Positions 1 through 52,859 of a stretch of DNA of 52,859 nucleotides are shown piece after piece. The stretch is from the IMG/VR virus record IMGVR_UViG_2909303794_000004. One strand, written 5' to 3'. The notes beneath the pieces are model-generated. The model had not been told where the DNA came from. It saw only the letters and a program-made list of their open reading frames with translations, and searched no databases. Source of the stretch: a virus (Duplodnaviria; Heunggongvirae; Uroviricota; Caudoviricetes). A program made the translations under genes and the position numbers. Positions within the stretch are counted from its first letter, which is position 1. Each line of letters starts with the position of its first letter.

Positions 1-19
1 CTATTTGATAAATATTAAA

Positions 20-1315
20 TTAATTTTTCATTGCTTCGTTATGGGGCATGGTTGGGGCAAACTCGCTTAACTGTGTATTTAACAAAGCTACCTGTGCATT
101 ATTGTTTTCAGACATCCATTTTCCGTATACCTGAAATACCATTTGCGCATCTGCATGGCCCATCTGGTTTGCTATAAATGCCGGGTTAGCACCAGCTGTC
201 AGCGACCAGCAGGCATAAGTATGTCTCGACTGATATGATTTTCGATGGCGGAGTCCGGCACGTTTTATCGCTGCGTCCCACATCTGCCTTATTGAGTCAA
301 CGGTAAAATGGTCACCATAATTTTTTACTCTCGCTGACACTTCAGGTTGAAAAACAAAGGTGCATTTTTGTTTTTCTGTTCTGCCATACTCTCTGAGGTG
401 AACATCAATGATATGCTCTTTGCTCAGTCTCGTTAATGTCATCTGACTCCGGAGAGCGTCGATTGCTGGCTTAATAAGATGAATGACCCGATTGGTTCCC
501 GCCTGTGTTTTTGGTACCGTGAAACGGTCTTTTGCTAAATTTCTCCTGATCATCATTGTTCCATTTTTCAGATCTATGTCCTCCCATCCAAGTGCACACA
601 GCTCACCAGGGCGAACGCCAGTATAAACAGAAACACACCATAAATTTTTGGCTTGCTGATTTCTGCACGCATCGATAAGACGGATGAATTCCTCCCGCGA
701 AAGAGGATCCGGAATGGTTCTTGATTCCTTTAATGGCGAGATCCCCTTAAACGGGTTATCTGCCAAGTAACCGTTATCAACACCAAACTGGAACACGGCG
801 TTAAGATTTGTCATGTAATTATTTACAGTTACAGCCGATCTCCCTGGTTGTGTAACAATATAGTTACTTTTGGGGATCTGGTATCCAGTCAGTAGCTCTT
901 TACGAACCTCCAGTAATTTTTCTTTATTAATCGATGAGGCAAGATTTTTTTCACCGATTATGCTCAGGATATTTTTGATGACGGCACGGTATGTGTTGAG
1001 TGATGTTTTTGCGACTTCAGTTTCTTTCAGTGCCAGAAATTTTTCAGCCAGTTCTTTTATGGTTAAATCTTGTCGGGCCTCACCAAATTTTTCCAGATTG
1101 CGTGAGGAGGGAAACTGTTTTGCATAGTCGAAAACACCAGTTTTTATTGCGTAACAAACAGAGGCGCGTAGTTCACCTGCAACGCGCCTGTTTTTTGCTG
1201 TGTCAGGAACCCCCAGATTTTCCCTGACTCTTACGCCTTTATAAACAAACCAGATACGTAATTTCCCTCCATGGTTTTCCACGCCTGTCGGATATTTCAT
1301 TTCAACTTCTCTCAT
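20..1315 (-). CDS. int: phage integrase, tyrosine recombinase family
   Basis: 431-aa ORF at the prophage edge; C-terminal region carries the tyrosine-recombinase catalytic pattern (…RHTYACW…GH…YGKW); directly followed by a small excisionase-like gene in the same orientation. Confidence 0.9.
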   Translation of the reverse strand: MREVEMKYPTGVENHGGKLRIWFVYKGVRVRENLGVPDTAKNRRVAGELRASVCYAIKTGVFDYAKQFPSSRNLEKFGEARQDLTIKELAEKFLALKETEVAKTSLNTYRAVIKNILSIIGEKNLASSINKEKLLEVRKELLTGYQIPKSNYIVTQPGRSAVTVNNYMTNLNAVFQFGVDNGYLADNPFKGISPLKESRTIPDPLSREEFIRLIDACRNQQAKNLWCVSVYTGVRPGELCALGWEDIDLKNGTMMIRRNLAKDRFTVPKTQAGTNRVIHLIKPAIDALRSQMTLTRLSKEHIIDVHLREYGRTEKQKCTFVFQPEVSARVKNYGDHFTVDSIRQMWDAAIKRAGLRHRKSYQSRHTYACWSLTAGANPAFIANQMGHADAQMVFQVYGKWMSENNNAQVALLNTQLSEFAPTMPHNEAMKN

Positions 1316-1334
1316 TAGTTAGTGTGGCTTTTAG

Positions 1335-1586
1335 TCAAGTAAGATGACGTCTTGGTCTCGCTGATGCCTGGCGCTCAATCCAGCGATCAATTTCTTCCAG
1401 GTTGTAAAAGCATGGGCTGTTATCCCATGGCATACCGTCATGAGCGACATGCTTATATTCCCTTCCTTCCATAAACGATTTTTCCCGGGCCTTTTTTAAC
1501 GTACCTTTTTTTATTCCTTTCAGCGCAATTAACTGCTCTTCGGATACCCATTTGCCGGGAGAGACAATCATGATTACTTCGCTCAT
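1335..1586 (-). CDS. excisionase-like small DNA-binding protein
   Basis: 83-aa ORF immediately upstream of int on the same strand, the canonical xis position; no motif confirmed. Confidence 0.55.
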   Translation of the reverse strand: MSEVIMIVSPGKWVSEEQLIALKGIKKGTLKKAREKSFMEGREYKHVAHDGMPWDNSPCFYNLEEIDRWIERQASARPRRHLT

Positions 1587-1658
1587 CGATTTCTTTATCT
1601 CTTACATTAGACGAGCGCCGGTTGCAGAATACCAGTCACAACCGGCGACAGTTGAACA

Positions 1659-4130
1659 TTAAGAATCAGCCTGACTCGGGATCAGTTTTTGCCAGATAAC
1701 TGAAACGTATTTTGCCTGGTAACGGGCGTCATCAAGTGCATTATGGCGCTCACCTTCGAATGGAATAGCCGTTCTGGCATCGAAGTCTATGGCTTTCCCC
1801 AGCTCAACGATTGTGCGTACATCGCGATCGTTGTAGTAACGCCACGGGCAGGGGATCCCCTGCCGTTCGTATGAACGGCGCAAAATCGTGTTGTCGAAGT
1901 TGGCTCCATTTCCCCAAACCTGAACAAAAAATTCACCGGAGTTTTCGTCGATAAATTCCCGCAATTGTAACAGTGCATCATCTAACGGGATTTCATCGGT
2001 CATAATGGCAGATTGCGCTTCGCGTGATTGCTTAAGCCACCATTTAATGGTGTCCCGATCAATGACTCCGCCAGCAGTTTCCAGATCGATAGTCTTACTA
2101 AATTCCGGTCCCATATCTCCGGTTTGCGGATCGAAAAATATTGCACCTATTGAGATGATCGGGGCATCAGGATTTTTTCCCATGGTTTCAAGGTCGATCA
2201 TTAGATGGTCACACGTCCTGCTGGTGGATGTGATTTCGTGATGACCGTTCACCTTAATTGAGTGATCTGCCGTCTCGCCAGTTTCATTATCGCTATTGTG
2301 ATGCTGATTGCCGCCAGTGTTCTCCTTGTGTGGATGTTCAGCGCCTTCCATTTCCTCCAGATCATCTTCCTGAACTTCAACCTGATACTCTTCATCGAAT
2401 GTTTCCTGGTATGTTGCGTCGCCCATCACCGCGCCACAATCAGGGCAGTTGCCGCCGCCGGTCTGACCGCAGGCGGTGCAGACTTTTTCCACTTCCAGTT
2501 GCGCCACTGGTTCAGGCTGTTTCGTTTCTGGCTCGTTTTGTAACGCATTTGTGCTGTTTTGTTCCGCTTTTTGGTAGTTCCGTTCCGATTCATGCTGGTT
2601 CTGGTTCACAGAATCGCGGGTCTGGATCCCCTTAACCCATTTCGGATCATTCGGGTCACTAATCCCTTCAACAAATTCACCACGTGATGCAGCAAGCAAC
2701 TTATCGGCGTCAGGCTGGCTGATATTGGCTGCCTGCATAATTTTGTTTACTTCGTCAGCGGTAACTTTTATCGGCTCTGGTTGTTCTGAATCTTCAGCGG
2801 TATCTACATTTTGCGGTAAGCCCGTGTATGTGCCATTTTTTCGGGCAAAATATTCTTCTTTTGTGATTTCAGTGGCGCCAGCAGCCAGTGCCTTATCCAG
2901 ACCAGAAAGTTTGTTTGCGCGACCGTATTTTTCTCCGTCCTTATCTGCGAAGAGGAAATAGAACGGCCCCTCACGCTCTACAGATGGTTCAGCTTCCGGC
3001 GCGGTTTCATTTTTTGGGATATCAGATACCTCAGTTTCCACTGCATCAGTTTGTGTTTCTGATGACTGGAGAACATCAACAGTGCCCAGGTCTGTTTCTT
3101 CATTCTCAAACACGCCCTTTGTCGTCAGGTATTCGCAGATATATTTGTTCAGTGCTATGGGATCTTTGTGAATGTCGATCGGACGCTCACGGACAAGGCC
3201 AAAAATAGTCTGGCGGTCGTAGCGAAGGGCATCAGGCTGTTTGCGCATTGATGCCGAGATACGCTTCCAGTCTTCGCGGTCGTTGTCGATAACTTCTTTT
3301 TTTGCCCAGCGATGGATGCTGCCGTCAATGTTTCCGGCATCCACATCACCAGGCCAGAGAGCGTAGGCCAGTTCGTCATCCAGTGTTTTCCATGTCTGCT
3401 TGTATTCGCGATGAATGGCAGCAATGACCGGGCTGATTTTTCCTGTTGAATTTTCAGTGTACTGTTGATTGGTTCTGGCGCGGGCGAGATCAACAACAGA
3501 CGTGTATTTTCCGGTTTCCTTGCGTTCACCTTCGCGACGTTTTTTCCAGATGCGCATCTCTGCCTGAATTTCGGGCCATTTAGCACCAGGAATACATTTA
3601 TGCTTAACCCACCCAATGGCGTGCAACTTAAGCTCCGGATACATGGCGTTAACTTCTGGCATTTTCATCAACGCTTCAACGATATGTCCGTCGAATGTTG
3701 CCATGTCTTCCTGCAACAATTCCTGTGCGCTAATAACCATATCAACGGTGATGTTTTCACATGTGTCGAACTTAACCATGACAGCGTTCTGTACTTCAGG
3801 GGCCAGCTTGTCAAAAGTGACGTTCATCGGATCGGATTCAGTCTCAACCGGGACAAAAGAAGCAGACTCCTCATCCCAGCGGTTTTCCTGCATATATTCA
3901 GCATCCCATGAATCGAGGGCAGGGCGGGGTATACCGGGTTTATCCTCGCAAACAAGAAATTTATAAGCGCAGTCCTGAGCAGCCGGATAATGTTCCAGGA
4001 ACTGCCAGTGAAATTTTGCTCGAGCACGGCGTTCGTCGCCAGCTTCAATGGCTGTGGCTACAGCCACAGCGCCTTCTTCCCTTGTTGCCAGTTCGTCAGG
4101 AATAGCGGCGCAAATAAAGACTTTACTCAT
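1659..4130 (-). CDS. large exonuclease-family protein: C-terminal DEDDh (DnaQ-like) 3'-5' exonuclease domain, central CxxC…CxxC zinc ribbon
   Basis: 823-aa ORF; C-terminus shows the three exonuclease motifs (DLETMG; NGANFDNTIL; HNALDDARYQ); zinc ribbon CTACGQTGGGNCPDCG mid-protein; sits in the early-left operon where lambdoid recombination exonucleases lie; probably the intact form of the truncated K-12 ydfE. Confidence 0.8.
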   Translation of the reverse strand: MSKVFICAAIPDELATREEGAVAVATAIEAGDERRARAKFHWQFLEHYPAAQDCAYKFLVCEDKPGIPRPALDSWDAEYMQENRWDEESASFVPVETESDPMNVTFDKLAPEVQNAVMVKFDTCENITVDMVISAQELLQEDMATFDGHIVEALMKMPEVNAMYPELKLHAIGWVKHKCIPGAKWPEIQAEMRIWKKRREGERKETGKYTSVVDLARARTNQQYTENSTGKISPVIAAIHREYKQTWKTLDDELAYALWPGDVDAGNIDGSIHRWAKKEVIDNDREDWKRISASMRKQPDALRYDRQTIFGLVRERPIDIHKDPIALNKYICEYLTTKGVFENEETDLGTVDVLQSSETQTDAVETEVSDIPKNETAPEAEPSVEREGPFYFLFADKDGEKYGRANKLSGLDKALAAGATEITKEEYFARKNGTYTGLPQNVDTAEDSEQPEPIKVTADEVNKIMQAANISQPDADKLLAASRGEFVEGISDPNDPKWVKGIQTRDSVNQNQHESERNYQKAEQNSTNALQNEPETKQPEPVAQLEVEKVCTACGQTGGGNCPDCGAVMGDATYQETFDEEYQVEVQEDDLEEMEGAEHPHKENTGGNQHHNSDNETGETADHSIKVNGHHEITSTSRTCDHLMIDLETMGKNPDAPIISIGAIFFDPQTGDMGPEFSKTIDLETAGGVIDRDTIKWWLKQSREAQSAIMTDEIPLDDALLQLREFIDENSGEFFVQVWGNGANFDNTILRRSYERQGIPCPWRYYNDRDVRTIVELGKAIDFDARTAIPFEGERHNALDDARYQAKYVSVIWQKLIPSQADS

Positions 4131-4223
4131 TTTGTTTTAACCTCATGACAGATTTAAGGATGAACAAATCCCTGCCATTGCTGGCATATAAGAATGAAAC
4201 CGGATATTTATTACGGAACTGTT

Positions 4224-4415
4224 TTAAAGACCTGCCGGGATTTCGATATTATCCTGGTGAATAACTTTATCGACCGGGTAACAGTTACCGGGAATTTTCT
4301 GTTCGGTTGCTGCAGTCATACACTCCTGCATTGTCCTGTGCACACTGACTGCAATATCAACTGGCTCTCCGGAAACAAGAAAAACTGTCAGAACAAGCAC
4401 AAATGCTGAATTCAT
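4224..4415 (-). CDS. ydfD: small membrane lysis protein, YdfD-like (63 aa)
   Basis: internal start MNSAFVLVLTVFLVSGE… with N-terminal hydrophobic helix; start overlaps the dicB stop (ATGA); matches remembered K-12 YdfD. Confidence 0.7.
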   Translation of the reverse strand: MNSAFVLVLTVFLVSGEPVDIAVSVHRTMQECMTAATEQKIPGNCYPVDKVIHQDNIEIPAGL

Positions 4416-4600
4416 TGTGCACATCCTTTTGGCATCAGACGTAAACGAGCCAGCATTGAAACAATGCATATTTTATTTAATAGCTCCCGTTCTTGTTTTC
4501 TCTTGTTAATGGCATCTTCAGTAAATACTGGGTTACTGATAGTGACACCAATTTCAAAACAACCTTCAGACGTATTAACGTTTGGTAATAACGTTTTCAT
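4412..4600 (-). CDS. dicB: cell-division inhibitor DicB (62 aa)
   Basis: MKTLLPNVNTSEGCFEIGVTISNPVFTEDAINKRKQERELLNKICIVSMLARLRLMPKGCAQ matches remembered DicB; lies downstream of DicF as in the K-12 dicB operon. Confidence 0.85.
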   Translation of the reverse strand: MKTLLPNVNTSEGCFEIGVTISNPVFTEDAINKRKQERELLNKICIVSMLARLRLMPKGCAQ

Positions 4601-4769
4601 TATCGCGTCCTCAACAATGAATTTTGTGATGCAGTGCCTGGTGCCTCCAGGTGACGTTAACCAGTTAACAATTAACGCCGGATACAGAGAATCCACCCAT
4701 AACACTGTTTTTGGTTTTAACTGTTCCGCGTGCGCTCAGCCGCATTCACCACATCACAAAATTCACTTT

Positions 4770-4827
4770 AAAAAGGGCGGCAGAGCAGTCACGGAGTAAA
4801 ACTGATACCGCCAAACGTCACCAGAAA
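4770..4827 (-). ncRNA. dicF: DicF small regulatory RNA with intrinsic terminator
   Basis: minus-strand sequence UUUCUGGUGACGUUUGGCGGUAUCAGUUUUACUCCGUGACUGCUCUGCCGCCCUUUUU matches remembered DicF, including GC stem and U tail; located between ydfC and dicB. Confidence 0.8.
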
Positions 4828-5167
4828 ATTGATAACAGAGGGCGTTGCAGCGGGGTTGTCACTTAAGCGTATGGTCAACCTGACAACCCGGTGTCCTCAA
4901 CGGGGAAGGAATAACCCCGCCATACTTACCGCCGCGCCATTTCGCGGGTTGCCACAACCGGAAGCGCACGGTCGACGAAAATTTAACGACAGGCTATCTA
5001 TGAACCAGCTACCTCGCCGTGCGCTTTCGCGTTATGGTCTGACCTTTCAGGGAAATATCCTTTCAGTAAACTGTCAGTGCCGGATGCTCACCCGTGTCCG
5101 GCGCACGCACTCCACCTCACCCGTGGAGAACTCCTTAATTACTAACCTTAGCTTTGTTGATTAGCTA

Positions 5168-5386
5168 CTAACGCGGGTATGTAATCATTCTGGCAATGCT
5201 TAATGCCGCTGCTTTTTCCAGATTGGTGATATCCTGCTCCAGAGCGGACAGATTTTCAGCCTGCTTAGCCCTGGTTTCATTGGCCCATTTCAAATCCTGC
5301 GCTGCATTAATTTTCTGGCGCATCCACTCATAAAGTTCATCATCGGTATAGTCTGGCGCGATGATGACGGGTTCTCGTTTCTGCAT
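5168..5386 (-). CDS. ydfC: YdfC-like small protein (72 aa)
   Basis: ORF in the dicB operon position between ydfB and dicF. Confidence 0.65.
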   Translation of the reverse strand: MQKREPVIIAPDYTDDELYEWMRQKINAAQDLKWANETRAKQAENLSALEQDITNLEKAAALSIARMITYPR

Positions 5387-5415
5387 ACTGATTCCTCGCG
5401 GTGCTGTTTCGCTTA

Positions 5416-5544
5416 TCAGCCGTTAGATTTTGCCGAACTGGAAAGCGCCTGTTTAAATTCGTTGAAGCTGAGAGCTTCTTCGCCGTCGGCAAGACCTTCG
5501 AAGTATTCTTCGTAAGCCTTTTCCATGATTGTGTCGAAATCCAT
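5416..5544 (-). CDS. ydfB: YdfB-like small acidic protein (42 aa)
   Basis: manually translated minus-strand ORF MDFDTIMEKAYEEYFEGLADGEEALSFNEFKQALSSSAKSNG; start 1 nt after the ydfA stop; below the 60-aa cutoff of the ORF track. Confidence 0.55.
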   Translation of the reverse strand: MDFDTIMEKAYEEYFEGLADGEEALSFNEFKQALSSSAKSNG

Positions 5545-5545
5545 A

Positions 5546-5701
5546 TCACTCACCTGGGTTTCTTTCCAGCCAGCGACGGGCACCATTTTCGGTTTTAAAC
5601 GTTTTGCTTTTGGTATACGTCATCGCGGTGAACGTACCGTCCTGGTTGGGGAACACGCCACATACCAGAGATTCGCTGTTGCCAAGATCGATAGTATCCA
5701 T
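5546..5701 (-). CDS. ydfA: YdfA-like small protein (51 aa)
   Basis: internal start MDTIDLGNSESLVCGVF… of the 69-aa track ORF; first gene downstream of dicA as in K-12. Confidence 0.6.
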   Translation of the reverse strand: MDTIDLGNSESLVCGVFPNQDGTFTAMTYTKSKTFKTENGARRWLERNPGE

Positions 5702-5815
5702 GCTGACCTCATTTCCCCTTAACGCCGGGGTAGCGGAACTGTTTGCTGAGAACACCGTGCGGTGTCTTGATGGAAAATAATTTAGAATAACCTAACATGA
5801 GAGGCAAGTGTTTTT

Positions 5816-5833
5816 TGTTAGATTGATCTAACA
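5816..5833. promoter_or_regulatory. operator-like palindrome TGTTAGA-N4-TCTAACA in the dicB-operon promoter region
   Basis: inverted repeat read directly (TGTTAGATTGATCTAACA) between the dicA stop and the ydfA start. Confidence 0.5.
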
Positions 5834-5869
5834 AAAAGGGTGGGCGCAACTAATCACTTGAAAAGAATG

Positions 5870-6277
5870 TTATTTTATTGATTTATTTTTACGCGCTTTA
5901 AGCATTTCTTCGAAGAGTTTGTTGAAGTTTTCTACTCTTGCGCGCATTTCAGACAGCAAGGCTTCCTGCTCGGAAGATGGAAGAGCATCGAATAATTCGA
6001 TCAATTCTTTGTGGTTGGGAGTTAGCTCTGTTTCCACATGAAGTTCTTGTGCAGGCACTGGTGCCTTGTCTTCGTCACCAAACATTAGCCATGTAGGTGA
6101 GCACTTCAGAGCATCCGCTAAAGCAAACAATCGTTTTCCGACTGGCTGGGTTTCGTCTCTTTCCCATTGTGAAATTGTGACGTGAGCAACTCCAGCGAGG
6201 CGCGCGGCTTCTCGTTGTGTTAAGCGTAATTCTTTTCGTCGCGCCAGAACTCGCTGGCCCAGGGTTCTTGTATCCAT
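5870..6277 (-). CDS. dicA: HTH XRE-family prophage repressor DicA (135 aa)
   Basis: N-terminal HTH (LTQREAARLAGVAHVTISQWERDE) and C-terminal …EMRARVENFNKLFEEMLKARK closely resemble remembered K-12 DicA; divergent from a Cro-like gene. Confidence 0.9.
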   Translation of the reverse strand: MDTRTLGQRVLARRKELRLTQREAARLAGVAHVTISQWERDETQPVGKRLFALADALKCSPTWLMFGDEDKAPVPAQELHVETELTPNHKELIELFDALPSSEQEALLSEMRARVENFNKLFEEMLKARKNKSIK

Positions 6278-6326
6278 AGTTAGGTAATTCTAATTTTTCT
6301 TGACTTAGGTATCCCGCGCACAATAA

Positions 6327-6344
6327 TGTTAGAAAGGTCTAACA
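6327..6344. promoter_or_regulatory. operator-like palindrome TGTTAGA-N4-TCTAACA in the dicA/dicC divergent promoter region
   Basis: TGTTAGAAAGGTCTAACA between the dicA start (6277) and the dicC-like start (6359); same half-sites as the 5816-5833 site. Confidence 0.55.
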
Positions 6345-6358
6345 AGAGGGGGGCTTTG

Positions 6359-6584
6359 ATGCTTAAAGTTGACGCAATTACTTTTTTTGGCAGCAAAACA
6401 AAGCTTGCCAATGCCGCAGGAGTGAGGCTGGCAAGTGTTGCTGCTTGGGGGATACTTTCCTGAAGGTCGCGCGATGCGTCTACAGGAGGCATCTGGCGGG
6501 GAGCTTCAGTATGATCCCAAAGTTTATGATGAATATCGTAAGACGAAGCGGGCGGGGCGGTTGAACAATGAAAATCACTCCTGA
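6359..6584 (+). pseudogene. dicC: Cro-like regulator DicC homologue, reading frame broken at a G5 run
   Basis: N-terminal HTH part (MLKVDAITFFGSKTKLANAAGVRLASVAAWG) stops at TGA 6461-6463; C-terminal part (…PEGRAMRLQEASGGELQYDPKVYDEYRKTKRAGRLNNENHS) is in the +1 frame to 6584; frames overlap at GGGGG 6447-6451. Confidence 0.5.
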
Positions 6585-7089
6585 ACAGGCTCGTGAGGCT
6601 CTGGATGCCTGGATATGTCGACCAGGAATGACACAGGAGCAGGCGACGATATTAATCACTGAAGCATTCTGGGCTTTGAAAGAGCGCCCGAACATCGATG
6701 TTCAGCGTGTCACAGATGAAGGTGGTGCGGTTGATCAGCGAGCGCTTGGTGTTAATCGAGTGAAGATATTCGAACGCTGGAAGGCTATCGACACCAGGGA
6801 TAAGCGTGAAAAGTTCACGGCGCTAGTGCCTGCGATTATGGAGGCTATCCGGATTAGTGATTTCAGGTTGTATCGTGAAATTACTGACGGAAAAAGCATC
6901 ACGTGCATGATCGCCGGGTTAAACAAAGAATATGGCGATGTGGTGGAGTCCGGACTGCTTTTTGCTGATCCTGCCGTAGTGGATCGTGAAACTGACGAAC
7001 TTATAGAAAAAGCAATTGCTTTCAAGCTTGCGTATCGACAGCAATACCAACAAAAAGCTGGATGGAATTATGAGCCTTCTTTTTGCTGA
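6568..7089 (+). CDS. hypothetical early regulatory protein, possibly YdaT/CII-like
   Basis: 173-aa ORF directly after the Cro-like gene and before the replication gene, the cII position; family assignment is a guess from memory. Confidence 0.45.
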   Translation: MKITPEQAREALDAWICRPGMTQEQATILITEAFWALKERPNIDVQRVTDEGGAVDQRALGVNRVKIFERWKAIDTRDKREKFTALVPAIMEAIRISDFRLYREITDGKSITCMIAGLNKEYGDVVESGLLFADPAVVDRETDELIEKAIAFKLAYRQQYQQKAGWNYEPSFC

Positions 7090-7990
7090 ACGCCCACTGG
7101 TTATAAACACGCAGCTGGCAATGAAAATTGGCTTAAACGAAGCCATTGTTTTGCAACAACTGCACTACTGGTTGAGAGATACCAACTCCGGCATGGAATG
7201 TGATGGTGTTCGCTGGATTTATAACACAACGGAACAATGGCTGGAACAGTTCCCATTCTGGTCAGAGTCAACGTTAAAGCGCGCGTTTGCAAGTCTGAAA
7301 ACGCTGGGGCTTTTGCGTTGTGAAAAGCTCAATAAATCAAAGCGCGATATGACCAATTTCTACACGATCAACTATGGGAGCGAGCTTTTAGATGGTGGCA
7401 AATTGAGCGAATCCATCGGTTCAAAATGCGCCGCTCCATCAGGTCAAAATGACACGATGGAAGAGGTCAAAATGAAACGCTCCATTGGTTCAAAACGACC
7501 CAATGTCATCGGGTCAAAATGGCCTGATGATCTTACAGAGAATACAACAGAGATTACTACAGAGAATAAAAACACTTTTCGTCCGGAAGCTTCGCAACCG
7601 GACCCGCAGACGACTGAACAGGATTCTTTAACCCGGAACTCCGACGCGGTTGTGTTTAGTGCGAAAAAACGCCAGTGGGGTAGCAGGGAGGATTTGGCGT
7701 GTGCGCAGTGGATCTGGGGGCGGATCGTGGGTCTCTACGAACAGGCAGCCAGTGATGATGGCGAGATCATGCGACCAAAAGAGCCTAACTGGACTGCCTG
7801 GGCCAATGACGTGCGCACAATGCGGATGCTGGATGGCAGAAGCCACAGACAAATTTGCGAAATGTTTGGTCGGGTTCAGCGAGATCCATTCTGGGTAAAA
7901 AACATCATGAGCCCGTCAAAGCTCCGCGAAAAAAAAATGGGACGAACTGGTCATCCGCCTGGGACGTTCACCTGTACAGCGTTGTGTTAA
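7070..7990 (+). CDS. phage replication initiation protein (lambda O analogue) with origin iterons inside the gene
   Basis: 306-aa ORF in the O position; N-terminal HTH-like domain; central region encodes a repeated IGSK motif generated by iterons. Confidence 0.75.
   Translation: MSLLFAERPLVINTQLAMKIGLNEAIVLQQLHYWLRDTNSGMECDGVRWIYNTTEQWLEQFPFWSESTLKRAFASLKTLGLLRCEKLNKSKRDMTNFYTINYGSELLDGGKLSESIGSKCAAPSGQNDTMEEVKMKRSIGSKRPNVIGSKWPDDLTENTTEITTENKNTFRPEASQPDPQTTEQDSLTRNSDAVVFSAKKRQWGSREDLACAQWIWGRIVGLYEQAASDDGEIMRPKEPNWTAWANDVRTMRMLDGRSHRQICEMFGRVQRDPFWVKNIMSPSKLREKKMGRTGHPPGTFTCTALC
7411..7523 (+). repeat. candidate replication origin: five direct ~18-bp iterons (consensus TCCATCNGGTCAAAATG) at 23-24 bp spacing, followed by an A-rich tract
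   Basis: repeats at about 7411, 7435, 7458, 7480 and 7505 read directly; A-rich ACAGAGAATA-type segment at 7530-7575; same arrangement as lambda ori inside O. Confidence 0.6.
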
Positions 7991-8079
7991 TCATATTTCT
8001 GAACCGGATACAGAAATTCCGCCTGGTTTCAGAGGATAAGTGTTGATTTCAGGTCATGAGGTAATTTTAAGGGGGACTT

Positions 8080-8502
8080 GTGGCAAAAGTTTTTACACAA
8101 GAAGAGCGGGAAAAAATTAAATGGCAGGTGGTGGAACTCGTGCGCCAGAGCGGCCGTGAGACGTTACGGCAACTGGAAGCTAAAACAGGTGCGACTAGAT
8201 ATCTGATGAGCGTTCTTGCCAGAGAGCTGGTAGCCAGTGGCGATGTATACAACTCCGGCTACGGGTTATTCCCCTCTGAACAGGCGCGTAAGGACTGGCA
8301 AAACGCCCGCAAAAAACTCTCGAGGGCAAAGGTGAAGAAACCTGCTGTGGTTGATCCGGACCTTATCTGGTCATCACCTGACGGAGAAATACGTCGCTAC
8401 GACAGTCGCCTAAACATAATCTGTCGCGAGTGCCGGAAGAGCGAAGTTATGCAGCGCATACTGGCTTTCTATCAGGGTAATTTTCAGGACGTGGCGCAGT
8501 GA
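8080..8502 (+). CDS. hypothetical phage protein (140 aa)
   Basis: GTG start 7 nt after a strong Shine-Dalgarno (AAGGGGGA); occupies the position of lambda P but is too small and unlike a helicase loader. Confidence 0.55.
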   Translation: MAKVFTQEEREKIKWQVVELVRQSGRETLRQLEAKTGATRYLMSVLARELVASGDVYNSGYGLFPSEQARKDWQNARKKLSRAKVKKPAVVDPDLIWSSPDGEIRRYDSRLNIICRECRKSEVMQRILAFYQGNFQDVAQ

Positions 8503-8844
8503 GTGCACCGGCAACCATTCTTGATATGTGCTGTGGCAGCCGCATGTTCTGGTTCGATAAGTCTGACGAACGGGCGATATTCAGCGATATCAGAAAAGAA
8601 GGATACACATTACGCAATGGGAGACGCTTGATTATCAGCCCTGACATTATCGCAGATTTTCGTGCATTATCATTTGCAGACGCATCTTTTTCGATGGTTG
8701 TATTAGACCCTCCGCATCTTGAGAGTGTTGGTGATAACGCCTGGATGGGAAAGAAATATGGACGGCTGAATAAAGATGCCTGGCGTGATGATTCGCGACA
8801 GAGATTTAAAGAAGCCTTTCGGGTGTTGAGGCCGCACGGCGTAC
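8499..8844 (+). pseudogene. DNA methyltransferase gene, 3' end removed by IS insertion
   Basis: SAM-binding motif ILDMCCGS and a DPPH(L) motif; reading frame runs into the IS629-like left end at 8845. Confidence 0.65.
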
Positions 8845-8898
8845 TGAACCGCCCCGGGAATCCTGGAGACTAAACTCCCTGAGAAAGAGGTAAACAGG

Positions 8899-9225
8899 AT
8901 GACTAAAAATACACGTTTTTCCCCCGAGGTCCGTCAACGGGCAGTTCGTATGGTTCTGGAAAGTCAGGGCGAATATGACTCTCAATGGGCGGCAATTTGT
9001 TCCATTGCCCCAAAGATTGGCTGTACACCAGAGACTCTGCGTGTGTGGGTTCGTCAGCATGAGCGGGATACCGGGAGTGGTGATGGTGGACTCACCACCG
9101 CTGAACGTCAGCGTCTGAAAGAGCTGGAACGTGAAAATCGTGAACTGCGCCGCAGTAACGATATCCTTCGCCAGGCTTCCGCTTATTTTGCGAAGGCGGA
9201 GTTCGACCGCCTCTGGAAAAAATAA
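8899..9225 (+). CDS. IS3-family transposase OrfA (108 aa)
   Basis: [50 protein letters not shown]… matches remembered IS629 OrfA. Confidence 0.9.
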
Positions 9226-10112
9226 TGCCGCTGCTGGATAAGCTGCGTGAGCAGTACGGGGTCGGACCGGTATGCAGTGAACTGCATATTGCCCCGTCAA
9301 CGTATTACCACTGTCAGCAACAGCGACATCATCCTGATAAACGCAGTGCCCGTGCTCAGCGCGATGACTGGCTGAAGAGAGAGATACAGCGCGTATACGA
9401 TGAAAATCATCAGGTGTACGGTGTGCGTAAAGTCTGGCGCCAGTTGTTACGCGAAGGTATCAGGGTGGCCAGATGTACAGTGGCGCGCCTCATGGCGGTT
9501 ATGGGACTTGCCGGTGTTCTCCGGGGTAAAAAGGTCCGTACTACCGTCAGCCGGAAAGCCGTTTCCGCAGGCGACCGCGTAAACCGTCAGTTCGTGGCAG
9601 AACGTCCTGACCAGCTGTGGGTGGCTGATTTTACTTACGTCAGCACATGGCAGGGCTTCGTCTATGTGGCGTTCATCATTGATGTGTTTGCCGGATGTAT
9701 CGTGGGGTGGCGAGTCTCATCGTCTATGGAAACGACATTCGTGCTGGATGCACTGGAGCAGGCGTTGTGGGCCCGTCGGCCGTCCGGCACAGTCCATCAC
9801 AGTGATAAAGGTTCTCAGTATGTATCACTGGCCTATACGGAGCGACTAAAAGAAGCAAAACTGCTGGCATCAACAGGGAGTACAGGTGACTCGTATGACA
9901 ACGCGATGGCGGAGAGCATCAATGGTCTTTACAAAGCGGAGGTAATACACCGTAAGAGCTGGAAAAACCGTGCAGAAGTGGAACTGGCCACACTCACGTG
10001 GGTGGACTGGTATAACAATCGACGATTGCTGGGAAGGCTGGGTCATATCCCTCCGGCAGAAGCAGAAAAAGCTTATTATGCTTCCATCAGAAACGATGAT
10101 CTGGCAGCCTGA
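9225..10112 (+). CDS. IS3-family transposase OrfB (DDE domain)
   Basis: 295-aa ORF overlapping orfA in the -1 frame near an A-run, typical of IS3-family OrfAB. Confidence 0.9.
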   Translation: MPLLDKLREQYGVGPVCSELHIAPSTYYHCQQQRHHPDKRSARAQRDDWLKREIQRVYDENHQVYGVRKVWRQLLREGIRVARCTVARLMAVMGLAGVLRGKKVRTTVSRKAVSAGDRVNRQFVAERPDQLWVADFTYVSTWQGFVYVAFIIDVFAGCIVGWRVSSSMETTFVLDALEQALWARRPSGTVHHSDKGSQYVSLAYTERLKEAKLLASTGSTGDSYDNAMAESINGLYKAEVIHRKSWKNRAEVELATLTWVDWYNNRRLLGRLGHIPPAEAEKAYYASIRNDDLAA

Positions 10113-10778
10113 GTTCACAGATAAAACACTCTCCAGGAAAACCGGGGCGGTTCATTCTGATTTTTTAATGGAATGAAACGCAAATACCGGTAAGCCAGAT
10201 TCTGGCACTGACAGACAGAAAACCTGTTATCTGTCAACGAACAGGGAAAAAACGATAAAACCCACTGGATTATTTTTATGAAAGAGGCATCCAGTGAGTA
10301 GATTCGTAAGGCTACAGATACGTATATCTGAATAATTAAATTCAGTTCTGTAAATAAAATTTAATCCTTAACCGGATGGATTTCTGCACCCTCAGAACAT
10401 CAGGAGGCCGCCCGAAAGGGCGGTAGTGAAATGCGAAAGTTCAAAATTATTATTGAAACGGGAATAGCTGGTGGAGATTTTGAGGATGTATTCGAAGTGG
10501 ACGATGACGCAACACCTGAGGAAATTCATGACGGAGCATAAGAAATTTTCTTTAACTACTGCAATTACTCATACCACGAAATAAAAGACGATGAGGAAGA
10601 ACAAAGTGGCTGATTTTTGTTCAGCTAAATATAACATCAGTTTTGAAGAGCGGGATGAACTATTAATGGACTATGGTGAGTTACGCGGTGGAAGTGCTGC
10701 TGATGTCGAATCCTAGCGTGATGACTATGAAGCGGGAAAAACTCCGGTCGAAGCATATTGTGATGAGTGGGGCGATGA

Positions 10779-11108
10779 ATGAGCGAGATTAATTATCAGG
10801 AAGGGCATGAAACGGCGGGGCAAGCAAAACCAGTGGCATGGCGATATCGCTACGTGAAAAAAGGCGTTACGGACTTTCAGGGGAAGTAGTGGTCTGGTGA
10901 CTGGAAATATGTACCGAAAAAAGAGGATTGTAACGACAGGCCGAACTATCAAATTCAGGCCTTATTCACTGCCTCACCAGTCCCAGTTACATCAGAAGAA
11001 CTGGTTAAAGCTGTGCACTTTTATGAACAACTAAAACGCGAAAATCCACCAACATCCGGCAACAAGATTAATGGATTAACTATGTCGGTTAAACGACCAG
11101 CCAACTGA
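10779..11108 (+). pseudogene. decayed ORF with in-frame amber codon
   Basis: MSEINYQEGHETAGQAKPVAWRYRYVKKGVTDFQGK, then TAG at 10887-10889, then 72 further in-frame codons; upstream short ORFs show serial +1 frame changes and an in-frame TAA at 10539-10541. Confidence 0.3.
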
Positions 11109-11320
11109 AAAAGCGGAAACCTGATTACAGGTTGCCAGATAAGGCAATGAGCTACCTGGCGCGGAACGGACTGATAAGTATGGGGAATGTTTTACGATGA
11201 ACCTTTAGACTAAAGAGTTTGTAACGCTATGTAAGTGATTTTTTCTGGTTTAGATATTTATATGTCCGGCCAAATTGAGGTGTGTTTAAATGTAATTGCA
11301 CATTGATTGTAGGAGGAATA

Positions 11321-11500
11321 ATGAAAAACGCATTGCAGTTTTTGTTTGTTGCGTTCTGGTTGTTCGCATCATGTATGCCCATCATCTTCACAGCAAGGTA
11401 TATGGAAAAAGTTGATGTTTTGATATTAATATTTGGATATATAAATGCCCTTTTTTTAGGGGTGTTCATGGCGGTCATGTGCATTGAATACTGGCGGTAA
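11321..11500 (+). CDS. small hydrophobic membrane protein (59 aa, two predicted TM helices)
   Basis: ATG 7 nt after a perfect AGGAGG; MKNALQFLFVAFWLFASCMPIIFTARYMEKVDVLILIFGYINALFLGVFMAVMCIEYWR. Confidence 0.45.
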   Translation: MKNALQFLFVAFWLFASCMPIIFTARYMEKVDVLILIFGYINALFLGVFMAVMCIEYWR

Positions 11501-11855
11501 ATACAGCGAACTCCATTGGTTTAGTTGGATATTTACTGTGCTGGACAAAAACGGTTTGCGGGGAAATCTTAGTTAAGTAGAATGACTGCGGGTGCTTGAG
11601 GCTATCTGCCTCGGGCATGGACACCAACGGCAGATAGAGAAAAGCCCCAGTTAACATTACGCGTCCTGCAAGACGCTTAACATTAATCTGAGGCCAATTT
11701 CATGCTAGACACATGTAGGTTAGCCTCTTACGTGCCGAAAGGCACGGAGAAGCAGGCTATTGTTAACACCAAGCTGTAATGTCCCCTTTGAACCATTCTA
11801 AAATGTCCCCAGACAATTCTCTGGGGGATTTTTCATAATCAAAGAGACTGTTACG

Positions 11856-13148
11856 ATGAGTCATAAGGAACTCCACCGACTTCAGATTATTCAGGAACAA
11901 GCTGCGGCACGCATTGGCATTTCTATTCGGCAGGTTAAACGTCTGGTGCAACGGTATAGAAATGAAGGGCCTTCTGGTCTGGTTTCCCACCGACGTGGAA
12001 AGCGTCCTAATAATTCCTTTTCTACTGAATTCAGAGCAACAGTAATTTCACTCCTCAAAGGCCGTTACGCTGATTTTGGACCTACGTTTGCGTGCGAAAA
12101 ATTGCGCGAGATACACGGTTTATCTTTATCCGTTGAAACTCTCAGAAAGTGGATGATAGAAGAGGGGTTATGGCGTGAACGCCGTCGTAAAATTGCCCGT
12201 ATATATCAACGCCGCATGCGACGACCATCTTACGGTGAACTGATCCAGATTGATGGCTCACCTCATGACTGGTTTGAAAATCGAGGCCCCAGATGTACAC
12301 TGATCGTTTTCATTGATGATGCCACCAGTGCGTTGATGGCGTTGCGTTTTGTGCCTGCTGAAACAACCCGGGCTTACATGGAAACCCTCCGGGGTTACCT
12401 TAATGATCATGGCGTACCGCTCGCTCTCTACTCTGATAGACACAGTATATTCAGGGTAAATAACCCAGAGCGGGAAGGTGAGCTGACCCAGTTCACTCGT
12501 GCGATAAAGACACTGGGCATCGAGCCAATCCATGCCAACAGCCCGCAGGCAAAAGGGCGGGTAGAGCGCGCCAATCAGACACTACAGGACAGGCTGGTCA
12601 AAGAAATGCGGCTTCAGAATATCAGTGATATTGAAACAGCAAATGCATGGTTGCCGACCTTTATTGAAGCCTATAACAACCGGTTCGCTACGTCGCCTCG
12701 TACTACTGATAATGCTCATCTTGATGTGCACCATTCTGAAGAGGAACTGGGTTATATCTTCAGCCTACAGGCGAAGCGCGTTCTGTCTAAAAATCTCACT
12801 TTCCAGTACAAAAGCAGTGCGTTTCAGGTACGCAGTGAGGGCCGGGGATATCGACTTAGGCATTCGGTTGTTACTGTATGCGAGAACTTTGACGGTGAAA
12901 TTAACGTTCTGTATGACGGGAAAGCGCTGGGCTGGGAAAAGTATGTTGATGGCCCGGAGCCTATACCACTGGATGATGAAAAGAGTGTCCATGAACGAGT
13001 GGATAATGCCCGTATTGATTTACGCTCAAAATACTATGTTAAACCTAAAGCTGACCATCCCTGGCTTACGCGCCGAACGCAAAGTCATCAGCAAGTTAAG
13101 CCCCCGAAGTTACCTAAAAAGAAGCCTGATCCCGATAAAAAAGATTGA
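11856..13148 (+). CDS. DDE (rve-type) transposase with N-terminal HTH, IS481-family-like
   Basis: 430-aa ORF; HTH followed by integrase core (…IDDATSA…YSDRHSIF…HANSPQAKGRVERANQTL…); element ends not resolved. Confidence 0.8.
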   Translation: MSHKELHRLQIIQEQAAARIGISIRQVKRLVQRYRNEGPSGLVSHRRGKRPNNSFSTEFRATVISLLKGRYADFGPTFACEKLREIHGLSLSVETLRKWMIEEGLWRERRRKIARIYQRRMRRPSYGELIQIDGSPHDWFENRGPRCTLIVFIDDATSALMALRFVPAETTRAYMETLRGYLNDHGVPLALYSDRHSIFRVNNPEREGELTQFTRAIKTLGIEPIHANSPQAKGRVERANQTLQDRLVKEMRLQNISDIETANAWLPTFIEAYNNRFATSPRTTDNAHLDVHHSEEELGYIFSLQAKRVLSKNLTFQYKSSAFQVRSEGRGYRLRHSVVTVCENFDGEINVLYDGKALGWEKYVDGPEPIPLDDEKSVHERVDNARIDLRSKYYVKPKADHPWLTRRTQSHQQVKPPKLPKKKPDPDKKD

Positions 13149-13584
13149 AACCAAGATCGATTCGGTTGAGTGCATATCCATTCATAGGGTAGATTCTTAA
13201 GTCGCGTTTCTGGTGTTCATTTTCGGGTGGTTTGTTACTTGTTTTACCGGGGATATGCCAGAAACGCGCTGAGTCAGTCTGGGCGGTGCGCGTAATGAGG
13301 CGTTATGGTAAATAGCCTATGCTAATGTCCGCTAAGAGCAAGAAGCGGAAGTTGGCAGTTTTGTGGACTGTCCCCACAAAAGTGACTACAGAAATAGTTG
13401 CAATTCATAATTGATCATGGGTTGTCAGTTAAACTCGTGGCGATTTAAATAGACTAATTGGGAGTGCGTCCATTACTTATATCTTGTAATGTTAACTATC
13501 AGAAATGATACAAAGATAATATGTCTTTAAAGAAAAGGCTGATGGCGAAAAGTGGCCCGATGAGGGCCACAATACGGCTGTCAC

Positions 13585-13692
13585 TTAGACGTAAATATCA
13601 ATGGTGCCAGCGGTATTTGTATCGTCTTTTTTCTCTTCTTTTTTATCAGGCTGAACTGTCGCGTCTTCATTCTTTTTCTCTGCCTGCTGCCT
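13585..13692 (-). pseudogene. flxA: flxA 3' fragment (C-terminal 35 codons) separated by ISEc8-like insertion
   Basis: reading frame is continuous with 16143-16367 once the IS and one duplication copy are removed, giving a 110-aa FlxA. Confidence 0.75.
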
Positions 13693-13771
13693 TAACAACT
13701 GTAAGCGTACAGCCTGAACCGTCTGGTCAGAATCTGACGAATTAGACAAAGTGGTGTCCACCAAATAAGTA

Positions 13772-14173
13772 GTGGGAACCAAAGTGTCAGATATGCAGAA
13801 AAATGTGACTCCCGGCAGGCGAAAAGGCTGCCCTAATTATCCTCCCGAATTTAAACAGCAGCTCGTTGCTGCCTCCTGTGAACCCGGGATATCCATCTCA
13901 AAACTTGCTCTTGAAAATGGCATTAACGCCAATCTGTTGTTCAAATGGCGACAACAATGGCGCGAGGGAAAGCTGCTATTACCTTCTTCAGAGAGCCCCC
14001 AGCTACTTCCTGTGACTCTCGATGCAGCTGCCGAACAGCCAGAATCGCTCGCAGAGGACCCGGAAACCCTCAGTATCAGCTGTGAGGTAACGTTCCGGCA
14101 CGGGACGCTCCGCTTCAATGGCAATGTCAGCGAAAAGCTCCTGACTCTGCTGATACAGGAACTGAAGCGATGA
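13772..14173 (+). CDS. IS66-family accessory protein (orf1)
   Basis: first ORF of the IS66-type three-gene set. Confidence 0.8.
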   Translation: MGTKVSDMQKNVTPGRRKGCPNYPPEFKQQLVAASCEPGISISKLALENGINANLLFKWRQQWREGKLLLPSSESPQLLPVTLDAAAEQPESLAEDPETLSISCEVTFRHGTLRFNGNVSEKLLTLLIQELKR

Positions 14174-14517
14174 TCCCGTTACCTTCCGGGACCAAAATTT
14201 GGCTGGTTGCCGGTATCACCGATATGAGAAATGGCTTCAACGGCCTGGCTGCGAAAGTACAGACGGCGCTGAAAGACGATCCCATGTCCGGCCATGTTTT
14301 CATTTTCCGGGGCCGCAGCGGCAGTCAGGTTAAACTGCTGTGGTCCACCGGTGACGGGCTGTGCCTCCTGACCAAACGGCTGGAGCGTGGGCGCTTCGCC
14401 TGGCCGTCAGCCCGTGATGGCAAAGTGTTCCTTACGCAGGCGCAGCTGGCGATGCTGCTGGAAGGTATCGACTGGCGACAGCCTAAGCGGCTGCTGACCT
14501 CCCTGACCATGCTGTAA
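14170..14517 (+). CDS. IS66-family accessory protein (orf2)
   Basis: 115-aa ORF overlapping orf1 by ATGA, typical of IS66. Confidence 0.85.
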
Positions 14518-14566
14518 ATCTCTTTATCCTGGTTGTCACAGAATAAGCCCGGTAAAATACGGGCTT

Positions 14567-16105
14567 ATGAACGACATCTCTTCTGACGACATCTTCCTGC
14601 TGAAACAGCGCCTGGCCGAACAGGAAGCGCTGATCCACGCCCTGCAGGAAAAGCTGAGCAACCGGGAGCGCGAAATAGACCATCTGCAGGCGCAGCTGGA
14701 TAAACTCCGCCGGATGAACTTCGGCAGTCGTTCCGAAAAAGTCTCCCGCCGTATCGCACAAATGGAAGCCGATCTGAACCGGCTTCAGAAAGAGAGCGAT
14801 ACGCTGACTGGTAGGGTGTATGACCCGGCAGTACAGCGTCCGTTGCATCAGACCCGCACCCGTAAGCCGTTCCCTGAATCACTACCCCGTGACGAAAAGC
14901 GACTGTTGCCTGCGGCGCCGTGCTGCCCGAACTGCGGCGGTTCACTGAGCTATCTGGGCGAGGATACCGCCGAACAGCTGGAGTTGATGCGTAGCGCCTT
15001 CCGGGTTATCCGGACGGTACGGGAAAAACATGCCTGTACTCAGTGCGATGCCATCGTGCAGGCACCTGCACCTTCGCGGCCCATCGAGCGGGGTATCGCC
15101 GGACCGGGGCTGCTGGCCCGCGTGCTGACCTCGAAGTATGCAGAGCACACCCCGCTGTATCGCCAGTCAGAAATATACGGCCGGCAAGGTGTGGAGCTGA
15201 GCCGTTCACTGCTGTCGGGCTGGGTGGATGCATGCTGCCGGCTGCTGTCTCCGCTGGAAGAGGCGCTTCATGGCTATGTCATGACTGACGGCAAACTCCA
15301 TGCCGATGATACCCCGGTCCAGGTACTGCTGCCGGGTAATAAGAAGACGAAGACCGGGCGGTTGTGGGCGTATGTTCGTGATGACCGCAATGCCGGGTCA
15401 GCGTTGGCACCTGCAGTGAGGTTCGCTTACAGCCCGGACAGAAAAGGCATCCATCCGCAGGCTCATCTTGCTTGCTTCAGCGGTGTGCTGCAAGCGGATG
15501 CGTACGCCGGGTTCAACGAGCTGTATCGCAATGGTGGGATAACGGAAGCTGCCTGCTGGGCTCATGCCCGCCGAAAGATCCACGATGTGCACGTCCGCAT
15601 CCCGTCAGCACTGACGGAAGAAGCCCTGGAGCAGATCGGTCAGTTGTACGCCATAGAGGCGGATATAAGGGGAATGCCGGCAGAGCAGCGGCTTGCTGAA
15701 CGTCAGCGAAAAACGAAACCGCTGTTGAAATCCCTGGAAAGCTGGTTGCGTGAAAAGATGAAGACCCTGTCGCGACACTCAGAGTTGGCGAAGGCGTTCG
15801 CGTACGCACTTAACCAGTGGCCGGCACTGACGTACTATGCGAACGATGGCTGGGTGGAAATCGACAACAACATCGCTGAAAATGCCCTGCGGGCGGTCAG
15901 TCTGGGTCGTAAAAACTTCCTGTTCTTCGGCTCTGACCATGGTGGTGAGCGGGGAGCGCTACTGTACAGCCTGATCGGGACGTGCAAACTGAATGACGTG
16001 GATCCAGAAAGCTACCTTCGCCATGTGCTTGGCGTCATAGCAGACTGGCCGGTCAACCGGGTCAGCGAACTGCTTCCGTGGCGCATAGCACTGCCAGCTG
16101 AATAA
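14567..16105 (+). CDS. IS66-family transposase (orf3)
   Basis: 512-aa ORF with N-terminal coiled-coil/leucine zipper and cysteine cluster (CPNCG…CTQCD), typical of IS66 transposases. Confidence 0.9.
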
Positions 16106-16142
16106 CACATCCCCGTCAATACGGCCCTCGCTGTACGCTTAC

Positions 16143-16367
16143 TAACAACTGCTCCAGTTGAGCCCAGAGGCTTTCAATTTGCTTCTGTACCAATGCAGCC
16201 ATTTCTTTTTTCTGCTGTGTCGTCATCCCCTCTTCCGATGAGATTTTCCCAAGCTTTTCAGTCAGCACCTGAATTTGTCTTGTGATTTTGGCTATTTCTG
16301 ATGTTCCTTCCGGGGCGGAGTTGTTTGAAATAACGGTTGAGGTATTTCCCTGAATTGTGACAGACAT
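16143..16367 (-). pseudogene. flxA: flxA 5' fragment (N-terminal 75 codons)
   Basis: MSVTIQGNTSTVISNNSAPEGTSEIAKITRQIQVLTEKLGK… matches remembered FlxA; reads into the ISEc8 right end. Confidence 0.8.
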
Positions 16368-16390
16368 AGATTTCTCCTTTTAAAAAAGCA

Positions 16391-16417
16391 CTATCGGCAT
16401 GCACAAAAAAATCTTTA
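16391..16417 (-). promoter_or_regulatory. sigma-28 (FliA) type promoter upstream of flxA
   Basis: minus strand reads TAAAGATT-N11-GCCGATAG against consensus TAAAGTTT-N11-GCCGATAA; about 25 nt upstream of the flxA start. Confidence 0.65.
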
Positions 16418-16569
16418 ATCGTATTTCTTGTGTCATTAATTGTTTGATGTTCAGATTGTTTTCCTCGCGGGCTGGCGCGCCTCAGAAAGTAAAGCTTGTT
16501 GACAGGGGTAAACGTTCGGCAATAATTTTCTGCCGCATGCGGGTGTTGCATAAAACGTGCTACGTTCCT

Positions 16570-16875
16570 TTATCGACAGGTCAGGTCACCGCTCACCCGC
16601 CGACGAGAAAGCAACACTGACATGCTAAAGCAAAAAATAGATGAATAAGTTGAGTTGTGCATATGTAGCCTGACCGTCACAAAGTATATGGTGTCTGTAC
16701 CAGTAAGATGATGGCCGGACTCTTTAAAAACGAGCTGACCTGCACAATACAGGATGGACTTAGCAATGGCTGCTCCTGGCACAAAGCGGACAGTGATCAC
16801 CGTTCTTACGACTACTTTCTGACTTCCTTCGTGACTTGCCCTAAGCATGTTGTAGTGCGATACTTGTAATGACAT
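16570..16875 (-). CDS. ydfV: YdfV-like hypothetical ORF (101 aa), doubtful
   Basis: ORF of the size and position of K-12 ydfV between flxA and relB; composition not convincingly protein-like. Confidence 0.3.
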   Translation of the reverse strand: MSLQVSHYNMLRASHEGSQKVVVRTVITVRFVPGAAIAKSILYCAGQLVFKESGHHLTGTDTIYFVTVRLHMHNSTYSSIFCFSMSVLLSRRRVSGDLTCR

Positions 16876-16887
16876 TTGTAATTACAA
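16864..16887 (+). promoter_or_regulatory. relBE operator-like repeats (TTGTAATGACATTTGTAATTACAA)
   Basis: palindromic TTGTAAT repeats immediately upstream of the relB start. Confidence 0.55.
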
Positions 16888-16899
16888 GAGGTGTAAGAC

Positions 16900-17139
16900 A
16901 TGGGTAGCATTAACCTGCGTATTGACGATGAACTTAAAGCGCGTTCTTACGCCGCGCTTGAAAAAATGGGTGTAACTCCTTCTGAAGCGCTTCGTCTCAT
17001 GCTCGAGTATATCGCTGACAATGAACGCTTGCCGTTCAAACAGACACTCCTGAGTGATGAAGATGCTGAACTTGTGGAGATAGTGAAAGAACGGCTTCGT
17101 AATCCTAAGCCAGTACGTGTGACGCTGGATGAACTCTGA
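16900..17139 (+). CDS. relB: RelB antitoxin (79 aa)
   Basis: MGSINLRIDDELKARSYA…NPKPVRVTLDEL matches remembered RelB. Confidence 0.9.
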   Translation: MGSINLRIDDELKARSYAALEKMGVTPSEALRLMLEYIADNERLPFKQTLLSDEDAELVEIVKERLRNPKPVRVTLDEL

Positions 17140-17426
17140 TGGCGTATTTTCTGGATTTTGACGAGCGGGCACTAAAGGAATGGCGAAAGCTGGGCTCGAC
17201 GGTACGTGAACAGTTGAAAAAGAAGCTGGTTGAAGTACTTGAGTCACCCCGGATTGAAGCAAACAAGCTCCGTGGTATGCCTGATTGTTACAAGATTAAG
17301 CTCCGGTCTTCAGGCTATCGCCTTGTATACCAGGTTATAGACGAGAAAGTTGTCGTTTTCGTGATTTCTGTTGGGAAAAGAGAACGCTCGGAAGTATATA
17401 GCGAGGCGGTCAAACGCATTCTCTGA
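17139..17426 (+). CDS. relE: RelE mRNA-interferase toxin (95 aa)
   Basis: MAYFLDFDERALKEWRKLGSTVREQLKKKL…; start overlaps the relB stop. Confidence 0.9.
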   Translation: MAYFLDFDERALKEWRKLGSTVREQLKKKLVEVLESPRIEANKLRGMPDCYKIKLRSSGYRLVYQVIDEKVVVFVISVGKRERSEVYSEAVKRIL

Positions 17427-17497
17427 ACCAAAGCATGACATCTCTGTTTCGCACCGAAGGTGACACTTCTGCTTTGCGTTGACAGGAGAAGCAGGCT

Positions 17498-17653
17498 ATG
17501 AAGCAGCAAAAGGCGATGTTAATCGCCCTGATCGTCATCTGTTTAACCGTCATAGTGACGGCACTGGTAACGAGGAAAGACCTCTGCGAGGTACGAATCC
17601 GAACCGGCCAGACGGAGGTCGCTGTCTTCACAGCTTACGAACCTGAGGAGTAA
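17498..17653 (+). CDS. hokD: Hok-family membrane toxin HokD/RelF (51 aa)
   Basis: manual translation MKQQKAMLIALIVICLTVIVTALVTRKDLCEVRIRTGQTEVAVFTAYEPEE; below the ORF-track size cutoff. Confidence 0.85.
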   Translation: MKQQKAMLIALIVICLTVIVTALVTRKDLCEVRIRTGQTEVAVFTAYEPEE

Positions 17654-17721
17654 GAGACCCGGCGGGGGAGAAATCCCTCGCCACCTCTGATGTGGCAGGC
17701 ATCCTCAACGCACCCGCACTT

Positions 17722-17748
17722 AACCCGCTTCGGCGGGTTTTTGTTTTT
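17722..17748 (+). terminator. intrinsic terminator after relBE-hokD
   Basis: AACCCGCTTCGGCGGGTTTTTGTTTTT hairpin plus T-run. Confidence 0.6.
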
Positions 17749-17869
17749 ATTTTCAACGCGTTTGAAGTTCTGGACGGTGCCGGAATAGAATCAAAAATAC
17801 TTAAGTAGCGCGCAGGGATAAGAGGGATGGTCCCTTAAAGGGGAGAGCTAATTATCCGGAAGGATTCTG

Positions 17870-18121
17870 ATGATGAACATCGAAGAACTGCGTAAAATTT
17901 TTTGTGAAGAGGGCCTCTATGCTGTGTGCGTTGAAAATGGAAATCTTGTTAGTCATTACCGCATTATGTGTTTGCGAAAGAATGGGGCTGCGTTAATTAA
18001 TTTTGTGGATGCTCGGGTCACGGACGGATTTATCTTGCGCGAAGGTGAGTTTGTCACTTCATTACAGGCATTGAAAGAGATCGGAATAAAAGCTGGCTTT
18101 TCTGCTTTTTCAGGAGAATAA
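17870..18121 (+). CDS. rem: Rem-like small protein (83 aa)
   Basis: 83-aa ORF in the K-12 rem position between hokD and ydfU. Confidence 0.6.
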   Translation: MMNIEELRKIFCEEGLYAVCVENGNLVSHYRIMCLRKNGAALINFVDARVTDGFILREGEFVTSLQALKEIGIKAGFSAFSGE

Positions 18122-18187
18122 ACTCATCTACAATCTTGCGCGGGGCTGAACTCCCGCTGAGTAACACCGTGCCACCGGAGAAAACCG

Positions 18188-18466
18188 ATGGCACGCAACG
18201 CAAAATATTACAATTCTGATAATTCGCCCGTTCTTGCCTGCACGCACGGGCGGTATTCTCACGCATTCAAGTCTGAATGGTTCCAGCACCCTCCATGCAC
18301 TGCAGAACAGGCCGAATGGCTGATTCATTCTTACCGCAGGCGCGGGTTCGAGGTTAAGAAAGCTCTCAGTCTCGACTATCGGCACTGGATAATCTCTGTC
18401 AGGCTGCCTTATTCCGAACGCCCACCACGTGCGTCCCGCACTTTCCAGCAACGGATCTGGAGGTAA
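18188..18466 (+). CDS. hypothetical protein (92 aa) translationally coupled to ydfU
   Basis: GGAG 7 nt upstream of ATG; stop TAA at 18464-18466 lies 1 nt before the ydfU GTG start and inside its Shine-Dalgarno. Confidence 0.5.
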   Translation: MARNAKYYNSDNSPVLACTHGRYSHAFKSEWFQHPPCTAEQAEWLIHSYRRRGFEVKKALSLDYRHWIISVRLPYSERPPRASRTFQQRIWR

Positions 18467-18467
18467 C

Positions 18468-19517
18468 GTGCGGGTATTACTTAGACCTGTTCTGGTGCCT
18501 GAGCTTGGGCTGGTGGTCCTTAAGCCGGGCCGTGAATCCATACAGATATTTCATAATCCTCGAGTGCTGGTGGAACCGGAACCAAAAAGCATGCGTAATC
18601 TGCCATCCGGAGTCGTTCCTGCCGTTCGCCAGCCGCTGGCGGAAGACAAAACATTGCTGCCGTTTTTTAGTAACGAACGGGTGATTCGTGCTGCTGGCGG
18701 CGTTGGCGCATTGTCCGACTGGCTATTACGTCATGTTACATCCTGCCAGTGGCCTAATGGCGATTACCATCACACTGAAACAGTCATTCACCGTTATGGT
18801 ACCGGCGCAATGGTGTTGTGCTGGCACTGCGACAACCAACTGCGTGACCAGACATCGGAATCACTGGAGCTGCTTGCTCAACAAAATCTGACAGCATGGG
18901 TGATTGACGTCATCCGTCACGCAATAAGCGGTACGCAGGAGCGGGAATTATCTTTGGCTGAATTATCCTGGTGGGCGGTCTGCAATCAGGTGGTGGATGC
19001 ACTACCTGAGGCTGTATCGCGTCGTTCGCTGGGATTACCAGCGGAAAAAATCTGCTCGGTGTACCGCGAAAGCGACATCGTACCGGGAGAGCAGACCGCC
19101 ACCAGCATATTGAAACAACGCACAAAAAATCTTGCACCGTTGCCTTACGCCCACCAGCAACAAAAATCACCACAGGAAAAGACGGTGGTAAGCATCACCG
19201 TTGATCCAGAGTCTCCGGAATCTTTCATGAAGCTGCCTAAACGTCGCCGCTGGGTTAAGGAGAAATACACACGTTGGGTTAAGACACAGCCGTGTGCTTG
19301 CTGCGGTATGCCAGCCGACGATCCGCATCATCTGATTGGTCACGGGCAGGGCGGAATGGGAACAAAAGCACATGATCTCTTTGTGTTGCCTTTGTGCAGA
19401 AAGCATCACAACGAGCTGCATACGGATACAGTGGCATTTGAAGAGAAGTATGGCTCCCAACTGGAGCTGATATTTCGTTTTATCGATCGCGTGCTGGCAA
19501 TTGGCGTACTGGCGTAA
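18468..19517 (+). CDS. ydfU: YdfU-like protein (349 aa) with C-terminal HNH-like Cys/His motif
   Basis: GTG start 5 nt after GGAGGT gives 349 aa; C-terminus CACCGMPADDPHHLIGHG…HDLFVLPLCRKHHNELH resembles an HNH nuclease motif. Confidence 0.65.
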   Translation: MRVLLRPVLVPELGLVVLKPGRESIQIFHNPRVLVEPEPKSMRNLPSGVVPAVRQPLAEDKTLLPFFSNERVIRAAGGVGALSDWLLRHVTSCQWPNGDYHHTETVIHRYGTGAMVLCWHCDNQLRDQTSESLELLAQQNLTAWVIDVIRHAISGTQERELSLAELSWWAVCNQVVDALPEAVSRRSLGLPAEKICSVYRESDIVPGEQTATSILKQRTKNLAPLPYAHQQQKSPQEKTVVSITVDPESPESFMKLPKRRRWVKEKYTRWVKTQPCACCGMPADDPHHLIGHGQGGMGTKAHDLFVLPLCRKHHNELHTDTVAFEEKYGSQLELIFRFIDRVLAIGVLA

Positions 19518-19530
19518 GTGGAGAACGAGC

Positions 19531-20283
19531 ATGAACCTTGAAGCCTTACCAAAATATTACTCCCCAAAATCTCCAAAATTGAGCGATGACGCTCCAGCGA
19601 CAGGCACCGGTTGTTTAACAATTACGGATGTAATGGCAGCGCAGGGGATGGTGCAGTCGAAAGCACCACTTGGGTTGGCCTTATTTCTGGCAAAAGTTGG
19701 TGTTCAGGACCCTCAGTTTGCGATTGAAGGCCTGCTAAATTACGCGATGGCACTGGATAACCCGACATTGAACAAATTGAGTGAAGAAATCCGGTTACAG
19801 ATTATTCCTTACCTCGTGAGTTTTGCCTTTGCTGATTACTCCAGGTCTGCGGCAAGTAAGGCTCGCTGTGAGCATTGTTCAGGTACGGGATTTTATAATG
19901 TATTGCGCGAAGTGGTGAAACACTACAGACGCGGGGAATCTGTAATCAAGGAAGAATGGGTGAAGGAACTATGTCAGCATTGCCATGGTAAGGGCGAAGC
20001 CAGCACAGCGTGCAGAGGGTGTAAGGGTAAAGGGATTGTTCTGGATGAAAAAAGAACCCGGTTTCATGGCGTACCGGTATATAAGATTTGTGGGCGTTGT
20101 AATGGAAACCGGTTTAGTCGTTTACCGATCACGCTGGCACGACGTCATGTCCAGAAGCTGGTACCAGACCTGACCGATTATCAGTGGTATAAGGGGTATG
20201 CGGACGTCATTGGTAAACTGGTAACAAAGTGCTGGCAGGAAGAAGCATACGCGGAAGCGCAATTGAGGAAGGTGACGAGATAA
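19531..20283 (+). CDS. quuQ: late-gene antiterminator Q (250 aa)
   Basis: 250-aa ORF with cysteine cluster (CEHCSGTG…CQHCHGKG…CRGCKGKG) upstream of a candidate late promoter and terminator; position and size match K-12 quuQ. Confidence 0.8.
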   Translation: MNLEALPKYYSPKSPKLSDDAPATGTGCLTITDVMAAQGMVQSKAPLGLALFLAKVGVQDPQFAIEGLLNYAMALDNPTLNKLSEEIRLQIIPYLVSFAFADYSRSAASKARCEHCSGTGFYNVLREVVKHYRRGESVIKEEWVKELCQHCHGKGEASTACRGCKGKGIVLDEKRTRFHGVPVYKICGRCNGNRFSRLPITLARRHVQKLVPDLTDYQWYKGYADVIGKLVTKCWQEEAYAEAQLRKVTR

Positions 20284-20314
20284 ATGATTTTTGCTGAAGA
20301 TGGCGACATGATGT

Positions 20315-20343
20315 TTGCATTTTTCAAAAAATATGGATAAAAT
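20315..20343 (+). promoter_or_regulatory. candidate late promoter (-35 TTGCAT, 17-bp spacer, -10 TAAAAT)
   Basis: hexamers read directly; 32 nt downstream of the Q stop; terminator about 50 nt further on. Confidence 0.5.
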
Positions 20344-20389
20344 TTTTTCAACGATGGGCTTTGTATACCCGACGTTAAGAAAAAGTAGA

Positions 20390-20416
20390 AAACCCGCTGA
20401 TGAGCGGGTTTTGTGC
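20390..20416 (+). terminator. intrinsic terminator downstream of the candidate late promoter
   Basis: AAACCCGCTGATGAGCGGGTTTTGTGCTTT hairpin plus U-rich tail. Confidence 0.65.
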
Positions 20417-20704
20417 TTTAAATGGGGCAATGGTAATGTTGAATCTCATCCCGGGACTCATGTCTGTTAACTTATTATTTAGCTGGTGACTTGGTTATTT
20501 GCCTGATGTTTAAAATGTTTTCTTCCAGTACAATGTCCCTAAACACAATGAGTCTGCTTATTATATTATTAGCAGAGCTATTACGGCCAAAGTACAGCAT
20601 AAGCTTTTAAAGCCAATCAACCAGTCATCAAGACAGACGGGGTTATTCATAAAAACTCTCCATGTGTGATCCGATGGGGCCTGAAATTAAAGCTTTAATA
20701 TAGC

Positions 20705-20917
20705 TCATGAAAGGTAAACATTGGCAGCTGAAGGGCCACGCAGACCATTTATCCGGCAAAATTCCACGCGTAATCCGGTGGTAATTTCTTCTGCATCGCG
20801 GAGATTGAGCGCTGAAACATGAAGCTGGACATCGATACGACCATCGGATGGGGTGATAAGACCCTTGCCGCTTTTGCCGTCAAAGGTTTTGACAATTCCT
20901 GTCATTTTACGGGACAA
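20705..20917 (-). CDS. cspF: cold-shock domain protein, CspF/CspH-like (70 aa)
   Basis: [27 protein letters not shown]…[19 protein letters not shown]; cold-shock domain with the divergent CspF-type sequence. Confidence 0.8.
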
Positions 20918-21217
20918 AAAAATTCCTTAATACTGATAACTTGGCGCACTATACACACGTTCCTGAAGAAAGCTATAGTTTTTTGATGGGGTTGAAGATG
21001 GCTGGATGTCTAAAATAAACATTGCTTCATATGTTCAACTATGCGTTAATGATTGCGTCGGTTTGAAGAACAGACGATATACGAAGTAGTTTACTAAAGC
21101 AGTTCTCATTTCAGGTGTTATTCACTTATTCCTTCTTTGAGTCTCTCCAATTAAGTACGAAGTCGTTTCTGTTATGCAAACCATTTATGCCGAAAGGCTC
21201 AAGTTAAGGAATGTAGA

Positions 21218-21433
21218 ATGTCAAATAAAATGACTGGTTTAGTAAAATGGTTTAACGCTGATAAAGGTTTCGGCTTTATTTCTCCTGTTGATGGTAGTAA
21301 AGATGTGTTTGTGCATTTTTCTGCGATTCAGAATGATAATTATCGAACCTTATTTGAAGGTCAAAAGGTTACCTTCTCTATAGAGAGTGGTGCTAAAGGT
21401 CCTGCAGCAGCAAATGTCATCATTACTGATTAA
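21218..21433 (+). CDS. cspB: cold-shock protein CspB (71 aa)
   Basis: [67 protein letters not shown]… near-identical to remembered CspB. Confidence 0.9.
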
Positions 21434-21714
21434 AATTCATCGCTCGTCTGTATACGATAACGAAGAAGGCTGATGCCTGAGTAGAGATACGGACAGAGTA
21501 GTGAATATTGGATCTCTTTAATAAAAAGTAAGGAGGTCCAATACATGAAACAATGGCTAGCATATTTGGCAAAATCTTAATCAGGAAAAGTATGCTAACC
21601 ATTGTGGTGAAGTGCAGGTTTGCTGCATGAATAGTTTTACAGCAGAAGCTAACTGCTGGCATGGCAAAACAAAGTGCGTAAGTGGATGACTCCCACAAAA
21701 AGCACCACAATCTC

Positions 21715-21738
21715 AAACCCGCTCAGGCGGGTTTTTTA
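21715..21738 (+). terminator. intrinsic terminator
   Basis: AAACCCGCTCAGGCGGGTTTTTT. Confidence 0.55.
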
Positions 21739-21796
21739 TTATCTGCTTTAAATATATTATTAAAATATAAAAAATACTTGTTACTAATAAAATCAA

Positions 21797-22018
21797 TCAG
21801 GCTACAGCTTTAAGATTTGTCTGGAATACTTTGTTGCAATGAGGGCAGATCAAAAGGGCACCTTTTTGTACTCTTGAAAAACTGTGTTCTGACTCTTGGG
21901 TGCAGTTTGGGCAGGAACATTTAACGAGATAATTACGGCGTGATTTTGAGTTTTTACGTTCTGACATAGGCTTTTCCTGTATAAATGGCCGTATACAGTA
22001 CACTAAATATGAAAACAT
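21797..22018 (-). CDS. small zinc-ribbon protein (CxxC…CxxC), hypothetical
   Basis: 73-aa ORF (probable internal start MSERKNSK…) containing CSCPNC…CPHC; between cspB and the holin gene. Confidence 0.4.
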   Translation of the reverse strand: MFSYLVYCIRPFIQEKPMSERKNSKSRRNYLVKCSCPNCTQESEHSFSRVQKGALLICPHCNKVFQTNLKAVA

Positions 22019-22186
22019 TTCTCGTATTATTATTTTATATATGACTTTCTTTCAAAATAATTACCCACATTTTTAATGTGTATGTTTTTTTAGCGCCGTT
22101 GAGAACAACGTGTGCTGTCAAAACTACCCCGTAGACTCCGATCTTTTCAAACATATTGCACCATCCGTGTACATCGGGGTGAGGAT

Positions 22187-22402
22187 ATGAAATCAATGGA
22201 TAAGTTAACAACAGGTGTTGCCTATGGCACATCGGCGGGTAATGCTGGTTTCTGGGCATTGCAGTTACTCGATAAAGTAACTCCGTCACAGTGGGCTGCA
22301 ATCGGTGTGCTGGGTAGCCTGGTTTTTGGCCTGCTGACGTATCTGACAAATCTTTATTTCAAGATTAAAGAAGACAGGCGTAAGGCTGCGAGAGGAGAGT
22401 AA
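22187..22402 (+). CDS. essQ: class II holin (pinholin-like, S21 family; 71 aa) with dual-start motif
   Basis: [53 protein letters not shown]…; GGTGAGGA Shine-Dalgarno; two TM segments; precedes a SAR endolysin. Confidence 0.8.
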
Positions 22403-22406
22403 TCCA

Positions 22407-22718
22407 ATGACTCAAGACTATGAACTGGTTGTGAAAGGAGTCCGTAATTTTGAGAATAAAGTTACGGTAACTGTAGCCTTACAGGACAAAGAACGCTTTG
22501 ACGGTGAAATTTTTGACCTGGATGTCGCCATGGACCGTGTTGAAGGAGCTGCGCTGGAGTTTTATGAGGCAGCAGCCAGAAGGAGCGTCCGGCAAGTCTT
22601 CCTGGAAGTAGCAGAAAAATTGTCAGAAAAAGTTGAGTCTTATCTGCAGCATCAGTACTCCTTTAAGATTGAAAATCCTGCCAATAAGCACGAGCGTCCT
22701 CATCATAAATATCTATGA
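22407..22718 (+). CDS. ydfR: YdfR-like protein (103 aa)
   Basis: 103-aa ORF between holin and endolysin as in K-12; stop overlaps the endolysin start (ATGA). Confidence 0.65.
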   Translation: MTQDYELVVKGVRNFENKVTVTVALQDKERFDGEIFDLDVAMDRVEGAALEFYEAAARRSVRQVFLEVAEKLSEKVESYLQHQYSFKIENPANKHERPHHKYL

Positions 22719-22832
22719 ACACAAAAATCAGATACGGCCTGTCGGCTGCCGTTCTGGCGCTGATTGGTGCTGGCGCATCTGCTCCTCAGATACTTGACCA
22801 GTTTCTGGACGAAAAAGAAGGTAACCACACAA
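22715..22832 (+). pseudogene. SAR-endolysin gene, 5' part (39 codons with N-terminal signal-arrest-release helix), interrupted by IS629-like insertion
   Basis: MNTKIRYGLSAAVLALIGAGASAPQILDQFLDEKEGNHT then the IS left end; frame resumes at 24146. Confidence 0.8.
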
Positions 22833-22874
22833 TGAACCGCCCCGGGTTTCCTGGAGAGTGTTTTATCTGTGAAC

Positions 22875-23765
22875 TCAGGCTGCCAGATCATCGTTTCCGA
22901 TGGAAGCATAATAAGCTTTTTCTGCTTCTGCCGGAGGAGTATGGCCCAGCCTTTCCAGCAATCGTCGATTGTTATACCAGTCCACCCACGTGAGTGTGGC
23001 CAGTTCCACTTCTGCACGGTTTTTCCAGCTCTTACGGTGTATTACCTCCGCTTTGTAAAGGCCATTGATGCTCTCCGCCATCGCGTTGTCATACGAGTCG
23101 CCTGTACTTCCTGTTGATGCCAGTAATCCGGCTTCCTTAAGCCGCTGTGTGTAGGCCAGCGATACATACTGAGAACCTTTATCACTGTGATGGACTGTGC
23201 CGGACGGTCGACGGGCCCATAACGCCTGCTCCAGAGCATCCAGCACAAATGTCGTTTCCATAGACGATGAGACCCGCCACCCCACGATGTATCCGGCAAA
23301 CACATCAATGATGAACGCCACATAGACGACCCCCTGCCATGTGCTGACGTAAGTAGAATCAGCCACCCACAACTGGTCAGGACGTTCTGCCACGAACTGA
23401 CGGTTTACGCGGTCGCCTGCGACAACGGCTTTCCGGCTGATGGTCGTACGGACCTTTTTACCACGGAGAACACCGGCAAGTCCCATAACCGCCATGAGAC
23501 GTGCCACAGTGCATCTGGCCACTCTGATACCTTCCCGTAACAACTGACGCCAGACTTTACGCACACCGTATACCTTGTGATTTTCATCGTATACGCGCTG
23601 TATCTCTTTCTTCAGCCAGTCATCGCGCTGCGCACGGGCACTGCGTTTATCCGGATGATGTCGCTGTTGCTGACAGTGGTAATACGTTGACGGGGCAATA
23701 TGCAGTTCGCTGCATAGCGGTCCGACCCCGTACTGCTCACGCAGCTTATCCAGCAGTGGCATCAT
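22875..23765 (-). CDS. IS3-family transposase OrfB
   Basis: 296-aa ORF homologous to 9225-10112. Confidence 0.9.
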
Positions 23766-24088
23766 TTTTTCCAGAGGCGGTCGAACTCCGCCTTCGCAAA
23801 ATAAGCGGAAGCCTGGCGAAGGATATCGTTACTGCGGCGCAGTTCACGATTTTCACGTTCCAGCTCTTTCAGACGCTGACGTTCAGCGGTGGTGAGCCCG
23901 CCATCACCGCCTCCGGTATCCCGCTCATGCTGGCGTACCCAGACACGCAGAGTCTCCGGTGTACAGCCAATCTTTGGGGCAATGGAACAAATTGCCGCCC
24001 ACTGTGAGTCATATTCGCCCTGACTTTCCAGAACCATACGAATCGCCCTCTGACGGACTTCGGGGGAAAAACGAGTATTTTTAGTCAT
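23762..24088 (-). CDS. IS3-family transposase OrfA
   Basis: 108-aa ORF, 2 substitutions relative to copy 1. Confidence 0.9.
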
Positions 24089-24145
24089 CCTGTTTACCTC
24101 TTTCTCAGGGAGTTTAGTCTCCAGGATTCCCGGGGCGGTTCACAA

Positions 24146-25055
<910 letters not shown>

Positions 25056-25416
25056 GGTAATATTAAATCGGAACATTTACATCGCGGAATGTAAAATTTG
25101 AATAAAAAGGACTCTTCCATGAGCCAAAATTCCTGAAATCTTAAGGGTAAGATAAAAGGTCTTAATCAGAATGACACGTTTTATTAATAAATAAAGCTAT
25201 TCTTTCATTGCTGTGTTTTTCTTTACAAAAGTAATCCTTGCTATGGGTGGTTAATCATGCGTTAATGGTGTTCTGGTTTGTTACAAATTTATCTGAAGCA
25301 GTCATTGTTATAATTTTATTATTTGTACCTCTTGAGATTTCCTTGTTGGTTTTTCTCTCTGATATTTTTTTCGGACCATTCTGCCCAAGGGCTAATTTCT
25401 TCAAAAGGTAATAATT

Positions 25417-25629
25417 ATGTCTAACAAAATGACTGGTTTAGTGAAATGGTTTAACCCTGAAAAAGGTTTTGGTTTCATCACGCCGAAAGATGGCAGCAAA
25501 GATGTGTTTGTCCATTTCTCAGCAATTCAGAGCAACGATTTCAAAACATTAACTGAGAATCAGGAAGTTGAATTTGGTATTGAGAACGGACCTAAAGGTC
25601 CTGCCGCTGTTCATGTAGTGGCGCTTTGA
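25417..25629 (+). CDS. cspI: cold-shock protein CspI (70 aa)
   Basis: [70 protein letters not shown] matches remembered CspI. Confidence 0.9.
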
Positions 25630-25835
25630 GGTAGACAATATTACAAACCATATTCACTTTAGATGCCCGTGTTGTCATGGTTCCCAGTATAGAACATCAT
25701 CTTTTGATGTTTCTGACATGAATCCTTTCGGGGCAAAATGTATCTTTTGTAAATCAATGATGATTACATTTGATAATATTTCACAATACTTAAATGCCAG
25801 CCGTCTGTCGTTGGATTTAAAAAAGTGAAAATGAA

Positions 25836-25857
25836 GGCTCCTTCGGGAGCTTTTTTG
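25836..25857 (+). terminator. intrinsic terminator
   Basis: GGCTCCTTCGGGAGCTTTTTT. Confidence 0.6.
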
Positions 25858-25900
25858 CTTGGTGTCTATTCGATGGATACTCACATACTACGGTAACATC

Positions 25901-26131
25901 ATGAAAAAAATCATAGTTTTTTTTAACTCTGAACCAGCAGTGGTAGTGCCAGCGATGACTGGAGTGAACACCATCATGCGTGAATATCCAAATGGCGAAA
26001 AAACACACCTTACTGTAATGGCCGCAGGGTTTCCATCTCTGACCGGAGATCATAAAGTCATTTATGTAGCCGCGGATCGACATGTTACTTCAGAAGAAAT
26101 TCTGGAAGCAGCAATAAGGCTCTTGAGTTGA
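25901..26131 (+). CDS. hypothetical protein (76 aa)
   Basis: internal start MKKIIVFFNSEPAVVVP… of the 90-aa track ORF; protein-like composition, weak ribosome-binding site. Confidence 0.4.
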   Translation: MKKIIVFFNSEPAVVVPAMTGVNTIMREYPNGEKTHLTVMAAGFPSLTGDHKVIYVAADRHVTSEEILEAAIRLLS

Positions 26132-26299
26132 TTTGATGCTATTGCATTGATAATTCAGGAAAATTCTCTTTGTCTGTTTGTGTAAAATTTAGACTATCGT
26201 ATGTTGATTATTGCGATGTTTCATCTTATCTTTTACACGTTTGCACCATATAATCGACTTACTGTGTAACTGGAAAGTCATAACAGACTAAAAGAGGAA

Positions 26300-26476
26300 A
26301 TGATGAATATTGAAGACTTAAAAACAAAAGCAGAAGCAGATATTTCTGAATATATAACAAAAAAAATTATTGAACTTAAGAAAAAGACCGGGAAAGAAGT
26401 TACCAGTATTCAGTTTACCGCACGGGAAAAAATGACGGGTCTTGAAAGCTATGATGTCAAGATTAATTTAATCTGA
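26300..26476 (+). CDS. gnsB: GnsA/GnsB-family small protein (58 aa)
   Basis: manual translation MMNIEDLKTKAEADISEYITKKIIELKKKTGKEVTSIQFTAREKMTGLESYDVKINLI resembles remembered GnsB; below the ORF-track cutoff. Confidence 0.65.
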   Translation: MMNIEDLKTKAEADISEYITKKIIELKKKTGKEVTSIQFTAREKMTGLESYDVKINLI

Positions 26477-26627
26477 TGTATTCAATAATAAAATTTATCC
26501 ATAAACCTCGTTTTTACGGGGTTTTGTTATATTTGAATGGTTCCGAATATCTAAATCACAATTGTTGATGTTTTTTATTAAACCAATGCAGTCCGGCTCA
26601 GGAGTGAGAGAAGCCGGACGTTATGGT

Positions 26628-27074
26628 TTAGCGTGGTAAGATCTGTGTAGTTTTCTGGATGCTTTCAGTAATTTTCTGGATGCTTTCAGTAAATAGTAAT
26701 GAGTTATCAAAGGCATAGTAATATCTTTGGTGTTCCTGGATATTTGTAACCCATCGGAAAACTCCTGCTTTAGCAAGATTTTCCCTGTATTGTTGAAATG
26801 TGATTTCTTTTGATTTCAACTTATTATAGGAGGTCTCTATAAGATGTTTGTTTCTGGAGAATTTAACATTTACAACCTTTTTGAGTCCTTTTACTAACAC
26901 TATGTTGTCGTTTTCTAACACAATGTGAATATTATCTGTGGCTAAATAGTAAATATAAAGTGAGACATTGTGACGTTTTAGCTCAGAATAAAATAATTCA
27001 CAGTTTAAATCTTTACGCACTTGATCGAATATTTCTTTAAAAATGGCAGCCTGAGCCATTGGTAAACCTTCCAT
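26628..27074 (-). CDS. ydfO: YdfO-like protein (148 aa) with C-terminal 7-aa tandem repeat
   Basis: ORF in the K-12 ydfO position; 3' end contains a 21-bp tandem duplication encoding [14 protein letters not shown]. Confidence 0.6.
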
Positions 27075-27359
27075 GTGATACGATGGCGCGTAGTTTGCAT
27101 TATCGTGTTTATTGTTTCAATCTGGTCTGACCTCTTTGTGTTTTGTTGATGATTTATGTCAAATATTAAGCCTGTTTTTAATGAATAGTGTTGATTGCGT
27201 AACAAAGTTGAGCCTTGCTGGCATCCAGGAGGGATATGCAACCGACAGATGTATGTAAGGTCGATGTACTCAAACTTTCATACTTTTCCTCTTTTATGCA
27301 GAAAGATTTGAAGTAATATTTTAACCGCTAGATGACGAGCAAACGCATGGAGCGACAAA

Positions 27360-27566
27360 ATGAATAAAGAAAAATCTGCTGATGAACTCTCGTTGGATCT
27401 GATTCGTGTAAAAAATATGCTTAATAGCACCATTTCTATGAGTTACCCGGATGTTGTAATTGCATGTATAGAACATCAGGTGTCTCTGGAAGCATTCAGG
27501 GCAATTGAGGCAGCGTTGGTAAAGCACGATAAGAATTCGAAGGATTATTCCCTGGTGGTTGACTGA
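27360..27566 (+). CDS. ynfO: YnfO-like small protein (68 aa)
   Basis: 68-aa ORF in the K-12 ynfO position upstream of the terminase genes. Confidence 0.45.
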
Positions 27567-27924
27567 GCACCATAACTGCTAATCATTCAAACTATTTCAC
27601 CTGTGACAGAGTCAATGTCGCATTCTGTCACTGTCAGGCTAATACAGAGCTGCAATTCAACTACTGCAATGTCCTCGTAATTAGGTGAATTTACAATATC
27701 GTCCTGTTTGGATGCCGGCTGCATTGCTGAAGATGAGGTATTTATGGTTCGCATATTTTCCCCTCATGCTCGTCAGTCCTGTGCGTAGGAAGAAACAGGA
27801 CACTCACACTAATTTGTGTGGGCATGCTGTGATGTCCTTCTGAATTATTCCTATGCCATTATGTAAAGCGCTGTATCAGATGCTCGTCACGGCTGTCAGG
27901 CTGTCGGGTCCTCCCGGTGGGGGC

Positions 27925-27960
27925 CCCTGCCACGGGGCGGGAGCGTCGCGGAAAAAGGCT
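27925..27960 (+). promoter_or_regulatory. candidate cohesive-end site (cosN)
   Basis: ACGGGGCGGGAGCGTCGCGG resembles the lambda cosN core ACGGGGCGGCGACCTCGCGG; lies about 195 bp upstream of the terminase small-subunit start, as in lambda. Confidence 0.5.
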
Positions 27961-28130
27961 AGTTTTTGCATTTCCATGGCGGCGGCAGCATGTTTGGTAA
28001 TTTATTGATAATTAAAAGTTATTTCTCTTTTCACCTGTACAATATTTTTTTCTCCCTGTCATTAGACCAGTTTGCAATTAATTGAAATATATAAATAAAC
28101 ATGATTTTCACCTGCCAGATGGAGTTGCTT

Positions 28131-28658
28131 ATGTCAAATGTGAGCGGGATCGGTGATGCTTATTACTGGAGTGTTTTTAAAATCGCTGAGGCCTTTGGGC
28201 TTCACCGGGACACAGTAAAAAAACGGCTCCTCGCGGCCAACACTCCTGTGGCTGCGACTGTCAGGGGGAACCCCGTTTACGCCCTGCAGCATGTCGGGCC
28301 AGCCCTGTTTAGTGTGAAGCATGAGGCAGCAGACTCTGTTCATGATCCATCCCGTATGGAGCCGAAAGAGAGAAAGGACTGGTACCAGTCTGAAAATGAA
28401 AGGATCAAGCTGGAAAAGGAGCAGCGAAAACTCATCCCCGTTGATGAAGTAGTCATCGTCTATTCGTCCATGAGAAAGGCTGTCGTCCAGGTTCTGGAGA
28501 CAATTCCGGATGTTCTTGAACGCGATTGCGCCCTGACTCCTCAGGCCGTCGGCGTTGTACAGCAGGCCATTGATGACCTGCGATACACTCTTCAGGAAAA
28601 ATCCTACGAGGCTTGTGCTGCTGAATTAATTCCTGATGAGGAAGGAGAGAGTCTCTAG
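28131..28658 (+). CDS. terminase small subunit (Nu1/NohQ-like)
   Basis: 175-aa product with N-terminal HTH-like region; immediately upstream of the large subunit and downstream of cos. Confidence 0.8.
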   Translation: MSNVSGIGDAYYWSVFKIAEAFGLHRDTVKKRLLAANTPVAATVRGNPVYALQHVGPALFSVKHEAADSVHDPSRMEPKERKDWYQSENERIKLEKEQRKLIPVDEVVIVYSSMRKAVVQVLETIPDVLERDCALTPQAVGVVQQAIDDLRYTLQEKSYEACAAELIPDEEGESL

Positions 28659-28666
28659 GAGGAATA

Positions 28667-30766
28667 ATGGGTTTTTCATCAGCCCGAAATTTGGGAAGGG
28701 ACATATCGGCAGGATTTTCCCCACCACGTCGCATGCCGATTTCGGAGGCTGTTAAAAAATTCATGCGTGTTCCCAAGGGGGCTGGTAACTCGGTGCCATG
28801 GGATCCTGAACTGACACCCTACATCATTGAGCCCATGAACTGCCTGGCATCGCGTGAATACGATGCGGTGATTTTTGTTGGTCCTGCGCGAACAGGGAAG
28901 ACCATTGGTCTGATCGATGGATGGATTGTCTATACCATCGTTTGCGATCCTTCGGACATGCTCGTTGTGCAGATGACCGAAGATAAGGCCCGCGAGCATT
29001 CTAAAAAGCGCCTCGACAGAACGTTCAGAAGCAGTGCGTCGGTAAAGAAAAGAATGAGTCCACGTCGTAACGACAATAATGTCCATGATAAGACGTTCAG
29101 GGATGGCTCGTTCCTTAAAATTGGTTGGCCCTCGGTCAACATTATGTCGTCGTCGGATTACCGGTTTGTCGCCTTAACCGATTACGACCGTTTTCCGGAG
29201 AATATCGACAGCGAGGGTGATGGTTTCTCCCTGGCCTCAAAACGTACCACCACATTTATGTCCGCCGGGATGACTCTGGTGGAGAGCTCGCCGGGACGTG
29301 ACATCTGCGACAGCAAATGGCGACGTAAGTCGCCTCATGAAGCGCCACCGACGACTGGTATTCTTTCCCTTTACAATCGTGGTGACCGCCGCCGCTGGTA
29401 CTGGTCATGTCCGCACTGCGGTGAATATTTTCAGCCAGCCATGGATGCCATGACCGGCTACCGTAATGAACCGGATCCCTTTAAAGCCAGTGAGGCGGCG
29501 TATCTACTTTGCCCGCACTGCAGCGGCATTATCACTGCGGAGAAAAAGCGTGAGCTCAATAGTGCAGGAGTCTGGTTGCGTGAAGGTCAGGTCATTGATC
29601 GTAACGGCAACGTTTCCGGTGAACCGCGCCGCTCCCGTATCGCCAGTTTCTGGATGGAAGGGCCAGCTGCTGCGTATCAGACCTGGGCGCAACTGGTTTA
29701 CAAATTACTGACTGCAGAACAGGAGTATGAAGCGACAGGAAGCGAAGAAACACTCAGGGCGGTTATCAACACCGACTGGGGATTGCCTTATCTTCCTCGT
29801 GCCAGCATGGAGCAACGAAAAAGTGAACTGCTTGAGCAGCGGGCAGAGCCAGTTCCTTCCCGCAGTGTGCCGGATGGCGTTAATTTCCTTGTGGCGACAG
29901 TGGATGTGCAGGCGGGACGTCATCGCCGTTTTGTGGTTCAGGTAACGGGCTATGGCAGTCGTGGCGAACGCTGGATTATTGATCGTTACAACATCACGCA
30001 GTCATTGCGCAGTGACTGCGACGGGGAGAGCCAGCGAATTGATCCGGCCAGCTATCCGGAAGACTGGGATGTCCTGCTGACGGATGTTTTTCATAAAAGC
30101 TGGCCGCTGGCCTCCGACCCTTCTCAACAAATGCGACTGATGGCAATGGCGGTGGACTCCGGCGGTGAAGACGGGGTCACTGATAATGCCTATAAATTCT
30201 GGCGTCGTTGCCGTCGTGATGGCCTTGGCAAACGTATTTACCTGTTTAAGGGCGACAGCATCCGGCGCGCAAAACTGATCACCCGTACATTCCCTGATAA
30301 CACCGGACGAACGGGCCGACGGGCGCAGGCCGCAGGTGATGTGCCGCTCTGGCTTCTTCAGACGGATGCCCTGAAAGACCGGGTGAATAACGCGTTATGG
30401 CGTGACTCGCCAGGTCCCGGCTATGTGCATTTCCCTGACTGGCTGGGGAGCTGGTTTTACGACGAACTGACGTATGAAGAGCGGAGCAGTGACGGGAAAT
30501 GGAGTAAGCCGGGTCGCGGTGCCAACGAAGCTTTTGACCTGATGGTGTATGCCGAGGCTCTGGTCATTCTGCATGGATACGAAAAGATCCGCTGGCCGGA
30601 TGCACCGGAGTGGGCGAGCCGGGAAACCTGGCTGGAGTGTGTCCCGGACAGTACCGAACCGTCACCCTCACCGGAACCGGTATCCACGCCTGTTAAAAAA
30701 CAAAAACGGAAGAAAACAGTAACTGACGATGTTAACCCCTGGCTGACTTCCGGAGGATGGTTATGA
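28667..30766 (+). CDS. terminase large subunit (gpA-like)
   Basis: 699-aa ORF after AGGAGG; Walker-A-like GPARTGKT and C-terminal nuclease region; lambda gpA architecture. Confidence 0.9.
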   Translation: MGFSSARNLGRDISAGFSPPRRMPISEAVKKFMRVPKGAGNSVPWDPELTPYIIEPMNCLASREYDAVIFVGPARTGKTIGLIDGWIVYTIVCDPSDMLVVQMTEDKAREHSKKRLDRTFRSSASVKKRMSPRRNDNNVHDKTFRDGSFLKIGWPSVNIMSSSDYRFVALTDYDRFPENIDSEGDGFSLASKRTTTFMSAGMTLVESSPGRDICDSKWRRKSPHEAPPTTGILSLYNRGDRRRWYWSCPHCGEYFQPAMDAMTGYRNEPDPFKASEAAYLLCPHCSGIITAEKKRELNSAGVWLREGQVIDRNGNVSGEPRRSRIASFWMEGPAAAYQTWAQLVYKLLTAEQEYEATGSEETLRAVINTDWGLPYLPRASMEQRKSELLEQRAEPVPSRSVPDGVNFLVATVDVQAGRHRRFVVQVTGYGSRGERWIIDRYNITQSLRSDCDGESQRIDPASYPEDWDVLLTDVFHKSWPLASDPSQQMRLMAMAVDSGGEDGVTDNAYKFWRRCRRDGLGKRIYLFKGDSIRRAKLITRTFPDNTGRTGRRAQAAGDVPLWLLQTDALKDRVNNALWRDSPGPGYVHFPDWLGSWFYDELTYEERSSDGKWSKPGRGANEAFDLMVYAEALVILHGYEKIRWPDAPEWASRETWLECVPDSTEPSPSPEPVSTPVKKQKRKKTVTDDVNPWLTSGGWL

Positions 30767-30975
30767 ATCAGAATGATATTGAAGCCATGATTCAGCGTTA
30801 TACGGAAGCTGAAATGGCGGTGCTTGACGGAAAATCCGTCACTTTTAATGGTCAGCAGATGACCATGGAAAACTTATCTGAGATCCGGCAGGGGCGGCAG
30901 GAGTGGGAGCGCCGCCTTGCGGCTCTGATTACACGACGACGTGGGCATCCCGGGTACCGGCTGGCGAGGTTCTGA
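30763..30975 (+). CDS. head-tail joining protein gpW-like
   Basis: about 70-aa ORF; start overlaps the terminase stop (ATGA); C-terminus …RRRGHPGYRLARF resembles lambda W. Confidence 0.7.
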   Translation: MNQNDIEAMIQRYTEAEMAVLDGKSVTFNGQQMTMENLSEIRQGRQEWERRLAALITRRRGHPGYRLARF

Positions 30976-32483
30976 TGGCAATTCTTGATGATGTGATTGG
31001 CGTTTTTTCACCAGGATGGAAAGCGGCAAGGCTGCGTTCCCGTGCGGTGATCCAGGCTTATGAGGCCGTAAAAACGACGCGGACACACAAAGCCCGACGG
31101 GAGAACCGAACTGCCGACCAGTTAAGCCAGTACGGGGCCGTGTCGTTACGTGAGCAGGCCCGTTACCTTGATAACAACCACGATCTGGTCATTGGTGTAT
31201 TTGACAAGCTGGAAGAACGGGTGGTGGGGAAAAACGGGATTATTGTCGAGCCACATCCGGTATTACGCAATGGGGCCATTGCCCGTGATCTGGCAGCGGA
31301 GATACGTACCCGATGGAGTGAATGGTCTGTCAGTCCGGAGGTCACCGGGCAGTTTACCCGTCCGATGCTGGAACGTCTGATGCTGCGTACCTGGCTGCGC
31401 GATGGTGAGGTGTTTGCCCAGATGGTTTCCGGGCGCATAAACAGCCTGACGCCTTCTGCCGGTGTTCATTTCTGGCTGGAGGCGCTCGAGCCAGACTTTA
31501 TTCCCATGACCAGTGATGAGAGCAACAGGCTGAATCAGGGCGTGTTTGTTGATGACTGGGGGCGTCCCGAAAAATATCTGGTGTATAAAAGCCGTCCCGT
31601 ATCCGGACGGCAGATGGAAACCAAAGAAGTTGATGCAGAGCGAATGCTGCATCTTAAATTTGTTCGCCGTCTGCACCAGATGCGCGGGACGTCTTTATTG
31701 TCCGGTGTGCTGATCCGCCTCAGTGCCCTGAAAGAATATGAAGATTCTGAGCTGACTGCAGCAAGGATCGCCGCTGCTCTGGGGATGTACATCCGGAAAG
31801 GCGACGGGCAGAGCTATGAACCGGATGGTAATGGCAGAAAGGAGAATGAACGTGAGCTTACCATTCAGCCGGGCATTATTTACGACGATCTGAAACCCGG
31901 CGAAGAAATCGGAATGGTGAAGTCGGATCGCCCCAATCCTAACCTTGAAACTTTTCGTAATGGTCAGTTGCGTGCCGTGGCGGCGGGCAGTCGTCTGAGT
32001 TTTTCCAGTACAGCGCGCAACTATAACGGCACTTACAGCGCCCAGCGTCAGGAGCTGGTTGAATCTACTGATGGCTACCTGATCCTGCAGGACTGGTTTA
32101 TTGGTGCCGTCACCCGCCCGATGTATCGTGCATGGCTGAAACAGGCTGTGGCATCCGGTGTTATCAGGCTACCCCGCGATCTTGACCGTTCTTCACTGTA
32201 TACCGCGGTGTATTCCGGACCAGTGATGCCGTGGATTGACCCTGTTAAGGAGGCTGAGGCCTGGAAAATCCAGATTCGTGGTGGAGCGGCGACAGAATCA
32301 GACTGGGTACGTGCTGGTGGTCGTAATCCGGATGATGTCAAACGTCGGCGCAAGGCCGAAATTGATGAAAACCGCAAGCTGGATCTGGTATTTGATACCG
32401 ATCCGGCCAGTGATAAAGGAGGCAGTAGTGCCGCAACGAAACGACAGGAGCCGCAGCACACCGACGACCAGTCCGAAGAATAA
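30975..32483 (+). CDS. portal protein (gpB-like)
   Basis: about 500-aa ORF; start overlaps the W stop (TGATG); canonical position. Confidence 0.85.
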   Translation: MAILDDVIGVFSPGWKAARLRSRAVIQAYEAVKTTRTHKARRENRTADQLSQYGAVSLREQARYLDNNHDLVIGVFDKLEERVVGKNGIIVEPHPVLRNGAIARDLAAEIRTRWSEWSVSPEVTGQFTRPMLERLMLRTWLRDGEVFAQMVSGRINSLTPSAGVHFWLEALEPDFIPMTSDESNRLNQGVFVDDWGRPEKYLVYKSRPVSGRQMETKEVDAERMLHLKFVRRLHQMRGTSLLSGVLIRLSALKEYEDSELTAARIAAALGMYIRKGDGQSYEPDGNGRKENERELTIQPGIIYDDLKPGEEIGMVKSDRPNPNLETFRNGQLRAVAAGSRLSFSSTARNYNGTYSAQRQELVESTDGYLILQDWFIGAVTRPMYRAWLKQAVASGVIRLPRDLDRSSLYTAVYSGPVMPWIDPVKEAEAWKIQIRGGAATESDWVRAGGRNPDDVKRRRKAEIDENRKLDLVFDTDPASDKGGSSAATKRQEPQHTDDQSEE

Positions 32484-32496
32484 TTCCTGGTTCAGG

Positions 32497-34455
32497 ATGC
32501 AGGCTGGTCACCAGAGTGACGCGGATATTTATATTTATGACGAGATTGGTTTCTGGGGTGTTACAGCGAAGCAGTTTATCAGTGATCTGAATGCACTGGG
32601 CGATATCACCCACATTAATCTCCATATTAATTCACCGGGTGGCGATGTCTTTGAAGGCATCGCCATTTTTAATGCGCTGAAAACACATGGTGCGTCCATT
32701 ACCGTTTATGTCGACGGTGTGGCGGCGTCAATGGCGTCGGTCATTGCGATGGTAGGAAACCCGGTCATTATGCCGGAAAACACCTTCATGATGATTCATA
32801 AACCATTTGGCTTTACGGGCGGTGATGCGGAGGACATGCGCACCTATGCCGACCTGCTCGATAAAGTTGAGGCGGTTCTGTTACCCGCTTATGCACAGAA
32901 AACCGGGAAAACCACCGATGAAATTGCTGCCATGCTGGCGGATGAGACCTGGATGTCCGGTGCCGAATGTCTGGCACATGGATTTGCTGATCAGGTAACG
33001 CCAGCCGTTAAGGCAATGGCATGTATTCAGTCAAAACGTACAGAGGAATTTAAAAAGATGCCGGAATCCATTCGAAACATGATTACTCCGCCACGCAACA
33101 GTGCTCCACGCGTACAGGATAATGAACCTGAAGCCTCCCGGACGCCAGTGCAGGCAGCAGCACCCGTGGTGGATGAAAACAGCATCCGTGCGCAGATACT
33201 GGCAGAGCAAAAAGCGCGTGTAAACGGTATTAATGATCTGTTTGCCATGTTTGGCGGGCGTTATCAGACGCTGCAGGCTCAGTGTCTTGCCGATCCTGAA
33301 TGTTCGCTGGAGCAGGCCCGTGAAAAGCTGTTGAACGAGATGGGGCGCGAGTCCACGCCATCCAATAAAAATACCCCAGCTCATATTTATGCCGGTAACG
33401 GTAATTTTGTGGGGGACGGGATTCGCCAGGCGCTGATGGCGCGTGCCGGATTTGAAAAAACCGAACGTGATAATGTTTACAACGGGATGACCCTGCGTGA
33501 ATATGCCCGTATGTCACTAACTGAGCGGGGTATTGGGGTTTCCGGTTATAACCCGATGCAGATGGTCGGTGCGGCGTTCACACACAGTACGTCTGACTTC
33601 GGTAATATTCTGCTGGATGTTGCGAACAAAGCCATTCTGCAGGGCTGGGAAGATGCCCCTGAAACCTATGAACAGTGGACGCGGAAAGGTCAGTTGTCTG
33701 ATTTTAAAATTGCCCATCGTGTGGGTATGGGTGGCTTCAGTGCTCTGCGTCAGGTGCGTGAAGGGGCGGAATATAAATACGTCACCACCGGAGATAAACA
33801 GGCCACTATTGCACTGGCGACCTATGGCGAGCTGTTCAGTATCACCCGTCAGGCCATTATCAATGATGATCTGAATATGCTGACCGATGTCCCGATGAAA
33901 CTGGGCCGTGCGGCGAAATCCACTATTGCCGATCTGGTTTATGCCATTCTGACGTCTAACCCGAAAATCTCCACAGATAATGTAAGTCTGTTCGATAAAG
34001 CGAAACATGCAAACGTACTGGAGAGCGCAGCAATGGACGTGGCATCGCTGGATAAAGCCCGCCAGTTGATGCGCGTTCAGAAAGAGGGGGAGCGTCATCT
34101 GAATATTCGTCCTGCGTTCGTACTGGTACCGACGGCGATGGAGTCTGTTGCTAACCAGGTCATTCGCTCCTCAAGTGTCAAGGGGGCTGACATTAACGCC
34201 GGTATTATTAACCCGGTGAAAGATTTTGCGACCGTTATTGCAGAGCCTCGTCTTGATGATAACAGCCAGACCACCTTCTACCTGGCTGCGTCAAAAGGCT
34301 CCGATACGATTGAAGTGGCTTATCTCAACGGTGTGGATACGCCATATATTGATCAGATGGAGGGCTTCAGTGTGGATGGCGTGACAACGAAAGTGCGTAT
34401 TGACGCCGGTGTCGCGCCAGTTGATCACCGCGGTCTGGTGAAATGTACGGCGTAA
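32497..34455 (+). CDS. fused prohead protease (ClpP-like serine protease) - scaffold-like linker - major capsid protein
   Basis: one uninterrupted frame; N-terminal ClpP-type motifs (INSPGGDVFEG…GVAASMASVIA), then a helical linker, then a capsid-like C-terminal domain of about 300 aa; start 32497 is the first ATG after the portal stop. Confidence 0.75.
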   Translation: MQAGHQSDADIYIYDEIGFWGVTAKQFISDLNALGDITHINLHINSPGGDVFEGIAIFNALKTHGASITVYVDGVAASMASVIAMVGNPVIMPENTFMMIHKPFGFTGGDAEDMRTYADLLDKVEAVLLPAYAQKTGKTTDEIAAMLADETWMSGAECLAHGFADQVTPAVKAMACIQSKRTEEFKKMPESIRNMITPPRNSAPRVQDNEPEASRTPVQAAAPVVDENSIRAQILAEQKARVNGINDLFAMFGGRYQTLQAQCLADPECSLEQAREKLLNEMGRESTPSNKNTPAHIYAGNGNFVGDGIRQALMARAGFEKTERDNVYNGMTLREYARMSLTERGIGVSGYNPMQMVGAAFTHSTSDFGNILLDVANKAILQGWEDAPETYEQWTRKGQLSDFKIAHRVGMGGFSALRQVREGAEYKYVTTGDKQATIALATYGELFSITRQAIINDDLNMLTDVPMKLGRAAKSTIADLVYAILTSNPKISTDNVSLFDKAKHANVLESAAMDVASLDKARQLMRVQKEGERHLNIRPAFVLVPTAMESVANQVIRSSSVKGADINAGIINPVKDFATVIAEPRLDDNSQTTFYLAASKGSDTIEVAYLNGVDTPYIDQMEGFSVDGVTTKVRIDAGVAPVDHRGLVKCTA

Positions 34456-34477
34456 ACGTCGCAGACAACAACTCTGA

Positions 34478-34499
34478 TGGCCCGTAAGGGCTTTTTTTG
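34478..34499 (+). terminator. intrinsic terminator after the capsid gene
   Basis: GGCCCGTAAGGGCTTTTTTT. Confidence 0.6.
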
Positions 34500-34541
34500 T
34501 ACCTGAAATCAGCCCCTGAACGGGGCTGTGCGGAGACAGTT

Positions 34542-34865
34542 ATGGCAAAGAATTTTGTAGAAGAAGGAAAAACGGTGGCGATTGTTGCCAGTGCAGCCAT
34601 CAGCAGCGGAGATCTGGTGCAGGTGGGCGATGTTTTTGCGGTGGCGCTGACCGATATTCCACAGGGTGAAACAGGCGACGGCATGACCGAAGGTGTGTTT
34701 ATGCTGCCTAAGCTGAAAACGGATGACATGAAAACGGGTAAGAAGGTTTATCTGAAGTCCGGAAAAGTTCAGCTGACTAACAGCGGCTCTGATCCGCTGG
34801 TCGGGGTTGTCTGGGCAGATGCCGGAACCAGTGCAGAAGAAGTGCCGGTAAAACTCAATGTCTGA
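34542..34865 (+). CDS. head-associated protein (107 aa), function unknown
   Basis: internal start MAKNFVEEGKT… after GGAGA; between the capsid and tail-completion genes. Confidence 0.6.
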   Translation: MAKNFVEEGKTVAIVASAAISSGDLVQVGDVFAVALTDIPQGETGDGMTEGVFMLPKLKTDDMKTGKKVYLKSGKVQLTNSGSDPLVGVVWADAGTSAEEVPVKLNV

Positions 34866-35133
34866 TCCCTTTTCCCGGCTGGCAGCGCGTATGGATGCTA
34901 TCACGGTCAGAAAGATGGGAAAGACAGCCTCGATTAATGATGTCGATATGACTGTGATCCCGGGAGAAACACTGGCAGAGCTGAATGCTCTGTCCGGACC
35001 TGCGGTCTCTCTGGTGGTGTTTTCTTCGGGATACCGCCCACGGCGCGGGGATCGCGTTGTTTATGACGGACAACAATGGACGGTCACACGGCATGAACGC
35101 TTTAACGGTAAGCCAATGATCTTTATTGAGTAA
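34858..35133 (+). CDS. head-tail adaptor-like protein (91 aa)
   Basis: overlaps the previous stop; position equivalent to lambda FII. Confidence 0.55.
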   Translation: MSDPFSRLAARMDAITVRKMGKTASINDVDMTVIPGETLAELNALSGPAVSLVVFSSGYRPRRGDRVVYDGQQWTVTRHERFNGKPMIFIE

Positions 35134-35144
35134 AGAGGTGTGGG

Positions 35145-35723
35145 ATGAAGGGGCTTGAGAATGCCATCCGCAATCTGAACAGCCTTGATACCCGTATGGT
35201 GCCACAGGCCAGCGCATGGGCGATAAACCGTGTGGCACAGAAAGCGGTCTCGGTTGCCACCCGGCAGGTTGCCGGGAATACCGTTGCGGGAGATAACCAG
35301 GTGAAAGGGATCCCCCTGAAACTGGTACGTCAGCGTGTCCGGGTGTTTAAAGCCAGTCCGTCAGGAAAAATGACGGCCAGGATCCGCGTTAACCGGGGCA
35401 ATCTGCCTGCCATTAAGCTGGGGACAGCCCGGGTCAGACTGGCCCGGCGTGGTGGAAAACTGCAGTACCGTGGCAGTGTGCTGAAGGTGGGTAAATATCT
35501 TTTCCGGGATGCGTTTATTCAGCAACTGGCGAATGGTCGCTGGCATGTGATGCGGCGTATTGATGGCAAAAATCGTTACCCCATTGATGTGGTGAAAATC
35601 CCGCTGTCCGGACCGCTGACACAGGCATTTGAAGATGCCCGCGACCGCATCATTGCTGCGGAAATGCCGAAACAGCTGGGGTATGCACTGAAACAACAAC
35701 TGAGGTTATGGCTGACCCGATGA
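35145..35723 (+). CDS. Z: tail completion protein gpZ-like (192 aa)
   Basis: MKGLENAIRNLNSL…GRWHVMRRIDGKNRYPIDVVKIPL… resembles lambda Z; same length. Confidence 0.85.
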   Translation: MKGLENAIRNLNSLDTRMVPQASAWAINRVAQKAVSVATRQVAGNTVAGDNQVKGIPLKLVRQRVRVFKASPSGKMTARIRVNRGNLPAIKLGTARVRLARRGGKLQYRGSVLKVGKYLFRDAFIQQLANGRWHVMRRIDGKNRYPIDVVKIPLSGPLTQAFEDARDRIIAAEMPKQLGYALKQQLRLWLTR

Positions 35724-36121
35724 ACCGACATACACAAATCCGCCAGGTCGTACTGGCACGCCTTCGGGAACAGTGTGGAGACAGCGCCACGTTTTTTGAC
35801 GGGCTTCCGGCATTTGTTGATGCGCAGGAACTGCCTGCCGTGGCGGTGTGGCTGAGTGATGCTCAGTACACCGGAAAAATGACGGATGAAGATGACTGGC
35901 AGGCTGTTCTGCATATTGCCGTCTTCATCCGGGCACAGGCACCGGATTCAGAGCTGGATATGTGGATGGAGAGCACCATTTTTCCTGCCCTGAATGATAT
36001 ACCGGCACTTTCCGGACTCATCGACACCCTGATCCCACTCGGTTTTAACTATCAACGTGATAATGAGATGGCCACCTGGGCGATGGCGGAAATCACGTAC
36101 CAGATCACGTACACGAATTAA
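35708..36121 (+). CDS. U: tail terminator protein gpU-like
   Basis: …ATFFDGLPAFVDAQELPAVAVWLSDAQYTG…DSELDMWMES…IPALS… resembles lambda U; true start may be the ATG at 35720 overlapping the Z stop. Confidence 0.85.
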   Translation: MADPMNRHTQIRQVVLARLREQCGDSATFFDGLPAFVDAQELPAVAVWLSDAQYTGKMTDEDDWQAVLHIAVFIRAQAPDSELDMWMESTIFPALNDIPALSGLIDTLIPLGFNYQRDNEMATWAMAEITYQITYTN

Positions 36122-36131
36122 GGAGGTGGTA

Positions 36132-36875
36132 ATGACCACACCAAATCCACTGGCAAAGACGAAAGGTGCGGGGACGACGTTCTGGATGTATACCGGCAAC
36201 GGCGATGCGTTTGCGAATCCTTTGTCGGACACTGACTGGCTGCGTCTTGCGATGGTGAAGGATCTGCAACCTGGCGAAATGACCGCTGATGCAGAAGATG
36301 ACACTTATCTCGATGATGAAGATGCAGACTGGAAAACGACAACCCAGGGGCAGAAATCCGTCGGTGATACTTCGGCGACGCTGGCCTGGCGTCCGGGTGA
36401 CAGCGGACAGAAAAAACTGGTTCAGTTGTTCGACTCCGGTGAAGTCTGCGCGTTTCGTATCAAATATCCCAACGGTACTGTTGATGTTTTCCGTGGCTGG
36501 CTGAGTTCACTGGGTAAAACCATTGCCTCAAAAGACGTGATGACCCGCACCGTGAAAATCAGCGGTGTGGGGCGTCCATATCTGGCAGAGGAGGGCACTG
36601 AAACCGTGGGCGTTACCGGGCTGACGGTGGCACCGGCATCCGCCAGTGTCAATGTGGGAGCAACCACCACGCTGACCTTTACAGTAAAACCTGACGGAGC
36701 CAGTGACAAAGCGATCAGTGTGCATTCGACAGATCCACAGACTGCCACGGTGACCCTGAACGGGCTTGTGGCCACGGTGAAAGGCGTGAAGCAGGGCAGT
36801 GTCAGCATTGTGGGCATGACTTCTGACGGCGATTTTGTGGCAGTGGCTACGGTGGCTGTCAGCGCCGCAGGTTAA
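36132..36875 (+). CDS. V: major tail protein gpV-like with C-terminal Ig-like domain
   Basis: MTTPNPLAKTKGAGTTFWMYTGNGDAFANPLSDTDW…YLDDEDADW… resembles lambda V; ATG after AGGAGG. Confidence 0.9.
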   Translation: MTTPNPLAKTKGAGTTFWMYTGNGDAFANPLSDTDWLRLAMVKDLQPGEMTADAEDDTYLDDEDADWKTTTQGQKSVGDTSATLAWRPGDSGQKKLVQLFDSGEVCAFRIKYPNGTVDVFRGWLSSLGKTIASKDVMTRTVKISGVGRPYLAEEGTETVGVTGLTVAPASASVNVGATTTLTFTVKPDGASDKAISVHSTDPQTATVTLNGLVATVKGVKQGSVSIVGMTSDGDFVAVATVAVSAAG

Positions 36876-36895
36876 CAGGACGATACTCATCATTT

Positions 36896-36920
36896 GCCCC
36901 GGTTATCCGGGGCTTTTTTG
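36896..36920 (+). terminator. intrinsic terminator-like hairpin between V and G
   Basis: GCCCCGGTTATCCGGGGCTTTTTT. Confidence 0.5.
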
Positions 36921-36935
36921 CAGGTGGAGAACATG

Positions 36936-37322
36936 ATGTTTCTGAAACAGGGCACGTTTAATTATGAAAAACAGTCCGTGGTGCTCAGTGAGCTGTCCGG
37001 GCTGCAGAGAATTGAATATCTGGCGTTTGTTCAGCAGCGAACGGCAAAGTTTGATGCCGAAGAGGGAGAACTGCCGGAGGCTGAACGACAGATTGCTTTT
37101 CTGCGGATGGGGATGGATATCAATGCCTGGCTGGTTTCCCGCTCACTGTGGAATGCGGAACAGTCTCAGGATGTTGAGACGCTTTGCGCATCCGTTATTA
37201 CAACATGGTCGTATGATGCCCTGGGTGCGGGGGCGGAGATGGTTCTGTCGCTGAGCGGTATGGGGGCCATTGAGAATGCCGGGGATTTGGAGCATGAGGC
37301 GCTGACGCCGGAAAAGTCCTGA
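36936..37322 (+). CDS. G: tail assembly chaperone gpG-like
   Basis: MFLKQGTFNYEKQSVVLSELSGLQRIEYLAFV… resembles lambda G. Confidence 0.85.
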   Translation: MFLKQGTFNYEKQSVVLSELSGLQRIEYLAFVQQRTAKFDAEEGELPEAERQIAFLRMGMDINAWLVSRSLWNAEQSQDVETLCASVITTWSYDALGAGAEMVLSLSGMGAIENAGDLEHEALTPEKS

Positions 37323-37330
37323 CGCGGGAA

Positions 37331-37660
37331 ATGCAGTTTGTCATGCGGCTTGCCCGGGAGTTCAGGCGAGCAGACTGGCGGCGGATGCTGTCGGAAATGT
37401 CGGCTACTGAGCTTGGTGAGTGGGGCGATTATTTCCGGATGCAGAGCTTCAGTGATGTGTGGATGGATGCGCAGTTTGCCTCGCTGAAGGCATTGATCGT
37501 GAGAATGGTGTCCGGCAGCAGTGATGCTGCGGTGGCTGATTTCAGCCTTTTACCGGAAGAGAACGGGATACCGGAGCGAACGGACGAAGAACTGATGCAT
37601 CTTGGGGAAGGTATTTCCGGAGGTGTGCGTTATGGACCAGATAGCCAACCTGGTCATTGA
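37331..37660 (+). CDS. T: gpT-like frame, expected to be expressed as a G-T fusion by programmed -1 frameshift
   Basis: -1 frame relative to G is open from 37298; candidate slip region GGAAAAG at 37310-37316 just before the G stop; lambda G/GT precedent. Confidence 0.7.
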   Translation: MQFVMRLAREFRRADWRRMLSEMSATELGEWGDYFRMQSFSDVWMDAQFASLKALIVRMVSGSSDAAVADFSLLPEENGIPERTDEELMHLGEGISGGVRYGPDSQPGH

Positions 37661-40600
37661 TTTGGGGATTGATGCGGCAGAGTTTAAAAATGAAATTCCC
37701 CGTATCAAAAACCTTCTGAATGGTGCAGCCAGCGATGCAGAACGGTCTTCTGCCCGTATGCAGCGTTTTATGGAGCGTCAGACTCAGGCCGCCCGGCAGA
37801 CAATGCAGGCGGCTTCTTCGGCTGCAACAGCCGCATCCGTCCATGCGCAGACGGTGGAGAAGAGCGCACAGGCTCATGAACGCATGGCCCGCGAGGTGGA
37901 GCAAACCCGCCAGCGTATGGAGGCACTGAGCCAGAAAATGCGCGAGGAACAGGCGCAGGCCATGGCTCTGGCGGAGGCTCAGGATAAAGCGGCTGCCGCG
38001 TTTTATCGTCAGATTGACAGTGTGAAACAAGCCAGTGCGGGGCTGCAGGAATTACAGCGTATTCAGCAGCAGATCCGACAGGCCAGAAACAGTGGCGGGA
38101 TTGGTCAGCAGGATTATCTGGCGCTGATTTCTGAGGTTGCTGCGAAAACCCGTGTTCTTACGCAGGCTGAGGCAGAGGCTACCCGACAGAAAGTGGCGTT
38201 TATCCGTCAGCTTAAAGAGCAGGCAACCCGCCAGAATCTTTCTTCTTCTGAGTTGCTTCGTGCTAAGGCTGCCCAGCTGGGGGTAAGCAGTGCTGCAGAA
38301 GTGTATATCCGCAAAATGGAGCAGGCAGGAAAAGCCACGCATTCGCTGGGTCTGAAAAGTGCAGCGGCCCGCCAGGAGATAGGCGTTCTGATAGGTGAAC
38401 TGGCTCGCGGCAATTTAGGTGCGCTGAGGGGATCCGGGATAACGCTGGCTAACCGTGCCGGATGGATAGACACACTGATGTCACCGAAAGGCATGATGCT
38501 GGGCGGGGTTATTGGCGGTATTGCCGCGGCCGTCTATGGTCTGGGTAAAGCCTGGTATGATGGTCAGAAGGAGGGGGAAGAATTTAACCGCCAGTTGTCG
38601 CTGACGGGGCATTATGCCGGAGTCACTGCCGGGCAGCTGTGGACGCTCAGTCGTGCTATTTCCGGGAATGGTATTACGCAACATGCTGCAGCCGGTGCGC
38701 TGGCTCAGGTGGTGGGGAGTGGTGCATTTCGTGGAAACGATATCGGTATGGTGGCGAGAGCTGCCGCACAGATGGAGCGATCGGTTGGCCAGTCGGTCAG
38801 CGATACCATAAATCAGTTTAAGCGGCTGAAGGATGATCCTGTAAATGCCGCGAAGGCTCTGGACAATGAGCTGCATTTTCTTACTGCCACTCAGCTTGAA
38901 CAGATACGCGTCCTTGGGGAACAGGGGCGGTCCAGTGATGCGGCACGGATAGCCATGTCTGCACTGGCGGAGGAAACCGGTCGGCGTACTGCGGATATTG
39001 ATAATAACCTCAATGCGCTGGGTAGTACGCTGCAAACCTTGTCTGACTGGTGGAAGCAGTTCTGGGATGCGGCCATGAATATTGGTCGTGAAGATTCGCT
39101 GGATGCGCAGATTGCCACTTTGCAGGAGAAAGTGTCGCGGGCGAAAAGACTCCCCTGGACGGCATCATCTTCTCAGGTTGAATACGATCAGCAGCGTCTT
39201 AACGATCTTCAGGAGAAAAAACGCCAGAAGGATTTGCAGGATGCAAAAGAGCAGGCAGAGCGGAATTATCAGGAGCAACAGAAACGCCGTAATGCTGAAA
39301 ATGCTGCACTGAACCGGATGAATGAAACGGAAGCAGCACGACATCAGCGTGAAATTGCGCGTATTAATGCCATGCAGTACGCCGATCAGGCTGTCAGGGA
39401 TGCGGCGATACAACGTGAAAATGAACGTTACGAGAAAGCCCAGGCATCCGGTAAGAAAAAAACACGCGAAACCCGTAATGATGAGGCCACCCGGTTATTG
39501 CTGCAGTACAGTCAGCAACAGGCACAGGTGGAAGGACAGATTGCTGCTGCCAGACAGTCAGCAGGCATTGCCACGGAAAGGATGACAGAAGCGCATAAAC
39601 AGCTTCTGGCTCTGCAGCAGCGCATCAGCGACCTGGACGGGAAAAAACTGACGGCAGATGAAAAGTGTGTGCTGGCCCGTAAAGATGAACTGATTCAGGC
39701 ACTGACGCTACTGGATGTAAAACAGCAGGAGCTTCAGAAACAGACGGCACTCAACGATCTGAAGAAAAAAACAATTCAGCTGACCAGTCAACTGGCTGAA
39801 GAAGAGCGCGCTCAGCGTCAGCAACATGACCTGGATATCGCCACGGTGGGTATGGGTGATCAGCAGCGACAGCGATATCAGGTACAACTGAGTCTTCGCC
39901 AGAAATACCAGCAACAGCTGGAGCAGTTGAGGCGGGATAGTGAGCAGAAAGGGACATATAACACGGATGACTACAGAAAGGCCGAGCAGGCGCTGACGGA
40001 GAGCCTGAACCGACAACTGAATGAGAATCGCCGTTACTGGCAACAGCTTGAAGTTGTGCAGGGTAACTGGAAAAACGGTGCCATGCGGGCGTTTCAGAAT
40101 TTTACGGCAGATGCGGATAATGCGGCAGGAACTGCTGAACAAATGTTTACATCGGCATTCAGCAGTGCGAGCGACGGGCTGGCGACATTCTGTACCACTG
40201 GCAAACTCAATTTCAAATCCTTCACCTCTTCTCTGTTGTCTGATATGGCAAAAATTATGGCACAGATGGCTATGATGCAGGCGGTAAAGGGCGTCGGTTC
40301 TTTATTCGGCATCACGGCTAATGCTGATGGCGGTGTTTATCAGTCGGCTGATTTGAGTCGCTACAGTGGCACGGTGGTTAACCGTCCGACGTTTTTTGCT
40401 TTTGCAAAAGGCGCGGGTGTGATGGGGGAAGCTGGACCTGAAGCCATTCTGCCACTGCGTCGTGGTGCTGACGGTAAGCTGGGGGTTGTGGCGGATATTG
40501 GGGGTTCAGGTATGGCGAGGTTTTCCCCGCAGTACAACATCGAGATCAATAACGATGGCACGAACGGGCAGATAGGTCCGGCTGCCCTGAAGGCGGTTTA

Positions 40601-40682
40601 TGACCTCGGGAAAAAAGCGGCAGCGGACTTTATGCAACAGCAGGCCCGTGATGGTGGTCGGTTAAGTGGAGCATATCGGTAA
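37632..40682 (+). CDS. H: tail tape-measure protein gpH-like
   Basis: about 1016 aa, long coiled-coil Q/A/R-rich sequence; between G-T and M. Confidence 0.9.
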   Translation: MDQIANLVIDLGIDAAEFKNEIPRIKNLLNGAASDAERSSARMQRFMERQTQAARQTMQAASSAATAASVHAQTVEKSAQAHERMAREVEQTRQRMEALSQKMREEQAQAMALAEAQDKAAAAFYRQIDSVKQASAGLQELQRIQQQIRQARNSGGIGQQDYLALISEVAAKTRVLTQAEAEATRQKVAFIRQLKEQATRQNLSSSELLRAKAAQLGVSSAAEVYIRKMEQAGKATHSLGLKSAAARQEIGVLIGELARGNLGALRGSGITLANRAGWIDTLMSPKGMMLGGVIGGIAAAVYGLGKAWYDGQKEGEEFNRQLSLTGHYAGVTAGQLWTLSRAISGNGITQHAAAGALAQVVGSGAFRGNDIGMVARAAAQMERSVGQSVSDTINQFKRLKDDPVNAAKALDNELHFLTATQLEQIRVLGEQGRSSDAARIAMSALAEETGRRTADIDNNLNALGSTLQTLSDWWKQFWDAAMNIGREDSLDAQIATLQEKVSRAKRLPWTASSSQVEYDQQRLNDLQEKKRQKDLQDAKEQAERNYQEQQKRRNAENAALNRMNETEAARHQREIARINAMQYADQAVRDAAIQRENERYEKAQASGKKKTRETRNDEATRLLLQYSQQQAQVEGQIAAARQSAGIATERMTEAHKQLLALQQRISDLDGKKLTADEKCVLARKDELIQALTLLDVKQQELQKQTALNDLKKKTIQLTSQLAEEERAQRQQHDLDIATVGMGDQQRQRYQVQLSLRQKYQQQLEQLRRDSEQKGTYNTDDYRKAEQALTESLNRQLNENRRYWQQLEVVQGNWKNGAMRAFQNFTADADNAAGTAEQMFTSAFSSASDGLATFCTTGKLNFKSFTSSLLSDMAKIMAQMAMMQAVKGVGSLFGITANADGGVYQSADLSRYSGTVVNRPTFFAFAKGAGVMGEAGPEAILPLRRGADGKLGVVADIGGSGMARFSPQYNIEINNDGTNGQIGPAALKAVYDLGKKAAADFMQQQARDGGRLSGAYR

Positions 40683-41011
40683 TGGAGACGTTTCACTGGA
40701 AAGTGCGCCCGGATATGAATGTGGTATCAGAGCCGAAAGTGGTGACAGTGAAGCTGGGCGATGGTTATGAACAGCGTCGTGCGGCGGGACTGAATAACCA
40801 GTTGTCGACTTACAGCGTGACGATACGTGTTCGTAAATGTGAACACCCATCTTTAAAAGCCTTTCTGGAACGGCACGGTGGCGTCCGCGCATTTCAGTGG
40901 ACGCCACCTTATGACTGGAAGCCGATCAGGGTGGTTTGTCGTAAATGGTCGGCAAGCGTGGGGGCGCTGTGGGTAACCATAACGGCAGATTTTGAACAGG
41001 TCGTGGCATAG
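40682..41011 (+). CDS. M: minor tail protein gpM-like (109 aa)
   Basis: METFHWKVRPDMNV…GDGYEQRRAAGLN…TYSVT… resembles lambda M; same length. Confidence 0.9.
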   Translation: METFHWKVRPDMNVVSEPKVVTVKLGDGYEQRRAAGLNNQLSTYSVTIRVRKCEHPSLKAFLERHGGVRAFQWTPPYDWKPIRVVCRKWSASVGALWVTITADFEQVVA

Positions 41012-41020
41012 GAGGCTCTG

Positions 41021-41719
41021 ATGCAGGATATTCCACAGGAAACACATCATGAGACGACACGCCTCACTCAGTCAGCCCAGGTGGTGCTCTGGGAAATCGA
41101 TCTGACAGAGGTCGGTGGTGAACGTTATTTTTTCTGTAATGAGCAGAACGAAAAAGGTGAGCCGGTTACCTGGCAGGGGCGGCAGTATCAGGCATACCCC
41201 ATTCAGGGGACGGGATTTGAACTGAACGGCAAGGGCAGTGCTGCCCGTCCGACACTGACGGTTTCTAACCTGCACGGCATGGTCACGGGGATGGCGGAAG
41301 ACCTGCAGAGTCTGGTCGGCGGAACGGTGGTCAGGCGTAAGGTTTACGCCCGTTTTCTGGATGCGGTGAACTTCGTCAACGGAAACAGCGACGCCGATCC
41401 GGAGCAGGAGGTGATCAGCCGCTGGCGCATCGAGCAGTGCAGCGAACTGAGTGCGGTCAGTGCCTCCTTTGTGTTGTCCACACCGACGGAAACGGACGGC
41501 GCTGTTTTTCCGGGGCGCATCATGCTGGCCAACACCTGCACCTGGACCTATCGCGGTGATGAGTGCGGTTATAGCGGTCCGGCTGTCGCGGATGAATATG
41601 ACCAGCCGACGTCCGATATCACGAAAGATAAATGCAGCAAATGCCTGAGTGGCTGTAAGTTTCGCAATAACGTCGGCAACTTTGGCGGCTTCCTTTCCAT
41701 TAACAAACTTTCGCAGTAA
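41021..41719 (+). CDS. L: minor tail protein gpL-like (232 aa)
   Basis: size, position and C-terminal cysteine cluster (CSKCLSGC) as in lambda L. Confidence 0.9.
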   Translation: MQDIPQETHHETTRLTQSAQVVLWEIDLTEVGGERYFFCNEQNEKGEPVTWQGRQYQAYPIQGTGFELNGKGSAARPTLTVSNLHGMVTGMAEDLQSLVGGTVVRRKVYARFLDAVNFVNGNSDADPEQEVISRWRIEQCSELSAVSASFVLSTPTETDGAVFPGRIMLANTCTWTYRGDECGYSGPAVADEYDQPTSDITKDKCSKCLSGCKFRNNVGNFGGFLSINKLSQ

Positions 41720-41724
41720 ATCCC

Positions 41725-42468
41725 ATGACAGAGACAGAATCAGCGATTCTGGCGCACGCCCGGCGATGTGCGCCAGCGGAGTCGTGTGGCTTCGTGGTGA
41801 GAACGCCGGAAGGGGAAAGATATTTTCCCTGCGTGAATATCTCCGGTGAGCCGGAGGCGTATTTCCGGATGTCGCCGGATGACTGGCTGCAGGCAACACT
41901 GCACGGTGAGATTGTGGCGCTGGTCCACAGTCACCCCGGTGGTCTGCCCTGTCTGAGTGAAGCCGACCGGCGGCTGCAGGTGCAGAGTGATTTGCCGTGG
42001 TGGCTGGTCTGCCGGGGGGCGATTCACAAGTTCCGCTGTGTGCCGCATCTCACCGGGCGGCGCTTTGAGCACGGGGTGACGGACTGTTACACACTGTTCC
42101 GGGATGCTTACCATCTGGCGGGAATTGAGATGCCTGATTTTCATCGTGAGGATGACTGGTGGCGTCACGGTCAGAATCTCTATCTGGATAATCTGGAGGC
42201 AACGGGGCTGTATCAGGTTCCGTTGTCAGCGGCGCAGCCGGGCGATGTGCTGCTGTGCTGTTTTGGTTCATCGGTGCCGAATCATGCCGCCATTTACTGT
42301 GGTGACGGCGAGCTGCTGCACCATATTCCTGAACAACTGAGCAAACGAGAGAGGTATACCGACAAATGGCAGCGACGCACACACTCCCTCTGGCGTCACC
42401 GGGCATGGCACGCATCTGCCTTTACGGGGATTTGCAACGATTTGGCCGCCGCATCGACCTTCGTGTGA
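41725..42468 (+). CDS. K: tail assembly protein gpK-like (JAMM/MPN plus NlpC/P60 domains)
   Basis: HSHP metalloprotease-like motif and a C-terminal Cys/His peptidase-like region. Confidence 0.85.
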   Translation: MTETESAILAHARRCAPAESCGFVVRTPEGERYFPCVNISGEPEAYFRMSPDDWLQATLHGEIVALVHSHPGGLPCLSEADRRLQVQSDLPWWLVCRGAIHKFRCVPHLTGRRFEHGVTDCYTLFRDAYHLAGIEMPDFHREDDWWRHGQNLYLDNLEATGLYQVPLSAAQPGDVLLCCFGSSVPNHAAIYCGDGELLHHIPEQLSKRERYTDKWQRRTHSLWRHRAWHASAFTGICNDLAAASTFV

Positions 42469-43037
42469 AAACGGGTGCCGAAGCCATCCGGGCGCTGGCC
42501 ACACAGCTCCCGGCGTTTCGTCAGAAACTGAGCGACGGCTGGTATCAGGTACGGATTTCCGGGCGGGACGTCAGCACGTCCGGATTGACGGCGCAGTTAC
42601 ATGAGGTTCTGCCTGACGGCGCTGTGATTCATATTGTTCCCAGAGTCGCCGGGGCCAAGTCAGGTGGCGTATTCCAGATTGTCCTGGGGGCTGCCGCCAT
42701 TGCCGGATCATTCTTTACCGCCGGAGCCACCCTTGCAGCATGGGGGGCAGCCATTGGGGCCGGTGGTATGACCGGCATCCTGTTTTCTCTCGGTGCCAGT
42801 ATGGTGCTCGGTGGTGTGGCGCAGATGCTGGCACCGAAAGCCAGAACTCCCCGTACACAGACAACGGATAACGGTAAGCAGAACACCTATTTCTCCTCAC
42901 TGGATAACATGGTTGCCCAGGGCAATGTTCTGCCTGTTCTGTACGGGGAAATGCGCGTGGGGTCACGCGTGGTTTCTCAGGAGATCAGCACGGCAGACGA
43001 AGGGGACGGTGGTCAGGTTGTGGTGATTGGTCGCTGA
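42366..43037 (+). CDS. I: tail assembly protein gpI-like (223 aa)
   Basis: MAATHTLPLASPGMARICLYGDLQRFGRRIDLRVKTG… resembles lambda I; overlaps K. Confidence 0.85.
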   Translation: MAATHTLPLASPGMARICLYGDLQRFGRRIDLRVKTGAEAIRALATQLPAFRQKLSDGWYQVRISGRDVSTSGLTAQLHEVLPDGAVIHIVPRVAGAKSGGVFQIVLGAAAIAGSFFTAGATLAAWGAAIGAGGMTGILFSLGASMVLGGVAQMLAPKARTPRTQTTDNGKQNTYFSSLDNMVAQGNVLPVLYGEMRVGSRVVSQEISTADEGDGGQVVVIGR

Positions 43038-43054
43038 TGCAAAATGTTTTATGT

Positions 43055-43082
43055 GAAACCGCCTGCGGGCGGTTTTGTCATT
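43055..43082 (+). terminator. intrinsic terminator-like hairpin between I and J
   Basis: AAACCGCCTGCGGGCGGTTTTGTCATTT. Confidence 0.5.
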
Positions 43083-43097
43083 TATGGAGCGTGAGGA

Positions 43098-46000
43098 ATG
43101 GGTAAAGGAAGCAGTAAGGGGCATACCCCGCGCGAAGCGAAGGACAACCTGAAGTCCACGCAGTTGCTGAGTGTGATCGATGCCATCAGCGAAGGGCCGG
43201 TTGAAGGTCCGGTGGATGGATTAAAAAGCGTGCTGCTGAACAGTACGCCGGTGCTGGACACTGAGGGGAATACCAACATCTCCGGTGTCACGGTGGTGTT
43301 CCGTGCCGGTGAGCAGGAGCAGACACCGCCGGAGGGGTTTGAATCCTCCGGCTCCGAGACGGTGCTGGGTACGGAAGTGAAATATGACACGCCGATCACC
43401 CGCACCATTACGTCTGCAAACATCGACCGTCTGCGCTTTACCTTCGGTGTACAGGCACTGGTGGAAACCACCTCAAAGGGTGACAGGAATCCGTCGGAAG
43501 TCCGTCTGCTGGTTCAGATACAACGTAACGGTGGCTGGGTGACGGAAAAAGACATCACCATTAAGGGCAAAACCACCTCGCAGTATCTGGCCTCGGTGGT
43601 GGTGGATAACCTGCCGCCGCGCCCGTTTAATATCCGGATGCGCAGGATGACGCCGGACAGCACCACAGACCAGCTGCAGAACAAAACGCTCTGGTCGTCA
43701 TACACCGAAATTATCGATGTGAAACAGTGCTACCCGAACACGGCACTGGTCGGCGTGCAGGTGGATTCGGAGCAGTTCGGCAGCCAGCAGGTGAGCCGTA
43801 ATTATCATCTGCGCGGGCGCATTCTGCAGGTGCCGTCGAACTATAACCCGCAGACGCGGCAATACAGCGGTATCTGGGACGGAACGTTTAAGCCAGCATA
43901 CAGCAACAACATGGCCTGGTGTCTGTGGGATATGCTGACCCATCCGCGCTACGGCATGGGGAAACGTCTTGGTGCGGCGGATGTGGACAAATGGGCGCTG
44001 TATGTCATCGGCCAGCATTGCGATCAGTCGGTGCCGGACGGTTTTGGCGGCACGGAGCCGCGCATCACCTGTAATGCGTACCTGACCACACAGCGCAAGG
44101 CGTGGGATGTGCTCAGTGATTTCTGCTCTGCGATGCGCTGTATGCCGGTATGGAACGGGCAGACGCTGACGTTCGTGCAGGACCGACCGTCGGATAAGGT
44201 GTGGACCTATAACCGCAGTAATGTGGTGATGCCGGATGATGGTGCGCCGTTCCGCTACAGCTTCAGCGCCCTGAAGGACCGCCATAATGCCGTTGAGGTG
44301 AACTGGATTGACCCGAATAACGGCTGGGAGACGGCGACAGAGCTTGTGGAGGACACGCAGGCCATTGCCCGTTACGGTCGTAACGTCACGAAGATGGATG
44401 CTTTTGGCTGTACCAGCCGGGGGCAGGCACACCGCGCCGGGCTGTGGCTGATTAAAACAGAACTGCTGGAAACGCAGACCGTGGATTTCAGCGTCGGCGC
44501 AGAAGGGCTTCGCCATGTACCGGGCGATGTCATTGAAATCTGCGATGATGACTATGCCGGTATCCGCACCGGCGGGCGCGTGCTGGCGGTAAACAGCCAG
44601 ACCCGGACGCTGACGCTCGACCGTGAAATCACGCTGCCATCCTCCGGTACCACGCTGATAAGCCTGGTTGACGGAAGTGGCAATCCGGTCAGCGTGGAGG
44701 TTCAGTCCGTCACCGACGGCGTGAAGGTGAAAGTGAGCCGTGTTCCTGACGGCGTTGCTGAATACAGCGTGTGGGGGCTGAAGCTGCCGACGCTGCGCCA
44801 GCGCCTGTTCCGCTGCGTGAGTATCCGTGAGAACGACGACGGCACGTATGCCATCACCGCCGTGCAGCATGTACCGGAAAAAGAGGCCATCGTGGATAAC
44901 GGGGCGCACTTTGACGGCGACCAGAGCGGCACGGTGAATGGTGTCACGCCGCCAGCGGTGCAGCACCTGACTGCCGAAGTCACCGCAGACAGCGGGGAAT
45001 ATCAGGTGCTGGCGCGCTGGGACACGCCGAAGGTGGTGAAGGGGGTGAGCTTTATGCTTCGCCTGACCGTGGCAGCGGATGACGGCAGTGAGCGGCTGGT
45101 CAGCACGGCCCGGACGACGGAAACCACATACCGCTTCACGCAACTGGCGCTGGGACGGTACACGCTGACAGTCCGGGCGGTAAATGCGTGGGGACAGCAG
45201 GGCGATCCGGCGTCGGTATCGTTCAGGATTGCCGCACCGGTAGCACCGTCGCGGATTGAGCTGACGCCGGGCTATTTTCAGATAACTGCCACGCCGCATC
45301 TTGCGGTTTATGATCCGACGGTACAGTTTGAGTTCTGGTTCTCGGAAACGCGGATTACCGATATCAGGCAGGTTGAAACCACAGCCCGCTACCTTGGCGC
45401 GGGGCTGTACTGGATAGCCGCCAGTATCAATATCAAACCGGGCCATGATTATTACTTTTATATCCGCAGTGTGAACACCGTTGGCAAATCGGCATTCGTG
45501 GAGGCCGTCGGTCGGGCGAGCGATGATGCGGAAGGTTACCTGGATTTTTTCAAAGGCAAGATAACCGAATCCCATCTCGGTAAAGAGCTGCTGGAAAAAG
45601 TTGATCTGACGGAGGATAACGCCAGCAGACTGGATGAGTTTTCGAAAGAGTGGAAGGACGCTAACGATAAATGGAATGCCATGTGGGGCGTCAAAATTGA
45701 GCAGACCAAAGACGGCAAACATTATGTCGCGGGTATTGGCCTCAGCATGGAGGACACGGAGGAAGGCAAGCTGAGCCAGTTTCTGATTGCCGCTAACCGT
45801 ATCGCGTTTATTGACCCGGCAAACGGGAATGAAACGCCGATGTTTGTGGCGCAGGGCAACCAGATATTCATGAACGACGTGTTCCTGAAGCGCCTGACAG
45901 CCCCCACCATTACCAGCGGTGGCAGTCCTCCGGTATTTTCCCTGACATCAGACGGAAAGCTGACCGCTAAAAATGCGGATATCAGTGGCAGTGTGAATGC

Positions 46001-46395
46001 GAACTCAGGAACGCTCAACAATGTCACGATTAACCAGAACTGTACGATTAAGGGCATGCTGGAGGCGACCCAGGTCAGAGGGGATTTCGTTAAAGCTGTA
46101 TCAAAAGCCTTCCCGAAAAAAGTCGGTACGTGGGGTAACACGGAAACACCAAACGGGACGGTTACAGTCACCATCAGCGATGATCATAACTTTGACCGCC
46201 AGATTATTATTCCGCCCATTATTTTTAACGGTATAGCGTATGACGATCCGGGGAGCGGAAATAACCCAGGAGGCACGCGATACACGGGTTATGGTTTTGA
46301 AGTTCGCAAAAACGGCGTATTAATCGCATCCAGAGAAACTAAAGGGGCCATTCCCGGTAGTTACAGTGCAGTTATTGATATGCCTAGTGGTGGTG
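43098..46395 (+). pseudogene. J: tail tip/host-specificity protein gpJ-like, 5' part (1099 codons), interrupted by IS1
   Basis: lambda J-like N-terminus ([29 protein letters not shown]…); frame runs into the IS1 left end and meets a stop inside it at 46398-46400. Confidence 0.85.
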
Positions 46396-46450
46396 GGTGA
46401 TGCTGCCAACTTACTGATTTAGTGTATGATGGTGTTTTTGAGGTGCTCCA

Positions 46451-46726
46451 GTGGCTTCTGTTTCTATCAGCTGTCCCTCCTGTTCAGCTACTGACGGGGT
46501 GGTGCGTAACGGCAAAAGCACCGCCGGACATCAGCGCTATCTCTGCTCTCACTGCCGTAAAACATGGCAACTGCAGTTCACTTACACCGCTTCTCAACCC
46601 GGTACGCACCAGAAAATCATTGATATGGCCATGAATGGCGTTGGATGCCGGGCAACAGCCCGCATTATGGGCGTTGGCCTCAACACGATTTTACGTCACT
46701 TAAAAAACTCAGGCCGCAGTCGGTAA
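46451..46726 (+). CDS. insA: IS1 InsA
   Basis: [43 protein letters not shown]… matches remembered InsA. Confidence 0.95.
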
Positions 46727-47148
46727 CCTCGCGCATACAGCCGGGCAGTGACGTCATCGTCTGCGCGGAAATGGACGAACAGTGGGGCTATGTCGGGGCT
46801 AAATCGTGCCAGCGCTGGCTGTTTTACGCGTATGACAGGCTCCGGAAGACGGTTGTTGCGCACGTATTCGGTGAACGCACGATGGCGACGCTGGGGCGTC
46901 TTATGAGCCTGCTGTCACCCTTTGACGTGGTGATATGGATGACGGATGGCTGGCCGCTGTATGAATCCCGCCTGAAGGGAAAGCTGCACGTAATCAGCAA
47001 GCGATATACGCAGCGAATTGAGCGGCATAACCTGAATCTGAGGCAGCACCTGGCACGGCTGGGACGGAAGTCGCTGTCGTTCTCAAAATCGGTGGAGCTG
47101 CATGACAAAGTCATCGGGCATTATCTGAACATAAAACACTATCAATAA
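46645..47148 (+). CDS. insB: IS1 InsB frame (expressed as InsAB' by -1 frameshift)
   Basis: 167-aa ORF in the -1 frame overlapping insA. Confidence 0.9.
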
Positions 47149-47172
47149 GTTGGAGTCATTACCGTGGTGGTG

Positions 47173-47288
47173 GTAGCGTCACTCTGGAGTTTAAGATTTT
47201 CCAGAAAGGCAATCAGGGGGCAGGCAATATCACCGACTGTACGGTGATTGTGACCAAAAAAGCGGCTTCCGGCATCAGTATTCGTTGA
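47173..47288 (+). pseudogene. J: gpJ 3' fragment (last 37 codons) downstream of IS1
   Basis: in frame with 43098-46395 after removing IS1 and one duplication copy (…SVTLEFKIFQKGNQGAGNITDCTVIVTKKAASGISIR). Confidence 0.7.
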
Positions 47289-47358
47289 AATATTTATAAC
47301 CCCAATAAATGGCGTCAGGAATGACGCCTTTTTTATTGCAGAAAAGCGAGAGGTAATT

Positions 47359-47958
47359 ATGCGTAAAGTTTGTGCAGCCATTTTGTCCGCAGCCATTTGT
47401 CTGGCCGTATCCGGTGCGCCTGCATGGGCGTCTGAACATCAGTCCACGCTGAGCGCGGGGTATCTTCATGCCCGGACCAACGTTCCCGGCAGTGATGATC
47501 TGAACGGGATTAACGTGAAATATCGTTATGAGTTTACGGATACGCTGGGGCTGGTGACGTCATTCAGCTATGCAGGAGACAAGAATCGCCAGCTGACCCG
47601 TTACAGCGATACCCGCTGGCATGAAGATTCCGTGCGTAACCGCTGGTTCAGCGTGATGGCGGGGCCGTCTGTGCGCGTGAATGAATGGTTCAGCGCGTAT
47701 GCGATGGCGGGTGTGGCTTACAGCCGTGTGTCGACTTTTTCCGGGGATTATATCCGCGTAACTGACAATAAGGGGAAAACGCACGATGTGCTGACCGGAA
47801 GTGATGACGGTCGCCACAGCAACACGTCTCTGGCGTGGGGGACTGGCGTGCAGTTTAACCCGACCGAGTCCGTGGCCATTGATGTCGCTTATGAAGGTTC
47901 CGGCAGTGGCGACTGGCGCACTGACGGTTTCATCGTGGGTGTCGGTTATAAGTTCTGA
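47359..47958 (+). CDS. lom: Lom outer-membrane protein (Ail/Lom family)
   Basis: 199-aa ORF with signal peptide and beta-barrel-like alternating pattern ending in a C-terminal aromatic residue (…GVGYKF); lambda lom position after J. Confidence 0.85.
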   Translation: MRKVCAAILSAAICLAVSGAPAWASEHQSTLSAGYLHARTNVPGSDDLNGINVKYRYEFTDTLGLVTSFSYAGDKNRQLTRYSDTRWHEDSVRNRWFSVMAGPSVRVNEWFSAYAMAGVAYSRVSTFSGDYIRVTDNKGKTHDVLTGSDDGRHSNTSLAWGTGVQFNPTESVAIDVAYEGSGSGDWRTDGFIVGVGYKF

Positions 47959-47983
47959 TTAGCCAGGTAACACAGTGTTATGA

Positions 47984-48013
47984 CAGCCCGCCGTTTCAGG
48001 CGGGCTTTTTTGT
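47984..48013 (+). terminator. intrinsic terminator after lom
   Basis: CAGCCCGCCGTTTCAGGCGGGCTTTTTT. Confidence 0.7.
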
Positions 48014-48016
48014 GGG

Positions 48017-51000
48017 GTGAATATGGCAGTAAAGATTTCAGGTGTACTGAAAGACGGCACAGGAAAACCGGTACAGAACTGCACAATCCAGCTGAAAGCA
48101 AAACGTAACAGCACCACGGTGGTGGTGAACACGCTGGCCTCAGAAAATCCGGATGAGGCCGGGCGTTACAGCATGGACGTTGAGTACGGTCAGTATAGCG
48201 TTATTCTGTTGGTGGAAGGATTCCCGCCGTCACATGCCGGGACCATCACCGTGTATGAAGATTCCCGACCCGGTACGCTGAATGATTTTCTCGGTGCCAT
48301 GACGGAGGATGATGCCCGTCCGGAGGCTCTGCGCCGTTTTGAACTGATGGTGGAAGAGGTGGCGCGTAACGCGTCCGCGGTGGCACAGAACACGGCAGCC
48401 GCGAAGAAGTCAGCCAGTGATGCCGGCACATCTGCCAGTGAGGCGGCAACCCATGCGACTGATGCTGCAGGCTCAGCGCGTGCAGCCAGCACGTCAGCCG
48501 GACAGGCCGCGACGTCGGCTCAGGAGGCGTCTTCCAGCGCAGGAACAGCATCAACAAAGGCCACAGAAGCATCAAAAAGTGCTGCCGCTGCAGAGTCCTC
48601 AAAAAGCGCGGCGGCCACCAGTGCCGGTGCCGCGAAAACGTCAGAAACGAATGCTGCAGCGTCACAAAAATCAGCAGCCACTTCTGCATCCACTGCGACG
48701 ACGAAAGCGTCAGAAGCCGCCACTTCAGCCAGAGATGCGGCGGCCTCCAAAGAGGCGGCAAAATCATCAGAAACGAACGCCTCCACAAGCGCCAGCAGTG
48801 CAGCCTCCTCGGCAACGGCGGCAGGAAATTCCGTGAAGGCGGCAAAAACGTCCGAGACGAATGCTAAGTCTTCTGAAACGGCAGCGGAACAGAGCGCCTC
48901 AGCTGCGGCAGACTCTGAGACAGCAGCTGCATCATCGGCCCGTGAGGCGTCCATTAAGGCAGAGGAGGCAGCAGTCAGTGCCACCGCCGCCGGAAAATCG
49001 GCAGAAAGCGCCGCATCATCCGCTTCAACAGCCACAACGAAGGCTGGCGAAGCCACTGAACAGGCCAGCGCAGCAGCGAGGTCTGCTTCCGCAGCGAAGA
49101 CATCCGAAACGAACGCGAAAGCGTCGGAAACCAGCGCAGAATCCTCAAAAACGGCTGCCGCATCGTCCGCCAGTTCGGCGGCGTCATCGGCATCATCTGC
49201 GTCTGCTTCAAAAGATGAGGCGACCAGACAGGCGTCAGCAGCGAAGGGTAGCGCCACGACGGCATCCACGAAGGCGACAGAGGCAGCTGGCAGTGCGACG
49301 GCAGCAGCTCAGAGCAAAAGTACGGCGGAATCTGCAGCAACGCGCGCTGAGACAGCGGCAAAACGGGCAGAGGATATTGCATCCGCCGTGGCGCTTGAGG
49401 ATGCGAGCACGACGAAAAAGGGGATAGTACAGCTCAGCAGTGCGACCAACAGCACTTCCGAGTCACTGGCGGCAACGCCAAAAGCCGTTAAGGCCGCGTA
49501 TGACCTGGCTAACGGGAAATACACCGCACAGGATGCAACGACAGCACAGAAAGGGATAATCCAGCTAAGCAGCGCGACCAACAGCACGTCTGAAACGCTG
49601 GCGGCAACGCCAAAGGCAGTAAAAGCAGCCAATGACAATGCTGAGAAACGTCTGCAGAAAGATCAGAACGGTGCGGATATCCCTGGCAAAGACACCTTTA
49701 CGAAAAATATTGGTGCCTGCCGTGCCTTCGGTGGGTCAGTAAGCACAACAACAGGAAACTGGACGACTGCACAGTTTATCGAGTGGCTGGATTCTCAGGG
49801 AGCATTTAACCATCCATACTGGATGTGCAAGGGTTCCTGGTCTTATGGCAATAATAAAATCATTACTGATACTGGCTGCGGTAATATTCATCTCGCCGGA
49901 GCTGTCATTGAAGTAATGGGGATAAAGTCAGCGATGACGATCCGCATTACCACACCGACCACCTCCACTGGTGGTGGAACAACTAACGCCCAGTTTACCT
50001 ATATTAATCACGGAACAGATTATTCACCTGGCTGGCGAAGGGACTATAACTCCAGAAATAAGCCAACGGCATCAGAGATCGGGGCGTTACCGTCAGGTGG
50101 AACAGCAGTATCATCAGTTAATCTGTCTTCAAAAGGTCGGGTAACCGCGCTGACAGACAATACGCAGGGGGCAACAGGTCTTGAGTTATACGAGGTGTAT
50201 AACAACGGATATCCAACAGCGTATGGAAATATCATTCACCTGAAAGGGATGACAGCCGTTGGCGAAGGTGAGTTACTCATCGGCTGGAGTGGTACAAGCG
50301 GTGCTCATGCTCCGGCATTTATTCGTTCACGACGGGATACGACCGACGCAAACTGGTCGCCGTGGGCGCAGCTTTACACCTCGGCTCATCCTCCTGCAGA
50401 GTTTTATCCAGTCGGTGCACCAATCCCGTGGCCATCAGATACCGTTCCGTCTGGTTATGTCCTGATGCAGGGGCAGACTTTTGACAAATCTGCTTACCCG
50501 AAACTTGCAGCCGCTTATCCGTCAGGCGTGATCCCTGATATGCGTGGCTGGACGATTAAGGGCAAGCCCGCCAGTGATCGAGCCGTATTGTCTCAGGAAC
50601 AGGACGGCATTAAATCACACACCCACAGCGCCAGCGTATCCAGTACGGATTTGGGGACGAAAACCACATCGTCGTTTGATTACGGCACTAAATCCACGAA
50701 TAACACTGGTGCGCATACCCATAGTGTTAGCGGTACGGCTGCTTCAGCCGGTGCACATACCCATTCGATGACATTTGTTTCAGGTGGTTCCAGTGGTGCT
50801 CCGGGAAGTGGATCACCTGATTATTCTAAATACAGTGTTAACACTTCTTCTGCAGGCGCTCATACGCACTCTGTATCGGGTACTGCTGCAAGCGCAGGTG
50901 CACACGCACATACTGTCGGTATTGGTGCTCATACGCACTCCGTTGCGATTGGTTCACATGGACATACCATCACCGTTAACGCTGCTGGTAACGCGGAAAA

Positions 51001-51046
51001 CACCGTCAAAAACATCGCATTTAACTATATTGTGAGGCTTGCATAA
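48017..51046 (+). CDS. stf: side tail fibre protein Stf (1009 aa)
   Basis: N-terminus [26 protein letters not shown]… resembles lambda Stf; long Ala/Ser/Thr-rich repeats; C-terminal HxH-rich motifs ([17 protein letters not shown]…). Confidence 0.9.
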
Positions 51047-51621
51047 TGGCATTCAGAATGAGTGAACAACCACGGACCATAAAAATTTATAATCTGCTGG
51101 CCGGAACTAATGAATTTATTGGTGAAGGTGACGCATATATTCCGCCTCATACAGGTCTGCCAGCAAACAGTATCGATATTGCACCGCCAGATATTCCGGC
51201 AGGCTTCGTGGCTGTTTTCAACAGTGATGAGGCATCGTGGCATCTCGTTGAAGATCATCGGGGTAAAACGGTTTATGACGTGGCTTCCGGCGACGCGTTA
51301 TTTATTTCTGAACTCGGTCCGTTACCGGAAAATGTTACCTGGTTATCGCCGGGAGGGGAATATCAGAAGTGGAACGGCACAGCCTGGGTGAAGGATACGG
51401 AAGCAGAAAAACTGTTCCGGATCCGGGAGGCGGAAGAAACAAAAAACAGCCTGATGCAGGTAGCCAGTGAGCATATTGCGCCGCTTCAGGATGCTGCAGA
51501 TCTGGAAATTGCAACGGAGGAAGAAATCTCGTTGCTGGAAGCATGGAAAAAGTATCGGGTATTGCTGAACCGTGTTGATACGTCAACTGCACAGGATATT
51601 GAATGGCCAGCACTGCCGTAG
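51046..51621 (+). CDS. tfa: tail fibre assembly protein Tfa (191 aa)
   Basis: start overlaps the stf stop; size and position as lambda tfa. Confidence 0.85.
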
Positions 51622-51718
51622 GGTAAAACATATAAATTCTATAATTAGATGTATCTTTCCATTTACGGCAAGGAAGGTGGCTTGGAAGACGTAAAGCATC
51701 TCACACCGAGATTATTTT

Positions 51719-52309
51719 TTATATGTCAGGTGTCTGAAGTTTTGCTTTGGCTCTTAAAATGGTTTGCCGCGAGGTTTTGAATTCCCGGGCAATGGCACTT
51801 ATACTTACACCTGACTTAATTCGTTCGAATACCACCTGTTTCTGTTCTTCATTTAACACAGGTGGTCGACCAAAACGTTTCCCTGCGCCCCGGGCTCTTA
51901 CTATCCCGGAATGAGTGCGTTCAAGTAAAAGGTCTCGTTCAAATTCAGCGACTGCTGAAATTACTTGCATCATCATTTTTCCTGTTGGACTGGTCAGGTC
52001 AATGCCCCCCAATGCTAAGCAATGCACTCTGATACCTGTTTCGGTCAGTTGTTCCACTGTTTTCCTGATATCCATTGCATTACAACCAAGGCGATCCAGT
52101 TTTGTCACAATCAATTGATCACCACATTTCAGGCGAGCAAGCAACCGGTTAAAACCAGGACGCTCACTGGTTGCTGCTGAGCCGCTAATGTGTTCTTCGA
52201 TTATTTGCTGAGGTTTGATTTTAAAACCTGCACTTTCGATTTCCCGGCGTTGATTTTCGGTGGTCTGATCCAGCGTTGATATCCGACAGTAAGCAAAAAT
52301 TCGAGACAT
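51719..52309 (-). CDS. pin: serine recombinase, DNA invertase (Pin/Hin/Gin family, 196 aa)
   Basis: [20 protein letters not shown]… with catalytic-Ser context (CRISTLDQ) and C-terminal HTH; K-12 pinQ position. Confidence 0.9.
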
Positions 52310-52625
52310 AGTGAGACTCTATACGAAATTGGTGTTCATATCATAATGCATCTCAGAAAATAATTTTGATTATTTTTGTGCATATTTGTATGTACACGTT
52401 CGAAAATAAACGAATGCGTATGCAACCCCGTAATTTTGGTGAGACCCAAAATCGATTTTGTGAAAAATGGCTTTAACTCGGTTTGTTTTTCGAGTTCCGG
52501 GCGGACTCAAGGAAGAAGAATAGTGTTGCGTGTTATTTTAACCAGATTTCAAGTTGTTTGGTCGTGGAAAAGTGGAGCAAAATGTTGTTAAAGTGGAAAA
52601 ATGATAAAAAAGTAAGTTTATTATA

Positions 52626-52859
52626 TTACATTTTACCATTTAAATTTTGGTTGTCTTTAAGAACTGATATCGCTGTTTGTAATAATTCTTTGTTATCCAG
52701 CCATGATTTTTTCTTTATGTTTCCTTCAATGTAATCAAGCAATGTTCTGGTATTGATAGGTCTTCCCTGTTTTGCTACTTCCACTACAGCATCCCCTAGG
52801 ATAATTCTTACTTCAGGAAGCTGCGCAGGGAACCACTTTAGGGTGTCTTTTGATTTCAT
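52626..52859 (-). CDS. ydfK: YdfK/YnaE-family small cold-shock-induced protein (77 aa)
   Basis: MKSKDTLKWFPAQLPEVRIILGDAVVEVAKQGRPINTRTLLDYIEGNIKK… ; the ATG is the last three bases of the window. Confidence 0.7.
   Translation of the reverse strand: MKSKDTLKWFPAQLPEVRIILGDAVVEVAKQGRPINTRTLLDYIEGNIKKKSWLDNKELLQTAISVLKDNQNLNGKM

Follow-up and report, generated by a model that had tools for sequence, protein, structure and literature searches.

The window, a 52,859-nt stretch of viral DNA, contains a Qin-type prophage segment in which flxA, relB, relE, hokD and rem are followed by a 92-codon open reading frame (ORF), ydfU and the antiterminator gene Q (quuQ/ydfT; Table 1). Upstream of the ORF/ydfU pair the window carries toxin–antitoxin (TA) modules, rem and IS sequence, with hokD and relBE lying on this side, and downstream a gap of 13 nt separates the ydfU stop codon from Q. 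A preliminary description of the locus had given the small ORF its own Shine–Dalgarno sequence and had placed its stop codon one nucleotide before the ydfU start, inside the ydfU ribosome-binding site. Both details are correct: a GGAG motif precedes the ATG, a single base (C 18467) separates TAA from GTG, and the GGAGG motif of ydfU coincides with the last two sense codons of the ORF.

A longer reading of ydfU from GTG 18429, which would encode 362 residues, is unlikely because distant relatives from P1 (PdcB), a Vibrio phage, mEp390 and 2H10 align from residue 1 of the 349-residue form, with the shared start MR(V/A)LL.P. Promoter and terminator scans around the pair gave no excess over shuffle expectation, and no LexA box was found 5′ of rem, the window-wide count of such boxes being at chance level.

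Table 1 Features of the small ORF/ydfU locus, numbered from the first nucleotide of the window
Feature	Position	Strand	Details or basis
rem	17870–18121		
Predicted hairpin at small-ORF start	18168–18195		Covers GGAG and ATG
Shine–Dalgarno sequence of 92-codon ORF (GGAG)	18177–18180	+	7 nt 5′ of its ATG; sequence reading
92-codon ORF	18188–18466	+	ATG 18188–18190, TAA 18464–18466; WP_012304870.1; phrog_1212 member
N-terminal extension, codons 1–26	18188–18265	+	Escherichia clade only; weak constraint; predicted disordered (pLDDT <50)
Conserved core, codons 27–92	18266–18463	+	dN/dS, AF2 model, invariant residues
Predicted hairpin at ydfU start	18435–18474	+	Within last 10 codons of small ORF; Shine–Dalgarno sequence and GTG paired
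ydfU Shine–Dalgarno sequence (GGAGG)	18459–18463	+	Codons W91 and R92 of small ORF; 4 nt 5′ of GTG
ydfU	18468–19517	+	GTG start, stop 19515–19517, 349 aa; PdcB/YdfU family, C-terminal DUF968 His-Me finger
YdfU N-terminal conserved domain, ~residues 77–180	18696–19007	+	Alignment with P1 PdcB, Vibrio, mEp390 and 2H10 proteins
YdfU HNH/His-Me finger core, residues 276–318	19293–19421	+	CxxC, DDPHH, GTK, C-x2-[H/C]-H-N-E-L-H
Q (quuQ/ydfT)	19531–20283		Pfam Antiterm match; directly 3′ of ydfU

The small upstream gene and its family

Because a 137-aa ORF on the minus strand overlaps the 92-codon ORF, length by itself is no proof of coding. Among diverged E. coli alleles, however, pairwise dN/dS in codons 27–92 is 0.04–0.22 at dS values of 0.15–0.85, a range that leaves out one near-identical pair, and in codons 1–26 it is 0.38–0.75. 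Amino-acid conservation holds down to ~38% identity across several enterobacterial genera. RefSeq/PGAP calls the ORF as a CDS for a hypothetical protein in K-12 derivatives, and an EcoCyc-based list of the y-ome (PMC11551758) has no entry for it between rem and ydfU. An identification with ynfS was rejected, as ynfS is a 29-aa ORF between cspF and ydfT. This sequence evidence establishes the ORF as a genuine and conserved gene. The preliminary description had considered that it might be absent from, or non-conserved in, homologous prophages; instead, it is conserved there, with a core under strong constraint.

Residues 27–92 match the PHROG profile phrog_1212 from end to end (positions 1–66 of 66, E = 1.7e-35). 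No family in Pfam (at E < 0.1) or NCBIfam was matched, and membership of the NinF (PF05810) or NinE families likewise found no Pfam match at E < 0.1. A profile search collected 496 homologues, and an HMM search that exhaustively covered 1.84 billion representatives gave only 104 clusters at 50% identity, mostly stand-alone proteins of 66–69 residues. By genome scan the family occurs in Escherichia, Shigella, Citrobacter, Kluyvera, Leclercia, Enterobacter, Pluralibacter and related genera, and phage records extend its range to Salmonella, Klebsiella, Cronobacter, Yersinia, Edwardsiella, Hafnia and Erwinia. Homologues of 66 residues lack the N-terminal extension and begin, at the point corresponding to residue 26/27, with M-K-x-x-W-F.

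The core is confidently predicted by AF2 to form a beta-alpha-beta-beta fold followed by a basic C-terminal helix (strand 29–33, helix 39–51, strands 55–60 and 67–74, basic-tail helix 84–91), with block-mean pLDDT values of 87–90 over residues 31–70. Invariant residues are distributed along this fold (H34, C37, T38, Y49, G53, L60, D63, L73, P74, P80, R81, R84, Q87 and W91), and those from P80 onward define a basic tail, PRxSRxxQxxxW[R/G], in a protein that is Arg/Lys-rich overall. C37 is the single conserved cysteine, so the protein has no metal-binding Cys cluster, unlike NinF and NinE. A Foldseek search of BFVD returned a homologue, N15 Orf QD1, as the sole match; PDB sequence searches with the small protein, and a literature search with the protein sequence, found nothing. 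P1 PdcA was rejected as a distant homologue (hhalign E = 0.69).

It is extremely improbable that the 92 codons have no protein function and represent either a translated leader that feeds ribosomes to ydfU or a chance ORF. The weak constraint and predicted disorder of codons 1–26, the omission from the y-ome list and the lack of a Pfam or NCBIfam match would fit such a reading, but the low dN/dS of the core at high dS, the conservation of amino-acid sequence across genera, the confident core fold and the occurrence of the family before different downstream genes all argue against it.

The YdfU finger and N-terminal domain

YdfU residues 160–346 match Pfam DUF968 (PF06147) with 254.4 bits against a cut-off of 27.8, and the protein matches phrog_96, ‘HNH endonuclease’, with E = 1e-170. 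HNHc_6 matches residues 271–328 below its cut-off, and RecA_dep_nuc is likewise sub-threshold. The residues of a beta-beta-alpha-metal motif are in place: C276-x2-C279, D284-D-P-H287-H288 and C310-x2-[H/C]313-H314-N315-E-L-H318. Among Qin-type YdfU proteins C276, C279, H287, H288, C310 and H318 are invariant, H314 is nearly so, and position 313 is either C or H. AF2 places a strand at 285–288, a strand at 306–309 and a helix at 311–319, at low confidence. The HNH-like character ascribed beforehand to the C-terminal Cys/His cluster is thus upheld by the DUF968 and phrog_96 matches and by the conserved finger residues, and YdfU is, as judged from its sequence, an HNH-type protein with an intact His-Me finger motif. 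The HNH nature of YdfU had been published: Jablonska et al. (2017; PMC5714182) assign YdfU/DUF968 and YbcO/DUF1364 (PDB 3G27) to group 7 of the His-Me finger proteins and propose a role in recombination.

The C-terminal part of YdfU can be aligned with YbcO-like proteins (hhalign E = 9e-5), but YbcO of DLP12 is a 96-aa stand-alone finger, whereas YdfU has ~270 more N-terminal residues. Lambda Rap/NinG (PF05766), a branch-specific endonuclease by established activity (PMC5714182), also has a His-Me finger and resembles YdfU in occupying the slot just 5′ of Q in the early rightward operon and in having a stop/start link to a preceding small nin gene. By contrast, YdfU is 349 rather than ~200 residues long, has a different N-terminal domain and gives no match to the NinG profile; hhalign of its C-terminus with NinG covers only 21 columns at a probability of 12%. 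YdfU is therefore best described, from sequence comparison, as a positional analogue of Rap/NinG and not as a member of that family. A PDB search with the YdfU profile gave no chain at E ≤ 1.

The YdfU-like family is broad, with members in 186 phage records; Stx2c phages, mEp390, 2H10, Klebsiella and Vibrio phages are among them, as is P1 with PdcB. In a diverse alignment its best-conserved part is the N-terminal domain, not the finger, with C93, Q94, L117, C118, W119, D122, N123, R126, N140, W144, W168 and W169 invariant. A Cys/His pattern that swaps partners between lineages (C93, [H,C]101–102, C118 and [C,H]121) suggests a structural Zn site, which is probably present here. The idea that this region contains a second, degenerate HNH finger (DYHH...LCWHCDNQL) produced by duplication was rejected: aligning the N-terminal with the C-terminal region by hhalign yielded E = 0.15 across 9 columns, the HH of DYHH is not conserved in distant relatives, and the motif was re-read as the probable Zn site. 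In the description of Curtis et al. (2014; PMC4118853), DUF968 proteins consist of HNH fused to an Orf(NinB)-like domain. In YdfU, neither NinB (PF05772) nor DUF1367 matched at E < 0.1, and the model is too poor for a judgement of fold. Indeed, with a mean pLDDT of 47 for YdfU, the Foldseek matches of the model are meaningless and any function assigned to the N-terminal domain is a guess.

PdcB (‘post-doc’ gene B), the only named relative, is a full-length homologue of YdfU with ~26% identity over 91% of the length and is annotated as an HNH endonuclease. It retains the N-domain residues C93, Q94, LCW117–119, DN122–123 and WW168–169, but its HNH motif is degenerate, unlike that of YdfU, and it is non-essential in P1. 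Like ydfU, pdcB follows a TA pair and precedes a late-gene regulator, yet the small gene before it, pdcA (66 aa), has no homology to the 92-codon ORF.

Junction folding, co-occurrence and independence of the two genes

The geometry of the junction, read from the sequence, fits translational coupling, which is plausible. A hairpin predicted at the ydfU start pairs CUGGAGG, containing the Shine–Dalgarno sequence, with UUUCCAG, and GUGCGGG, containing the start codon, with CCCGCAC; it appears in both the minimum-free-energy and centroid folds and is predicted in 11 of 12 Qin-type variants. However, no compensatory changes were seen among the Qin-type variants, and a 131-nt region folds no better than its shuffles (z = 0.34), so predicted sequestration of the ydfU Shine–Dalgarno sequence and GTG is suggestive only. 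A 109-nt region around the start of the small ORF, where a second hairpin is predicted, folds with z = −2.5 against shuffles. In K-12, transcription 5′ of ydfU is strongly terminated, and silenced, by Rho (PMC9160355), as expected for nin-region DNA in the absence of antitermination.

In E. coli the two genes keep together: of 5426 complete genomes, 4528 contain the small ORF, at 8524 places, and 4544 the 5′ part of Qin-type ydfU, at 9097 places. The ratio is ~1:1, the pair reaches ~83% of complete genomes, and there are up to 8–9 copies per genome. This co-occurrence analysis, proposed in the preliminary description, agrees with the layout of homology in many prophages, where mosaic blocks begin ~17 nt before the small-ORF ATG and end either at the ydfU stop codon or at the start of the finger region. 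The neighbours of the pair vary, with rem or only hokD upstream, and RusA and different Q types downstream. Given the shared block boundaries and the variable neighbours, the small ORF and ydfU move as a block within E. coli.

The partnership is not obligatory in either direction. The small ORF is carried by 57 phage records, against 186 with YdfU-like, 719 with NinG and 207 with YbcO genes, and in P1, mEp390, 2H10, a Vibrio phage and E. coli BH100N the gene that precedes the YdfU-family gene is not the small ORF. One natural in-frame fusion of the small ORF to ydfU was found (P0165, 438 aa); it may be a mutation. Other database ‘fusions’ (YdfU with Q, duplicated YdfU, and an O-like protein with the small ORF) are apparently frameshifts or assembly artefacts and did not count as Rosetta-stone evidence.

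These patterns bear on whether the pair could be a TA-like or anti-phage defence system in which an HNH effector is restrained by a small immunity or antitoxin protein encoded upstream, beside hokD and relBE. The order of small gene and nuclease, the tight coupling and the nearby TA loci recall such systems, P1 pdcB likewise follows the TA pair phd-doc, and ydfU is included among the ‘toxic prophage genes’ that Rho silences (PMC9160355). Nevertheless, we consider this reading very unlikely. Obligate pairing, expected of a toxin and its antitoxin, is lacking in both directions, most nuclease homologues having no small-ORF partner, and neither protein matched a family among the PADLOC-DB 2.0 defence models at E ≤ 0.01. 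Moreover, functional temperate phages such as mEp460, PhiR42_1, Gifsy-2 and mEp237 carry the pair or its homologues in their early operon, an Arg/Lys-rich protein with a basic tail is not regarded as a typical nuclease-immunity protein, and hokD, relBE and rem are variably present beside the pair. The toxin genes and rem, whose product is a DicA antirepressor (PMC10448788), are separate modules, and the adjacency to toxin loci to which the preliminary description drew attention is incidental.

The ninR slot upstream of Q

Related phages and prophages place the pair in a familiar setting. In Gifsy-2 the order is DUF1367, small ORF, NinG and Q; in mEp237 and phiES15, DUF1367/NinB-like, small ORF, YbcO, RusA and Q; and in Edno5, small ORF, NinG and Q. 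NinG directly follows the small-ORF homologue in many other prophages as well. Related E. coli prophages run from a replisome organizer gene to hokD, small ORF, DUF968, RusA and Q, and an O157:H7 prophage shares this order from hokD onward with a DUF1133 protein gene as the final gene; the series small ORF, YbcO, RusA and Q thus parallels small ORF, YdfU, RusA and Q. Replication genes lie upstream of the pair in these related prophages and phages, in the ninR order. Here, by contrast, the upstream side of the window consists of TA modules, rem and IS sequence, and the nin-region context therefore rests on the related prophages and not on this copy. At the locus itself, the close spacing of co-oriented genes that characterizes a ninR chain (overlap or 1–4 nt) is found in the TAA-C-GTG junction, with ydfU 13 nt before Q. 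We conclude that the pair sits in the lambdoid ninR slot directly 5′ of Q (or of RusA and Q), as Rap/NinG and YbcO do elsewhere. The two genes can thus be given a place among known systems, contrary to what the preliminary description had supposed.

We surveyed the gene that follows the small ORF at 257 loci, representing 135 distinct small-ORF sequences. By distinct sequence, it is NinG in ~77, YbcO in ~18 and YdfU in 23, and a junction of the form TGG-GGG/GGT/AGG-stop-N1-2-ATG/GTG is common to the NinG, YbcO and YdfU loci; upstream of NinG and YbcO genes it reads TGG-GGG/GGT-stop-N2-ATG. In an Erwinia-type clade, other genes follow, encoding a Dcm methylase, NinF, an HNH_3-AP2 homing endonuclease, a dGTP-diphosphohydrolase domain protein or proteins of no assigned type; in PY54 the small ORF lies between an RdgC-like gene and a gene for a 175-aa protein. 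One phage, vB_EhrS_59, carries the small ORF together with Dcm, NinF and NinG. Lambda NinF and NinE, which are small, dispensable and interlinked with the nuclease gene, resemble the small ORF in position and size class but have no sequence relationship to it, and as vB_EhrS_59 illustrates, both families can share a phage.

Does this arrangement reflect a dedicated two-subunit nuclease, in which the small protein is a physical partner (a subunit that targets, activates or restrains the nuclease) and binds a feature common to YdfU, NinG and YbcO, with coupling to ensure stoichiometry? Several observations would suit such a partnership. The small ORF lies directly 5′ of a His-Me nuclease gene in ~118 of the 135 distinct sequences, across three Pfam families and with one type of junction; the pair is ~1:1 in E. 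coli; a natural fusion exists; and the small protein has a strongly constrained core and a basic tail. We nevertheless hold this reading to be doubtful. NinG, YbcO and YdfU have only the small His-Me core in common, and as positional analogues that occupy a single slot they would all be neighbours of whichever gene sits before that slot; synteny is thus enough to account for the adjacency. In addition, the Erwinia-type clade and PY54 have other genes after the small ORF, small-ORF records are far outnumbered by those of the nucleases, several YdfU-family genes lack the small ORF, and the fusion has a single member. Stop/start linkage is likewise the rule for nin genes: in mEp237 and phiES15 every gene from the small ORF through Q is linked in this way, and the classic account of nin-gene interlinking is that of Kroger & Hobom (1982; cited in PMC10695390). 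Linkage alone therefore defines no two-component unit. Of the earlier suggestion that tight coupling marks such a unit, the geometry and the near-equal numbers in E. coli stand, but the linkage is generic to nin genes and the pairing is not obligatory. The profile and structure searches also proposed at that stage placed the proteins in phrog_1212, DUF968 and phrog_96, whereas PDB sequence searches and Foldseek with YdfU were uninformative.

We therefore favor, as the probable explanation, a pair of consecutive delayed-early ninR genes of a lambdoid Qin-type prophage, belonging to a recombination module in which the small gene encodes an accessory protein. The ninR cluster serves recombination and DNA processing and ends at the antiterminator gene Q; in this proposal YdfU fills the slot of Rap/NinG or of YbcO (with RusA) and is expressed from the early rightward operon under antitermination. 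YdfU would most likely act as a metal-dependent His-Me finger endonuclease on branched or single-stranded intermediates of recombination and replication, and its N-terminal domain, probably Zn-binding and common to P1 PdcB, would provide substrate binding. The small ORF would be translated first, its 3′ end carrying the ydfU Shine–Dalgarno sequence, and ribosomes that terminate at the TAA (18466) would unmask, or reinitiate at, the GTG (18468), thereby coupling translation and fixing co-expression. With the Shine–Dalgarno sequence inside the end of the small ORF, and with this sequence and the GTG predicted to be paired, YdfU synthesis probably depends on ribosomes finishing the ORF. The small protein itself is best regarded as an accessory nin protein, possibly binding nucleic acid or protein, that is usually but not necessarily co-expressed with the nuclease.

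Part of this picture was available before: the ORF was annotated as hypothetical, and the nin-type neighborhood of YdfU, like its HNH nature, had been published. Three features are new. First, the small ORF can be assigned to phrog_1212, a compact family from enterobacterial phages whose members precede three families of His-Me nucleases. Second, the phrog_1212 junction makes dual use of its W-(R/G) codons as a Shine–Dalgarno sequence. Third, an N-terminal extension, predicted to be disordered, has been gained in the Escherichia clade. One bolder possibility, which we think unlikely, is that phage His-Me finger recombination nucleases have in phrog_1212 a first dedicated accessory subunit; this small basic alpha/beta protein would bind the finger shared by YdfU, NinG/Rap and YbcO, or the DNA substrate, and gate activity, and with its W-(R/G) codons doubling as the ribosome-binding site of the nuclease, the two proteins would always be made together.

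There are several implications. Placement in the nin cluster removes a spurious toxin or defence lead for this pair. More broadly, if the small protein modulates His-Me nucleases, it would add an extra regulatory layer to lambdoid phage recombination, the process behind the evolution of Stx and other prophages as mosaics.

Flanking genes and the rem-small ORF interval

Directly upstream of the 92-codon small ORF lies rem, whose product is an experimentally established DicA antirepressor (PMC10448788). Its presence beside the small ORF-ydfU block varies among related prophages, and a search upstream of the gene for a LexA box found none. The interval between rem and the small ORF (18122-18195) has a folding z-score of -2.5 relative to shuffled sequences and contains two predicted hairpins, the second of which covers both the Shine-Dalgarno (SD) sequence and the start codon of the small ORF. 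Within this second hairpin, at ~18171, is a mosaic homology boundary of many E. coli prophages. One sigma-70-like site overlaps the end of rem; in a regional scan, the number of such sites around the small ORF did not exceed shuffle expectation.

Farther upstream, a 512-aa ORF resembles, in translation only, an IS66-family transposase and adjoins flxA. The latter has 83 codons here versus 110 in a K-12-derived record, and may have been truncated by the adjoining IS66-like element. Downstream of cspB and ynfU, in the region of the lysis genes, a 296-aa ORF on the minus strand resembles, again in translation only, an IS3-family (DDE) transposase.

Coordinates of features in the window and in compared loci
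Feature	Location	Remarks
IS66-like ORF	window 14567-16105	512 aa
flxA	window 16116-16367	83 codons
rem	window 17870-18121	directly upstream of small ORF
Sigma-70-like site	window 18107-18134	TTTTCA-16-TACAAT
Predicted hairpin 1	window 18140-18157	folding; extended by 18122-18126 paired with 18158-18162
Predicted hairpin 2	window 18168-18195	folding
YdfU N-terminal domain	window 18696-19007	residues ~77-180; family alignment
IS3-like ORF	window 22875-23765 (-)	296 aa
172-173-aa ORFs	L222:4204-4722; L216:4204-4725	Erwinia-type phage contigs
phd-doc, then pdcA-pdcB	L261 (phage P1) 1592-3448	phd-doc is a TA pair

Small-ORF variants and a possible downstream insertion

In a 438-aa E. coli protein (P0165), represented by one member on one contig, the small ORF is fused in frame to YdfU, with SRTFQQR joined directly to MRVLLRP. 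Compared with the window, the fusion has lost 13 nt, including the stop codon, the spacer and the W91 and R92 codons that form the ydfU SD sequence (GGAGG). A 96-aa Salmonella homologue of the small ORF (P0121) carries an internal tandem duplication of a helix-strand segment, HHHDCTTEQADTLISDYQKRG.

In Erwinia-type phage contigs, ORFs of 172-173 aa overlap the small-ORF stop by 4 nt. The L222 ORF matches HNH_3 and AP2 in Pfam, a pair typical of homing endonucleases, and resembles a mobile insertion that separates NinF/NinG from the small ORF; a Pfam search with the L216 ORF gave no match.

The YdfU N-terminal domain and the phage P1 parallel

Conservation in the YdfU/PdcB family alignment is highest in the N-terminal domain, not in the HNH finger, with C93, Q94, LCW117-119, DN122-123, R126, W144 and WW168-169 invariant. 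This domain also contains a Cys/His quartet (C93, [H/C]101-102, C118 and [C/H]121) and, because Cys and His are exchanged between lineages at these positions, the pattern suggests a Zn site. PdcB, the full-length homologue from phage P1, retains the N-terminal domain as in YdfU, whereas its HNH motif is degenerate.

Although pdcA is not a relative of the small ORF, the two gene orders are parallel: in P1, pdcA-pdcB comes after phd-doc, and in Qin the small ORF and ydfU come after relBE/hokD. This resemblance may be coincidental, or TA cassettes may repeatedly have come to lie immediately 5' of genes of the YdfU/PdcB nuclease family.

Follow-up and report, generated by a model that had tools for sequence, protein, structure and literature searches.

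A Gifsy-2-type protease-scaffold-capsid fusion gene of a lambdoid prophage and a candidate internal start in its linker

Phage lambda has the head genes C, Nu3 and E, the capsid protein E being encoded by a gene of its own. In the stretch of DNA analysed here (the window, 52,859 nt; Caudoviricetes, IMG/VR record IMGVR_UViG_2909303794_000004), a protease, a scaffold-like segment and a capsid protein are found instead within one uninterrupted frame, and this raises the question of what kind of gene it is, and of whether every shell subunit made from it would carry a protease, or only some of them. To the first part the answer is firm: the fusion is the known Gifsy-2-type tripartite head gene of lambdoid prophages, and it is ordinary in the prophages of E. 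coli. To the second, the joint best explanation, in which moderate confidence can be placed, would be a gene of this type with a second initiation giving a protease-less scaffold-capsid protein.

The fused head gene and its neighbours

The window is a lambdoid prophage in which several insertion sequences are present, and the genes of its head module, together with the parts of the fusion itself, are collected in Table 1; the tail genes come after the decoration gene. No second capsid or scaffold gene was found in the head module, and the C-terminal domain of the fusion must therefore be the shell protein. The contrast with the separate C/Nu3 and E genes of lambda, which had been drawn when the frame was originally noticed, is correct by established knowledge, and nothing resembling E is encoded in the module. 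A rho-independent terminator is annotated in phage mEp460 at the position equivalent to that of the terminator-like hairpin of the window, and a pattern scan found no internal sigma-70 promoter within 32200-34700.

Table 1. Coordinates of the head genes and of the features of the fusion in the window (aa in the 652-aa numbering for the parts of the fusion protein)
Feature	Position	Strand	Remarks
Small terminase	28101-28658		
Large terminase	28667-30766		
Head-tail adaptor	30757-30975		
Portal protein gene	30975-32483	+	PHROG 21, E 5e-139; counterpart of mEp460 gp04; directly 5' of the fusion gene
Shine-Dalgarno AAGGAGG	32416-32422	+	5 nt 5' of GTG 32428
Probable full-length gene, ClpP-like prohead protease / scaffold / major capsid protein fusion	32428-34455	+	675 aa
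ClpP-fold serine protease domain	32497-33006	+	aa 1-170; compact alpha/beta in the AlphaFold2 model
Catalytic codons	Ser78 32728-32730; His101 32797-32799; Glu150 32944-32946	+	
Linker, largely disordered, poorly conserved	33007-33174	+	aa 171-226
Candidate internal Shine-Dalgarno GAGGAA (encodes Glu-Glu)	33043-33048	+	9 nt before ATG 33058; duplex -6.0 kcal/mol
Candidate nested ORF from ATG 33058 (Met188)	33058-34455	+	putative 465-aa scaffold-capsid protein without protease
Predicted helical, scaffold-like (delta-domain-like) segment	33175-33525	+	aa 227-343, AlphaFold2
HK97-fold major capsid domain	33553-34452	+	about aa 353-652
Terminator-like GC hairpin (34479-34492), then T run	34479-34502	+	pattern scan; 3' of the stop codon
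Head decoration (cement) protein gene	34542-34865	+	PHROG 122, E 1.8e-47; Pfam Phage_cement_2

Read from ATG 32497, the translation of the fusion frame gives 652 aa and zero stops, and the ORF stays open in frame back to 32236. The uninterrupted frame of the original prediction thus stands, but its first codon probably does not, as several features of the sequence place the true start at GTG 32428, 69 nt further 5'. At this GTG the anti-Shine-Dalgarno duplex reaches -11.6 kcal/mol, the strongest among all in-frame starts of the ORF, and at ATG 32497, which has hardly any Shine-Dalgarno complementarity, it is -2.2 kcal/mol. A protein begun at GTG 32428 is as long as its closest homologues, which include several NCBI records, and in an Stx2 phage the homologous GTG, with the same AAGGAGG motif in front, is the annotated start; the annotation of mEp460 picks instead the ATG equivalent to 32497. 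A start at GTG 32428 produces a 56-nt overlap with the 3' end of the portal gene, which is read in another frame.

Public records of the fusion gene are inconsistent in their start codons, and also in their labels, which vary between “protease,” “scaffold protein,” “Nu3,” “preconnector protease C” and “major head protein.” The practical use of an analysis such as this one lies in better annotation, of names as well as of the start codon.

Domains, family and authenticity of the fusion

With Pfam, CLP_protease is recognised at aa 23-168 of the protein (E 4.5e-36) and Phage_capsid_4 at aa 354-649 (E 1.2e-54). An AlphaFold2 model of the 652-aa protein, built from an alignment of 78 diverse homologues and with a mean pLDDT of 90.3, places short helices at aa 180-196 and a disordered stretch at aa 201-222 (pLDDT below 50) within the linker, which is also the least conserved part of the 78 aligned fusions (0.17-0.29 per column). 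The helices of the scaffold-like segment are predicted at aa 227-250, 257-265, 271-284, 304-316 and 333-343, with a dip in pLDDT at aa 281-300 that marks a flexible stretch, and the C-terminal part is modelled as a large alpha/beta domain that extends up to aa 652 and contains a 29-residue helix at aa 459-487. A weak Pfam match to the Mu-like gpT was also seen in the fusion protein.

The three parts that had been proposed from the letters alone are in this way recovered: the ClpP-type serine protease domain, in which Ser78 and His101 are invariant across the 78 homologues, 74 of which have Glu or Asp at residue 150, Glu in the protein of the window and equivalent in position to the catalytic Asp of ClpP; the helical linker, in the form of the predicted helices; and the capsid-like C-terminal domain, whose fold is found both by the Phage_capsid_4 match and in the model. 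The central segment is predicted, on the strength of this model, to be an assembly scaffold that is removed by proteolysis, which would leave the mature virion with the C-terminal domain only.

At the level of the whole protein, the NCBIfam model NF045540, named [quoted passage not shown] (the same name that PGAP gives in E. coli genomes), is matched with 986.8 bits against a cutoff of 475, aligning aa 9-651 to profile positions 2-651 of 652, and PHROG 133 gives a full-length match. Several features of this family are found here: a ClpP-fold domain with its Ser and His, a C-terminal HK97-fold domain, and a single ORF flanked by the genes for portal and decoration, in a layout like that of mEp460 and Gifsy-2. 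The model for a second fusion type, NF045541, stays below its cutoff of 525, with 402.3 bits over aa 200-649 only, so that the protein is not a member of it. The DNA is 98-99.4% identical to that of the phages mEp460, cdtI, Ayreon, Tritos and others, and among 1.84 billion cluster representatives there are 6,772 matches at E 1e-30 or better, the best 150 of which are mostly full-length fusions of 640-750 aa with 36-60% identity. Since these family models exist, and since Gifsy-2, the Pseudomonas phage MD8 group and the actinobacteriophages provide precedents, the protease-scaffold-capsid architecture must be counted as already known, catalogued and widespread, and there is nothing new in the fusion itself.

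Two other readings of the locus have to be considered. According to one of them, the fusion would be an artefact of a sequencing error or frameshift, or else a decayed pseudogene in a defective prophage, a suspicion to which the several insertion sequences lend some colour, as does one relative (L087) in which a frameshift splits the gene. However, the ORF has a match in 2,124 of 5,426 complete E. coli genomes (about 40%), 2,014 of which carry it fused at a coverage of at least 80%; the fused form occurs in 77 phage records, among them plaque-forming isolates as well as Stx2-converting phages and phages of Providencia and Pseudomonas; the frame is open across the entire stretch examined in 79 of 80 proteobacterial loci with 36-99% identity; and curated HMMs cover the fusion at full length. 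The recurrence of the same ORF in the E. coli genomes and in these loci means that the fusion is not a product of chance or of sequencing, and the artefact or pseudogene, whose probability is practically nil, is already refuted by these comparative sequence data. According to the other reading, which is very improbable, the N-terminal domain would be a cellular-type ClpP subunit, dependent on ATP and working with ClpX or ClpA. Its sequence and fold are indeed nearest to ClpP in the PDB, where a sequence search returned nothing but ClpP among the matches listed (the best 60 of 107). Against this, the model for cellular ClpP, TIGR00493, fails (59.7 against a cutoff of 308.6), the remaining matching NCBIfam models of cellular ClpP, mostly equivalogs, are all far under their cutoffs, and NF045542, “head maturation protease, ClpP-related,” passes (215.8 bits against 120); moreover, the domain is covalently fused to a capsid protein, and the genes that flank the fusion are those for portal and decoration. 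The protease domain is thus to be classed with the ClpP-related head-maturation proteases, and not with cellular ClpP. The protease of lambda, gpC, belongs to the SppA/S49 branch, and here too the two differ, as the SppA model gives the domain of the window 22 bits against a cutoff of 155, whereas the ClpP-related phage model is passed.

A candidate start codon in the linker

The scan for internal starts covered all the in-frame start codons of the ORF. Between 33300 and 33400, where the original prediction had suggested searching, the codons TTG 33331 (duplex -2.9) and ATG 33340 (-0.1) were found, with no Shine-Dalgarno sequence, and in this respect the prediction fails; the sequence evidence leans instead, suggestively, to ATG 33058. 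This codon is located just past the protease domain, in the context “EEFKKMPESIR,” with an A/U-rich stretch preceding it, and of all 50-nt windows of the gene, the one at this site belongs to the 1% with the least structure.

Beyond the window, this ATG, with an AGGA/GGAG core in front, is conserved in Gifsy-2, in the Stx2 phage, in Providencia phage PSTCR8lys and in Pseudomonas phage CF79a, that is, down to 56% protein identity. When the 78 diverse homologues are aligned, 59 of 74 sequences have Met, and another 7 have Val, at a single linker column, usually with Glu or Lys-Glu 3-5 residues upstream; the sequences that have no Met at that column mostly have one nearby, and the clade of the window uses Met188 instead. 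A linker ATG with an anti-Shine-Dalgarno duplex of -5 kcal/mol or stronger is present in 72 of 79 genes, a threshold that is reached by 12.7% of the other 1,652 in-frame ATGs and by 19% of size-matched control blocks (Mann-Whitney p about 2e-33), although the sequences are related and such counts are therefore not independent events. The core stands mostly 8-10 nt before the ATG, and while the residues that it encodes vary (EE, ED, QE, KE, KD, GD, KG, TE, HG), the AGGA/GGAG nucleotides stay: at codon -5, which forms the core, 44 of 44 sequences have G as the third base, whereas gene-wide the figure for Glu, Gln and Lys codons is 43%. In 89% of the genes the 50-nt window at the linker start falls in the least-structured fifth of the mRNA of the gene. 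A comparable arrangement is found even where the protease is another one, as in Rhodobacter phage RcHotPocket, of the NF045541 type, in which AAGGAA and then an ATG occur at the junction between protease and scaffold.

Some properties of the site recommend caution: (i) a spacing of 8-10 nt from the core to the ATG is above the optimum; (ii) in the clade of the window, the bases that resemble a Shine-Dalgarno sequence encode a conserved Glu-Glu/Asp-Phe motif; (iii) the low mRNA structure tracks a lower GC content (-0.12), which is to be expected where a linker is rich in Lys, Glu and Asn; (iv) about 7 of the 79 genes have no convincing linker start; (v) and finally, there are two further places, Met114 and Met153, both within the protease domain, where a Shine-Dalgarno-like motif is followed by an ATG. 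These last two were rejected as starts, given that they lie inside the folded protease and that conserved residues explain their motifs, Met153 being present in only 26 of 78 sequences; since their signals stem from conserved amino-acid motifs, such signals can arise without any function. Two stand-alone scaffold-capsid proteins starting with “MP” were considered as natural split genes and were likewise discarded: one (P0224) is cut by the end of a contig, its frame being open upstream, and the other (P0166), from the relative L087 mentioned above, derives from a 1-nt frameshift of the fused gene in what appears to be a decayed prophage.

With these points weighed, a functional nested start at 33058 would seem somewhat more probable than its absence. 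A two-product reading of these genes is not described in the literature that our search found, the Gifsy-2 study by Effantin et al. 2010 lying outside that search.

Delivery of the protease and comparison with known systems

If the internal start is accepted, the head could be assembled in the following way. Late transcription would pass through the head operon, and translation from GTG 32428 would give a protease-scaffold-capsid protein of 675 aa and 74 kDa, while a second initiation at ATG 33058 would give a scaffold-capsid protein of 465 aa and 51 kDa that has no protease. Both products would then co-assemble on the portal by way of their capsid and scaffold regions, with the N-terminal portions turned inward, the C-terminal HK97-fold domain forming the icosahedral shell and the helical middle part acting as an internal scaffold, like the delta domain of HK97; the ClpP-like protease, by virtue of its covalent attachment, would be carried into the procapsid. 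Only a fraction of the subunits would bear it, as in the pairs C/Nu3 of lambda, I/Z of Mu and UL26/UL26.5 of the herpesviruses, and, as is the case for lambda C/Nu3 and herpesvirus UL26/UL26.5, it would be at the level of translation that the proportion of enzyme to shell subunit is fixed. The tethered protease would cut off all that is N-terminal to the capsid domain, probably within aa 285-350, where the flexible stretch at aa 281-300 could, with low confidence, be taken as a candidate region for the cut; the fragments would leave, the DNA would be packaged, the shell would expand, and the product of the decoration gene would then cement it. The domains, the catalytic residues with their conservation, the gene neighbourhood and the family of the fusion are established by the analysis, and the geometry of the capsid and its decoration are taken over from the 70% identical homologue in Gifsy-2. 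The existence of two products, their stoichiometry, the position of the cleavage and the order of events are all parts of this scheme that we infer. Its extension to the Gifsy-2-like tripartite genes across Proteobacteria, as nested two-product genes in which the protease-less subunit would be abundant and a full-length minority would tether the protease, has perhaps slightly better than an even chance of being right.

The alternative that deserves most attention accepts the same tripartite gene and supposes that it yields the full-length protein only, so that each of about 415 subunits would point a protease inward and autoproteolysis would proceed in cis or on a neighbour; the Met of the linker and the purine-rich codons in front of it would then be relics of the start of a once separate gene, or reflect an amino-acid preference. 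This alternative, to which we give clearly less than an even chance, is consistent with a ribosome-binding site at 32428 that is by far the strongest, with the scan for a sigma-70-like internal promoter, which found none, and with the signals at Met114 and Met153 that conserved residues account for, while the column of Met188 itself holds Val, Ala, Pro or Ile across the wider family. It is more difficult to reconcile with the conservation of the linker, as descent alone can hardly account for one column in which about 80% of sequences retain Met when the other columns are 17-29% conserved, and it does not sit well either with a core that is kept as nucleotides despite residue change, down to its synonymous position. 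Considerations of space point in the same direction: according to a rough estimate of our own, about 415 copies of an internal part of some 35 kDa would fill around 60% of the cavity of a T=7 procapsid, far above known scaffold loads, and by the same rough reckoning the shorter product would fill about 25%, near the load of the HK97 delta domain.

Should the internal start prove true, it would explain how these phages avoid placing a protease on each of the roughly 415 subunits, and the principle of nested protease and scaffold known from lambda, Mu and the herpesviruses would be extended to a gene of three functions, an incremental step, of interest to specialists in capsid assembly. The conserved internal initiation signal is a modest lead, and the one point that is perhaps worth a test at the bench.

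Among the known systems, the closest is Gifsy-2, of whose tripartite gene the gene of the window is, judged by sequence, the orthologue in an E. coli prophage. The two fusion proteins (Gifsy-2 in NC_010393, 22471-24561) are 70% identical over their full length and have the same order of domains, in which a central segment of about 200 residues separates the ClpP-like protease from the major capsid protein; the gene occupies the same position, after that of the portal and before that of the decoration protein (61% identical), and the linker has the same Met-Pro with GAGGAG in front. They differ in the N-terminal extension and in a short insertion that Gifsy-2 has near aa 314-326. The tripartite capsid gene of Gifsy-2 was reportedly the subject of the work of Effantin and colleagues in 2010 (Virology 402:355), in which this homologue is said to have been studied by cryo-EM and its capsid to be of T=7, modelled by HK97 gp5 and lambda gpD, with decoration trimers. 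In mEp460, cdtI, Ayreon and Tritos the order of the module is the same, with no material difference. In the group of the Pseudomonas phages MD8, F10 and CF79a, gp5 supplies protease, scaffold and capsid protein from a single gene (PMC8508860); the protein of CF79a is 56.5% identical to that of the window and conserves the linker ATG with its AGGAG motif, and differs in its host and in a longer N-terminal extension (693 aa).

Protease-scaffold-capsid fusions are also typical of small-genome actinobacteriophages (PMC7302621). The fusions of the NF045541 type, such as gp10 of Rhodobacter phage RcHotPocket, likewise unite the three functions in a single gene, and the scaffold-capsid part of RcHotPocket is homologous to that of the window (a partial match to NF045540, 330 bits), whereas their protease domain comes from another family. 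With HK97 (gp4/gp5) the likeness consists in a delta-like scaffold segment that is joined to the N-terminus of the HK97-fold capsid protein and that a co-assembled protease takes away; in HK97, however, the protease has a gene to itself and belongs to another family, and the shell is a covalent chainmail with no decoration protein, while the window has its protease domain in the same ORF and a decoration gene at 34542-34865. Lambda, with C, Nu3 and E, shares the order portal, protease, scaffold, capsid, as well as a trimeric decoration protein; it differs in that its capsid protein E is separate, while in the window no stop stands between the domains. If the internal start is real, the window would also share with lambda C/Nu3 a nested in-frame product that has the same C-terminus as the longer, protease-bearing protein.

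Mobile elements and regulatory RNAs of the prophage

The two IS3-family copies in the window, which are mutually inverted and share 95% identity, each carry an ALIL frameshift pseudoknot recognized by Rfam (9180-9296, + strand; 23691-23807, - strand), and between them lie 12.7 kb of the early/late regulatory region of the prophage, a segment that could behave as a composite transposon or undergo inversion. Within it, the sok antitoxin RNA implies the presence of a hok/sok module, and the highest GC content of the window, 58%, is reached at 14001-16000. The two cspA-type leaders, for their part, form a direct repeat of 73% identity, separated by 4.2 kb and flanking one of the IS3 copies, and their presence implies two cold-shock-protein-like genes in the late region of the prophage. 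The early-left region contains a DicF antisense sRNA, with a recE-like ORF (1659-4130) and an integrase (20-1315) nearby.

Features located in the prophage sequence
Feature	Position	Strand	Size	Remark
DicF antisense sRNA	4775-4826	-		RF00039, 76.7 bits
IS3-family insertion sequence	8845-10159		1,315 nt	
sok antitoxin RNA	11590-11761			inside IS3-bracketed segment
Transposase, HTH and rve domains	11856-13148			inside IS3-bracketed segment
IS66-family element	transposase 14567-16105			inside IS3-bracketed segment; small upstream ORFs from 13772
cspA-type thermoregulator 5′ leader	21057-21449			RF01766, 158.8 bits
IS3-family insertion sequence	22828-24142		1,315 nt	
cspA-type thermoregulator 5′ leader	25272-25656			RF01766, 114.2 bits
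Long antisense ORF	33517-34098	-	193 aa	within capsid gene
J-like tail-tip ORF	43098-46400		1,100 aa	
Long antisense ORF	43698-45722	-	674 aa	within J gene
IS1 transposase ORF	46645-47148			between J-like ORF and lom
lom	47359-47958			after IS1 transposase ORF
Serine invertase, resolvase family	51719-52309	-		

The tail and host-range region

An IS1 transposase ORF lies between the J-like ORF and lom, and the host-range region of this prophage may be defective. Further downstream, the serine invertase adjoins the side-tail-fibre and tail-fibre-assembly genes (48017-51621), a position beside the fibre genes that suggests tail-fibre switching of the type of Mu Gin or P1 Cin; the tfa ORF also contains a match to the Rfam ‘IS009’ sRNA model (51389-51587, 221 bits). 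As for the long antisense ORFs found within the J and capsid genes, these most likely arose as a side effect of biased codon usage and GC content.

The fusion gene in public records and in a second family

The single ORF that joins protease, scaffold and major capsid protein appears in public records as ‘head-tail preconnector protease C’, ‘Nu3’, ‘protease/scaffold protein’, ‘Major head protein’, ‘Clp protease ClpP’ and ‘head maturation protease’, and it has been annotated from three different start codons, giving products of 652, 675 and 707 aa.

The possible nested start, that is, the candidate internal start that would yield a scaffold-capsid product without the protease, may extend beyond the ClpP-type fusion family, because a comparable arrangement can be read in gp10 of the Rhodobacter phage RcHotPocket, where AAGGAA precedes an ATG, that of Met214, at the exact point where protease and scaffold parts meet (2276-2299 of locus L088). 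This protein belongs to the other NCBIfam fusion type, NF045541, whose protease is not of the ClpP type.

Follow-up and report, generated by a model that had tools for sequence, protein, structure and literature searches.

The best-described system close to the locus analysed here is the -1 ribosomal frameshift between genes G and T of phage lambda, with the slip site G_GGA_AAG, described by Levin, Hendrix & Casjens (1993) and Xu, Hendrix & Duda (2004, 2013, 2014), as cited in PMC5009743. The lambda G:GT ratio is about 30:1, and the T domain acts there within GT (PMC5009743). A second form of the site has already been annotated in two other phages. In N15 (genes 14/15; NC_001901, 10027-10033) and in phi80 (genes 14/G-T; FN582354, 10194-10200), GGAAAAG is marked as a 'slippery sequence for -1 translational frameshift', and the phi80 record also contains a joined gpG-T CDS.

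Experimental work bears on parts of this second motif. The most shift-prone tetramer in E. coli is A_AAG, which stands ahead of U_UUY at the top of the motif hierarchy (PMC4066793), and NNA_AAG hexamers such as CGA_AAG are in natural use (PMC5009743). In a reconstituted E. coli system, G GAA AAG gave a -1 shift below that of G GGA AAG, so that it is weakly slippery in vitro (PMC6924986). When the literature was searched for GGAAAAG as a frameshift, slippery or phage motif, Peng et al. 2019 was the only relevant find; changes at the second position of the P-site codon are not covered by Bock et al. 2019.

The sequence analysed here is a stretch of 52,859 nucleotides (the window), IMG/VR record IMGVR_UViG_2909303794_000004. 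We conclude, with a probability of about 0.9, that an mEp460/cdtI-like E. coli prophage is present here, whose lambda-type pair of tail assembly chaperone genes has a programmed -1 ribosomal frameshift site. The class of the site is the ordinary, already known lambda-type G/GT frameshift, and its heptamer is the GGAAAAG of N15 and phi80.

Tail gene order and reading frames

The tail block of the window, as read from the ORF list and Pfam matches, has the order Z-U-V-G-T-H-M-L-K, which is that of lambda; from V onwards, all features given below with coordinates are on the + strand. Z (35145-35723) and U (35708-36121) are followed by a V homologue (36132-36875) that lies directly 5′ of G and encodes the major tail tube protein with a C-terminal Big_2 domain (Pfam Phage_TTP_12, 1.2e-66; Big_2, 2.4e-11); it is named major tail protein in mEp460. 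Between V and G, positions 36896-36919 hold an intrinsic-terminator-like hairpin followed by a T-run, GCCCCGGTTATCCGGGGC TTTTTT. Its hairpin portion (36896-36913) has 7 G-C pairs in the terminator scan. The same hairpin is the annotated rho-independent terminator in mEp460 and Ayreon, and an analogous feature is annotated in N15.

Gene G (36933-37322) encodes a tail assembly chaperone of 129 aa. It starts at ATG 36933, preceded by the SD sequence GGTGGAG at 36923-36929, and stops at TGA 37320-37322; PGAP takes the adjoining ATG at 36936 as the start. The product matches Pfam PF06894 Phage_TAC_2 (1.6e-39) and carries the RefSeq name 'phage tail assembly chaperone G'. The T segment that follows the shift (37316-37660) translates into 114 aa, VLTREMQF...GPDSQPGH, with its stop at TGA 37658-37660, and matches PF06223 Phage_tail_T (5.1e-15). 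The Pfam T domain covers residues 35-110 of the -1 ORF and is thus located entirely 3′ of the ATG at 37331. The start of the tape measure gene, a homologue of H (37632-40682; TMP_2, 2.7e-49; Tape_meas_lam_C, 7.5e-25), overlaps the end of T, and this assignment agrees with the annotation of mEp460. M, which was also matched by Pfam, L and K lie 3′ of H. The G-T segment is 97.8-99.1% identical to those of phages phi458, Ayreon, mEp460 and cdtI, and it is present in 1843 of 5426 complete E. coli genomes.

T lies in the -1 frame relative to G. At its 3′ end, G reads GAG GCG CTG ACG CCG GAA AAG TCC TGA in frame 0, and a TGA at 37295-37297 in the T frame sets the 5′ limit for a productive -1 shift; from 37298 onwards the -1 frame is open to its stop at 37658-37660. 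Because the -1 frame opens at 37298 and G stops at 37322, a productive shift is confined to 37298-37322, an overlap of 25 nt that holds the last 8 sense codons of G. Within this overlap, the sole in-phase slippery heptamer is G_GAA_AAG at 37310-37316, with Glu127 (GAA) in the P site and Lys128 (AAG) in the A site. The remaining in-phase heptamers, G_GCG_CTG, G_CTG_ACG, G_ACG_CCG, G_CCG_GAA and G_TCC_TGA, do not allow re-pairing. A preliminary description of this DNA, made from its letters and ORF list, had proposed that the T frame is in -1 and open only from 37298, that the shift occurs within the last 8 codons of G and that GGAAAAG is the only A-rich candidate; all three proposals are borne out by these data. 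GGGAAAT at 37326-37332, which resembles the lambda heptamer, sits 3′ of the G stop and has no bearing on frameshifting.

The heptamer departs from the canonical X_XXY_YYZ rule in its first three positions, which are G, G and A, and is canonical at positions 4-6 (AAA) and 7 (G). As a consequence of G, G and A at positions 1-3, re-pairing of the P-site tRNA from GAA to GGA would include a G.U pair at the second position. The same sequence contains a -1 site of the Z_ZZN tetramer or NNA_AAG hexamer type, since GA A_AAG is in phase with the G frame. GGAAAAG was counted 15 times in the whole window versus 8.7 expected, so that the heptamer alone is not significant. Because the motif is this common, the case for the site rests on its context and conservation. 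The context goes beyond chance: the upstream ORF is Pfam G, the -1 ORF is Pfam T, and the heptamer is kept at the homologous position in diverged relatives.

Slip sites in the lambda-type G/T family

Lambda and the window share the V-G-T-H gene order, the Pfam families, a T frame in -1 and the lack of a conserved T start. The slip falls at the homologous Lys codon (...SAGK|VFDGELSF in lambda, ...TPEK|VLTREMQF predicted here), and where the proven lambda site reads GCG GGA AAG TGT, the window has CCG GAA AAG TCC in the same place. The A-site part, A_AAG, is common to both, and downstream structure is detectable in neither. In contrast, the P-site codon of lambda is GGA (Gly), which re-pairs with a perfect match, whereas that of the window is GAA (Glu) with a middle G.U. 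In addition, the G stop is found 5 codons after the heptamer in lambda and 1 codon after it here, and the T part of lambda has 144 aa, compared with 114 aa here, where the C-terminal extension of lambda is missing. The aligned GT proteins are 35% identical, and the sequence after the junction is K|VFDGELSFALKLAREM in lambda and K|VLTREMQFVMRLAREF in the window. When the predicted GT was aligned with the fusions of lambda, Gifsy-1, Gifsy-2 and Fels-1, K128 and E133 were invariant. The position of the ORFs, the gpG/gpT homology, the -1 overlap and a conserved in-phase slippery sequence, which mark the lambda G/GT class, were all found at this locus.

The genes of N15 and phi80 have GGAAAAG in the same phase and at the same position. 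They differ from the window in the preceding codon, GCG instead of CCG, and in the G stop, which is 5 codons downstream; they also have neither an upstream SD-like GAGG nor an ATG at the position equivalent to 37331. The phi80 protein is ~37-38% identical to the GT of the window. The closest relatives outside the mEp460/cdtI group are the Salmonella prophages Gifsy-1, Gifsy-2 and Fels-1 (67-70% nucleotide identity). Their local sequence is CCG GAA AAG YCC TGA, in which, as in the window, a single codon separates the heptamer from the stop. At 9-12 nt upstream they have AGGA or GAGG as an SD-like element, but they carry CTG (Leu) where the window has the ATG at 37331. In all three, G and T are annotated as homologues of lambda gpG and gpT that are joined by frameshifting, and according to the Gifsy records T belongs to G 'by translational frameshifting'.

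To survey the family, we gathered 161 G/T loci from IMG/VR, GTDB genomes and GenBank phages and determined for each where G stops, where the T frame becomes open and which heptamer stands in phase. All 151 loci checked for the frame relation had T in -1. Sufficient flanking sequence was available for 154 loci; grouped at 93% identity around the site, they formed 39 clusters, which are not phylogenetically independent, and the conservation statistics below are approximate. The heptamer was GGAAAAG in 30 clusters, GGGAAAG in 4 and GGCAAAA in 2; AAAAAAG (Stx phages), CCCAAAA (Vibrio phage HY01) and GGGAAAA were each found in a single cluster. GGAAAAG is therefore the majority form in the lambda-type G/T family, and the GGGAAAG of lambda is a minority form. 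The preliminary description had proposed a lambda-like -1 frameshift between G and T, and the gene identities and order, the frame relation, and the position and conservation of the heptamer support this. It was also correct in stating that the slip site differs from the GGGAAAG of lambda. Its term 'non-canonical' holds with respect to the X_XXY_YYZ rule but not within the family, in view of the 30 of 39 clusters and the annotations in N15 and phi80.

The 30 GGAAAAG clusters have diverged considerably, with a median anchored identity of 0.51 outside the heptamer. The codon before GAA is GCG in 12 of them, CCG in 10, CTG in 5 and TTG, GTG or ACG in the rest; it encodes five amino acids and yet ends in G in 30 of 30. 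This G, position 1 of the heptamer, is a synonymous third position, and its information content was 2.0 bits, compared with 0.02-0.54 bits at neighbouring third positions. Depending on the codon family, G makes up 0.26-0.56 of third positions; multiplied over the six codon types, these values give a chance of 0.0026. Other bases at position 1 were seen only where the whole heptamer changes type (AAAAAAG, CCCAAAA). The two codons of the site were also constrained: these clusters always have GAA followed by AAG, with GAG and AAA both at 0, whereas elsewhere in the same G genes GAA occurs 265 times, GAG 188, AAA 115 and AAG 74.

Among 90 close relatives, 41 polymorphic sites were found within -120..+159, none of which was in the heptamer (same in 90/90). 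The least-conserved codon phase was the frame-0 third position 5′ of the heptamer and the frame -1 third position from the first block after it, indicating that the protein-coding constraint changes frame at the heptamer. Synonymous sites outside the heptamer were not conserved. These comparative data strongly support placing the shift at GGAAAAG, 37310-37316, and, judged from the aligned sequences, the whole heptamer including its synonymous first G is under selection.

Candidate stimulatory elements and alternative routes to T

No downstream RNA structure was detectable in 37317-37400, where the MFE was -30.6 kcal/mol (z = -0.63 versus shuffles). When the region +7..+66 was folded in representatives of the 39 clusters, lambda included, the mean z was ~0 and no common hairpin appeared, and Rfam gave no family match in the G-T region. 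On the basis of the folding and Rfam results, a hairpin or pseudoknot of the dnaX or IS type, 5-9 nt after the slip site, was rejected. On the upstream side, the sequence shows an SD-like GAGG (37296-37299) with a 10-nt spacer to the heptamer, and a second SD-like element, GGAG, is at 37289-37292. At 37300, C and T both occur naturally (GAGGCG and GAGGTG). SD-like 4-mers were present at -21..-6 in 15 of the 39 clusters, compared with 13.5% of other 16-nt windows in G, an enrichment that is confounded by the Glu/Asp codons of this region; the upstream element is absent in lambda, N15 and phi80. In stimulated cassettes of the dnaX or IS type, an SD-like element is located 6-17 nt 5′ of the slip site. 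It is possible that GAGG acts as a 5′ stimulator or modulator.

In E. coli dnaX, the spacing of the SD element is 10 nt. The dnaX site, A_AAA_AAG, resembles this one in that the -1 shift takes place on ..A_AAG and in that the candidate SD-like element has a similar spacing here (PMC6924986). The two differ in that dnaX has a downstream hairpin, none being found here (z = -0.63), and in that the heptamer of the window is far weaker. The products differ as well, a truncated protein in dnaX and a C-terminally extended fusion here.

The preliminary description had named as an alternative that T is translated from its own ATG. An ATG is present in the T frame at 37331-37333, 8 nt after the G stop at 37320-37322, and is the T start in public annotations; T would then be a free 109-aa protein that could arise, for instance, when ribosomes terminate at the G stop and reinitiate, and a frameshift would be unneeded. 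The complete Pfam T domain is encoded 3′ of this ATG, and at least 1000 contigs in GenBank/RefSeq have T annotated as a 109-aa protein of its own. However, only 2 of the 39 clusters have ATG here; 22 have CTG, and the remainder CGN, CTT or another codon. With ATG missing in 37 of 39, the sequences listed showed no substitute start. SD-like bases precede the ATG only as GGGA at 37326-37329, 1 nt away and thus too close to count as a well-spaced SD. In addition, the protein read in frame -1 is conserved between the heptamer and the ATG (V/A129, L/F130 and an invariant E133), the selection on the heptamer including its synonymous G would be left unexplained, and the lambda T domain works inside GT at a G:GT ratio of ~30:1 (PMC5009743). 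Because the ATG is not conserved, independent initiation at 37331 was rejected as the main route to T, and we consider a free T that makes the frameshift unneeded quite improbable. Judging from the sequences compared, the ATG is probably an incidental Leu-to-Met codon, and some free T may be made by termination-reinitiation in the lineage that has it. Transcriptional slippage on the A run, or a shift at some other codon within 37298-37322, is less credible still. The 25-nt productive window allows other positions in principle, but nothing specific speaks for them: re-pairing is possible at none of the other in-phase heptamers and tetramers of the overlap, and synonymous sites outside the heptamer are unconserved. 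The runs known to be prone to slippage have ~7 or more identical bases, whereas the A run here has 4 nt.

The alternative that deserves more weight concerns the number of tRNAs that move. The tRNA-Lys could slip alone on A_AAG, either while it occupies the A site or, once it has reached the P site, before TCC is decoded, with tRNA-Glu not re-pairing; the site would then be a tetramer or hexamer, and the protein product would be the same. This idea draws on the rank of A_AAG as the best E. coli tetramer (PMC4066793), on natural NNA_AAG hexamers such as CGA_AAG (PMC5009743) and on the stop codon directly after the heptamer in five clusters, which is consistent with a slip in the P site next to a slow A site. 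The A_AAG sites of IS1222 (G_CGA_AAG) and B. subtilis cdd (A_CGA_AAG), reported by Licznar 2003 and Sharma 2014, would share with the window the core event, tRNA-Lys moving from AAG to AAA, as well as a P-site codon without canonical re-pairing and a low-to-moderate efficiency (PMC5009743, PMC4066793). The IS elements have a pseudoknot or hairpin as stimulator, whereas none was found here. Furthermore, the base 5′ of the hexamer is also conserved in the G/T loci, which suggests near-cognate re-pairing in the P site. A slip of tRNA-Lys alone predicts that position 1 of the heptamer is free, but an invariant, synonymous G was observed across six codon families. We therefore regard slippage of tRNA-Lys alone as a tentative explanation that is rather unlikely.

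Proposed slippage mechanism and implications

In the mechanism that we propose, most ribosomes would read ...CCG GAA AAG TCC TGA and release the 129-aa G, and a small fraction would slip back by one base with tRNA-Glu on GAA in the P site and tRNA-Lys on AAG in the A site. The tRNA-Lys would re-pair from AAG to AAA, a perfect, cognate match, and the tRNA-Glu from GAA to GGA through a G-C pair, a middle G.U wobble and an A-U pair. Both of these tRNAs carry mnm5s2U34 in E. coli. The codon following the slip would be GTC (Val), and reading in -1 would continue through the T domain to the TGA at 37658-37660. The predicted GT, join(36933..37316,37316..37660), has 242 aa and the junction ...ALTPEK|VLTREMQF.... 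From the conservation of the first G, we infer that re-pairing in the P site matters. We would give about even odds to the full proposition that G_GAA_AAG is the predominant, selectively kept slip site of Enterobacterales G/T pairs and, at the same time, a genuine tandem-slippage heptamer that lies outside X_XXY_YYZ and in which tRNA-Glu re-pairs via a middle G.U.

By analogy with lambda, both G and GT would bind the tape measure protein H, and the T domain would recruit the tail tube protein V. A low frequency of slippage would set the G:GT ratio, and a weak slip site fits the need for a low GT:G ratio, which in lambda is about 1:30. The 242-aa G-T fusion was absent in an exact look-up in a 15-billion-protein collection; mEp460, cdtI and RefSeq have T as a separate 109-aa 'phage tail assembly protein T'. 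The fusion is probably the functional product. The practical value of the present result is a correction of annotation that concerns about a third of complete E. coli genomes as well as mEp460 and cdtI.

The locus itself adds nothing new to the G/GT paradigm, and GGAAAAG is not an oddity of this locus. As a by-product of the census, the near-cognate G_GAA_AAG was found to dominate the family, with its first base under selection. If the tandem-slippage reading is true, motif-based frameshift finders miss G_GAA_AAG, and a heptamer on which two tRNAs would move serves in vitro as a nearly non-slippery, one-tRNA control. With its dominance and its selected first base, G_GAA_AAG offers a natural test case for G.U re-pairing in the P site, and programs that predict frameshifts have grounds to include the motif.

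Polymorphism and conservation just upstream of the slip site

[quoted passage not shown] Directly 3′ of this motif, at 37300 (position −10 from the heptamer), a common C/T polymorphism was found among the 90 close relatives that form the window's cluster, 35 of which carry C and 55 T. The window has the C form; in the T form, GAG GCG becomes GAG GTG, so that GAGG is lengthened to GAGGTG, giving a longer anti-SD match 10 nt 5′ of the slip site. The GA dinucleotide at −14/−13 (37296-37297 in the window) is kept in 29 of the 30 GGAAAAG clusters, with the tail of G otherwise variable. The codon to which it belongs, five codons 5′ of the heptamer, encodes Glu or Asp, and conservation of the dinucleotide could reflect a constraint on either the protein or the mRNA.

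Make-up of the window outside the G/T junction

Full-length Rfam matches to the ALIL pseudoknot, each scoring about 120 bits, were found upstream of the tail genes at 9180-9296 (+) and 23691-23807 (−). ALIL pseudoknots stimulate −1 frameshifting in transposase genes of the IS3 family, and the two matches on opposite strands point to two IS copies in opposite orientation that flank about 14 kb of the window. The window is thus predicted to contain two more programmed −1 frameshift sites, at these copies. Further Rfam matches were DicF sRNA (4775-4826, −), sok antitoxin RNA (11590-11761, +), two cspA-type thermoregulator leaders (21057-21449 and 25272-25656, both +) and IS009 RNA (51389-51587, +). 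Prophage and IS material form a mosaic upstream of the tail genes.

The prohead protease and capsid are fused in one 739-aa ORF (32236-34455, +), in which residues 95-255 form a ClpP-type protease domain and residues 441-736 a major capsid protein domain. A strong intrinsic-terminator-like hairpin of seven G-C pairs followed by T6 (36896-36919, +) separates the tail tube gene V from G. Both mEp460 and Ayreon carry a terminator annotation for this hairpin, and N15 has an annotated analogue. The hairpin may lower transcription of G, T and H relative to V.

Variant slip sites at the G/T junction

Contig matches L127-L133 and L135-L139 in the census come from assemblies labeled Neobacillus, Oceanobacillus, Pseudomonas, Kitasatospora, Shewanella, Leeuwenhoekiella, Enterococcus and others. 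They are short, low-coverage contigs with lambda-type G-T of near-identical scores and, where checked, matching codons, and almost certainly represent contamination of those assemblies by lambda control DNA.

In five of the 39 clusters (L107, L141, L095, L097 and L125; Providencia, Kluyvera and Ewingella prophages), the TAG stop of G immediately follows the heptamer, as GGAAAAG TAG, GGCAAAA TAG or GGGAAAA TAG. In this 'shifty stop' layout, slow termination may act as a stimulator. Fully canonical heptamers occupy the same junction elsewhere, A_AAA_AAG in some Stx phages (L164 and L166, Stx2d and Stx1a phages) and C_CCA_AAA in Vibrio phage HY01 (L167). The G/T slip site has been swapped repeatedly while its position was retained.

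Follow-up and report, generated by a model that had tools for sequence, protein, structure and literature searches.

In the 52,859-nucleotide stretch of viral DNA analyzed here (the window), the tail-tip gene J of a lambdoid prophage is interrupted close to its 3′ end by an IS1 element. By far the most probable explanation is that one active IS1A-like copy entered an intact J gene at its 3′ end by transposition, truncating its product's receptor-binding domain (RBD), as part of a stepwise inactivation of the prophage by insertion sequences.

A single IS1 element interrupts J

A preliminary description had reported a 768-bp IS1 with canonical ends, placed after J codon 1099 and flanked on both sides by a 9-bp duplication. 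Direct reading of the sequence puts the element exactly at 46396–47163, behind codon 1099, which ends at 46394, and yields the following features.

43098..46400, + strand: J, truncated tip-attachment protein (1100 aa, codons 1–1099 native; from the ORF and its translation)
46387..46395, no strand: target-site duplication, left copy, GTGGTGGTG (direct reading and pattern search)
46396..47163, + strand: IS1 (IS1A-like), 768 bp, with transposase genes co-oriented with J; matches annotated IS1A-family transposase
46396..46418, + strand: IS1 left terminal inverted repeat, IRL (repeat and motif analysis)
46451..46726, + strand: insA, 91 aa, zinc ribbon and HTH (PF03811, PF12759)
46645..47148, + strand: insB reading frame, a 167-aa ORF without interruption (DDE_Tnp_IS1, PF03400)
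46700..46708, + strand: A6C motif TTAAAAAAC, −1 programmed frameshift site giving the InsAB′ transposase (position read directly)
47141..47163, + strand: IS1 right terminal inverted repeat, IRR (direct reading and inverted-repeat pairing)
47164..47172, no strand: target-site duplication, right copy, GTGGTGGTG (direct reading and pattern search)
47173..47288, + strand: orphaned J 3′ end (last 2 nt of codon 1100, codons 1101–1137 and a TGA stop), with no preceding in-frame start

The element begins with GGTGATGCTGCCAACTTACTGAT and ends with ATCAATAAGTTGGAGTCATTACC, and its inverted repeats (GGTGATGCTGCCAACTTACTGAT and GGTAATGACTCCAACTTATTGAT) match at 18 of 23 positions, so that both length and ends are of the IS1 type. 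Such a 23-nt end is expected 0.00 times in shuffled sequence, and the window contains the IRL motif only once; with a single IS1 end motif there, a composite transposon or a second IS1 was ruled out. The coding layout is that of the IS1 family, with insB lying behind insA in the −1 frame, both frames open and the two linked by the A6C motif, the known IS1 site of the −1 frameshift that yields InsAB′. RefSeq annotates homologous IS1 copies with a "programmed frameshift." A sigma-70-like consensus match lies at 46403–46430, starting within IRL.

The closest reference is IS1A of E. coli K-12 (NC_000913.3, 19796–20563), which shares the 768-bp length, the terminal sequences, insA, insB, the A6C site and a 9-bp target duplication, and is identical at 765 of 768 nucleotides. 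The three substitutions here fall at IS positions 412, 444 and 486, and one of them we take to be an Arg-to-Cys change in InsB, from KSRQRW in the reference to KSCQRW. In the gene index the allele is rare, with 29 blocks; E. coli 2017.06.04CC nevertheless carries at least seven copies, at separate loci, that match it over all 768 nucleotides, and four or more of these have 9-bp duplications of their own. These seven identical copies indirectly suggest that the IS1 copy in J may be competent for transposition.

The duplicated sequence GTGGTGGTG fits the 9 bp typical of IS1-family targets. It lies in a run AGT GGT GGT GGT that encodes Ser-Gly-Gly-Gly at J residues 1097–1100, and the window contains it 4 times where 0.43 occurrences would be expected. 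The automatic repeat listing drops runs of 1–3-base units, and the duplication was checked by direct reading and pattern search. The direct repeat can also be read as 10 bp, and BLAST alignments overlap by 10 nt, because base 1 of IS1 is also a G; with canonical IS1A ends it is 9 bp.

Most E. coli and Shigella genomes contain multiple copies of IS1 (a median of 12 places in each), and since repeats cause mis-joins, an assembly artefact that misplaced an IS1 copy into J has to be weighed, the more so as the searches found the filled site in no other genome. Both junctions are nevertheless exact at canonical IS1 ends, and the 9-bp duplication is perfect here and single-copy in the empty site of relatives, a combination that is the signature of true transposition rather than of mis-assembly. 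We therefore regard an artefact as extremely unlikely.

J is truncated cleanly and appears to have been intact before the insertion

The insertion splits codon 1100, leaving its G at 46395 and its GT at 47173–47174. The interrupted codon reads GGG, still Gly, and the next codon is a TGA supplied by IS1 bases 3–5; the left end of IS1 thus gives an immediate stop and a clean loss of residues 1101–1137 with no foreign tail. When 43098–46395 is rejoined to 47173–47288, the resulting 3414 nt encode 1137 codons with zero internal stops, and the last 37 codons of J do continue in frame downstream of the element, as had been noticed at the outset. J in this prophage is an IS1-interrupted pseudogene with a 3′ remnant at 47173–47288. 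We rejected the idea that the orphaned 37 codons are expressed: they have no in-frame start, and the sole + strand ORF there (47164–47247, 27 aa) is in a different frame.

The identity of the gene is clear from both its domains and its neighborhood. Six Pfam families (FNIII-A_GpJ, Phage-tail_3, Ig_J, Ig_J_second, Phage_Tail_Tip and Ig_GpJ_C) match the reconstructed J above their cut-offs, and the gene order is tape measure, M, L, K, I and J, followed by lom and the side fibre genes. The alignment that the preliminary description had proposed as a check shows the reconstructed protein to be 1137 aa long, like the products of intact J genes, with 98% identity to the J proteins of E. coli 98206 and phage 434 and 90% to that of lambda; with J of E. 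coli 98206 it shares 100% identity over its final 177 residues. A complete C-terminal RBD in one reading frame is obtained only after in silico removal of IS1.

The insertion might have had no functional effect of its own if J had already been a decaying pseudogene before IS1 arrived, and the other IS lesions in the prophage indicate that selection on J was possibly already relaxed. Against this, the reconstructed J is free of stops and frameshifts, differs by 1 amino acid from intact relatives and is identical to them over its 3′ 2.8 kb. We give prior decay of J a very small chance.

The filled site is private and the empty site is common

Once IS1 and one copy of the repeat are removed, 43713–52859 aligns without mismatch to either of two intact loci in other E. 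coli assemblies (L006 and L012). The reconstructed J differs from that of L006 at 12 positions, all within J nt 351–615, one of which alters an amino acid. The rejoined 120-mer is found exactly in 8 of 8 related loci, the closest relatives examined, all of which encode a side-fibre protein identical to that of this prophage, and also in L003. We also carried out the suggested check for polymorphism of the insertion in the population: among 5,426 complete genomes of E. coli, 1,889 have the empty site at ≥80% coverage, whereas a junction-spanning megablast at the same coverage finds the filled site in none (0/5,426). The left-junction 40-mer (GATATGCCTAGTGGTGGTGGGTGATGCTGCCAACTTACTG) has 0 hits in GTDB species representatives and 0 in JGI metagenomes, and an exact protein look-up returned no match to the 1100-aa truncated J.

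Since the flanks match the empty sites of relatives and the filled site is absent elsewhere, the insertion appears, within the collections searched, to be a recent, lineage-private simple transposition, where "recent" is based on sequence identity to relatives. IS1 has also entered the J 3′ end or the lom region of other lambdoid prophages: E. coli TUM13064 has a gpJ::IS1 insertion with the 9-bp duplication CTCATGCCG, and E. coli VE-V10-F a lom::IS1 insertion with the 9-bp duplication GTTTAACCC. Both lie at positions other than the one described here (the J remnant of TUM13064 is 231 nt, compared with 116 nt here) and carry IS1 alleles with 29 and 4 differences, respectively; they are independent events.

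The empty-site data also bear on an IS1-mediated rearrangement, by recombination between IS1 copies or by adjacent deletion or inversion, in which the two flanks would come from different J genes or prophages. IS1 mediates deletions, and an E. coli genome often contains several lambdoid prophages with similar J (median 2, up to 13 places). The flanks, however, rejoin to an exact empty site, 43713–52859 is 100% identical to one contiguous locus elsewhere, and a 9-bp duplication on both sides would be lost on recombination between two insertions. We give such a rearrangement next to no probability.

The truncation removes part of the receptor-binding domain

The RBD corresponds to Pfam Ig_GpJ_C at residues 1001–1136, and the cut falls after residue 1100. 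The preliminary description had the receptor-binding C-terminus separated from J; this holds for the 37 residues that are cut off, but the RBD is split rather than removed whole, with 37 of about 137 residues lost (~27%, about a quarter) and the first 100 retained. Over the RBD, identity is 97% to phage 434 and 34% to lambda. Because of the 97% identity to 434 J, the receptor is probably OmpC and not LamB, and a LamB-type receptor was dropped on the same comparison (97% against 34% for lambda). OmpC is the receptor used by a lambda that carries the tail-fibre gene of 434 (PMC3509688).

The J proteins of phage 434 and lambda h434 are both 1137 aa, with 98% identity overall and 97% in the RBD, and the J–terminator–lom order is the same. 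Relative to 434 J, four residues of the specificity region are substituted in the prophage, three of these within the orphaned 37 codons, and its gene is interrupted after codon 1099. Lambda J (NP_040600; PDB 8iyk, 8xcj, 8xck) has the same domain architecture and synteny and is 97% identical over residues 1–960, whereas its RBD is 34% identical with indels and binds LamB.

In an alignment, the lost segment corresponds to lambda J residues 1092–1132 and falls within the RBD structures solved for lambda J (8xcj, 8iyk) and A8 gpJ (9wca). The specificity region of lambda J, defined by experiment, spans residues 960–1132, and residue 1107 is needed for the host shift to OmpF (PMC6646904). The RBD of gpJ has the form of an Ig-like domain and inserts its loops into the receptor, and binding of the RBD to the receptor triggers opening of the lambda tail (PMC11101478). 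Together with the extent of the truncation, this suggests that receptor binding has likely been lost by the truncated J, and it is reasonable to infer that particles from this prophage would be non-adsorbing. A single-sequence AF2 model of truncated J, made with no alignment, has a pLDDT of 32, too low to be used.

The following features lie downstream of J.

47311..47335, + strand: terminator-like hairpin with T-run, between J and lom; phage 434 has an annotated terminator at the same place
47359..47958, + strand: lom (Ail/Lom outer-membrane protein), intact, downstream of J
48023..51046, + strand: side tail fibre gene (stf), 1007 aa, intact; identical protein in relatives with uninterrupted J
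51046..51621, + strand: tail fibre assembly gene (tfa), 191 aa, intact

The truncated J could still be functional, or particles could adsorb through the side tail fibres. The truncated protein keeps the first 100 RBD residues and all of upstream J, and with stf and tfa intact and the fibre protein the same as in relatives, some side-fibre adsorption is conceivable. Side fibres are not known to substitute for J. In Ur-lambda, they are reported to accelerate adsorption (PMC12617516). Infection through side fibres is opposed by the finding that RBD–receptor binding triggers opening of the lambda tail (PMC11101478). Against a functional truncated J, the insertion takes away about 27% of a compact domain of the Ig-like type, and what is missing can be aligned with RBD residues resolved for lambda and A8 gpJ, covering lambda residues 1092–1132 with the specificity-critical residue 1107 (PMC6646904). 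We consider retained function, whether through J or the side fibres, unlikely.

A further reading is that the J truncation is not simply dead, either since particles adsorb through Stf only, or since J::IS1 acts as a reversible switch by precise excision across the (GTG)3 repeats. This we think very unlikely; if it were true, the tail would be host-controlled or of altered specificity, rather than a case of mere decay.

The host element is a Qin-type prophage with four IS insertions

We find that IS1 resides in a full-length Qin-type lambdoid prophage that is co-linear, at 98–99.9%, with annotated prophages. Rfam matches (DicF, sok and cspA-type leaders) agree with a Qin-type content. Shared with K-12 Qin and with full-length Qin-type prophages (E. 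coli 98206, JP538) are the integrase, exo, dicB, dicA/dicC, the DicF sRNA, relBE and hokD/sok, as well as ydfU, ydfT, cspF/cspB, essD, ydfR, rrrQ, rzpQ and cspI. At the right end, pin and ydfK are common to them, and relatives have ydfJ. A complete head and tail module is present here, unlike in K-12 Qin, which we take to be without structural genes.

The prophage contains four IS insertions, IS1 in J and three others, with two of the four in late genes. One of the others, an IS1203/IS629-like element, splits the endolysin gene, rrrQ. Compared with full-length Qin-type relatives, all four insertions are private to this prophage, and in junction look-ups the junctions of two of the three other elements were likewise absent elsewhere. 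Only two contigs were found to carry the exact TerL protein; the lysozyme gene is intact on both, and neither contig extends to J. With the endolysin split and two further IS elements present, release of particles is doubtful, and their failure to adsorb is partly moot.

Implications for prophage decay

Taken together, the course of events that we favor begins with one active IS1A-like element entering J, an intact and functional-looking central tail fibre gene, at its 3′ end and duplicating 9 bp. Within the collections searched, this event appears recent and private to the source lineage. The TGA from the left end of IS1 then gives a J without residues 1101–1137 and with nothing foreign added, whose RBD would most likely be unable to fold or to bind the receptor, probably OmpC. 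Tails, if made, would not recognize the host or trigger DNA ejection, and the four IS lesions would together reflect a stepwise inactivation, with a phenotype that is predicted. Flanking 9-bp repeats allow rare precise excision of IS1, which could restore J here as well.

For annotation, J is best entered as a pseudogene that IS1 interrupts, and the prophage scored as defective. The J/IS1 junction could serve as a strain-specific marker. The allele is also a natural, scar-free deletion of 37 C-terminal residues from a 434-type RBD, usable to probe what OmpC recognition needs. The case is one of ordinary prophage decay, with little importance beyond annotation, and it provides a tidy example of the stepwise inactivation of a prophage by insertion sequences.

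IS1 interrupts the tail-tip gene J

Direct reading of window positions 46300-47400, together with scripted coordinates, places a 768-bp IS1 at 46396-47163, beginning with GGTGATGCTGCCAACTTACTGAT and ending in ATCAATAAGTTGGAGTCATTACC. Its ends form a 23-bp imperfect inverted repeat with 18 of 23 positions paired, and the window contains a single left-end motif, against 0.00 in shuffles. The 9-bp direct repeat GTGGTGGTG abuts the element at both ends (46387-46395 and 47164-47172); it is missing from the list of our automated repeat search because triplet runs are filtered there. These observations bear out the preliminary description, which had put a 768-bp IS1 with canonical ends and identical 9-bp flanks after J codon 1099.

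The J ORF as it stands (43098-46400) encodes 1100 aa. IS1 splits codon 1100, which now reads GGG so that the residue is still Gly, and the TGA directly after it comes from the IS1 end. Joining 43098-46395 to 47173-47288 yields an uninterrupted reading frame of 3414 nt (1137 codons), exactly the length of intact J in phage 434 and in E. coli 98206, a carrier of a full-length Qin-type prophage; the last 37 codons thus continue in frame past IS1, as had been described. We looked for an in-frame start codon for these orphaned codons at the J 3′ remnant and found none. The reconstructed protein has the full J architecture in Pfam (FNIII-A_GpJ, Phage-tail_3, Ig_J, Ig_J_second, Phage_Tail_Tip, Ig_GpJ_C), and the gene order is that of lambda, with tape measure, M, L, K and I leading to J and then lom, the side fibre gene and the fibre assembly gene. 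In anatomy neither IS1 nor J departs from its family, except that J, as expected, is now an incomplete gene. A 674-aa antisense ORF to J (43698-45722, - strand) probably reflects codon composition rather than a real gene; in lambda J the comparable ORF has 564 aa (L004 1436-3130).

The element encodes InsA (91 aa, frame +2), with Zn_ribbon_InsA and HTH_Tnp_IS1 domains, and a 167-aa InsB ORF (-1 frame) that covers the whole DDE_Tnp_IS1 profile (Pfam).

Frameshift motif of the IS1 element
46700: A6C frameshift motif TTAAAAAAC, in IS1

Against K-12 IS1A the copy in J has 3 mismatches in 768 positions; it is identical (768/768) to seven copies at separate loci of E. coli 2017.06.04CC. These identical copies, at least four of which have their own 9-bp duplications, indicate that the allele has transposed repeatedly in its history. 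The InsB variant of the window's IS1 (46396-47163), KSCQRW, is an uncommon one (29 blocks of the gene index), and at least seven identical copies of this allele occur in that one Vietnamese human isolate (NZ_AP025209.2; loci L016-L021). The window's host strain may be related to 2017.06.04CC, or the two may have had a common IS1 donor.

Empty sites in related prophages

The preliminary description had proposed a check of population polymorphism. Among 5,426 complete E. coli genomes, the rejoined 1200-nt sequence, lacking IS1 and one repeat copy, was found at ≥80% coverage in 1,889 and the filled site in 0; the J::IS1 junction was also not found in scans of GTDB species representatives or JGI metagenomes. 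The rejoined sequence matched intact J-lom junctions in one piece with up to 99.5% identity, and a rejoined 120-mer was exact in 8/8 loci encoding an identical 1007-aa side fibre. Once IS1 and a single copy of the repeat are taken out, 43713-52859 of the window matches CP057364.1 (L006) and a second comparison locus, L012, at every position. The J genes of the window and CP057364.1 differ at 12 nt, all in a 265-nt patch (J nt 351-615, window 43448-43712); 11 differences are synonymous and one changes an amino acid (G170D). Such confinement fits a short, old recombination tract better than dispersed mutations or post-insertion decay.

An IS1-mediated rearrangement is excluded by the exact contiguous empty sites and the zero mismatches in relatives. 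That J was already a pseudogene before IS1 arrived is likewise excluded, as reconstructed J has no stop and differs from the intact J of CP057364.1 by a single amino acid. An assembly artefact placing IS1 in J is very unlikely. By comparison with its empty sites, IS1 in J is a simple and recent insertion, private within the collections searched.

Other strains carry different lesions. E. coli TUM13064 has IS1 in gpJ (L002 6002-6769; 3′ remnant 231 nt, duplication CTCATGCCG) plus ISEc12 in lom, E. coli VE-V10-F has IS1 in lom (L001 6585-7352; duplication GTTTAACCC), and J is frameshifted in GCA_050541765.1 (L010 1853-5266). The two IS1 insertions are independent events near the same region. The J::IS1 insertion is real, correctly read in the preliminary description, and ordinary: IS1, lambda and 434 J, and IS-mediated prophage inactivation are textbook material.

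Receptor type and effect of the truncation

Aligned to lambda J, as also proposed earlier, and to 434 and 98206 J, the reconstructed protein shows 97-98% identity to all three over residues 1-960; in the receptor-binding domain (RBD; residues 1001-1137) the identity is 100% to 98206, 97% to 434 and only 34% to lambda. In phage records, the top nucleotide matches (96%) include 434 and lambda h434. Lambda with J swapped for the 434 tail-fibre gene bound OmpC, 434's own receptor (PMC3509688); with the 97% RBD identity to 434, this makes OmpC, not LamB, the likely receptor of the window's J.

Pfam places the C-terminal RBD at J residues 1001-1136. J loses 37 of the ~137 residues of this domain at the break after residue 1100, so the receptor-binding C-terminus is separated only in part, the other ~100 staying in truncated J. 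The lost residues align to resolved RBD residues of lambda J (8xcj, 8iyk) and A8 gpJ (9wca). Their counterpart by alignment, lambda J 1092-1132, falls in the region that sets specificity (960-1132); residue 1107, one of those covered, is needed for the host shift to OmpF (PMC6646904). In gpJ the RBD is Ig-like, with bottom loops that enter the receptor, and binding to the receptor sets off the opening of the tail (PMC11101478). Without a quarter of this domain, J would very probably no longer bind its receptor. Adsorption by side fibres only, or a reversible switch by precise IS1 excision across the (GTG)3 repeats, would be unconventional and found no support here.

Other IS lesions in the prophage

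The gene content of the window is that of a lambdoid prophage of the Qin type at full length, with integrase, exo, dicB, dicA/C, DicF, relBE, hokD/sok, ydfU/T, cspF/B, lysis genes, cspI, all of the head and tail module, and pin/ydfK. Relative to intact relatives it has three IS elements besides IS1; from 26 kb to J, the order of the head and tail ORFs otherwise follows that of relatives.

IS elements besides IS1 and Rfam matches in the window
4775-4826, - strand: DicF sRNA (Rfam)
8848-10154, + strand: IS1203/IS629-like element, first copy; ALIL pseudoknot 9180-9296
11590-11761, + strand: sok antitoxin RNA (Rfam), adjoins hokD
13702-16142: ISEc8 (IS66 family: tnpA, tnpB, 512-aa tnpC), in flxA-like gene; 8-bp duplication TAACAACT
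21057-21449 and 25272-25656, + strand: two cspA-type thermoregulator leaders (Rfam), cspB and cspI homologues
22835-24140, - strand: IS1203/IS629-like element, second copy (IS3 family, ~1.3 kb); ends TGAACCGCCCCGGG; ALIL frameshift pseudoknot 23691-23807
51389-51587, + strand: 'IS009' (Rfam), within tail-fibre assembly gene

The five Rfam matches are all typical of Qin-type prophages. Some 500 bp around the dicA/dicC-like immunity region (5951-6456) do not align to the prophage of E. coli JP538, elsewhere 98-99% identical; the window may have another repressor or immunity allele there. The side tail fibre has 1007 aa, against 1101 aa in 98206, and the distal part of its gene (48865-51500) aligns only patchily to that of 98206; such mosaic divergence is common at fibre tips.

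By comparison with JP538, the 8848-10154 element lies in a class I SAM-dependent methyltransferase gene of the early region, close to its 3′ end. ISEc8 shares 99.4% identity with a copy of the element at a different site in JP538. The 22835-24140 element interrupts the endolysin gene rrrQ ~115-120 nt past its start; from its ends we take it to be IS629-like, and related copies carry an IS1203-family annotation. The lysozyme gene is intact in two contigs with identical TerL. The two junctions tested, those of ISEc8 and rrrQ, had no match in the 5,426 complete E. coli genomes. Non-adsorbing particles, which had been thought probable, would follow reasonably from the J lesion taken alone; given the split rrrQ and the other IS lesions, however, release of any particles by the whole prophage is unlikely.
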